Assembly: GCA_002437585.1 (NCBI GenBank)
Contig: DJQM01000064.1
Span: forward strand, 11,372 to 35,371
Direction: 5' to 3'
DNA length: 24,000 nt
Source of the DNA: Clostridiales bacterium UBA6386
GTDB taxonomy: Bacteria; Bacillota; Clostridia; Oscillospirales; Oscillospiraceae
A model generated the notes under the pieces. The model was not told where the DNA came from. It made no database searches and saw only the letters and a program-made list of their open reading frames with translations. The translations under genes and the position numbers were made by a program. Positions 1 through 24,000 of this stretch are shown here, one piece after another. Every line of letters begins with the position of its first letter. Within the stretch, counting starts at the first letter, position 1.

Positions 1-1625
1 TTCTGAGCATTGCCAGCATGAACCTGCTGGGGGCACTGGCCATCCGGATGATCTACCGCTACTGCTTCAAATGCGGCACGGCGGACACGGCCTACGGCAA
101 ATTCCTCCGGCTGCTGCTGCGCCTTTTTGCCGGGGACGAGCTGATCCACCCCAACCGGGAGGCGGAGCATAAGATCAAAATCGCCATCATCGGCGCGGGT
201 CGGGTGGGGGTGACCCTGGCCGAGGAGCTATTGTCCAACCCTGCCTCCAGCTTCCTGCCCCGGTGCTTCATCGATGTGAGCCAGGAGAAGGCGGGACGGG
301 AAATCCACGGCCTGCCGGTGCTGCTGGAGGATGATACCACGCTGGAGGCTCTTCGCAGTCACGAGGTGCAGGAGGTGGTCTTCGCCATCCCCAATTTGTC
401 CGATGAGAAAAAGCGGGAGCTGTACGCTGCCTATTCCGACGCGGGCTACAAGATCAAGGTCTACGACTACCCCATAATGCAGACCGCCGGGGGCAAGCGA
501 TCTGTCCGGGATTTTGACATTGAGGAGCTGCTCTTCCGCAAGCCCATTGCCATTGCCGACGAGAAAACCGGAGCCTTCTACCGGGACAAGGTGATCCTCA
601 TTACGGGCGGCGGCGGCTCCATCGGCTCGGAGCTGTGCCGTCAGCTGGCGAAAATGGAGCCGAAGCGGATCATCATTCTGGATATCTACGAAAACGGAGC
701 CTATGACATTCAGCAGGAGCTGAAGATCGCCTATGGCGGCAAGCTGGACTTGCAGCTGGAAATCTGCTCCGTCACCCACCGGAAATCCCTGGAGCGGGTA
801 TTCTCGGCTTACCATCCTCAGATCGTCATTCACGCCGCCGCCCACAAGCATGTGCCGCTGATGGAGAAAAACTGCATCGAGGCGGTTTACAATAACGTTT
901 TCGGCACGAAAAATTTGGTGGAGCTGTGCGAGGAGCACGCGGTGGAGCGGTTCATGATGGTATCCACGGACAAGGCGGTGAATCCCACCAACGTGATGGG
1001 TGCCACCAAGCGGATGTGCGAGATGATCGTGGGCAGTGCCAGTACCTGGGGCACCGCCTGCTATAGTGCCACCCGGTTTGGCAATGTCCTGGGTTCCGCA
1101 GGCTCGGTGATTCCGCTCTTTAAGCGGCAGATCGCCAGCGGCGGCCCCATTACCCTCACTGACCGGCGGATCATCCGCTATTTCATGACCATTCCCGAGG
1201 CCTCTCAGCTGGTGCTGGAATCCGGGGCCATGGCGAAAAACGGGGAGCTGTTCGTGCTGGACATGGGTCAGCCGGTGAAAATTCTGGATCTGGCCCAGAG
1301 CATGATCCGCCTGTCCGGGGTCAGCGGCATTGAGATCGTGGAGACCGGCCTGCGGCCGGGCGAAAAGCTCTACGAGGAGCTGCTGGTGAAAACCGAAGAC
1401 CTGGACAAAACGGAAAACAGTCTGATTTTCGTGGAAAAGGACACGCCCCTGCCGAAATCTGAGCTGGAGCGGCGGCTGGCCATTCTGGCGGCGGCCTGCG
1501 CCACCGGCGACGACGAGGCGGTGCGAAGCGCCTTAAAACAGGTGGTGCCCACCTACCGCTCGCCTGAGGAGGTCAACGCCAACGCCGACCAGGCCGCGGA
1601 AATGCAGGAAATGGCCACGGTATAA
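1..1625 (+). CDS. CapD/WbpM/PglF-type membrane-associated NDP-sugar 4,6-dehydratase/epimerase (polysaccharide biosynthesis protein); 5' end cut by window edge
   Basis: The frame is open to the window start (nt 3 onward reads LSIAS before the first Met at 18), so the gene is 5'-partial. Two Rossmann glycine-rich motifs (IAIIGAGRVG, ILITGGGGSIGSEL) and the SDR core MVSTDKAVNPTNVMGATKRMCE are typical of the CapD family. Stop TAA at 1623-1625. Confidence 0.85.
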   Translation, partial: LSIASMNLLGALAIRMIYRYCFKCGTADTAYGKFLRLLLRLFAGDELIHPNREAEHKIKIAIIGAGRVGVTLAEELLSNPASSFLPRCFIDVSQEKAGREIHGLPVLLEDDTTLEALRSHEVQEVVFAIPNLSDEKKRELYAAYSDAGYKIKVYDYPIMQTAGGKRSVRDFDIEELLFRKPIAIADEKTGAFYRDKVILITGGGGSIGSELCRQLAKMEPKRIIILDIYENGAYDIQQELKIAYGGKLDLQLEICSVTHRKSLERVFSAYHPQIVIHAAAHKHVPLMEKNCIEAVYNNVFGTKNLVELCEEHAVERFMMVSTDKAVNPTNVMGATKRMCEMIVGSASTWGTACYSATRFGNVLGSAGSVIPLFKRQIASGGPITLTDRRIIRYFMTIPEASQLVLESGAMAKNGELFVLDMGQPVKILDLAQSMIRLSGVSGIEIVETGLRPGEKLYEELLVKTEDLDKTENSLIFVEKDTPLPKSELERRLAILAAACATGDDEAVRSALKQVVPTYRSPEEVNANADQAAEMQEMATV

Positions 1626-1630
1626 AGTGT

Positions 1631-1669
1631 AAAAAACGTTGCGGTGTGTTCAGCACCGCAACGTTTTTT
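1631..1669. terminator. Bidirectional intrinsic terminator between convergent capD-like and udp genes
   Basis: Perfect 16-bp inverted repeat AAAAAACGTTGCGGTG (1631-1646) / CACCGCAACGTTTTTT (1654-1669) with a 7-nt loop. The A-run and T-run give a U-tract when read from either strand. Confidence 0.8.
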
Positions 1670-1836
1670 AAGGCATTACCAGATTTTTGGATGTACCTGC
1701 TGCGCCGTTTGGTTTCAGGGGCACACTTTCATTCCGTTCCTCGACCAAATGGAGCCGCTGTGTATTGAACGATACGCACGGTGACGTGGGAGGTTGGGGC
1801 TGCTTAGCCCCTCCCGCGCCATGCCGAGGAGGGGGG

Positions 1837-2604
1837 CTATTCTATTGATTTTTCTTTCAGGATCATGGAACGGATGGCTTCAACAGCGGTTCGGATGGCG
1901 TCGGAGGTGTCCCAGCAGGTATTGGTCAGACCGGTGGCATCCTCTCGCTCCCGGTTGCGGCACAGCAGCAGGACGGTGGCAGCCTTCATACGGCGAATCC
2001 CGGCGACCAGGTACAGGGTGTCGCTTTCCATTTCACTGCCAATGGCACCGGCACGTTTCCAGGCTTTCCACTTGGAACGGAGCTCATCCTCGACAGGCAT
2101 GGTCTCCGGAGCGTGCTGACCATAATAGCTGTCCTTACATTCTACGATGCCGTTGGCATAGGGCAGGCCAAGTCGTTTTGCGGCGGCGTTCAGCTCCATG
2201 ACCAGATCAAAATTGGGCACGGCGGGGTATTCTACCGGTACATACTCCAGACCGGTACCGCTTTTGCGAATGGCGCCGGTGGGAATGATCAGGGTGCCTG
2301 GAACCAGACTGGCATCGATACCGCCGCAGGTGCCTACCCGGATCAGAACCTCCGCACCGCATTTTTTCAGCTCCTCCACACCGATGGCAGTGCTGGGGCC
2401 GCCCATACCGGTGGACATGACAGTGACGGTTTCGCCCTCCAGGGTGCCGTTCCAGGTTGTGTACTCCCGGTAGGTCTGCACATAGCGCGGGTTGTCCAAA
2501 AATGCGGCGATTTTTTTCACACGCCCGGGGTCTCCGGGGAGAATGACATAGCGCCCCAGTTGACCGGGAGCGCATTTGATGTGATGCATCAGTTCTTCTT
2601 GCAT
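1837..2604 (-). CDS. udp: Uridine phosphorylase
   Basis: 255 aa. Motifs matching E. coli Udp by eye: LPGDPGRV, REYTTW, STGMGGPSTAIGVEEL, GSEMES. RBS cctcct (2614-2619, complement AGGAGG) lies 9 nt upstream of the ATG at 2604. Stop TAG at 1837-1839. Confidence 0.9.
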   Translation of the reverse strand: MQEELMHHIKCAPGQLGRYVILPGDPGRVKKIAAFLDNPRYVQTYREYTTWNGTLEGETVTVMSTGMGGPSTAIGVEELKKCGAEVLIRVGTCGGIDASLVPGTLIIPTGAIRKSGTGLEYVPVEYPAVPNFDLVMELNAAAKRLGLPYANGIVECKDSYYGQHAPETMPVEDELRSKWKAWKRAGAIGSEMESDTLYLVAGIRRMKAATVLLLCRNREREDATGLTNTCWDTSDAIRTAVEAIRSMILKEKSIE

Positions 2605-2630
2605 AGTATAATTCCTCCTGAAATGTGATT

Positions 2631-3791
2631 TTATATGATTTGGTCGGCAAAACTGTGCCCGGGTGTTTCAAGTGAAACTCCCAGCAGCTGGGCGACGGTG
2701 GCGGCAATGTCACAGAAACCAGATCGGGTTCCAAGGTTGACCGGCTTTATGGCTTGTCCCAGGGCAATCATAGGCACATATTCCCGGGTATGATCCGTGT
2801 GCTTTTGGAAGCGGGGATCGCACCCGTGATCACCGGTGATGATCACCATGTCCTCTGCACCCAGCTTTTCAAGGAACCCGGGCAGCCAGGCGTCAAATTC
2901 CGCCAGTGCCCGGGCGTAGCCGTCTGGATCCCGGCGATGGCCATAGAGCATATCGAAATCCACCAGATTCACAAAGCACAGTCCGTTAAATTCTTTGTCC
3001 GCATAGGCCATTGTCTTTGCAAGACCATCAGTGTTACCGGTGGTGTATACATATTCGGTCATGCCGATACCGGCGAAGATATCATGGATTTTTCCGACGG
3101 AAATGACCTGCTGACCGGAATCGACGATCCGCTGCAGCAGGGTCGGACGGGGAGGCTTCAGAGAAAAATCGTGGCGGTTTGTGGTTCGATGGAAGGGCCA
3201 CTCCCCGGTGAAGGGCCTGGCAATGACCCGGCCTACGCTGTGTTTCCCGGTGAGAAGCCGGCGGGCAACCCGGCAGTATTCATACAGCAGCTCCGGCGGA
3301 ACGATGGATTCGTGGGCGGCAATCTGAAATACCGAATCGGCAGAGGTATAGACGATCAGGTCTCCGGTTTCCATATGCCGCTTCCCGTAATCCCGGATGA
3401 CATCCGTACCGGAGTAGGGGCAGTTGCACAGGACGCCTCTGCCGGTTTGCTGACGGAAGGGAGCCAGGATCTCCGCAGGGAAGCCCTGGGGATAGGTGGG
3501 CAAGGGATTTTCGGAAACGATCCCTGCGATCTCCCAGTGACCGATGGTAGTGTCTTTTCCTTGGGAGAGCTCCTGAAGGCGGGCGAGAGCCGCTTTTGGG
3601 TGAGGGACTTTTGGCAGATAATCGACTCCGTCCAAATTGCCAAGTCCCCAGGAAATCAGATTTGGCATGTGGAATTCTGGCGAGGTGGTGCAGCTTCGCA
3701 GGGTGTTGGCACCAACGTCTCCGAAGACGGGGGCATCTGGCTCCTCGCCGATTCCACAGGAATCCAGTACGATTAGAAAAATGCGCTTCAT
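2631..3791 (-). CDS. deoB: Phosphopentomutase
   Basis: The ORF track runs to 3809, but the second Met (ATG at 3791) is preceded by AGGAGG (complement of 3798-3803) with a 6-nt spacer. That start gives the canonical DeoB N-terminus MKRIFLIVLDSCGIG. Other motifs: VDFDMLYGHRRD, ITGDHGCDP. Located 26 nt upstream of udp on the same strand, so probably an operon. Confidence 0.92.
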   Translation of the reverse strand: MKRIFLIVLDSCGIGEEPDAPVFGDVGANTLRSCTTSPEFHMPNLISWGLGNLDGVDYLPKVPHPKAALARLQELSQGKDTTIGHWEIAGIVSENPLPTYPQGFPAEILAPFRQQTGRGVLCNCPYSGTDVIRDYGKRHMETGDLIVYTSADSVFQIAAHESIVPPELLYEYCRVARRLLTGKHSVGRVIARPFTGEWPFHRTTNRHDFSLKPPRPTLLQRIVDSGQQVISVGKIHDIFAGIGMTEYVYTTGNTDGLAKTMAYADKEFNGLCFVNLVDFDMLYGHRRDPDGYARALAEFDAWLPGFLEKLGAEDMVIITGDHGCDPRFQKHTDHTREYVPMIALGQAIKPVNLGTRSGFCDIAATVAQLLGVSLETPGHSFADQII

Positions 3792-3848
3792 AGCAAACCT
3801 CCTTTTCAAATTAGTCAGAAATTATATTATGAATTTGCAACCTACTCC

Positions 3849-3877
3849 ATTATAGCTGCAGCTAAAAGATATTACAA
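3849..3877 (-). promoter_or_regulatory. Candidate sigma-70-type promoter for deoB-udp
   Basis: On the minus strand: TTGTAA (3877-3872), a 17-nt spacer, then a perfect TATAAT (3854-3849). About 55 nt upstream of the deoB RBS, in an AT-rich divergent intergenic region. Confidence 0.5.
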
Positions 3878-3942
3878 TAGCAAAATGCAAATTTAGCATT
3901 ATGCACAAAATATGACCGCTCTATTTATAAATAATGATATAT

Positions 3943-3970
3943 TGACATTTTTATTTTGACGTGTATGATA
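3943..3970 (+). promoter_or_regulatory. Candidate promoter for the YczE-like gene (and possibly the downstream ABC operon)
   Basis: TTGACA (3943-3948), then a TG-extended -10 region, gTGtATGATA (3961-3970). The spacer is 15-16 nt depending on the hexamer chosen. Confidence 0.45.
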
Positions 3971-4013
3971 AAGCTATGGCTAAAACATATTATGAAAAAT
4001 AAGGGAATGCGCT

Positions 4014-4667
4014 GTGAACAATTCTAAAAAAATACTACAACTTTTTGAAAACATCCTATGGATCGAACTTGGATTGGCGATATCCTCCGCAGGAACGGCA
4101 CTTTTTTACGCCGCAGATCTGGGATCCGGGGCTATGGCGACATTCTCCGATGGACTGCACCTGCTGCTGGGTATTTCCTATGGAAATGCCAATACATTAT
4201 CCAACATAGTGTTGTTGATAGTTCTGCTTTTCCTTCAGAGGTCTTACATCAACGTGGGTACCGTTCTTTGCGTATTTACCATCGGACCATGGGTAAATTT
4301 GTTTACGCCGGTTTTTCAGGCTGCCGGCCTGGCACAGGCGAATATGTGCCTTCGCCTGCTGGGGGCAGCGGGTGGTACCATCTGCATGGGGGTCGGCTTG
4401 GGTCTGTATGTATCCGTAGGCTGTGGGCTTGGTGCCATGGAGGGGATCGTCATGTATTGCAGGGAACGGTTTCACATTTCCGTGGGGGTATCCAAGATCA
4501 TTCAGGATGTGACACTGGTGCTCCCGGGAATCCTGCTGGGAGCCCGCTGGGGTGTTGGAACGATGATTGCCATGTTCTGCACGGGGCCGGTGCTTCAGTT
4601 TTCCACAGCTTTTTTTAAGAACCGGGTATTTTCTGCCCTTTGCCGTCCCTGGGTCGAACAGGTGTGA
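4014..4667 (+). CDS. Uncharacterised multi-pass membrane protein, YczE/YitT-like
   Basis: 217 aa. GTG start with AAGGGA (4001-4006) 7 nt upstream. Mostly hydrophobic segments (about 6 helices). Resemblance to COG2364/YczE-type proteins is by eye only. Stop TGA at 4665-4667. Confidence 0.6.
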   Translation: MNNSKKILQLFENILWIELGLAISSAGTALFYAADLGSGAMATFSDGLHLLLGISYGNANTLSNIVLLIVLLFLQRSYINVGTVLCVFTIGPWVNLFTPVFQAAGLAQANMCLRLLGAAGGTICMGVGLGLYVSVGCGLGAMEGIVMYCRERFHISVGVSKIIQDVTLVLPGILLGARWGVGTMIAMFCTGPVLQFSTAFFKNRVFSALCRPWVEQV

Positions 4668-4965
4668 GCGAGATTTTATCCTGCTGAGCCAATACCGGCG
4701 GGTAAAATAAAGGACAACACGCGCAATTGTGTCTGCGAGCCTCAGCCGTCTTGTTACCCCATTTCTTCAGTTTGAAAAACGGGAACTATAGCGCAGCCGT
4801 TGCCGGCGAAAGCTGGCTTGCGGGTGCGGCATACCCCTTGCGGGTACATACAGTACTCCGACCTTTTCCGAACTTTGAACTGGGATAAAAATCCTGGCTG
4901 AGTCTTCTTGCCAAATTGTACGCGGTGTTGCCAGAGAACAAATATCATCAGGAGGAACGTAAAAA

Positions 4966-6147
4966 ATGAAAAGCAAAAAGATCGTTGCGCTGCTTCTGAC
5001 TGCGGTTATGCTGCTCTCCATGGCAGCCTGCGGACAGAAGACAACCACCGCCACCGCCACTGCCGCCGCTTCTGCCGACGGCACGCCTTCCGGGGAGACT
5101 GCCGCGGACGGTATCGTAGAAGCCTTTGGCAAGAAGGCCGGCGATATCGGGGTTGTGCTGATCCTGAACACCAATCTGGGCGACCATGCGATCTGCGACC
5201 TGTCTAACGCCGGCCTGCAGGAGGCTGCTGCGATGTATGGCTTCCGAGCGAAGGTCGTTGAACTTGGCGGCGATGTTACACTGCAAGTGCCCACCATGCA
5301 GGAGTATGCGGAGGATCCTGACTGGGATATCATTGTCTGCGGTACTTCCAACTTGAAAGAGGCCGTTCAGCAGGTCGCGCAGGAGCATCCGGATCAGAAG
5401 TTTATCCTTTACGACGCACAGGACGAGAAGGGCCTGCCCAATGTTTTCTCCATGGATCACTGCCAGAATGAGGGTGCCTACCTTGCCGGCGTGGCGGCCG
5501 CTCTGCTGACCACCAGTGACGCACCCTTGGCCAATGGGGAAAAGACCGTCGGTTTTGTAGGCGGCGGCGAGAACACCGCGCTGGATGACTATCTGATCGG
5601 CTATATTCAGGGTGTCCATTCCGTAGATGAGGACATCAACATTTTGGTTTCCTGGATCGGCGACTTCAAGGATACTGCTAAGGGCAAGGAGCTGGCCGTG
5701 GCACAGGCAGGTCAGGGCGCGGACGTAATCTTCTCCGTTGCTGGTATTGCCGGTTTGGGTACTCTGGCAGGCTGCGCCGAGAGCAATATCTACTCCATCG
5801 GCGTGGACTCCGACCAGTACACGGTTCTGCTGGAGACCGATCCGACCACCGCTGCCAACATCTGCACTTCCATGTATAAGAAGGCGGACGTGACTGTCAG
5901 CACACTGATTGCCAGGGCTCTTGACGGCACTCTGGAATGGGGCAGCTACGCCAAGTGGGGTCTGCAGGACGGCGTGGTCGGTCTGGCTAACGATAATGAC
6001 AATTATCAGAGCATCTTCTCTGAGGAGCAGAAGCGTTATCTGGATGGCGTGCAGGCGGACGCTACTGCCGGAAAGCTGGAGATTCTGTCCGCTATCGGCA
6101 TGGACAACGATCAGCTGCAGCAGATTCTGGCTACCGCAACCAAGTAA
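4966..6147 (+). CDS. BMP/PnrA/Med-family lipoprotein, substrate-binding component of a nucleoside-type ABC importer (NupN-like)
   Basis: 393 aa. Lipoprotein signal peptide with lipobox LSMAA-C (Cys22), followed by a T/A-rich linker. BMP-family motifs: TVGFVGGGEN, GADVIFSVAG, YSIGVDSDQY. AGGAGG at 4950-4955. Confidence 0.88.
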   Translation: MKSKKIVALLLTAVMLLSMAACGQKTTTATATAAASADGTPSGETAADGIVEAFGKKAGDIGVVLILNTNLGDHAICDLSNAGLQEAAAMYGFRAKVVELGGDVTLQVPTMQEYAEDPDWDIIVCGTSNLKEAVQQVAQEHPDQKFILYDAQDEKGLPNVFSMDHCQNEGAYLAGVAAALLTTSDAPLANGEKTVGFVGGGENTALDDYLIGYIQGVHSVDEDINILVSWIGDFKDTAKGKELAVAQAGQGADVIFSVAGIAGLGTLAGCAESNIYSIGVDSDQYTVLLETDPTTAANICTSMYKKADVTVSTLIARALDGTLEWGSYAKWGLQDGVVGLANDNDNYQSIFSEEQKRYLDGVQADATAGKLEILSAIGMDNDQLQQILATATK

Positions 6148-6159
6148 GGATAACATGGA

Positions 6160-6191
6160 GGGGAACAGAACGCGTCCACGTTCTGTTCCCC
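6160..6191 (+). other. Intra-operon stem-loop between the binding-protein and ATPase genes
   Basis: Perfect 13-bp stem GGGGAACAGAACG (6160-6172) / CGTTCTGTTCCCC (6179-6191) with a 6-nt loop. No U-tract follows, so it looks more like an mRNA-stabilising or partial-attenuation hairpin than a full terminator. Confidence 0.5.
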
Positions 6192-6226
6192 CAGGATGCC
6201 GAAAAAGGAAATGCAGGAGGATGAAT

Positions 6227-7792
6227 ATGAAAGAGAATATCCTCGTTATGGAGAACATCCGGAAGGTATATTCGAATGGATTTATCGCGAATGAAAATGT
6301 AAATCTTGCTGTCAACGAGGGTGAGATCCATGCGCTGGTCGGTGAAAACGGTGCCGGAAAAAGTACGCTGATGAAGGTGCTTTTCGGCGTAGAAAAGCTG
6401 GATGAGGGCAGAATCCTCCTGAACGGACAGGAAGTCCATATCGACAACCCCAATGTGGCAATCCAATTGGGGATCGGCATGGTTTATCAGCATTTTATGC
6501 TGGTACCCAGTCTGACGGTAACGGAGAACCTTGTCATTGGCATGGAGCCCAGAAAAGGCGGGATCTTCTACGACCAGTCCGCCGCTGAAAAGCTGGTCAG
6601 AGAGGCGGCACAGAAATACAATTTCAAATTGGATCCGACGGCTAAGATCCAGGATCTTCCTGTCGGCCAGAAGCAGAAGGTCGAGATTTTGAAGGTGCTG
6701 ATCCGGGGGGCAAAAATCATCATTCTGGATGAGCCTACGGCTGTCCTGACGCCTCAGGAAACGAGGGAACTGTTTGCCGAGCTGAAGGGATTGAAGAGCC
6801 AGGGCTATACCGTGATCTTTATCTCTCACAAGCTGAACGAGGTGACAGAGCTATGCGACCGGGTGACGGTCATGCGGGCGGGAAAGACCATTGGTGTCCG
6901 CAATATTGCTGATGTGACCGAGGGAGATATCTCCCGGATGATGGTCGGCCGGGACATTGTATTGAAAATAGACAAAAAACGGGCGGTACCGGGAGAGGAA
7001 GTTCTCTCAGTGCGGCATGTTACCAAATATATTCTGAATACGAAAAAAATACTTGACGACGTGAGCTTCCGTGTGCGCCGGGGGGAAATCCTGGGTGTGG
7101 CCGGTGTGGAAGGAAATGGCCAGAAAGAGATCAGCGAGATCATCACTGGCCTAGATCGGGTATTCGACGGAGAGGTTCGCGCGACGCCGGAACTGGTGGA
7201 TGTACGGGAGCAGACAATACGGCAGCTGCGGGAGAAGGGTGTAGCCCATATTTCCGAGGACCGTATGACCTATGGAATCGTGGGCGACGGCAGCATTGAG
7301 GACAATATCATTGCCGACCGTTATTATAAGCCGTCCATGAAGAAGGGGCTGCTGCTGAACCAGAAAAAGATCGATGCTCTGGCGGATGAACTGATCCAGG
7401 AGTATAAGGTCAAGTGCGACAACCGGACGCAGCCGATCCGGATGCTGTCTGGCGGTAATATGCAGAAGGTGGTCACTGCCCGGGAATTTACTGCGGGTGC
7501 GTCCCTGATCATTGCCAATCAGCCGACCCGAGGCATTGATATCGGGGCCAGTGACTTCATTCGCCGCCGCCTGGTGGAACTGCGGACCCAGGGAGCTGGC
7601 GTACTGCTGATCAGCGCGGACTTGAATGAGGTGCTGGAGATCAGCGACAGTCTGATCGTGATGCACAACGGACGGATCGCCGCGTATTTTCCGGATGCGT
7701 CCGCGGTGGGTGAAGATGAATTGGGCGAGTACATGCTTGGGGTAAAAACAATGAGCGAGGAAGAAAAACGGGAGGTGGCGGATTATGACTAA
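6227..7792 (+). CDS. ABC transporter ATP-binding protein with duplicated ATPase domains (NupO/RbsA-like)
   Basis: Start chosen at ATG 6227 (AGGAGG at 6215-6220, 6-nt spacer). The ORF-track start at 5909 would overlap the BMP gene. Walker A motifs GENGAGKST and GVEGNGQKE, Walker B IIILDEPT, signature LSGGNMQKV. Confidence 0.9.
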   Translation: MKENILVMENIRKVYSNGFIANENVNLAVNEGEIHALVGENGAGKSTLMKVLFGVEKLDEGRILLNGQEVHIDNPNVAIQLGIGMVYQHFMLVPSLTVTENLVIGMEPRKGGIFYDQSAAEKLVREAAQKYNFKLDPTAKIQDLPVGQKQKVEILKVLIRGAKIIILDEPTAVLTPQETRELFAELKGLKSQGYTVIFISHKLNEVTELCDRVTVMRAGKTIGVRNIADVTEGDISRMMVGRDIVLKIDKKRAVPGEEVLSVRHVTKYILNTKKILDDVSFRVRRGEILGVAGVEGNGQKEISEIITGLDRVFDGEVRATPELVDVREQTIRQLREKGVAHISEDRMTYGIVGDGSIEDNIIADRYYKPSMKKGLLLNQKKIDALADELIQEYKVKCDNRTQPIRMLSGGNMQKVVTAREFTAGASLIIANQPTRGIDIGASDFIRRRLVELRTQGAGVLLISADLNEVLEISDSLIVMHNGRIAAYFPDASAVGEDELGEYMLGVKTMSEEEKREVADYD

Positions 7793-8897
7793 GGCAAAGA
7801 AAATCCGGACCGCAAAAGAAATTGAGCAGATCTTCAATGTGCTGCGGGTGATTGTGGCAATTGCCATTGCACTGTTGTTTGCTTTTGCTGTAATCCTGCT
7901 GGTCAGCGACGACCCGTTGGACTCCATCTCCAAATTTGTGGTCGGTCCTATGACAACGACTCGGCGCTTTGGCGAGGTCATCAGCAAAATGGTGCCGCTG
8001 CTGTTCACCGGCGCGGCAGTGTGCTTCATCTTCTCTGCGAACCAAACCAATATGGCGGTGGAAGGCGGCTTTACGCTGGGTGCTCTGGGAGCAACCATTG
8101 CCGCCGTTTACCTGTCCGTGGGAAATGCGGTGGTGGACGTGACGGTGGCGTGCCTTCTGGGCGGTCTGTTTGGGCTGATTGCCTGTGCGATCCCCGCTAT
8201 TATGTATGTCAGATTCAATTCCAAGCCCATTGTCAGCTCGTTGATGATGAACTATGTGTGCATGTATGTGGCCATCGGCCTAATCAATCATCCCATGCGG
8301 GACAACAGTGCAGGATTCAATGCTTCGAAGACCTTTGCCGCTACGGCTCAGCTGCCGAAGCTGCTGAAGGGCACGGACATCCACCTTGGATTGATCATCG
8401 GCCTGGTGGTGATCCTGTTCAGCTACATTTATCTCTACCGTGCACAGAACGGATACGAGATTCGGGTGGTAGGCAAAAACAGCGATTTTGCCACCTACTG
8501 TGGCATGCCGGTCAACAGCATCCTGATGAAGTCTCAGCTGATCGGCGGCTTCCTGGCTGGCCTGGGCGGCGCGGTAGAGGTGCTGGGTCTGTATTCCCGG
8601 TTCCAGTATTCTGGCAATACGGGTCTGGGCTTCGACGGCATCATGGTTGGCATTATGGCGGCGTATAACCCGAAGCTGGTTCCGTTGGCGGCGTTTTTCT
8701 ATGCCTATGTGAAGGAGGGCGCGGCGATTCTGGCCCGTTCTACGGACATTCCGGTAGAGCTGGTGAGCATTATTCAGGCGATCATTATCATGCTGGTGGT
8801 AGCCGAAAGATTCCTGTATAAGCAGAAGCACAAGCTTATGGTTCGGGCGGCGGAAAAGCAGCTGGAGCTGCAGCAGACTCAGAAGGAGGAGGGTTAA
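7785..8897 (+). CDS. ABC transporter permease (BMP-family system, NupP-like)
   Basis: 370 aa multi-pass membrane protein. The ATG overlaps the ATPase stop by 8 nt. RBS GGAGGTGG at 7771-7778. Confidence 0.85.
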   Translation: MTKAKKIRTAKEIEQIFNVLRVIVAIAIALLFAFAVILLVSDDPLDSISKFVVGPMTTTRRFGEVISKMVPLLFTGAAVCFIFSANQTNMAVEGGFTLGALGATIAAVYLSVGNAVVDVTVACLLGGLFGLIACAIPAIMYVRFNSKPIVSSLMMNYVCMYVAIGLINHPMRDNSAGFNASKTFAATAQLPKLLKGTDIHLGLIIGLVVILFSYIYLYRAQNGYEIRVVGKNSDFATYCGMPVNSILMKSQLIGGFLAGLGGAVEVLGLYSRFQYSGNTGLGFDGIMVGIMAAYNPKLVPLAAFFYAYVKEGAAILARSTDIPVELVSIIQAIIIMLVVAERFLYKQKHKLMVRAAEKQLELQQTQKEEG

Positions 8898-8899
8898 GG

Positions 8900-9835
8900 A
8901 TGAATGCGGATTTTATCGCAAGTTTTCTCTATTCTGTGATTCGGATCACCACGCCTCTGCTCTATGGCGCGCTGGGAGCACTGATCTGCAAGCAGGGCGG
9001 TGTGCTGCACATTGCCTTTGAGGCCTGTATGCTGTTCGCTGCATTTTTTGGTGTGGTGGCCAGTGCGTTGACGCAGAGCGTTTTCCTTGGTCTGATCGCC
9101 GGTATGGCGGGAGGAGTACTGGTGATGCTCCTGTTCGGCTATTTCACCCTGCAGCTGAACGCAAACCTGGTTTTGACGGGAATCGCCCTCAACACGCTGG
9201 CATCCGGCGGAACGGTGTTCCTGATGTATCTGCTCTGCGGCGAAAAGGGAACCAGCAATGCTCTGCCCAGCCTGGTATTTCCCACTGTGAATATTCCGGT
9301 GGTTAAGGACATCCCTTTCTTAGGTACAGTGCTGTCCGGGCATAACATCCTGACGTATGTGGCGTTTATTATGCCCGTGTTTGTGTATCTGCTGATTTTC
9401 AAGACGCCGCTGGGACTACGTATCCGGTCGGTTGGTGAAAATGAGAATGCTGCCGCAAGCGTAGGCGTCAATGTAGCCAAGACCAAGTATATCACCCTGA
9501 TCATCGGCGGCGCGGTCACATCTCTCGGCGGAATGTTTATGTCCATGGGCTATCTGTCCTGGTTTGCCCGGGATATGATCGCCGGCCGGGGCTTTATGGC
9601 CATTGCAGCCCAGAATCTGGGAAACGCGGCGGTGGTGCCCACGTTCATCACATCTGTCCTGTTCGGATTGGCCAACGCTTTGGCGGTTATGCTCCAGACA
9701 CTGAATCTTCCTGCGGAGATATTCCAGGCAATGCCCTATGTGGTCACGCTGATTGGCCTGGCTGCTTATTCCAGCTCTCAGCGGAAGGGACAGAAGCAAG
9801 AAAAAAAGACTGGAAACAGGCAAAATAAGGGATGA
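8900..9835 (+). CDS. ABC transporter permease (BMP-family system, NupQ-like)
   Basis: 311 aa multi-pass membrane protein. Starts 2 nt after the upstream stop; GAAGGAGGAGGG lies upstream. Confidence 0.85.
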   Translation: MNADFIASFLYSVIRITTPLLYGALGALICKQGGVLHIAFEACMLFAAFFGVVASALTQSVFLGLIAGMAGGVLVMLLFGYFTLQLNANLVLTGIALNTLASGGTVFLMYLLCGEKGTSNALPSLVFPTVNIPVVKDIPFLGTVLSGHNILTYVAFIMPVFVYLLIFKTPLGLRIRSVGENENAAASVGVNVAKTKYITLIIGGAVTSLGGMFMSMGYLSWFARDMIAGRGFMAIAAQNLGNAAVVPTFITSVLFGLANALAVMLQTLNLPAEIFQAMPYVVTLIGLAAYSSSQRKGQKQEKKTGNRQNKG

Positions 9836-9859
9836 AAAAATCTTTTTTTCAGGTATAAT
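9832..9859 (+). promoter_or_regulatory. Possible internal promoter for the gntR-GRE operon
   Basis: Perfect TATAAT at 9854-9859, 25 nt upstream of the gntR ATG, but only a weak -35 (ATGAAA at 9832-9837). Read-through from the ABC operon is equally possible. Confidence 0.3.
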
Positions 9860-9883
9860 GAAAGCTGAAAGAGAGGGAGACCT

Positions 9884-10576
9884 ATGTCTTATTCATCGAA
9901 TGCATCACAGCGTGTCTTAAACTACATTACGGACAATATCAGAACCGGGCATTGGGCGGCGGGCAGCAAGATCGAAACGGAGGATACAATCAGCGAAAAG
10001 CTGGGCGTAAGCCGGATCGCAGTCAGACAGGCCATTGAAAAGCTCAGTACGCTGGCGGTTCTGACGAAGGTACAGGGATCCGGAACTTATGTAAACGGCT
10101 TTGAAGAGTGCACACTGGGAGGGATGGTGTATTACCCGCCTACCCTGCGGTCACTGCGCACAGTGCTGGAATTCCGGAGGATGTTCGATTCCTGCAACGC
10201 GGAGCTTTTTATTCAGAATGCGACGCGGCAGCAGAAGGAGGAACTGTACCAGAATTTCCGGGACATGGTTCAGACAAAGGATGATCGGGAACGCTTTGAA
10301 ATTTATGACAACGCCTTCCATGAAATGATTGCCAGAGGAACCAACAATACCTTGATCTGCCAGATATCCGATACGCTGACAGAGCTTTTGATCCATCATC
10401 AGGCACTGCAGTACGATTTGGTCGGGCCGGAGCAGGCCATTAAATGGCATGGGCGTATCATCGAGGCCATCCAGGATGGGGATGGTGAGCTGGCGCGGCT
10501 ATATACCAGGGTACATATTGATAATGCCATCAAAAGATTGGCATCGGCTGACAGCAAAACGGAGGAAACACCATGA
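9884..10576 (+). CDS. GntR-family transcriptional regulator, FadR/FCD subfamily
   Basis: 230 aa. N-terminal winged HTH (EDTISEKLGVSRIAVRQAIEKLSTLAVLTKVQGSGTYV). C-terminal FCD-type helices with a conserved His pattern (YDNAFHEMI, WHGRIIEAIQDGDGELA). Confidence 0.88.
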   Translation: MSYSSNASQRVLNYITDNIRTGHWAAGSKIETEDTISEKLGVSRIAVRQAIEKLSTLAVLTKVQGSGTYVNGFEECTLGGMVYYPPTLRSLRTVLEFRRMFDSCNAELFIQNATRQQKEELYQNFRDMVQTKDDRERFEIYDNAFHEMIARGTNNTLICQISDTLTELLIHHQALQYDLVGPEQAIKWHGRIIEAIQDGDGELARLYTRVHIDNAIKRLASADSKTEETP

Positions 10577-12072
10577 GCAGTGCTGTGTATGATATTATTA
10601 CTTCCGATCATCTGAATTATCATCAAAAGCTGAACGCTTTGTGCCATGAGGCGGAGAACACACTGGAGGTACTGCCGCTACCGGCACATTTCCACAAATA
10701 CTTCGATCGCGGAGCGATCTGTGATATGAACGAGGGAAACGCTCCCTATCGCCCGCGCTATGTGATGGTGGATTTTGAGCGGTTTGTGAAGCAGGGCAGT
10801 CGATTTCTGAAGCTGGATCCTCCCCGGAATCTGGATGAGCTGCTGTGGGCACTGGAGATCCTGTACTGCTACATTCCGTCGATTACCACAAAGCCGGTGT
10901 ATCTGGGCAACCTGGACAAGCTGATCGATCCGTTTTTGGACGGGGTGACCGATGAAGAGGCCGTCCCCAAGCTGGAACGCTTTTTGGGCTATATCAACCG
11001 GGTCATCGCCAACGCTTACAGCCACGCGAACATCGGGCCGGAGGCGACCAGAGCCGGTTGGCTGCTGCTGATGATGGAGGAAAAGCTTCAGCTGGATACA
11101 CCGAACTTGACTCTGAAATATGACGCAGACATTACGCCGGATGACTTTGCGGAAGCGGCGATCCGCTGTTCGCTGAAGTGCGGCAATCCCGCGATCTGCA
11201 ATCACAAAGCCCATAAGGATACCTACAGCTTTGACTATGGGATTTCTTCCTGCTATAATATTCTGCCGCTGCGAGGCGGGGCATATACGCTATCCCGACT
11301 GGTGCTGCCAAGGCTTGCAAAAATGGCCGACGGCGTGGACATGTTTCTGGAGGAGTTGCTGCCGGATGCCTGTAAGACGCTGGGGGAGTACATGAATGCC
11401 CGGGTCAGCTTTCTGGTGGAGAAATCCAATTTCTTCCAGCGGGATTTTCTGGCGGAAGAGGGTCTGATTGAGCGGGAGCGCTTTGTGGGGATGTACGGCG
11501 TGGCGGGTCTGTGCGATTGCGTCGATTTGCTTCTGGCAGATCGGGGCCTGAAATATGGCAGAGATCCGGAGGCGGATGATCTGGCGGATCGGATCATGAG
11601 GATCATTCAGAACTTCGTGGCTCGCTTCGAAGCTAACTATTCGGAGATTGGCCATGGACATTTCCTGCTGCACGCCCAGGCAGGGCTGGCCACGGATGTG
11701 GGAGTGACTTCGGGCGTGCGGATCACGGTGGGAGACGAGCCGGAAAACCTGCTGAACCACCTGCGCCACAGTGCGCGGTTCCATCGATTCTTTCCCACGG
11801 GCTGCAGTGACATTTTTCCCTTTGACGCCACAGCGGAGCGGAATCCCGGTGGTTTGCTGGATATTGTCAAGGGTGCGTTCTCTATCGGGGACAAATACTG
11901 CGCGTTTTACGGTGCGGATGGAGATATGGTGCGGATCACCGGCTATCTCGTCAAGCGCAGCGACCTGCAAAAGTATGAGAACGGAGACATTGCTCTTCAG
12001 GACAATGTGATCAACGGCAGCAGCAACTACAGGCTGAACCGGCTGAAGGACAGGAAGGTTCGCCATGTCTGA
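10573..12072 (+). CDS. yjjI: YjjI-family short glycyl-radical enzyme (substrate unknown)
   Basis: 499 aa. C-terminal glycyl-radical fingerprint DMVRITGYLV, with Gly457 encoded by ggc at 11941-11943. Size and overall sequence fit the E. coli YjjI type rather than the 750-850 aa PFL-type GREs. The ATGA overlap with the gntR stop (10573-10576) and the dedicated activase immediately downstream support the call. Confidence 0.8.
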   Translation: MSSAVYDIITSDHLNYHQKLNALCHEAENTLEVLPLPAHFHKYFDRGAICDMNEGNAPYRPRYVMVDFERFVKQGSRFLKLDPPRNLDELLWALEILYCYIPSITTKPVYLGNLDKLIDPFLDGVTDEEAVPKLERFLGYINRVIANAYSHANIGPEATRAGWLLLMMEEKLQLDTPNLTLKYDADITPDDFAEAAIRCSLKCGNPAICNHKAHKDTYSFDYGISSCYNILPLRGGAYTLSRLVLPRLAKMADGVDMFLEELLPDACKTLGEYMNARVSFLVEKSNFFQRDFLAEEGLIERERFVGMYGVAGLCDCVDLLLADRGLKYGRDPEADDLADRIMRIIQNFVARFEANYSEIGHGHFLLHAQAGLATDVGVTSGVRITVGDEPENLLNHLRHSARFHRFFPTGCSDIFPFDATAERNPGGLLDIVKGAFSIGDKYCAFYGADGDMVRITGYLVKRSDLQKYENGDIALQDNVINGSSNYRLNRLKDRKVRHV

Positions 12073-12913
12073 GCAGTTGACCGCGCCGATCAACAGGATA
12101 CTGCCCTATAGTGTTGTAGACGGACCGGGCAACCGGGTGGCGATATTCTTTCAGCGGTGCAATATCCACTGCGCCTATTGCCACAATCCGGAAACGCAGA
12201 ATCTGTGCCAGAACTGCGGCACCTGCGTGGAAGAATGCCCCGGAAAGGCACTGACCATGGACAACGGCAGGGTTCGCTGGGCGGTGGGGAAATGCCTGGA
12301 GTGTGACCGGTGCATCCGGATCTGCCCGAATCATGCTTCCCCCAAAGTGACGGAGATGACACCAGAGCAGGTATTTGAGAAGGTTTGCGAGAGCCTTCCT
12401 TTTATCCGTGGAATCACCGTATCCGGTGGGGAGTGCAGCCTGTATCCGGATTTTCTCGAGAAATTGTTCACTTTGACAAGAAAAAAGCATCTGACGGCAC
12501 TGATGGATTGCAACGGAACCATAGATTTGAGCTGGTATTCCGGGCTTATGGCACTGTGCGACGGTGTTATGCTGGACGTGAAAAGCTGGGATCCGGAGGC
12601 CTTCTTCACACTGACCGGAGGAGACGGCAAAAATGTAAAAAAGAATCTCCTCTGGCTGTCCCAACAGGGAAAGCTGGAGGAGGTTCGCATCGTCTACGCA
12701 CCCGGCTGCGTGGACGCGGAGCACTGCATTCTTGGCATCGCGGAGACACTGGGACCGAAACAGACGGAAAAGGTGCTGCTGAAGCTGATCCGTTTTCGTC
12801 CCTTTGGGGTAAAAGGACCGCTTTCCGATTGGCCGCCGCCCTCCATGGAAGCGATGGCCGGACTGGAGGCTCTTGCGACGCGGGTCGGATTTCGGCGGAT
12901 CCTGATTCTGTAG
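12065..12913 (+). CDS. yjjW: YjjW-family glycyl-radical enzyme activase (radical SAM)
   Basis: 282 aa. Radical-SAM CNIHCAYC (C32/C36/C39, nt 12158-12181). Two ferredoxin-type cluster motifs, CQNCGTCVEECP and CLECDRCIRICP. SAM-binding motif VSGGEC. The ATGTCTGA overlap with the yjjI stop (12065-12072) indicates translational coupling. Confidence 0.85.
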   Translation: MSEQLTAPINRILPYSVVDGPGNRVAIFFQRCNIHCAYCHNPETQNLCQNCGTCVEECPGKALTMDNGRVRWAVGKCLECDRCIRICPNHASPKVTEMTPEQVFEKVCESLPFIRGITVSGGECSLYPDFLEKLFTLTRKKHLTALMDCNGTIDLSWYSGLMALCDGVMLDVKSWDPEAFFTLTGGDGKNVKKNLLWLSQQGKLEEVRIVYAPGCVDAEHCILGIAETLGPKQTEKVLLKLIRFRPFGVKGPLSDWPPPSMEAMAGLEALATRVGFRRILIL

Positions 12914-12941
12914 CGGTCAGGCGCATGAAAGGAAAACGATC

Positions 12942-13736
12942 ATGATACTTTCTCACTGCAATTTTTTCTCTAAGACCCTTTTGAATCATGTGGATGTGGA
13001 TGTGCTGATCCCATCCGTTCCGGAAAATGACTGCATTGGCATGACACTGGAAGAAATTTACGCACCGGTCAAGCCATATCCCGTCCTGTACCTCCTTCAC
13101 GGTGCGCTGGACGACCATACCGCGTGGCTGCGGCACACGAATATCGAAGCTCTGGCGGAGAAGGCCGGTGTCGCGGTGGTCATGCCATCGGGGCAGAACG
13201 GATTCTATGTGAACGCACGTTACGGACAGAATTATTTCGACTTCATCGCCAAGGAGCTGCCGGCTTTTATCGAGCGGATATTCCCGGTCAGCACCTGCCG
13301 GGAGGAACGATTTATTGCCGGCCCGTCCATGGGCGGCTACGGCGCGACCCATACGGCACTGTCCTGCCCGGAGTGCTACAGAGCGTTCGCGGATCTGTCC
13401 GGCGCGGTGGATCCGGTGACGCTGGAACCGAGAATGCAAGCCATGGGCTTTGGCTTTTTCCGATATGATTTGATTTTTGACGGCACCCGGAATATGCGGC
13501 CTGATGATGATTTGTACGCACTGGCGGCCTCGTTAAAGTCGGCGGAGATCAAGCCGGAAGCGTATGTGTATTGCGGACTGGAGGATACTGCCAACTATGA
13601 TATGAACTGCCGGTTGCGGGATACGTTGGTGGAAAACAATTTTTCCGTTTCCTTCCGGGATGGGCATGGGCGGCATGACTGGGTCTATTGGAACAGCTGC
13701 ATCGCGGATTTTCTTGCGCATATTGCGAAGAAATAG
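12942..13736 (+). CDS. Alpha/beta-hydrolase esterase (putative esterase/esterase D/EstA-like family)
   Basis: 264 aa. YPVLYLLHG oxyanion region and nucleophile elbow GPSMGG. C-terminal HDW region typical of the esterase-D-like family. Starts 29 nt after yjjW with an AAAGGAAAA RBS. Confidence 0.8.
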   Translation: MILSHCNFFSKTLLNHVDVDVLIPSVPENDCIGMTLEEIYAPVKPYPVLYLLHGALDDHTAWLRHTNIEALAEKAGVAVVMPSGQNGFYVNARYGQNYFDFIAKELPAFIERIFPVSTCREERFIAGPSMGGYGATHTALSCPECYRAFADLSGAVDPVTLEPRMQAMGFGFFRYDLIFDGTRNMRPDDDLYALAASLKSAEIKPEAYVYCGLEDTANYDMNCRLRDTLVENNFSVSFRDGHGRHDWVYWNSCIADFLAHIAKK

Positions 13737-13801
13737 GGCAGCACCGCACAATTCGGCCAGAAATCTCAGCCGGGATTTTTGCTGAATTGTGCGGTGCTGC
13801 C
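13737..13801. terminator. Long extended hairpin between the convergent esterase and ugd genes (possible bidirectional terminator)
   Basis: Perfect 18-bp inverted repeat GGCAGCACCGCACAATTC (13737-13754) / GAATTGTGCGGTGCTGCC (13784-13801). The 29-nt interior folds further: AGAAATC (13759-13765) pairs with GATTTTT (13774-13780). Starts directly after the esterase stop. There is no clean U-tract. Confidence 0.45.
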
Positions 13802-13832
13802 TTAATTATCGTGTGTCATCGAATAACGCGTA

Positions 13833-13880
13833 TCATTGCGAACCAGCGACAGATGTCACTGGTGTGGCAATTCGTGTCCC
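13833..13880 (+). repeat. Hairpin repeat family, copy A
   Basis: TCATTGCGAACCAG-CGACAGATGTCA-CTGGTGTGGCAATTCGTGTCCC. It shares both arms with copies B, C and D. A degenerate left-arm duplicate, GTCATCGAATAACGCG, sits just upstream (13815-13830). A 7-bp hairpin follows: GTCTTCC (13882-13888) / GGAAGAC (13898-13904). Confidence 0.8.
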
Positions 13881-13908
13881 AGTCTTCCGCTCTCGGAGGA
13901 AGACCAAG

Positions 13909-15375
13909 TCAGTCCCGCTTGAAGATATCCCGGGTATAGACCTTCTCCTTCACGTCGTCCAGGCAGCTGTCGTACCGGTTGGCCAGGATACAGCCGGAGA
14001 GCCGCTTGAACTTGGCTAGGTCGTTGACCACCCGGGAGCCGAAGAAGGTCTCCCCGTCCGGAAGGGTGGGCTCGTAGATGATGACGGTCGCCCCCTTGGC
14101 CTTGATCCGCTTCATGACCCCCTGGATGGCGGACTGGCGGAAATTGTCAGAATTTGCCTTCATGGTCAGCCGGTACACGCCTACCACGGTCTCCTTCTCC
14201 TTTTTGGCACTCCAGGCATCGTTGGCTTCGTACCCGCCGGCAATCTCCAGCACCTGTTCGGCGATGAAATCCTTCCGGGTGCGGTTTGACTCCACAATGG
14301 CACTCATCATGTTCTGGGGCACATTTTCAAAGTTGGCAAGCAATTGCTTGGTGTCCTTGGGCAGGCAGTAGCCGCCGTAGCCGAAGGAGGGGTTATTATA
14401 GTGGCTGCCGATACGAGGATCCAGGCATACGCCGTCGATGATGTCCTTGGTACACAGCCCCTTGGCCAGGGCGTAGGTGTCCAGCTCGTTGAAATAGCTC
14501 ACCCGCAGAGCAAGATAGGTGTTGGCAAACAGCTTCACCGCCTCGGCCTCGGTAAAGCCCATGAACAGGGTGGGGATATTCTCCTTGATGGCTCCCTGCT
14601 GCAAAAGAGAGGCGAAGACTTCCGCCTCTTTCCGGGTGCCCGCATCGCAGGAGACAATGATCCGGCTGGGGTACAGATTATCGTACAGAGCCTTGGATTC
14701 CCGGAGAAACTCCGGGCTGAACAGGATCCGGTCGGTGTGGTACTTCTTCCGGACGGAGACGGTGTAGCCCACGGGAATGGTGGACTTGATGACCATAACG
14801 GCCTTGGGATTCACTTTGCGTACCAGCTCAATGACCGCTTCCACCGCGGAGGTATCGAAGTAATTTTTCTTGCTGTCGTAGTTGGTGGGGGCGGCGATGA
14901 CCACGAAGTCCGCGTCCCGGTAGGCACTCTCGCCGTCCAGGGTGGCGGTCAGGTCAAGCTCCTTTTCCGCCAGGTACTTTTCGATGTACTCGTCCTGAAT
15001 GGGAGACTTGCGCCGGTTGATGAGTTCCACCTTCTCCGGGAGAATGTCCACGGCGGTGACGTGGTTGTGCTGGGCGAGCAGGGTGGCGATAGACAGACCC
15101 ACATAGCCCGTTCCGGCCACGGCCACGCGGTATCGCCTTGCGGGGGCGGCCTTTGGCCTGGGCTCTTCCTGATAGAGATCCGGTATTTCAAATTCCAGCA
15201 CCTGCGCCAGAGCCTCCAGCTGATCGAGGGAGGGCTTGTAGGTTTCGTTTTCCAGTCTGCCCAGCATGGAGCGGTTGATGCCGGTGAGCTCCGACAGCTG
15301 AGCCTGGGTCAGGTGCTTTTCCTTGCGCCGGGCGCGGACGGTTTCCGCCAGAAGAGCGGGGGAAAGCTTTTTCAT
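13909..15375 (-). CDS. ugd: Fusion protein: N-terminal XRE/Cro-C1 HTH domain + UDP-glucose 6-dehydrogenase
   Basis: 488 aa. Residues ~1-70 form an HTH ([39 protein letters not shown]), followed by the linker [12 protein letters not shown]. The rest is a full Ugd resembling streptococcal HasB/Cap3A: [63 protein letters not shown]. There is no Met at the enzyme-module start (YRVAVAG), so the enzyme cannot be read as a separate gene. Confidence 0.88.
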
Positions 15376-15405
15376 GTGTTACCTCCTGAAAATGATATTA
15401 TAAGC

Positions 15406-15433
15406 GGAATTAAAAGCGAAAATGGAATTAAAA
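15406..15433 (-). promoter_or_regulatory. Direct repeat pair in the ugd leader (candidate operator)
   Basis: GGAATTAAAA occurs at 15406-15415 and again at 15424-15433 (18-nt register). The pair lies between the predicted ugd promoter and the RBS. Confidence 0.35.
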
Positions 15434-15441
15434 CTTCGCAT

Positions 15442-15470
15442 ATCTTAGCATATATCTGGAACAGATGCAA
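15442..15470 (-). promoter_or_regulatory. Candidate promoter for the HTH-ugd gene
   Basis: On the minus strand: TTGCAT (15470-15465), a 17-nt spacer, then TGcTAAGAT (extended -10; hexamer 15447-15442). Confidence 0.5.
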
Positions 15471-15655
15471 TAGGATCAAATAAATTCTGTTTATAGCGGC
15501 ATTTTATGCAGACAACCCGGAAAACGCAGGAAACCGCCTGAAGGCCAGCCTGGAATCTGGCACAAATGCCGGAAAAAGTTATGGGTAAAGATGCACATTT
15601 TTCCGGGGAAAAGCAGGGGCTATCAAATATTTTTTACTAATATTTCAGTTAGGTG

Positions 15656-15683
15656 TTGATTTTCTGAAAAGATATGGTATGAT
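15656..15683 (+). promoter_or_regulatory. Candidate promoter for the SGNH-cpsC-cpsD operon
   Basis: TTGATT (15656-15661), a 16-nt spacer, then TGgTATGAT (extended -10; TATGAT at 15678-15683). Confidence 0.5.
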
Positions 15684-15764
15684 AACACAGTATGAGACGG
15701 TAGGCATGGTGTGCCCTTTGAAAAATTACACATCATTCCGAAAAACGACGGAGAGTATAGACAT

Positions 15765-17048
15765 ATGTGGGAAAACGAAACCAAGAAAGCCTGGATACGC
15801 AATGTTGTGATTTTCGTGGTACTGGTGGTTGCGGCAGCGGCGTTACTGGTGACCATGCTCCAGGTGAAAAAGCAGATCGACGCCGAGGATGAGCTGCTGG
15901 AATCCAAGAGCTCCAGCCAGCAGCAGGAGCTGAGCGAGGTGCGCCAGGAAAATCTGGACGTGATCCAGCAGGGCTATGACACAGACATGCAGACCGCTCA
16001 GCAATATCTGCCCGGCATCGTCTGCTGGGGTGACAGCCTGACCGCCGGTTCCTCCGGCAATGTGTCCTACCCGGTGATTCTGCAGAAGTACATCAATATT
16101 TATCTGTGCGACGTGTACGACTTCCGTTCCACGGTGACCAATCCCCAGGATTACGATTCCCGGGTGGACTGGGATGACTATACCCTGACCGTTCCCGTGG
16201 TGAATATGGGCGCGGGCATGGAGGACAGTGCCACGGTGCTGGGCCGCAGCGGCGTAAGGCCTTACATTGTGTCCAAGGCCTTTACCATCCCGGCAACCTG
16301 TGAGGCGGTGAGCCTGAGCATCAGCTCTGTGGACAAGAAGCAGGTCAATCCCCTGACCGCCGGAAACGCCGGACTGAACCCGGTGACCATCTGCGGTGTT
16401 CAGGGCACCCTGAGCCTGGTTTCCCAGTCCTACGGCCAGTACACCTATGACTTCACCCGGCTGGAGCCGGGCAGCGAGGTGGAGGTGGAGGCCGGCACGC
16501 AGGTCATCGCTGCTTGCACCGACGAATACCGGAACTACATCCATGTGGTCTGGCTGGGCACCTACGGGGAGTATACCAGTGCTTCTCAGCTGGTGGAGGA
16601 CACCAAGACCCTGCTTGCCCGGCAGAACGTCAACCCGGATCGCTATCTGGTGCTGGGCCCCTGCACCCTGCGGGGCTCCTGGACCAATGCGGACAGCACC
16701 ACCATGGACACCCTGGATTCCGCCATGCTCCAGGCCTTCGGCAGTCACTATATCAACGTGCGCAAGTACCTGATGGTGGACGGCGCGACGGACGCCAGGC
16801 TTTCTCTCAGCCAGGAGGACAAGCAGCTGATCCAGCAGGGCAAGGTTCCTTCCATCTTCCGCAGCAATGCCACCGGCGCGGACTTGAACGGCGCGGCTTA
16901 CCGGCTCATCGGCAAGCTGGTCTACGATCGGATGGATCGGCTAGGCTACTTTGAGGAGGTTCGGCAGGAGCTGGGTCTGGAGAAATCCACCCAGGAGCTG
17001 CTGAAGGAGGATCCGGATTACTTTACCAAGCTCATCAACGCCAACTGA
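15765..17048 (+). CDS. Membrane-anchored SGNH/GDSL-family hydrolase (EPS-locus associated)
   Basis: GDSL block I, GIVCWGDSLTAGSSG. Single N-terminal TM helix (VVIFVVLVVAAAALLVTML) followed by a Q/E-rich linker. ATG 15765 is preferred (GGAGAG at 15750-15755, 9-nt spacer). The ORF-track GTG at 15711 is an alternative start. Confidence 0.75.
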   Translation: MWENETKKAWIRNVVIFVVLVVAAAALLVTMLQVKKQIDAEDELLESKSSSQQQELSEVRQENLDVIQQGYDTDMQTAQQYLPGIVCWGDSLTAGSSGNVSYPVILQKYINIYLCDVYDFRSTVTNPQDYDSRVDWDDYTLTVPVVNMGAGMEDSATVLGRSGVRPYIVSKAFTIPATCEAVSLSISSVDKKQVNPLTAGNAGLNPVTICGVQGTLSLVSQSYGQYTYDFTRLEPGSEVEVEAGTQVIAACTDEYRNYIHVVWLGTYGEYTSASQLVEDTKTLLARQNVNPDRYLVLGPCTLRGSWTNADSTTMDTLDSAMLQAFGSHYINVRKYLMVDGATDARLSLSQEDKQLIQQGKVPSIFRSNATGADLNGAAYRLIGKLVYDRMDRLGYFEEVRQELGLEKSTQELLKEDPDYFTKLINAN

Positions 17049-17074
17049 CACCCGGGAAAGAAAGAGGATTTACT

Positions 17075-17881
17075 ATGCAGTATACGGAAGAAGATACCAT
17101 TGACCTTCTGGAGCTTGCCAAGGCGATCTGGAAGAACATCCTGATCATCGCGCTGGTCGCCGTGCTGCTTGGCTCCGCGGCCTTCGGCGTTTCCGCCTTC
17201 CTGATCGAGCCTACCTATCAGGCCATGGCCTCCATGTACGTCAACAACAGCTCCTTCAGCCTGGGGCAGACCAGCTTCTCCATTTCCACCTCCGAGCTGT
17301 CCGCCTCCAATTCTCTGGTCAGCGTGTACATCTACATTCTGGAATCCAGAACCACCATGGAGGACGTGATCAAGGAGGCAGGGCTGAGCTACACTCCCAC
17401 GGAGCTGGGAGAAATGGTGGAGGCCGAGGGCGTGAGCAACACCGGCGCCTTTGAGATCACCGTCACCAGCACCGACCCTGCCGAGGCGGAGCTGATCGCC
17501 AATACGATTGCCAAGCTACTGCCTGACCGGATCGCGGAGATCGTGGACGGCAGCTCCGTGCGCATCGTGGACTACGCCATCATTCCCGCCCACCGTTCCG
17601 GGCCGAGTCTTGTGAAGAACACCGCCATGGGCATTCTGGCAGGCGGCTTCCTGGCGGCGGCAGTGGTGGTGGTGAACTTCCTGTTCAACGATAAGTCCAG
17701 GGAAATGATCCGGTGCGCCGACGACCTGCGGGAGATGTACCCGGATGTGCAGGTTCTGAGCATGATCCCGGATATGCGCCAGTCCGAGAAGAAGAACGGC
17801 TACTATTCCGACTATTACTACGCGCCTGCGAAGAGCAAGCAGAAGGGAGGCGCAGACAATGGCAGAAAGCAAGGTGCTTAA
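17075..17881 (+). CDS. cpsC: Wzz/CpsC/CapA-type chain-length determinant, transmembrane modulator of the BY-kinase
   Basis: 268 aa. Wzz-type N-terminus (IDLLELAKAIWKNILIIALVAVLLGS...EPTYQAMASMYV). Second TM helix near the C-terminus (GILAGGFLAAAVVVVNFLF). Cytoplasmic tail with the Tyr cluster GYYSDYYYAP. Confidence 0.85.
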   Translation: MQYTEEDTIDLLELAKAIWKNILIIALVAVLLGSAAFGVSAFLIEPTYQAMASMYVNNSSFSLGQTSFSISTSELSASNSLVSVYIYILESRTTMEDVIKEAGLSYTPTELGEMVEAEGVSNTGAFEITVTSTDPAEAELIANTIAKLLPDRIAEIVDGSSVRIVDYAIIPAHRSGPSLVKNTAMGILAGGFLAAAVVVVNFLFNDKSREMIRCADDLREMYPDVQVLSMIPDMRQSEKKNGYYSDYYYAPAKSKQKGGADNGRKQGA

Positions 17882-18626
17882 CACCCCCTCCGGGGCAAAG
17901 AAGGATCCCCGCCGTACCGGCAAGGTCTGCGAATTTTTGACCTATTCCGGCCGGGAGGCCTTCAAGCGTCTGCGTACCAATGTCCTGATCGGCCTGGGAG
18001 AGAAAACCGATAAGAAGGGTCAGATCATCGGCATCACCAGTGCCCAGCCCTCCGAGGGCAAGAGCACCGTGTCCGTGAATCTGGCCTACAGCCTGGCGGA
18101 GCTGGGCAAAACCGTTCTGCTCATTGACAGCGACATGCGCCGTCCCGCCATCCACGACATTGTGGGTGCCAGTCTGGCTCCGGGCCTTTCGGAGGTGCTG
18201 GCTGGGGGGACTGCCCTGAATGATACGGTGGTTCGCTATAACAGCTCCGCGGATAAGACCTTTTTCGACCTGATCCCCGGCGGCACGATCCCCGAAGACC
18301 CGGTGGAAAAGCTGAACTCCGGCCGGTATCAGAAGCTGCTGGAGGCCGCCGCCAACGCCTTTGACTATGTGGTGGTGGATCTGCCCCCGGTAAACGCGGT
18401 GGTGGACGCGGTGAACGTATCCAAGTATGTGGACGGGATGCTGGTGGTTCTCCGGGAGGGTCATTGCCCCCGGTATGTGCTGGAGGAGTGTATGGAGCAG
18501 CTGCACTACGCCAATGCCCATGTGCTGGGCTTCGTGCTGAACGGCTGTGTCGAGGGCGCGTCCAAGCACTATCAGTACAGCAGCCGCTATGGCTACGGCT
18601 ACCGGTACGAGCAGAAACAAAAATAA
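17859..18626 (+). CDS. cpsD: CpsD/CapB-type protein-tyrosine kinase (BY-kinase catalytic subunit)
   Basis: 255 aa. Walker A ITSAQPSEGKST, Walker A' LLIDSDMRRP, Walker B VVVDLPP. C-terminal Tyr cluster HYQYSSRYGYGYRYE. GGGAGG RBS at 17845-17850. Overlaps cpsC by 23 nt. Confidence 0.9.
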   Translation: MAESKVLNTPSGAKKDPRRTGKVCEFLTYSGREAFKRLRTNVLIGLGEKTDKKGQIIGITSAQPSEGKSTVSVNLAYSLAELGKTVLLIDSDMRRPAIHDIVGASLAPGLSEVLAGGTALNDTVVRYNSSADKTFFDLIPGGTIPEDPVEKLNSGRYQKLLEAAANAFDYVVVDLPPVNAVVDAVNVSKYVDGMLVVLREGHCPRYVLEECMEQLHYANAHVLGFVLNGCVEGASKHYQYSSRYGYGYRYEQKQK

Positions 18627-18684
18627 TTGGCATTCCCTGCCTTCGGGCAGTCGAATACAAATCTCAGGGAAAGGAGGAATTCAT

Positions 18685-19143
18685 ATGAAGAAAGCACTTG
18701 TAATGCTTTTGGCCGTGGTGCTTGTCATCGGCATGGCGGTTCCCGCTTACGCGGTTTCCAGCCCTGTAGGTGGCAAGACCAGCTCTACGACCACTGCCGA
18801 TCTTCCCAAGCTGACGGATGAGAGCAAGGGGTATGTGGAGTTTATCGCCGTTGAGGATGCCGAGAAGCTATCCAAGGAGTCTCAGGCCACCTTTGCTGAG
18901 GCTCAGACCAAGCTGAAGGATGCCGCTCCCACCGGCATGAAGACCCAGTATTTCTGCTGGTGCCACATTGTGGGCAAGGAAAGCCCTGTAGATGTGGCCG
19001 TGGAGATCAAGGGGATCACCGAGCTGGTTGTGAAGCAGTATCTGGACGGCAAGTGGGTGGAGCTGAAGTCTGCCATCAACGCGGACGGCACTGCCACCAT
19101 CAACGGCCTGGTAGAAGGCCCTGTGGCGATCTTCACCAAGTAA
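18685..19143 (+). CDS. Secreted hypothetical protein (152 aa)
   Basis: Start at ATG 18685, with AAGGAGGAA at 18671-18679. The ORF-track start at 18547 is an upstream extension. Signal peptide MKKALVMLLAVVLVIGMAVPAYA|VS. I recognise no family. Confidence 0.7.
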   Translation: MKKALVMLLAVVLVIGMAVPAYAVSSPVGGKTSSTTTADLPKLTDESKGYVEFIAVEDAEKLSKESQATFAEAQTKLKDAAPTGMKTQYFCWCHIVGKESPVDVAVEIKGITELVVKQYLDGKWVELKSAINADGTATINGLVEGPVAIFTK

Positions 19144-19160
19144 TTTCCTTTCTGTGGCGG

Positions 19161-19190
19161 CGAGCCAGTCCTTCGGGACTGGCTCGTTTG
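19161..19190 (+). terminator. Intrinsic terminator after the secreted-protein gene
   Basis: CGAGCCAGTCC (19161-19171), loop TTCG, GGACTGGCTCG (19176-19186), followed by TTTG. Confidence 0.7.
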
Positions 19191-19255
19191 CATATTTAGG
19201 GACGCTCTGATGAAATCGGCAAGCGCTGACGGCGAGAGGCTTTGTTTCCAGGCAA

Positions 19256-19303
19256 GGTTCTAAAAACGGAGGAATACTGTATGTATTTCCCGTTTTTAGA
19301 ACC
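19256..19303. repeat. 14-bp perfect inverted repeat with a 20-nt spacer
   Basis: GGTTCTAAAAACGG (19256-19269) / CCGTTTTTAGAACC (19290-19303), in the 420-nt gap upstream of cpsB. Confidence 0.7.
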
Positions 19304-19384
19304 GCAGTCTGGGAGCAAAAGATCCGTCGTTCGGCCGCAGACGATTTATTCAGAGTTTCCTTAGAAAGACCGAAGGATACGCTT

Positions 19385-19428
19385 GTCATCGCGAACCAGC
19401 GCACGCTGGTGTGGCAATCCGTTTCTCC
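19385..19428 (+). repeat. Hairpin repeat family, copy B
   Basis: GTCATCGCGAACCAGC-GCAC-GCTGGTGTGGCAATCCGTTTCTCC. Confidence 0.8.
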
Positions 19429-19466
19429 ACGCTGCGTTTAGCTTTGGTAGAAAGGCCAGCTTCCTC

Positions 19467-19495
19467 TTGCAATTGGATAATTTCTGTGATATGCT
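19467..19495 (+). promoter_or_regulatory. Candidate promoter for cpsB and the LCP gene, bracketed by 11-nt direct repeats
   Basis: TTGCAA (19467-19472), a 17-nt spacer, then TGaTATGCT (hexamer 19490-19495). GATAATTTCTG occurs at 19476-19486 and again at 19502-19512. Confidence 0.5.
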
Positions 19496-19564
19496 GTCAC
19501 TGATAATTTCTGCGCCACGGTAACGTACCGCGCGCTGACCCGAATTGCGGAAAGGAGGTTCTCT

Positions 19565-20281
19565 ATGATCGATTTTCACAGCCATGTGCTGCCCCGGATG
19601 GATGACGGCCCCAGGAGCCTCCGGGAAAGCCTGGAAATGCTGAACCAGTGCTTTCAGCAGGGGGTGGACGCGGTGGTGAGCACCTCTCATTTTTACGCCT
19701 ATCAGGACGATCCCAAGGCTTTTCTCCTGCGCCGGGGACGGCGGCTGCAGGCGCTTCGGGAGGCGATGCTTTGCAGCACAGAGGTTTACCCCCGGATCAT
19801 CCCCGGGGCGGAGGTGCTGTATTTCCCCGGCATCAGCCAGGCTCAGGAGGTGGCGGAGCTGTCCATCGCCGGACGGGTCATTCTGATCGAGCCGCCTATG
19901 GCTCCCTGGTCGGACGATATGCTCGATGAGATCGTCAGCCTGGGGGAGAATTTCAGACGAAAGCCGGTCATTGCCCATGTGGATCGATACATGAAAATGC
20001 TGGGCGACAACGGTCTCATTGACCGGGTGCTGGAGCGGGAGCTGCTGGTGCAGGTCAACGGCAGCTATTTCCTGGATAAAAAGCGGGAAAAGGCCGCCAT
20101 CCGGAATCTGAAGAAAGGAAAAATCCATCTGATTGGCTCGGATTGCCACAACCTATTCGATCGTGCCCCCAATCTGGGTCTGGTGCGCCGGGTGGTTCGG
20201 GCGGCGGGGGCTGAGGCGGAATTTCGAGTTCTCCAGGAAAACGCCGCCGGGCTTCTGGAGCTGGAAGGAGAGTTGGTATGA
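19565..20281 (+). CDS. cpsB: CpsB/YwqE-type PHP-family protein-tyrosine phosphatase
   Basis: 238 aa. MIDFHSHVLPRMDDGPRS, VVSTSH, PVIAHVDRY and LIGSDCHN match the pneumococcal CpsB metal-binding motifs. GGAAAGGAGG RBS. Confidence 0.9.
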   Translation: MIDFHSHVLPRMDDGPRSLRESLEMLNQCFQQGVDAVVSTSHFYAYQDDPKAFLLRRGRRLQALREAMLCSTEVYPRIIPGAEVLYFPGISQAQEVAELSIAGRVILIEPPMAPWSDDMLDEIVSLGENFRRKPVIAHVDRYMKMLGDNGLIDRVLERELLVQVNGSYFLDKKREKAAIRNLKKGKIHLIGSDCHNLFDRAPNLGLVRRVVRAAGAEAEFRVLQENAAGLLELEGELV

Positions 20282-21264
20282 AAAAAATCGTTTTGCTGCT
20301 GCTGTGCGCGGTTTTGCTGGGGGCTTTGCTGCTGGGCGCCCTGTTTGCCCACAAGCAGACCACGCAAACGCCCATTGAAAACGCGGGCGCGGCCGTCAAT
20401 GCCGAGGTCAAGTCCAAAGCCCTGACCTACCAGGGTCAGGAGTACCCCCTGAAAGCCCATTTGCAGACCGTGCTGCTCATCGGCACGGACACCCTGGAAA
20501 AATATGAGGAGCAGACCGAGGGAGTCAAGCGGTTCTATAACCACAACCAGGCGGATTTTCTCATGCTCCTGGCTCTCGACCGGGACGCGGGCACTGCCCA
20601 GCTGATCCAGCTGAACCGGGACACCATGACCGACGTGCCCTGGCTGGACGTGCTGGGGGACTACGGCGGAACCGAGGTCAAGCAGCTGTGCCTGGCCTTC
20701 AACTATGGCGACGGGGGCAGGAAGAGCTGTGAAAACACCGTGGACGCGGTGTCGGGGCTGCTGTTCGACCTGCCCATTGACAATTACATTCAGATTCCCA
20801 TGACTGCGGTGGGACCTCTGAATGACCTGGTTGGGGGCGTTCCCGTGACCATTGAGGAGGATCTGACGGCAGTTGACCCGGCCTTCCAGGCGGGTCAGAC
20901 CCTTCGGCTTACCGGCAGTCAGGCGGAGAAGTTCGTCCGCGCCCGGATGGTGCTGGAAAACGACACGAACCTGGCTCGGATGAAGCGTCAGCGAGCCTAT
21001 ATGGACAGCTTCCAGGCCTGCGCCCGGGAAGCCATCAATACCGATTCGGATTTTACCATGAAGCTGCTGGAAACGCTCAGCGACTTTCTACAGTCCGATA
21101 TGACCGCCCAGCAGCTGTCCGACCTTGTGACCCAGCTGGACAACGCCGATATTTCGCCCATCCGCTATGCTGACGGCAAGCTGCTTCTGGGGGAGAAGTA
21201 CTATGAGTTCTATCCTGACCAGGCCTCCCTCTGGGAGATCGTCAAGGCCGCCTGCTGTGAATAA
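20278..21264 (+). CDS. LytR-CpsA-Psr (LCP) family glycopolymer transferase
   Basis: 328 aa. N-terminal TM anchor. LCP core: TVLLIGTDT, ADFLMLLALD, LNRDTM, RARM. ATGA overlap with the cpsB stop. Confidence 0.88.
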   Translation: MKKIVLLLLCAVLLGALLLGALFAHKQTTQTPIENAGAAVNAEVKSKALTYQGQEYPLKAHLQTVLLIGTDTLEKYEEQTEGVKRFYNHNQADFLMLLALDRDAGTAQLIQLNRDTMTDVPWLDVLGDYGGTEVKQLCLAFNYGDGGRKSCENTVDAVSGLLFDLPIDNYIQIPMTAVGPLNDLVGGVPVTIEEDLTAVDPAFQAGQTLRLTGSQAEKFVRARMVLENDTNLARMKRQRAYMDSFQACAREAINTDSDFTMKLLETLSDFLQSDMTAQQLSDLVTQLDNADISPIRYADGKLLLGEKYYEFYPDQASLWEIVKAACCE

Positions 21265-21269
21265 ACCAA

Positions 21270-21302
21270 GTGCGCCGCATGTTCATGCGGCGCACATTTT
21301 TT
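21270..21302 (+). terminator. Intrinsic terminator after the LCP gene
   Basis: GTGCGCCGCA (21270-21279) / TGCGGCGCAC (21286-21295), loop TGTTCA, followed by ATTTTTT. Confidence 0.85.
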
Positions 21303-21310
21303 GAAAAATA

Positions 21311-21356
21311 TGTCATTGCGAACCAGTCCGCAGACTGGTGTGGCAATCCGTCCCCC
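21311..21356 (+). repeat. Hairpin repeat family, copy C
   Basis: TGTCATTGCGAACCAGTC-CGCA-GACTGGTGTGGCAATCCGTCCCCC. Confidence 0.85.
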
Positions 21357-21547
21357 TTGCATTCCCCTGAGAGAGTGGTGTTCCGCGCAGCGAGTTAAAA
21401 TTCATCAATTGCCAGTGGCAACTGCACCACAGTGCATGGTGCCTGAAGGGCGGATGAGGTCGCTTCCGGCCTTTACCTATTGGAAAGGTGTCTTGAAAAG
21501 GGAAAAACTCTCAGTCACTTCGTGATAGCTCCCCCAAAGTGGGAGCT

Positions 21548-21598
21548 GGGGAGAAACGGATTGCCACACCAGTGTTGCGACACTGGTTCGCAATGACA
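21548..21598 (-). repeat. Hairpin repeat family, copy D (inverted relative to C)
   Basis: The minus strand reads TGTCATTGCGAACCAGTGT-CGCA-ACACTGGTGTGGCAATCCGTTTCTCCCC. It is followed on that strand by the hairpin AGCTCCC/GGGAGCT (21527-21547). Confidence 0.85.
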
Positions 21599-21640
21599 TT
21601 TTCTATTTCGGTGCGCCATGGGTGGGGCACCTTTTCATAC

Positions 21641-22870
21641 TCAGACCACCTGGAAAATATAAAACTTCAGATAATCCGTCTCCGGGACGTTCCACAAAAT
21701 GGGATGATCCGGAGCCTGCTGCCGGGCTTCGATCTGCCGCAGCTCCACCCCCGCGTCCAGTGCCGCCGCGCGGAGCATCTTCACGAACAGCTCCGAGGGC
21801 ATGAAGTGGCTGCAGGACGCGGTGGCGAAATACCCGCCCCGGGGCAGCAGCTTCAACGCCCGCAGATTGATTTCCTTGTACCCCCGCTGGGCGCTGCCCA
21901 CGGTTTTCCGGGACTTGGTGAAGGCGGGCGGGTCGAGAATAATGAAGTCATAGGGGGTTCTGCCCTGGGCGGCCAGCTCCGGAAGCAGATCGAAAACATC
22001 GGCGGTGACAAAATCCATCCGGTCTTCCAAACCATTCCGCCGGGCGTTCTGCCGAGCCATTTCAATGGCGGAGGCGCTGATGTCCACGGCGGTGACGTGC
22101 TCCGCCCCACCCTTGGCGGCGTTCAGGGCGAAGGAGCCGGTGTGGGTGAAGCAGTCCAGCACCCGTTTTCCCTTGGAAAGCTTCGCGATAGCCAGCCGGT
22201 TGTACTTCTGATCCAGGAAAAAGCCGGTTTTCTGGCCGTTTTCCACGTCAACGGCATAATACACCCCGTTTTCACAGATTTCCGTCACCGGGCTTTCCGG
22301 AGGCGTTTCTCCGGGGAGAACGTACCAGCCCTTGTTCTGCGCCATGCCCTCCAGCTCCCGGATGGCCACGTCGTTGCGCTCGAAAATGCCCCGGATATCC
22401 TGGCCGTCCGCCCGGAGAAGCTTCACAAGAGCCGGGAAAATGATGTCCTTCACCCGCTCCATACCAATGGAAAGGGTCTGGGTGACGAGCAGATCGGAAA
22501 ACCGATCCACCGTCAGCCCGGGAAAGCCGTCGGCTTCCCCGAAAATAACCCGGCAGCAGGAAATGTCGCCCTGCATAACGGTCTTCCGGTAGTCCCAGGC
22601 GTATTGGAGCCGACGCTGCCAGAAGGCGGCGTCAAACCGGTCGTTGGCGTTCCGGGACAGCAGCCGGAGCCGAATTTTGCTGTGCCGACTGAAAAAGCCC
22701 GTGCCTAAATACTTGCCCTTTTCGCTGACCGCGTCCATGAGACCGCCGTTTTCGCAGTCTCCCTCCTGGCGGATGACCTCCCCCTCGTAGATCCAGGGGT
22801 GTCCCTGCTCCACCCACCGGGTGCCCTTGGCGGTGATGATGAGCCGGGGAAAATTCCGCTCCGCTTTCAT
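21641..22870 (-). CDS. rlmI: Class I SAM-dependent rRNA (cytosine-C5) methyltransferase, RlmI/YwbD-like
   Basis: 409 aa counted from ATG 22870, with GGAAGG RBS upstream. PUA-like N-terminus. SAM-binding motif VLDCFTHTGSFAL and motif IV ILDPPAF. The remainder of the 784-aa ORF-track entry is a spurious upstream extension. Confidence 0.85.
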   Translation of the reverse strand: MKAERNFPRLIITAKGTRWVEQGHPWIYEGEVIRQEGDCENGGLMDAVSEKGKYLGTGFFSRHSKIRLRLLSRNANDRFDAAFWQRRLQYAWDYRKTVMQGDISCCRVIFGEADGFPGLTVDRFSDLLVTQTLSIGMERVKDIIFPALVKLLRADGQDIRGIFERNDVAIRELEGMAQNKGWYVLPGETPPESPVTEICENGVYYAVDVENGQKTGFFLDQKYNRLAIAKLSKGKRVLDCFTHTGSFALNAAKGGAEHVTAVDISASAIEMARQNARRNGLEDRMDFVTADVFDLLPELAAQGRTPYDFIILDPPAFTKSRKTVGSAQRGYKEINLRALKLLPRGGYFATASCSHFMPSELFVKMLRAAALDAGVELRQIEARQQAPDHPILWNVPETDYLKFYIFQVV

Positions 22871-22902
22871 AAAAATCCTTCCTTTTCTCCAAAATTTCTC
22901 CC

Positions 22903-22931
22903 AGTATATCATAAATAACGGAAAATGAAAA
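22903..22931 (-). promoter_or_regulatory. Candidate promoter for rlmI
   Basis: On the minus strand: TTTTCA (22931-22926), a 17-nt spacer, then TGaTATACT (hexamer 22908-22903). Confidence 0.4.
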
Positions 22932-22951
22932 GACCTGACGGGGAAGTGCAC

Positions 22952-22980
22952 TTGAATTCTTTCCAATGGTGGGGTATAAT
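22952..22980 (+). promoter_or_regulatory. Candidate promoter for the GH26 gene
   Basis: TTGAAT (22952-22957), a 17-nt spacer, then a perfect TATAAT (22975-22980). About 28 nt upstream of the ATG. Confidence 0.6.
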
Positions 22981-23008
22981 TCAGGAAAAGAAAGTCGGAG
23001 GAATCGCC

Positions 23009-23965
23009 ATGCAGCAGCCCGTTGACCCCAAAGCCACGCCGGAGGCAAGAAGCCTTCTGAATTACCTGTCCGACATCGGCGGCCACGGCATCCTCACCGG
23101 CCAGCACACCCAGACGAACCCCATGGAGGAGATCGACTATATTTTCCGCCACACCGGGAAACAGCCCGCTCTTCGGGGCTTTGAAATGCTGGCCTACAGC
23201 CCGAATATCAACGAAGATGACGCTTCTGAAGCCTGTTTGACGGAAGTCCGGGAGAATCGGGGTACCATGGAGACCGCCCGCCGTTGGGCGAAGGAGGAAA
23301 AGGGAATCGTGACCCTGTCCTTCCACTGGTTTTCGCCTATGGGCGGCCGGGACAAGAGCTTTTACGCCGAGTACACGGACTTTGACCCGGAGCGGGTACT
23401 CCTGGAGGGAAGCGATGAGCGGGCGGCTTTCTACCGGGACATGGACGTGATTGCGGAGGAGCTGCGAAAATTTCAGGACGAACAGATTCCCGTACTCTGG
23501 CGCCCCTTCCACGAGCCCTACGGCACCTGGTTCTGGTGGGGAAGGAAGGGGCCGGTGGTGGCGTCGAAGCTCTATGGCCTGATGTTTGATTATTACACCC
23601 GGGACAAGGGTCTGCACAACCTGCTGTGGGTCTGGAACTGCCCCGTCCGGGAGGCCTACCCCGGAGACGACCGGGTGGATGTGGTGTCCGTGGACGTGTA
23701 CCTGCCGAAATACGCCCAGACGGATTATGCCGAGGACTACCGGGTTTTGGTGGCGGGTACCTCGAAAAGCAAGGTGGCCGCCCTGGCGGAGGTCGGGTAT
23801 CTGCCGAACATCCGGATGCTGGCGGAAAGCCGGATCCCCTGGGCCTATTACATGACCTGGTCCAAGGAGTTTTGTATCGGCGAGCGGTACAATCGACTCG
23901 AAAATCTGAAAGCCATGTACGAAAACCCCTACGCCGTCACGGCGGAGCCTGCAGAAAAGAATTGA
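23009..23965 (+). CDS. Glycoside hydrolase family 26 (beta-mannanase-like), no signal peptide
   Basis: 318 aa counted from ATG 23009 (GGAGGA at 22998-23003). GH26 signature WRPFHEPYGTWFWWG carries the acid/base Glu; the likely nucleophile region is ALAEVGY. The N-terminus MQQPVDPKATPEAR is hydrophilic. Confidence 0.8.
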   Translation: MQQPVDPKATPEARSLLNYLSDIGGHGILTGQHTQTNPMEEIDYIFRHTGKQPALRGFEMLAYSPNINEDDASEACLTEVRENRGTMETARRWAKEEKGIVTLSFHWFSPMGGRDKSFYAEYTDFDPERVLLEGSDERAAFYRDMDVIAEELRKFQDEQIPVLWRPFHEPYGTWFWWGRKGPVVASKLYGLMFDYYTRDKGLHNLLWVWNCPVREAYPGDDRVDVVSVDVYLPKYAQTDYAEDYRVLVAGTSKSKVAALAEVGYLPNIRMLAESRIPWAYYMTWSKEFCIGERYNRLENLKAMYENPYAVTAEPAEKN

Positions 23966-23990
23966 CGCGGGGGAAAATTGGCAGTATAAT
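23962..23990 (+). promoter_or_regulatory. Candidate promoter for a gene beyond the window end
   Basis: TTGACG (23962-23967, overlapping the GH26 stop), a 17-nt spacer, then a perfect TATAAT (23985-23990). Confidence 0.5.
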
Positions 23991-24000
23991 AACATGATCT

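Follow-up and report, generated by a model that had tools for sequence, protein, structure and literature searches.

A YjjI/YjjW glycyl radical enzyme pair linked to genes for nucleoside uptake and catabolism in an Oscillospiraceae-type Clostridium and other lineages

Introduction

What does YjjI, a glycyl radical enzyme for which the literature we searched names no substrate, do among genes for nucleoside transport and breakdown? The question is raised by positions 1837-13736 of the window (the whole stretch of DNA analysed, 24,000 nucleotides), where the genes of this oxygen-sensitive pair, yjjI and yjjW (for the activating enzyme), share a block with an ABC importer of the Bmp/PnrA type. 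We propose that YjjI probably acts under anaerobic conditions, by radical chemistry, on an imported nucleoside or on the pentose or pentose phosphate that such a nucleoside yields.

Organization of the locus

The gene identities were read directly from Pfam and NCBIfam profile matches. Two genes on the minus strand, udp and deoB, are followed on the plus strand by a YczE-like gene, the importer, gntR, yjjI, yjjW and an esterase gene:

1837-2604, minus strand: udp-like nucleoside phosphorylase (PF01048, PNP_UDP_1, 9.4e-35)
2631-3809, minus strand: deoB, phosphopentomutase (NF003766, 493.6 bits; TIGR01696, 448.5 bits; both above cut-offs)
4014-4667, plus strand: YczE/YitT-like (DUF6198) membrane protein (PF02588, 3e-7; NF052291 YczE, 77.9 bits, below cut-off)
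4966-6147, plus strand: Bmp/PnrA-type substrate-binding lipoprotein (PF02608, 2.2e-46; lipobox MAAC in the translation)
6160-6191, plus strand: perfect 13-bp hairpin without a T run at the bmp/ATPase junction, read from the sequence
6227-7792, plus strand: ABC ATPase with two ATP-binding domains (two PF00005, ABC_tran, stretches)
7785-8897, plus strand: ABC permease 1 (PF02653, 1.3e-25)
8900-9835, plus strand: ABC permease 2 (PF02653, 1.4e-29)
9832-9859, plus strand: promoter-like site before gntR (ATGAAA-16-TATAAT, 10/12 matches)
9884-10576, plus strand: GntR/FCD-family regulator, gntR (PF00392 and PF07729)
10573-12072, plus strand: YjjI glycyl radical enzyme (TIGR04040, 592.5 bits, cut-off 498.3; PF11230, 4e-191)
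12065-12913, plus strand: YjjW activating enzyme, radical SAM with a ferredoxin-like insert (TIGR04041, 361.8 bits, cut-off 250.2; PF04055 and several Fer4 families)
12942-13736, plus strand: PF00756 carboxylesterase (1.1e-19)
13731-13807, no strand: inverted repeat with 32-nt arms (84% complementary) between convergent genes, closing the unit

The initial annotation had described udp, deoB, the Bmp-type importer and gntR-yjjI-yjjW-esterase as one block, and the profiles bear this out for every gene that it named. The YczE/YitT-like gene, which is divergent from deoB, was unlisted there; it recurrently adjoins nucleoside transporter genes, in five YjjI lineages. For udp the top NCBIfam model is uridine phosphorylase (TIGR01718), at 260.5 bits slightly below the cut-off of 280.3, and the gene clusters at 40% identity with 25 other yjjI-adjacent Udp-like genes. 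Judging from the sequence, deoB likely starts at the ATG at 3791, with an AAGGAGG site before it, and the ATPase start was placed at the ATG at 6227 by its upstream ribosome-binding site, AGGAGG. The closest solved structure to the lipoprotein is T. pallidum TmpC/PnrA (2fqw, E 5.5e-32), and the closest solved relatives of the esterase are 4rgy and tributyrin esterase 2uz0. gntR and yjjI overlap by 4 nt and yjjI and yjjW by 8 nt, with 28 nt between yjjW and the esterase gene; both arms of the closing repeat match its motif exactly. The block is best explained as a locus for nucleoside uptake and catabolism in an Oscillospiraceae-type Clostridium, in which a Bmp/PnrA ABC importer and its GntR regulator are combined with a Udp-like phosphorylase and a phosphopentomutase. 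It exceeds chance adjacency: the same gene set is retained in several different orders in related genomes; deoB is missing at the corresponding position in three loci (L002, L003, L005).

The ABC genes had been said to run into gntR with a gap of only 48 nt. The gap is real (9836-9883) and no terminator-like site was found when it was scanned; however, short spacing alone is no proof of co-transcription, and the gap holds a promoter-like site whose TATAAT-type -10 box is retained in the equivalent gap of five loci (L002, L003, L004, L005, L018). With its own conserved promoter-like -10 box, gntR may be co-transcribed with the ABC genes, but this is not implied by the short gap. The view of gntR-yjjI-yjjW-esterase as a single glycyl radical enzyme module also needs revision: the four genes are contiguous here, but in this clade gntR and the esterase gene belong to the transporter module and not to an ancestral glycyl radical enzyme module. 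In Hydrogenoanaerobacterium both sit with the ABC genes and yjjI-yjjW is a separate unit. Elsewhere, gntR is the last gene of the ABC operon and unlinked from yjjI (L008), a crp-family gene lies between gntR and yjjI (L003), and the PF00756 esterase travels with the Bmp-ABC-gntR set (L002, L004, L005, L008, L019). A Crp-family regulator is found upstream of yjjI in 10 of 18 scored lineages and has been lost at the window locus. Probably the two-gene yjjI-yjjW unit was wired into the nucleoside locus directly behind gntR, and this placement would mean that YjjI is made together with the nucleoside importer, or from the same control region. Published expression data show anaerobic induction, as expected for a glycyl radical enzyme: FNR activates yjjI directly in E. 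coli (PMC3688515), and yjjI of Yersinia intermedia shows a 4.3-fold anaerobic rise (PMC3792023).

Conservation of the linkage to nucleoside genes

The initial annotation had noted that the adjacency recurs in a proteobacterium and a Firmicute, and had suggested counting nucleoside genes around YjjI homologues. In the version of that count run here, 102 loci were used and YjjI proteins were grouped into lineages at 70% identity. Eighteen lineages had 8 kb or more of flanking sequence; among these, a nucleoside gene lies within 10 kb of yjjI in 13 and within 5 kb in 11, and a Bmp lipoprotein is present in 10. After four more distant lineages had been added by look-up, 14 of 22 have a nucleoside gene within 10 kb, against an estimated chance rate of ~8% (binomial P ~1e-10, and P ~2e-5 even at 21%), so the adjacency is observed far more widely than in two genomes. 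The ~8% rate is a knowledge-based estimate from E. coli, and no matched control was measured; the metagenome sample was restricted to the 80 loci whose proteins best resemble that of the window and is biased towards Firmicutes-like sequences; and the lineages are not fully independent.

The linked genes encode four transporter classes together with Udp/DeoD/PunA, DeoB, DeoC, Cdd, Add, Udk and nucleoside hydrolase; ribokinase recurs near yjjI too, and was left out of the scoring. yjjW follows yjjI in 74 clustered loci. The window's own clade has three arrangements of the same gene set, and the bmp/ATPase junction with the hairpin is the one at which another clade carries an inserted yjjI-yjjW. 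A 30-locus clade reads bmp-yjjI-yjjW-ATPase-permease-permease with gaps under ~100 nt, placing yjjI-yjjW inside the Bmp operon, and its operons also hold add, punA, udp, deoC, cdd and deoB. Other clades have yjjI-yjjW-bmp-ABC, yjjI-yjjW-nucleoside hydrolase-bmp-ABC-ribokinase-udp, or ECF transporter-udp-(deoB)-crp-yjjI-yjjW. In Neobacillus, crp-yjjI-yjjW precedes a nucleoside permease (TIGR00889, 610.8 bits, cut-off 446.1), and one gammaproteobacterial locus has nupC-yjjI-yjjW (nupC: TIGR00804, 472, cut-off 442). In E. coli and Edwardsiella deoCABD adjoins the pair; the K-12 record places yjjW-yjjI (minus strand) 257 bp from deoCABD (plus strand), which agrees with the divergent order given in the initial annotation. 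The operons already hold complete conventional nucleoside pathways, and no missing step for YjjI is evident.

The adjacency could merely reflect shared regulation or a convenient insertion site, with YjjI acting on something unrelated, such as a non-nucleoside Bmp-type ligand or an ester or lipid product. In about one third of lineages nucleoside genes are missing within 10 kb; these lineages are Proteus, Ferrimonas, an archaeon, a high-GC bacterium and several metagenomic clades. Genes of the esterase or lipase type also recur beside yjjI, encoding a PF00756 protein in the window clade, an alpha/beta hydrolase in the archaeon and patatin in E. coli, Edwardsiella and L028. Ligands of Bmp-family proteins include riboflavin, among others (4iil, 6pi5). 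An independent E. coli network study (2009) assigned YjjI to a module of nucleotide transport and deoxyribonucleoside degradation (PMC2672614), while co-expression grouped yjjI with nitrate-respiration genes instead (PMC3228777). Nevertheless, four unrelated nucleoside-annotated transporter families and at least ten nucleoside enzymes recur by yjjI in many gene orders, which would be difficult to account for if there were no functional link. Moreover, nucleoside-gene density drops sharply, from 2.3 per 10 kb within the first 2 kb of yjjI-yjjW to 0.12 per 10 kb at 8-10 kb. We therefore regard an unrelated substrate as very improbable. The earlier step from adjacency to a nucleoside, nucleobase or pentose-phosphate substrate is supported by the recurring linkage and weakened by its absence from about a third of lineages; the substrate class stays an inference.

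Structure of YjjI

The radical Gly457 (in VRITGY) and Cys227 (in SSCYN) are invariant in alignments. In a Foldseek search of the PDB with the YjjI model (pLDDT 93.8), the 25 top-ranking matches are without exception class III ribonucleotide reductases, at E values down to 6e-16 and TM-scores up to 0.77. hhalign against Neobacillus NrdD gives a probability of 96.8%; Cys227 pairs with the cysteine of MGCR, and both proteins have the same glycine motif, RITGYLV. The fold and the Gly/Cys pair are shown by the model and the alignments, whereas the type of chemistry is inferred. By alignment, YjjI appears to be without the reductase's second cysteine, asparagine and zinc ribbon, with the reservation that the profile alignment is weak in the N-terminal region. 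On these apparent absences, YjjI as a hidden ribonucleotide reductase was rejected. Because the core is ribonucleotide-reductase-like but apparently lacks the reducing residues, redox-neutral elimination or rearrangement is likelier than reduction.

Proposed role of YjjI

In the mechanism that we propose, the radical SAM activase YjjW would generate a radical at Gly457 of YjjI; the radical would pass to Cys227, which would abstract a hydrogen atom from the substrate, and a redox-neutral radical elimination or rearrangement of the ribosyl part would follow more likely than a reduction. The case for the substrate rests on genomic context and a structure model only, and no experiment ties YjjI to any substrate. 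In four loci with full flanks (L011, L016, L037, L070) a nucleoside transporter is the sole linked nucleoside gene, and these contexts favour the transported molecule as substrate.

Two rival possibilities concern what is released from the nucleoside. First, YjjI may work on the pentose phosphate pool and not on a nucleoside, for example converting ribose 5-phosphate or ribose 1-phosphate to a 2-deoxy or deoxy-keto product cleavable by DeoC or a related enzyme; this would be an anaerobic route from ribonucleosides to glyceraldehyde 3-phosphate and a C2 unit. DeoB, DeoC and ribokinase are frequent neighbours (deoC in 15 loci, deoB in 11; a true ribokinase directly upstream in L071, TIGR02152, 333.9 bits, cut-off 299.65), E. 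coli yjjI is divergent from deoC, and ribose 5-phosphate is the sole intermediate common to the phosphorylase/DeoB and hydrolase/ribokinase contexts. The invariant R62, R242, R383, H151 and H367 in the alignment could bind phosphate, although no phosphate site has been shown. The idea remains unlikely, as the transporter-only loci have no nearby enzyme that produces pentose phosphate, and net 2'-reduction needs a reductant site, for which the second cysteine and asparagine of NrdD are unmatched in YjjI.

Second, the released base or its reduced form could be the substrate, in an oxygen-independent step of pyrimidine or purine breakdown. The linked enzymes lean towards pyrimidines, with 26 Udp-like phosphorylases against 10 DeoD-like and 5 PunA-like, and with cytidine deaminase, uridine kinase and pyrimidine nucleoside phosphorylase as recurring neighbours; moreover, the known E. 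coli Rut route for uracil requires oxygen. However, no dihydropyrimidinase, dihydropyrimidine dehydrogenase, xanthine dehydrogenase or other base-degrading gene recurs among the neighbours, aromatic bases offer a thiyl radical no sp3 C-H, and class III reductases bind ribose, not the base, at the cysteine loop. We consider a base substrate improbable. For the reading that we prefer, radical chemistry on an imported nucleoside or on its pentose part, the recurring linkage in about two thirds of sampled lineages provides a short list of candidate substrates for the orphan YjjI/YjjW.

Comparison with known systems

E. coli K-12 YjjI/YjjW (b4380/b4379; TIGR04040/TIGR04041, PF11230) belong to the same family, and the window proteins exceed the curated cut-offs; the two YjjI proteins share 39% identity over their full length. 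Both loci have the overlapping yjjI-yjjW layout and adjoining nucleoside catabolic genes (deoCABD in E. coli; udp/deoB and the importer in the window). The E. coli pair is divergent from deoCABD, FNR-activated and without an adjacent transporter, whereas the window pair has a GntR regulator and Bmp ABC importer upstream, an esterase downstream and no Crp-family regulator.

The class III reductase NrdD is the nearest fold, sharing the RITGYLV glycine motif, the aligned cysteine at the tip of the finger loop, and ties to nucleoside or nucleotide metabolism and anaerobic life. YjjI is shorter (~500 aa) and without the C-terminal CxxC...CxxC zinc ribbon; at the positions of the NrdD second-face cysteines it shows an invariant Pro-Arg-Tyr, at the GRGN asparagine a small residue, and there is no Met two residues before the cysteine. 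With 19.3 it does not reach the Pfam NRDD gathering score (26.2), its activase belongs to the large PFL type with a ferredoxin insert and not to the NrdG type, and NrdD is also kept in genomes with YjjI. The PFL-like eliminases and lyases (CutC, glycerol and propanediol dehydratases, HypD, PflD/YbiW) rank just under NrdD in Foldseek (E ~1e-12). Like YjjI, they combine the ten-stranded barrel and the Gly/Cys radical relay with an activase that carries auxiliary Fe-S clusters, and they offer a model for redox-neutral radical elimination; YjjI is ~300 residues shorter, scores 21.2 against PF02901 (threshold 24.3), and has S-C-Y-N in the cysteine loop in place of the eliminases' C-x-E.

Like the Bmp/PnrA importers of T. 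pallidum (PnrA/TmpC) and B. subtilis (NupNOPQ), the window importer has a lipoprotein, a fused double ATPase and two permeases, its ligand specificity being inferred. We know of no characterised importer of this type with an interleaved or directly following glycyl radical enzyme pair, whereas in the window locus and its relatives such a pair either lies among the importer genes or comes immediately after them.

Gene content of the block

The genes that the initial annotation had placed in this block (udp, deoB, a BMP importer, gntR, yjjI, yjjW and an esterase gene) were all confirmed by an ORF listing and by profile searches; a gene for a YczE/YitT-like membrane protein was missing from that list.

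Features of the block (window positions, strand)
1837-2604, minus: udp-like phosphorylase (best-matching model TIGR01718, uridine phosphorylase, 260.5 bits)
2631-3809, minus: deoB (NF003766, 493.6 bits; cut-off 256)
4014-4667, plus: YczE/YitT-like membrane protein
4966-6147, plus: Bmp lipoprotein (Pfam family; lipobox MAAC)
6227-7792, plus: double ABC ATPase (start at ATG 6227, placed after AGGAGG)
7785-8897 and 8900-9835, plus: two ABC permeases (BPD_transp_2)
9884-10576, plus: GntR/FCD regulator
10573-12072, plus: yjjI (TIGR04040, 592.5 bits; cut-off 498.3)
12065-12913, plus: yjjW (TIGR04041, 361.8 bits; cut-off 250.2)
12942-13736, plus: PF00756 esterase
13731-13807: inverted repeat with 32-nt arms, at the end of the gntR-yjjI-yjjW-esterase unit

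The Udp-like protein falls 20 bits short of the equivalog cut-off of its model (280.3), and the true start of deoB is likely the ATG at 3791, which is preceded by AAGGAGG. For an importer we required a Bmp-family lipoprotein, a fused double ATPase and two BPD_transp_2 permeases in one operon, which the Pfam matches and the lipobox satisfy; the closest solved structure to the lipoprotein is PnrA/TmpC (5.5e-32). That this importer carries nucleosides is supported only by context, binding and import being inferred: in related loci, cdd, udp, pnp, deoB, deoC and nucleoside hydrolase genes share operons with it.

The initial annotation had the ABC genes running into gntR with only a 48-nt gap. The length is real and no terminator-like site is present, but a promoter-like site (9832-9859) lies inside the gap. 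Its TATAAT-type -10 box is conserved in the pre-gntR gap of five of the yjjI loci compared (L002, L003, L004, L005 and L018); therefore, gntR, yjjI, yjjW and the esterase gene, whose neighbours overlap (yjjW overlaps yjjI by 8 nt) or stand 28 nt apart, can start from their own promoter. Transcriptional read-through from the ABC genes into gntR is possible but not shown.

Several features of the spacers were observed in addition. A perfect 13-bp hairpin without a T run (6160-6191) separates the bmp stop from the ATPase start, and the same junction is the insertion point of yjjI-yjjW in a different YjjI clade. The yczE-bmp spacer (4665-4965) measures 301 nt in the window versus 65-70 nt in relatives; Rfam found no known RNA anywhere in the window, including this 301-nt leader before bmp. 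Positions 4887-4932 match 13737-13780, inside the terminal inverted repeat, in inverted orientation with 83% identity. The spacers of relatives hold other GC-rich repeats, for example a 64-69 nt element with 91-94% identity and three copies in L002. The palindrome ATGCAAATTTAGCAT in the deoB-yczE spacer was considered as a shared operator; it is found once in the window, and therefore there is no evidence for such an operator.

Polysaccharide biosynthesis genes flank the nucleoside and glycyl radical enzyme (GRE) block on both sides (18-1625 and 13909-21264), and a capsule locus may have received the block by insertion. The left flank holds a CapD-like gene; the right flank holds genes for a protein resembling UDP-glucose dehydrogenase that has an HTH domain at its N terminus (488 aa, minus strand), Wzz, a tyrosine-kinase-type ATPase, a CpsB phosphatase and LytR. 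A 445-aa ORF in the polysaccharide region (15711-17048) has no match in Pfam.

Arrangement of yjjI-yjjW in other genomes

The linkage stated for E. coli K-12 in the initial annotation is borne out by the K-12 record, in which yjjW-yjjI and deoC-deoA-deoB-deoD lie on opposite strands, minus and plus respectively, with 257 bp between them; the window and E. coli YjjI proteins share 39% identity over their full length. The closest relatives of the window YjjI are in genomes of uncultured Clostridiales, Pygmaiobacter and Faecousia, which identifies the source as a Firmicute of Oscillospiraceae type. Within the window clade, the set of udp, yczE, bmp-ABC, gntR, esterase and yjjI-yjjW is retained and its order varies. 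The order ABC-gntR-yjjI-yjjW(-esterase) is found in the window, L002, L004, L005 and L018, and ABC-esterase-gntR-yjjI-yjjW in L019. L003, a Pygmaiobacter MAG, has ABC-gntR followed by a hairpin with a T run and crp-yjjI-yjjW; there, a GC-rich palindrome and T run follow gntR (9079-9211), then a crp-family gene, and then yjjI. Hydrogenoanaerobacterium (L008) has crp-yjjI-yjjW with udp on the opposite strand, yczE-bmp-ABC-gntR, and a convergent esterase gene. The varied orders indicate that gntR and the esterase gene are part of the transporter module and that yjjI-yjjW is a mobile unit of two or three genes, which corrects the membership of gntR and the esterase gene in the "GRE module" proposed earlier. 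In the window lineage, loss of the crp gene and the hairpin segment appears to have joined the yjjI unit directly to gntR.

A further clade of 30 loci, with 44-48% identity to the window protein, has the order bmp-yjjI-yjjW-ATPase-permease-permease with gaps mostly below 100 nt; here the radical enzyme genes sit within the importer operon, in single-strand runs of up to 14 genes, such as crp-add-punA-udp-bmp-yjjI-yjjW-ABC-yczE-deoC-cdd-deoB in L075. Other clades have yjjI-yjjW-bmp-ABC followed by cdd, pdp, udp, deoD and deoC; yjjI-yjjW-nucleoside hydrolase-bmp-ABC-ribokinase-udp; or lacI-ECF transporter-udp, then deoB, then crp-yjjI-yjjW. In Neobacillus, crp-yjjI-yjjW is followed by a nucleoside permease gene (TIGR00889, 610.8 bits; cut-off 446.1), a single gammaproteobacterial locus reads nupC-yjjI-yjjW (TIGR00804, 472 bits; cut-off 442), and Edwardsiella has deoCABD, yjjI-yjjW and nupC in that order.

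Other neighbours were also noted. In Neobacillus sp. WH10, about 2 kb separate crp-yjjI-yjjW-nucleoside permease from a genuine upstream nrdD-nrdG pair (L011, 5051-7404), which encodes a class III ribonucleotide reductase and its activase. The gene for the YczE/DUF6198 membrane protein adjoins udp and a nucleoside transporter in five YjjI lineages (window 4014-4667; L008, L010, L013 and L075) and is often divergent from the transporter operon. Lipase/esterase-type genes recur near yjjI (yjjU of E. coli K-12, L001 7412-8485; Edwardsiella, L017 14756-15757; L028 4839-5702; L099 9081-9923): patatin-like genes in E. coli, Edwardsiella and an unrelated metagenomic lineage, abutting yjjI in the last, an alpha/beta hydrolase gene 78 nt upstream of the archaeal yjjI, and the PF00756 esterase gene in the window clade. 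The archaeal locus (L099, JGI contig Ga0314843_0000058) encodes a YjjI-YjjW pair with 36% identity to the window protein among eIF-1A, eIF-2 beta, NMD3, RIO1 and RadA, with no nucleoside genes nearby. One E. coli protein of 574 aa (P0124), encoded on a contig of 2.9 kb, carries YjjI and DeoC Pfam domains in one chain; since yjjI and deoC are divergent in K-12, this fusion probably reflects an error of assembly or annotation.

Frequency of nucleoside genes beside yjjI

A total of 102 loci were compared: the K-12 reference, four close genomes (all the relatives returned for the window protein as a lone query), 17 loci from exact-protein look-ups, whose neighbours were annotated with Pfam, and 80 metagenome contigs for which an alignment of 26 YjjI sequences served as query (43-83% identity to the window protein). 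Neighbouring ORFs were grouped into clusters with no labels assigned beforehand. Behind yjjI, yjjW and the ABC genes, the commonest clusters were Bmp (44 loci), PNP/UDP phosphorylases (30) and a Crp-family regulator (23), followed by PfkB kinase (16), DeoC (15), cytidine deaminase (12), DeoB (11), YczE (10), uridine kinase and inosine-uridine nucleoside hydrolase (9 each), pyrimidine nucleoside phosphorylase (5) and adenosine deaminase (3). Cluster representatives were confirmed with Pfam, except that the DeoB, YczE and pyrimidine phosphorylase clusters were named via window or E. coli members. The neighbouring phosphorylases are Udp-like in 26 cases, DeoD-like in 10 and PunA-like in 5; the Udp-like majority, together with cdd, udk and pdp, suggests a mild pyrimidine bias. 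Since simple longest-ORF-first gene calling gave antisense ORFs at GC-rich loci, the final gene maps were made by tblastn with Pfam-checked seeds.

For scoring, YjjI proteins were grouped into lineages at 70% identity and only flanks of at least 8 kb were used. The strict list comprised Bmp, PNP/UDP, DeoB, DeoC, Pdp, Cdd, Add, Udk, nucleoside hydrolase, NupC and the NupG-type permease; ribokinase was left off because the "rbsK" label was contaminated by LacI-PfkB fusions. A gene on this list lies within 10 kb in 13 of 18 lineages and within 5 kb in 11, and Bmp is present in 10 of the 18. Four more distant look-up lineages add one weak positive (L100, Bmp-ABC 6-10 kb away) and three negatives (Ferrimonas, the archaeon and a high-GC bacterium), giving 14 of 22. 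We take the strict-list genes of E. coli K-12 to form about 18 loci in 4.6 Mb, so that a random 21.5-kb window would contain one about 8% of the time; at this estimated background the excess has P of about 1e-10, and about 2e-5 at a deliberately high background of 21%. The adjacency, given in the initial annotation for a proteobacterium and a Firmicute, thus recurs well beyond these two genomes, but it is not universal: 8 of the 22 lineages have no nucleoside gene within 10 kb, and the neighbours in negative lineages (patatin, MatE, carbamoyl-phosphate synthase, isochorismatase, GGDEF and topoisomerase) have no common theme. With one representative per 80% cluster, the density of nucleoside genes per 10 kb beside yjjI-yjjW is 2.3 in the first 2 kb, about 1.0 at 2-8 kb and 0.12 at 8-10 kb.

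These figures carry four caveats. The 70% lineages are not fully independent of one another, sampling of the metagenomes favours query-like sequences, and the background rate is an estimate with no matched control. The embedded bmp-yjjI-yjjW-ABC architecture is confined to one 70% clade, although at least seven 80% clusters lie within it.

Regulation and earlier work

In E. coli, yjjI is among the operons that FNR activates directly (PMC3688515), and the spacer between yjjI and deoC contains a CRP site (PMC4287617). Anaerobic induction of yjjI was 4.3-fold in Yersinia intermedia (PMC3792023). In 10 of the 18 scored lineages, the gene immediately upstream of yjjI encodes a Crp-family regulator. 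The FNR-type cysteine cluster is absent from the Crp-family regulators beside yjjI; therefore, oxygen sensing is not claimed for them, and their signal is unknown.

A 2009 functional network of E. coli placed YjjI with YeiM and YjjJ in a module of nucleotide transport and deoxyribonucleoside degradation (PMC2672614), whereas a 2011 co-expression study proposed nitrogen metabolism instead (PMC3228777). No substrate is assigned to YjjI in the literature searched, and a June 2026 review of the glycyl radical enzyme superfamily mentions neither YjjI nor nucleosides. The nucleoside link was hinted at in 2009; how widely it extends, the embedding in operons, and an architecture that resembles a reductase without being one are undescribed in the literature searched.

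Proposed role

Glycyl radical enzymes carry out chemically hard anaerobic reactions, and several influence the metabolism of gut microbes. To our knowledge, YjjI is one of the last such enzymes of E. coli without a known reaction. The initial suggestion of a nucleoside-type substrate is supported and, with three corrections, considerably strengthened; the corrections concern the module to which gntR and the esterase gene belong, the promoter-like site before gntR and the lineages without the linkage. The reaction itself is unknown and the substrate class is inferred. At four loci with full flanks (L011, L016, L037 and L070), yjjI-yjjW is linked to a transporter only, and therefore we rank the imported nucleoside itself as the likeliest substrate, ahead of a pentose phosphate and, in third place, a base derivative. 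The signature genes of queuosine, pseudouridine and methylthioadenosine salvage, which were also considered, did not recur in the neighbourhoods.

We propose the following. Nucleosides would enter via the Bmp ABC importer, or in other lineages via ECF, NupC or NupG-type carriers, and conventional enzymes would act next in deamination, base removal and pentose processing. Under anoxia, YjjW may activate YjjI, whose Cys227 is predicted to abstract a hydrogen atom from a ribosyl C-H; radical formation and catalysis are both inferred. It is quite possible, though we would not yet call it probable, that YjjI is a ribonucleotide-reductase-derived GRE that acts on free ribonucleosides, or on the pentose they contain, by a radical reaction not yet described. 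This could be 2'-dehydration, radical cleavage of the glycosidic bond, or deoxygenation at the nucleoside level feeding DeoC. If this is true, gut Firmicutes and enterobacteria have an anaerobic branch of nucleoside catabolism; a new reaction would add an extra radical step to a pathway commonly thought complete. The recurrent embedding in nucleoside operons and the reductase-like core already narrow the open question to a short list of substrates.

Comparison of YjjI with known glycyl radical enzymes

The window protein is a full member of the YjjI family, matching PF11230 with 636 bits over model positions 1-485 of 485 and scoring above the curated cut-off of TIGR04040. The family is compact: among 1.8 billion representatives, it accounts for about 20 full-length clusters at 50% identity. 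Across 30 sequences with 36-75% identity to the window protein, R454, G457 and C227 never vary, and at least 90% of the sequences keep Y458; the cysteine loop reads S-C-Y-N and the glycyl radical motif R-[IV]-[TS]-G-Y, and E54, R62, Y63, D115, H151, N178, R242, E296, H367, Q369 and R383 are also common to them. A glycyl radical motif of the form R-x-x-G-[FY], a conserved loop cysteine and a dedicated YjjW-family activase encoded next to yjjI were taken as the marks of a YjjI-family GRE, and all three are present.

A sequence search of the PDB with YjjI gave no match. We compared its confident AlphaFold model (pLDDT 93.8, pTM 0.93) with the PDB using Foldseek. Class III ribonucleotide reductases take all of the first 25 places, with E values as low as 6e-16 and TM-scores reaching 0.77; these structures come from Prevotella copri, S. 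thermophilus, phage T4 and T. maritima. PFL-like enzymes are next in the ranking (about 1e-12). A profile alignment by hhalign against the Neobacillus NrdD encoded beside one YjjI locus gives 96.8% probability, aligning C227 with the cysteine of MGC*R and G457 within an identical RITGYLV glycine motif.

We also considered YjjI as a cryptic ribonucleotide or ribonucleoside reductase, a reading that we rate unlikely, since neither the reducing residues nor the zinc ribbon is matched and host genomes keep NrdD. In NrdD, the second-face cysteine or cysteines, a conserved asparagine and the Met before the radical cysteine are all required for 2'-reduction. The profile alignment places the invariant P-R62-Y63 of YjjI opposite the second-face cysteines (with low confidence in this N-terminal part), a small residue (A/S/G) opposite the GRGN asparagine after the cysteine loop, and I/V/A opposite the Met two residues before the cysteine; the C-terminal zinc ribbon (CxxC...CxxC, before the glycine loop) falls in a gap. 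YjjI scores 19.3 bits against Pfam NRDD, under the gathering score of 26.2, and both E. coli and Neobacillus retain NrdD alongside it.

YjjI also differs from the PFL-like enzymes, with S-C-Y-N in place of C-x-E or C-C in the loop and 21.2 bits against PF02901, under the gathering score of 24.3. Its activase YjjW belongs to the large PFL type, carries a ferredoxin-like insert and is not an NrdG. With an NrdD-like fold and radical relay but failing the tests for NrdD, YjjI is therefore best described as a reductase scaffold that is not a ribonucleotide reductase. We infer that such a scaffold without reductase membership favours redox-neutral chemistry, namely an elimination, lyase or rearrangement reaction. 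If the reaction is new, YjjI would be an example of a reductase scaffold redeployed in catabolism.

Follow-up and report, generated by a model that had tools for sequence, protein, structure and literature searches.

A YjjI/YjjW glycyl-radical enzyme pair in a nucleoside uptake and catabolism locus of an Oscillospirales-type bacterium

Described relatives of YjjI and YjjW

In E. coli, the short glycyl-radical enzyme (GRE) YjjI (b4380) is encoded together with its radical-SAM activase YjjW (b4379). The family is already catalogued, being named in Pfam (PF11230, formerly DUF3029), in NCBIfam (TIGR04040 and TIGR04041) and in genome annotations. The preliminary description of the DNA analyzed here, which called it a candidate undescribed system, was therefore right about the chemistry, although not about the family itself. 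As that description assumed, the literature that could be searched, which runs to mid-2026, assigns no reaction to YjjI/YjjW, and the pair is absent from a June-2026 GRE review. The yjjI gene of E. coli is directly activated by FNR (PMC3688515), and in Yersinia intermedia without O2 yjjI was up-regulated 4.3-fold and yjjW 2.1-fold (PMC3792023). Co-expression of yjjI with nar genes in E. coli and Salmonella and shared FNR/NarL-like motifs led to a proposed role in nitrogen metabolism (PMC3228777, which also cites older annotations labelling the Haemophilus influenzae orthologue HI0521 as PFL-type).

Among the relatives, NrdD of class III ribonucleotide reductase (RNR) has an MGCR or MCCR finger loop and a beta-A Cys in 92.6% of sequences (10.1101/2022.04.23.489257). 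GRE eliminases and isomerases carry a CxE motif (PMC13450708). Relative to the known orphan family, our results suggest a nucleoside context as a testable hypothesis, so that the function of this E. coli gene family, long without an assignment, can be approached by concrete tests.

The YjjI/YjjW gene chain

The window, a 24,000-nt stretch of one contig from an uncultured gut Oscillospirales-type Firmicute, contains a chain of gntR, yjjI, yjjW and an esterase gene, preceded by genes for nucleoside uptake and catabolism (Table 1).

Table 1. Features of the window and the profile matches or observations on which they are based.
Feature	Position	Strand	Evidence
Udp, uridine-phosphorylase-like nucleoside phosphorylase	1837-2604	-	PF01048, 120 bits
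DeoB, phosphopentomutase	2631-3791	-	NF003766, 493.6 bits (cut-off 256); TIGR01696, 448.6 bits (cut-off 341)
YczE/YitT-like membrane protein, divergent from Udp	4014-4667	+	NF052291 (YczE), 78 bits, below cut-off
Bmp/PnrA-type ABC substrate-binding lipoprotein	4966-6147	+	PF02608 (Bmp), 158.7 bits
ABC transporter ATPase, two ABC domains	6227-7792	+	two PF00005; sugar/nucleoside-type double ATPase
Two ABC permeases	7785-8897, 8900-9835	+	PF02653 in both
Promoter-like site, ATGAAA-16-TATAAT	9832-9859	+	putative function
GntR-family regulator, FadR/FCD subfamily	9884-10576	+	PF00392, 49.2 bits; PF07729 (FCD), 67.8 bits; both above gathering score
YjjI-family GRE, 499 aa	10573-12072	+	TIGR04040, PF11230
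YjjW-family radical-SAM activase, 282 aa	12065-12913	+	TIGR04041, PF04055 plus Fer4 families
Esterase-D/tributyrin-esterase-type serine hydrolase, GPSMGG	12942-13736	+	PF00756, 71.6 bits
Long inverted repeat, 32-nt arms, 84% complementary	13731-13807		between convergent esterase and UDP-glucose dehydrogenase genes

Both proteins exceed the curated NCBIfam cut-offs, YjjI with 592.5 bits against TIGR04040 (cut-off 498.3; E = 5e-178) and YjjW with 361.8 bits against TIGR04041 (cut-off 250.2; E = 2e-108). These E-values, together with the PF11230 score of YjjI (636 bits), indicate that the two ORFs did not arise by chance. The earlier assignment to a YjjI-type short GRE with a dedicated YjjW-type activase was thus borne out, and the model numbers it had given were correct.

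YjjI carries the motif MVRITGY, with the Gly457 codon (GGC) at 11941-11943, and a finger loop of the form [S/A/V]-S-C-[Y/F]-N, with the Cys227 codon at 11251-11253. Across 98 full-length homologues, down to 37% identity, Cys227 and Gly457 are unchanged, the patterns S226-C227-x-N229 and R454-x-x-G457 are invariant, and Cys227 is the only invariant Cys. In YjjW, the CX3CX2C motif CNIHCAYC (residues 32-39) is followed by two ferredoxin-type CxxCxxCxxxC(P) motifs (residues 48-58 and 77-87). The glycyl-radical, CNIHCAYC and ferredoxin-type motifs named in the preliminary description are all present, and Gly457, on whose conservation its reading depended, proved invariant. YjjW adjoins YjjI in 77 of 82 loci, in most of which the two genes overlap by 1-8 nt. 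From these sequence features, YjjI and YjjW almost certainly constitute an active GRE/activase pair.

The window YjjI is 39% identical to that of E. coli from end to end. They share a length of ~500 aa, an S-C-[YF]-N Cys loop and an R-[IV]-[TS]-G-[YF] Gly loop; in both genomes the activase gene lies downstream, overlaps yjjI and encodes two ferredoxin motifs, and genes of nucleoside catabolism adjoin the pair. Besides the host, the two loci differ in the regulator, which is GntR/FCD in the window and FNR in E. coli, and in the neighbours, which are a Bmp-ABC importer, Udp, DeoB and the esterase in the window and a divergent deoCABD cluster in E. coli.

The proposed chaining to a GntR/FCD regulator is confirmed by the ORF overlaps: the gntR stop overlaps the yjjI start in ATGA (10573-10576), and the yjjW start and yjjI stop share the 8 nt ATGTCTGA (12065-12072). 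The esterase gene follows yjjW after a 28-nt gap, equivalent to the 29 nt given previously. Ahead of gntR, a perfect palindrome, TGAAAAAA-N3-TTTTTTCA (9833-9851), overlaps the ATGAAA-16-TATAAT site, a putative promoter; a TATAAT-like box occurs in the short gap 5' of gntR in most GntR-bearing YjjI loci. The inverted repeat probably marks the end of the transcription unit as a putative terminator. GntR lies directly 5' of YjjI, or of Crp-YjjI, in 15/82 loci, and the esterase occurs in 12/82, at varying cluster positions; its best solved relatives are an esterase (4rgy, E = 2e-45) and the tributyrin esterase 2uz0. No riboswitch that would name a ligand was found.

Nucleoside genes around YjjI

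The chain from gntR to the esterase gene is not the self-contained module proposed at first; it belongs, as the distal portion, to a conserved nucleoside-uptake/catabolism locus spanning 1837-13736, a link that the preliminary description did not draw. The closest solved relative of the window Udp is the uridine phosphorylase 3qpb (E = 4e-76), and its score against the uridine phosphorylase model TIGR01718 (260.6 bits) is slightly below the cut-off of 280. DeoB corresponds to a 386-aa gene call on identical contigs, the Bmp lipoprotein is closest to Treponema pallidum TmpC (2fqw, E = 5.5e-32), and the YczE/YitT-like gene has recorded matches to PF02588 and PF19700. The divergent pair of Udp and YczE recurs in 21/82 loci.

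The neighbours were surveyed by unbiased clustering of the genes around YjjI in the 82 loci, 50 of which have at least 7 kb of flank on both sides. At least one nucleoside gene, counting Bmp-ABC, ECF, NupG and NupC importers, uridine phosphorylase, cytidine deaminase and DeoA/B/C, was found beside YjjI-YjjW in 40 of these 50. Across all 82 loci, a Bmp-ABC importer is present in ~40 (binding protein 38, ATPase 40, permeases 39), a Udp-like phosphorylase in 33 (one representative reaching 319 bits against TIGR01718, above the cut-off), cytidine deaminase in 19, DeoB in 11, DeoC in 9, DeoA in 7, ECF in 7 and NupG in 5. In two Enterobacterales the gene next to yjjI is NupC, and in E. coli and Edwardsiella yjjI and deoCABD are divergent neighbours. 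The linkage takes at least six different arrangements, with gene order varying among Oscillospirales, Christensenellaceae-like Bacillota, Lachnospiraceae, Tissierellia, Bacillaceae and Enterobacterales, which argues that it is not simply inherited synteny.

Fold and proposed reaction of YjjI

In the AF2 model of YjjI (pLDDT 90.1, pTM 0.91), two beta-hairpins carry Cys227 and Gly457 at their respective tips. In a Foldseek search of the PDB, class III RNRs (among them T4 1h78, P. copri 8p2s and T. maritima 4coj) took 31 of the top 32 places (E = 1e-15, query-normalised TM 0.60-0.75) and were followed by PFL-like GREs (E = 1e-11 to 1e-12), with E. coli PflD at rank 33; the margin is modest (E = 1e-15 versus 1e-12), and the query TM-scores overlap. 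YjjI resembles class III RNR in its predicted ten-stranded-barrel-type core, which is about as large and bears Cys and Gly finger loops, and in its nucleoside-related context. There is, however, no significant sequence match between them, PF13597 (NRDD) scoring below threshold. YjjW has a ferredoxin insert, whereas to our knowledge NrdG has none. The conserved neighbours and the RNR-like fold suggest that YjjI performs oxygen-free radical chemistry on imported nucleosides; its substrate is reasonably likely to be a nucleoside or a nucleoside-derived pentose or base.

A substrate unrelated to nucleosides, with the linkage due to shared anaerobic or carbon-source regulation or to a Bmp/ECF-type transporter of another ligand, is a possibility we consider unlikely. 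It would fit the loci of Bacteroidales and Proteus, most of which have just the two genes and no nucleoside gene in the vicinity, the ECF S component without known specificity, and the weak scores of Bmp transporter parts on NCBIfam 'putative B6' models, which imply that specificity within the Bmp family is not uniform. Against it, the genes that keep returning next to YjjI, in clusters of differing order from two phyla, encode nucleoside importers of three unrelated families (Bmp-ABC, NupG, NupC), a further transporter of the ECF type and five distinct enzymes of nucleoside catabolism, and a rough estimate would lead us to expect such a gene in ~5-10% of random 20-kb windows, compared with the 80% observed. 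A part in anaerobic nitrogen metabolism, such as N release from a pyrimidine base, would accord with the frequent cytidine deaminase and with the nar co-expression and shared FNR/NarL-like motifs (PMC3228777); shared control by FNR accounts for the co-expression, however, and no nitrogen-assimilation genes are conserved in the 82 loci, so that we regard this role as very improbable. A PFL-type activity of YjjI, as formate-lyase or keto-acid lyase, is scarcely credible, as its single conserved Cys leaves no Cys-Cys pair, it is ~260 residues shorter than PFL, and neither CoA-linked nor formate-handling genes are conserved around it in the 82 loci; beyond the PFL-like structural matches, the resemblance consists of a weak PF02901 score (21.2 bits) below the gathering score.

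Given a nucleoside-type substrate, redox-neutral chemistry appears moderately more probable than reductive chemistry. A minimal RNR-like reductase would convert free ribonucleosides or ribose phosphates to their 2'-deoxy forms with formate, the products passing through DeoA/Udp, DeoB and DeoC to acetaldehyde and glyceraldehyde-3-phosphate as an electron sink, or entering DNA-synthesis salvage. The closest fold, the weak PF13597 match, the NRDD matches precomputed on many homologues and the DeoC genes adjoining YjjI in E. coli, Edwardsiella and the nine loci counted above point in this direction. Yet DeoC linkage is confined to ~11% of loci, and YjjI differs from class III RNR in its SSCYN finger loop, without the starting Met of MGCR/MCCR, and in lacking a second conserved Cys, the C-terminal Cys4 zinc site, the ATP-cone and the specificity site; as the profile alignment with E. 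coli NrdD is weak (probability 2%), statements about missing NrdD residues rest mainly on there being no second conserved Cys. Such a reductase is distinctly unlikely.

On balance, we lean toward YjjI being an RNR-like radical enzyme whose chemistry is redox-neutral and whose substrate is a pyrimidine nucleoside or the pentose of one, and we slightly favour the overall interpretation that YjjI and YjjW supply the radical step of an anaerobic nucleoside-utilisation locus. By family membership, YjjW would bind SAM on its CX3CX2C [4Fe-4S] cluster, with the two ferredoxin-type clusters passing electrons, and the 5'-deoxyadenosyl radical would take H from Gly457. The stored glycyl radical could then generate a thiyl radical on Cys227 of the opposing finger loop, a geometry we infer from the two hairpins of the model and the fold match to NrdD. 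This radical may abstract H from the ribosyl part of a pyrimidine nucleoside that the neighbouring Bmp-type ABC transporter would bring in, or from a pentose phosphate freed from the nucleoside by Udp and DeoB. A redox-neutral elimination or rearrangement, with no reduction, would follow, since YjjI has one conserved Cys and neither the RNR reductive apparatus nor the CxE base of the eliminases, and the product would enter central metabolism. The translationally coupled GntR/FCD protein would respond to a small-molecule ligand and so control the gntR-yjjI-yjjW-esterase unit. Counting against this reading, phosphorolysis already takes care of ordinary nucleosides, so that it does not explain why a cell should need a radical step as well.

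The GRE isomerases YbiW/PflD (1,5-anhydro-hexitol-6-phosphate ring opening) and the 1,2-eliminases (CutC, glycerol/propanediol dehydratases, HypD) are likewise single-Cys enzymes performing redox-neutral reactions on hydroxylated carbon skeletons, although they are ~800 aa long and PFL-like with a CxE Cys loop, whereas YjjI has ~500 aa, a sub-threshold PF02901 score and C-Y-N in this position. The products of YbiW and PflD go to aldolases, which may parallel the class II aldolase or DeoC genes found beside some YjjI genes.

The YjjI/YjjW pair and its transcription unit

The four open reading frames (ORFs) of the module are co-directional. The gntR stop and the start of the glycyl-radical enzyme (GRE) gene overlap in an ATGA tetranucleotide, and the GRE stop and the activase start overlap in the 8-nt sequence ATGTCTGA; both are genuine stop/start overlaps. 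A gap of 28 nt separates the activase gene from the esterase gene. The preliminary description had reported these ORFs and overlaps, together with the MVRITGY motif containing Gly457, the CNIHCAYC motif and two ferredoxin-type motifs, and all of them were found in the window sequence; the esterase gene that it placed 29 nt downstream was also present. In the activase, the radical-SAM motif CX3CX2C occupies residues 32-39 and the two auxiliary-cluster (ferredoxin) motifs CxxCxxCxxxC occupy residues 48-58 and 77-87.

Features of the window referred to in the text (window positions)
Feature	Position	Strand	Remarks
Uridine-phosphorylase-like gene (Udp)	1837-2604	-	best solved relative uridine phosphorylase 3qpb, E = 4e-76
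Phosphopentomutase DeoB	2631-3791	-	494 bits, cut-off 256
YczE-like membrane protein (YczE/YitT type)	4014-4667		divergent from Udp
Complete Bmp/PnrA-type ABC importer	4966-9835		binding protein closest to T. pallidum TmpC, 2fqw
Promoter-like site	9832-9859		ATGAAA-16-TATAAT
Perfect palindrome	9833-9851		TGAAAAAA-TCT-TTTTTTCA
gntR regulator gene	9884-10576	+	230 aa
gntR/GRE overlap	10573-10576		ATGA
YjjI-type GRE gene	10573-12072	+	499 aa
Sigma-70-like match inside yjjI	11231-11259	+	TTGACT-17-TATAAT, extended TG, 11/12
Cys227 codon, candidate thiyl cysteine	11251-11253		TGC
Gly457 codon	11941-11943		GGC
GRE/activase overlap	12065-12072		8 nt
YjjW-type activase gene	12065-12913	+	282 aa
Esterase gene (PF00756)	12942-13736	+	264 aa
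Inverted repeat	13731-13807		32-nt arms
HTH_3-dehydrogenase fusion	13909-15375	-	488 aa, single ORF
ORF	15711-17048	+	445 aa
Wzz	17075-17881		capsule/EPS locus
Tyrosine-kinase-like ATPase	17859-18626		capsule/EPS locus
CpsB	19565-20281		capsule/EPS locus
LytR_cpsA_psr	20278-21264		capsule/EPS locus

Profile searches agreed with the family assignment made earlier, and the model numbers given there, TIGR04040 and TIGR04041, were correct. The GRE scored 592.5 bits against TIGR04040 (YjjI family glycine radical enzyme; curated cut-off 498.3), with GRE residues 5-497 matching profile positions 3-497 of 497, that is, end to end, and 636 bits against Pfam PF11230 ('Glycyl radical enzyme YjjI-like'). 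The activase scored 361.8 bits against TIGR04041 (YjjW activase; cut-off 250.2). The regulator combines a GntR winged helix-turn-helix at the N-terminus (PF00392, 49.2 bits; gathering score 27) with an FCD effector domain at the C-terminus (PF07729, 67.8 bits; gathering score 24.3). By its sequence it is assigned to the FadR (FCD) subfamily of the GntR family, and it would presumably control the module.

Conservation was examined in an alignment of 98 full-length homologues: 81 sequences from loci of the one-genome-per-species collection, the sequences of the window and of E. coli, and 17 representatives with 37-46% identity, which an exhaustive search had retrieved from 1.84 billion cluster representatives. 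Invariant positions numbered only 23 and included S226-C227-x-N229, R454 and G457. Arg454 and Gly457 were present in 98/98 homologues within the radical-glycine motif R-[IV]-[TS]-G-[YF]; the Cys-loop S226-C227-x-N229 was likewise kept in all 98, and Cys227 was the sole invariant cysteine. E. coli YjjI is 39% identical to the window GRE over its full length. The activase proved more variable: 17 of 78 YjjW proteins, from Bacteroidales and Tissierellia, lack both ferredoxin-type motifs (loci L042, L047, L054, L058, L059, L061, L067, L074, L076, L077 and L079-L084 of the neighbourhood comparison), being ∼239 aa long and retaining CX3CX2C. The auxiliary-cluster insert is therefore dispensable within the YjjW family.

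The YjjI family is compact, with 446 representatives at E < 1e-3, of which ∼20 are full-length 50%-identity clusters, and YjjI/YjjW are widespread in gut anaerobes (>1,700 matches at 90% clustering). The assembly collection contained the exact GRE protein of the window in 87 of its blocks; those contigs that were listed came from ENA metagenome assemblies. Its nearest genomic relatives (76-83% identity) belong to uncultured Clostridiales, Pygmaiobacter, Faecousia and Avoscillospira, which places the host among gut Firmicutes of the Oscillospirales type. The pair is a typical member of a family already named in databases, with nothing exceptional in this instance.

A promoter-like site lies in the gap ahead of gntR, and a −10-like box at the matching position recurs in related GntR-bearing loci. 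The site is overlapped by a perfect palindrome, which was not kept as such across 15 GntR-bearing loci, so that no conserved GntR operator was recognized in this set. In one of the compared loci, L015, a similar A6-N-T6 element, AAAAAATTGATTTTTT, is located ahead of gntR. The palindrome or A6-N-T6 element could be an operator or merely AT-rich promoter architecture. The inverted repeat following the esterase gene probably ends the transcription unit. No riboswitch naming a ligand was detected with Rfam at the gathering threshold in the window and five loci, or in an E-value scan of positions 3700-10000. A near-consensus sigma-70-like match was also observed inside yjjI, covering the Cys-loop codons; it is probably due to chance.

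Nucleoside genes around yjjI

The preliminary description had called the module self-contained. This view could not be maintained: a nucleoside importer, Udp and DeoB are encoded upstream in the window, only 48 nt separating the importer end from the gntR start, and the nucleoside linkage recurs across loci. It was quantified in 82 YjjI loci, namely those of the window and E. coli and 80 others taken from a collection with one genome per species. All their ORFs were clustered by all-vs-all BLAST, and the top clusters were named with Pfam and NCBIfam. YjjW was adjacent in 77/82 loci and a Crp/Fnr-family regulator was encoded directly upstream of yjjI in 45. Components of the Bmp-ABC importer were found in 38-40 loci, a Udp-like phosphorylase in 33, YczE in 21, cytidine deaminase in 19, GntR in 15, the esterase in 12, DeoB in 11, DeoC in nine, a DeoA-type pyrimidine nucleoside phosphorylase and an ECF transporter in seven each, and the NupG symporter in five. 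Where at least 7 kb was available on both sides, 40 of 50 loci encoded one or more nucleoside importers or catabolic enzymes.

The gene order differs between lineages: Udp< YczE> Bmp-ABC GntR YjjI YjjW Est in Oscillospirales, LacI ECF Udp DeoB< Crp YjjI YjjW in Christensenellaceae-like Bacillota, YjjI YjjW Bmp-ABC Crp Udp Udp (DeoC) Cdd in Lachnospiraceae, Crp YjjI YjjW Bmp-ABC Cdd DeoA in Tissierellia, and Crp (Cdd) YjjI YjjW NupG (DeoA) in Bacillaceae. The deoCABD genes are divergent from yjjI in E. coli and Edwardsiella, and a NupC transporter adjoins yjjI in Edwardsiella and one other Enterobacterales genome. Three unrelated nucleoside-importer families (Bmp-ABC, NupG and NupC) interchange at the same position, beside the pyrimidine-specific Udp, Cdd and Pdp/DeoA. 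An ECF transporter, for which no specificity is assigned, also occupies the importer position. This exchange of importer families together with pyrimidine-specific enzymes argues for a functional link of YjjI to nucleosides and not for inherited synteny. Counter-examples are the Bacteroidales and Proteus loci, which are mostly bare two-gene units.

Several further observations were made in these loci. The divergent pair Udp< YczE> is conserved beside the transporter in 21/82 loci. Two YjjI-YjjW loci with different partner sets are present in each genome of Hungatella hathewayi DSM 13479 (L051/L052) and H. effluvii (L053/L055), one type carrying Bmp-ABC, Crp, Udp, Udp, DeoC and Cdd, and the other Crp, Bmp-ABC and Cdd, with DeoA added in H. 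effluvii; this suggests that the paralogues differ in nucleoside specificity. The upstream Crp/Fnr-family regulator is ∼240 aa long (e.g., 17909-18637 in locus L062), its best NCBIfam match being E. coli YeiL, which is weak (30.6 bits, far under the cut-off). No FNR-type Cys cluster is obvious at its N-terminus, and its signal may be a ligand, not oxygen. In L058, from a Tissierellia metagenome-assembled genome, an incidental CRISPR array of 17 repeats (Rfam CRISPR-DR2; 11101-12194) lies downstream of the YjjI nucleoside cluster.

Fold and possible chemistry of YjjI

A confident model of the GRE was predicted by AlphaFold2 from a 32-sequence alignment (pLDDT 90.1, pTM 0.91). In this model Cys227 and Gly457 are each placed at the tip of a beta-hairpin, Cys227 between strands 222-225 and 229-232. 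When the model was compared with the PDB by Foldseek, 31 of the 32 top matches were class III ribonucleotide reductases (RNR, NrdD), namely those of T4, Prevotella copri, Streptococcus thermophilus and Thermotoga maritima (E ∼1e-15, query TM 0.60-0.75, target TM up to 0.66). PFL-like enzymes ranked below them (PflD, YbiW, HypD, propanediol dehydratase, PFL and CutC; E. coli PflD at rank 33), with E = 1e-12 to 1e-11 and much lower target coverage. This ranking points to an RNR-sized GRE barrel. At the sequence level, searches of the PDB with the single sequence and with a 32-sequence profile returned nothing significant, and hhalign of the YjjI profile against E. coli NrdD gave an alignment that was co-linear around the Cys loop but, at 2% probability, too weak to be trusted.

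YjjI is predicted to share the barrel fold of NrdD (InterPro IPR012833) as a whole, including the finger loops that carry Cys and Gly, but it scored below the PF13597 threshold (19.3 bits; gathering score 26.2). A Cys4 zinc site near the C-terminus and allosteric elements (ATP-cone or specificity) near the N-terminus are defining features of NrdD; no conserved cysteine was present at YjjI positions 400-499 of the alignment, and Pfam gave no ATP-cone match. The NrdD finger loop is MGCR or MCCR, with Met conserved in 97% or 83%, and pairs with a beta-A cysteine that serves the reductive half-reaction and is kept in 92.6% of sequences (10.1101/2022.04.23.489257), whereas the YjjI loop reads [S/A/V]-S-C-[Y/F]-N, with no second conserved cysteine. 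YjjI differs also from the PFL-like enzymes of InterPro family IPR004184: it scored 21.2 bits against PF02901 (gathering score 24.3), had no PF01228 match, and its C-Y-N loop is neither the CC of PFL nor the CxE found in GRE eliminases, isomerases and decarboxylases (PMC13450708). Judged by these comparisons, YjjI lacks the chemistry-defining elements of both groups, and its Cys-loop motif matches no characterised GRE class.

Several alternative roles were considered for YjjI. A PFL-type lyase was rejected because of the single conserved cysteine and the sub-threshold score of the PFL model. A microcompartment-associated GRE was rejected, since no shell-protein genes occurred among the conserved neighbours in the 82 loci, and a class II aldolase considered as a specific partner looks like lineage synteny among Paludibacteraceae (Bacteroidales). 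A 2011 biclustering study proposed 'nitrogen metabolism' from co-expression with nar and shared FNR/NarL motifs (PMC3228777). FNR directly activates an operon set including E. coli yjjI (PMC3688515), and in Yersinia intermedia grown without oxygen yjjI rose 4.3-fold and yjjW 2.1-fold (PMC3792023); as the proposal derives from FNR co-regulation only, nitrogen metabolism was rejected as the primary explanation. The earlier statement that no substrate has been assigned stands within the literature searched, where full texts, most subscription journals being outside the scope, yielded only omics tables and a single computational guess. A search combining GREs and nucleosides gave no functional assignment for YjjI either. 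A June-2026 review divides the superfamily into two InterPro families, anaerobic RNR and PFL-like, with seven classes; neither YjjI nor a GRE acting on nucleosides is mentioned in it (PMC13450708).

Because YjjI has a single thiyl cysteine and lacks a reducing partner, the most economical mechanism would be an elimination or rearrangement that is redox-neutral. Following radical transfer, the thiyl radical would take a hydrogen atom from a hydroxylated carbon, the substrate would undergo the elimination or rearrangement, and the hydrogen atom would be given back. The gene context makes a pyrimidine nucleoside, attacked at its ribosyl part, or the pentose phosphate formed from it the likeliest substrate. 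Invariant polar residues located where strands end in the model (D115, H151, N178, R242, E296, H367, Q369 and R383) may fit a hydroxyl-rich, possibly anionic substrate. We tentatively propose, with rather more doubt than confidence, that YjjI represents an overlooked third GRE division outside the anaerobic RNR and PFL-like families of the 2026 review: a stripped-down RNR-type barrel whose substrates would be pyrimidine nucleosides in free form, or the pentose moiety of these, not nucleotides, and which would perform redox-neutral chemistry by radical elimination or ring-opening via the unique S-C-[YF]-N Cys loop.

Few E. coli glycyl-radical systems still await a reaction, and YjjI/YjjW is one of them. 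What is added here is a link between YjjI and nucleoside uptake and catabolism that is counted across several lineages, the assignment of an RNR-like fold, and a Cys-loop motif unlike those of characterised GRE classes. Membership in nucleoside operons and an RNR-like fold without reducing apparatus shrink the substrate search to a short, purchasable panel, and an orphan family that includes an E. coli y-gene becomes a directly testable problem. If the nucleoside hypothesis holds, it would add a reaction class to glycyl-radical enzymology, show the repurposing of ribonucleotide-reductase-type chemistry, and reveal how carbon or nitrogen from nucleosides can be used in the gut independently of oxygen. 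A third GRE division, if real, would define a new anaerobic branch of nucleoside catabolism, shared by gut Firmicutes, Bacteroidales and Enterobacterales, E. coli among them. Should the substrate be unrelated to nucleosides, the pair would still be correctly identified, as an ordinary member of an orphan family already catalogued.

Genes downstream of the module

Between the dehydrogenase fusion gene and Wzz lies a 445-aa ORF without Pfam matches, for which a gene call exists on each of the four related contigs. The fusion gene itself borders the capsule/EPS locus. Its product has an XRE-type HTH_3 domain at the N-terminus (residues 12-64), fused to a UDP-glucose/GDP-mannose dehydrogenase that is complete, with N, central and C domains, and the fusion was called on four independent contigs.
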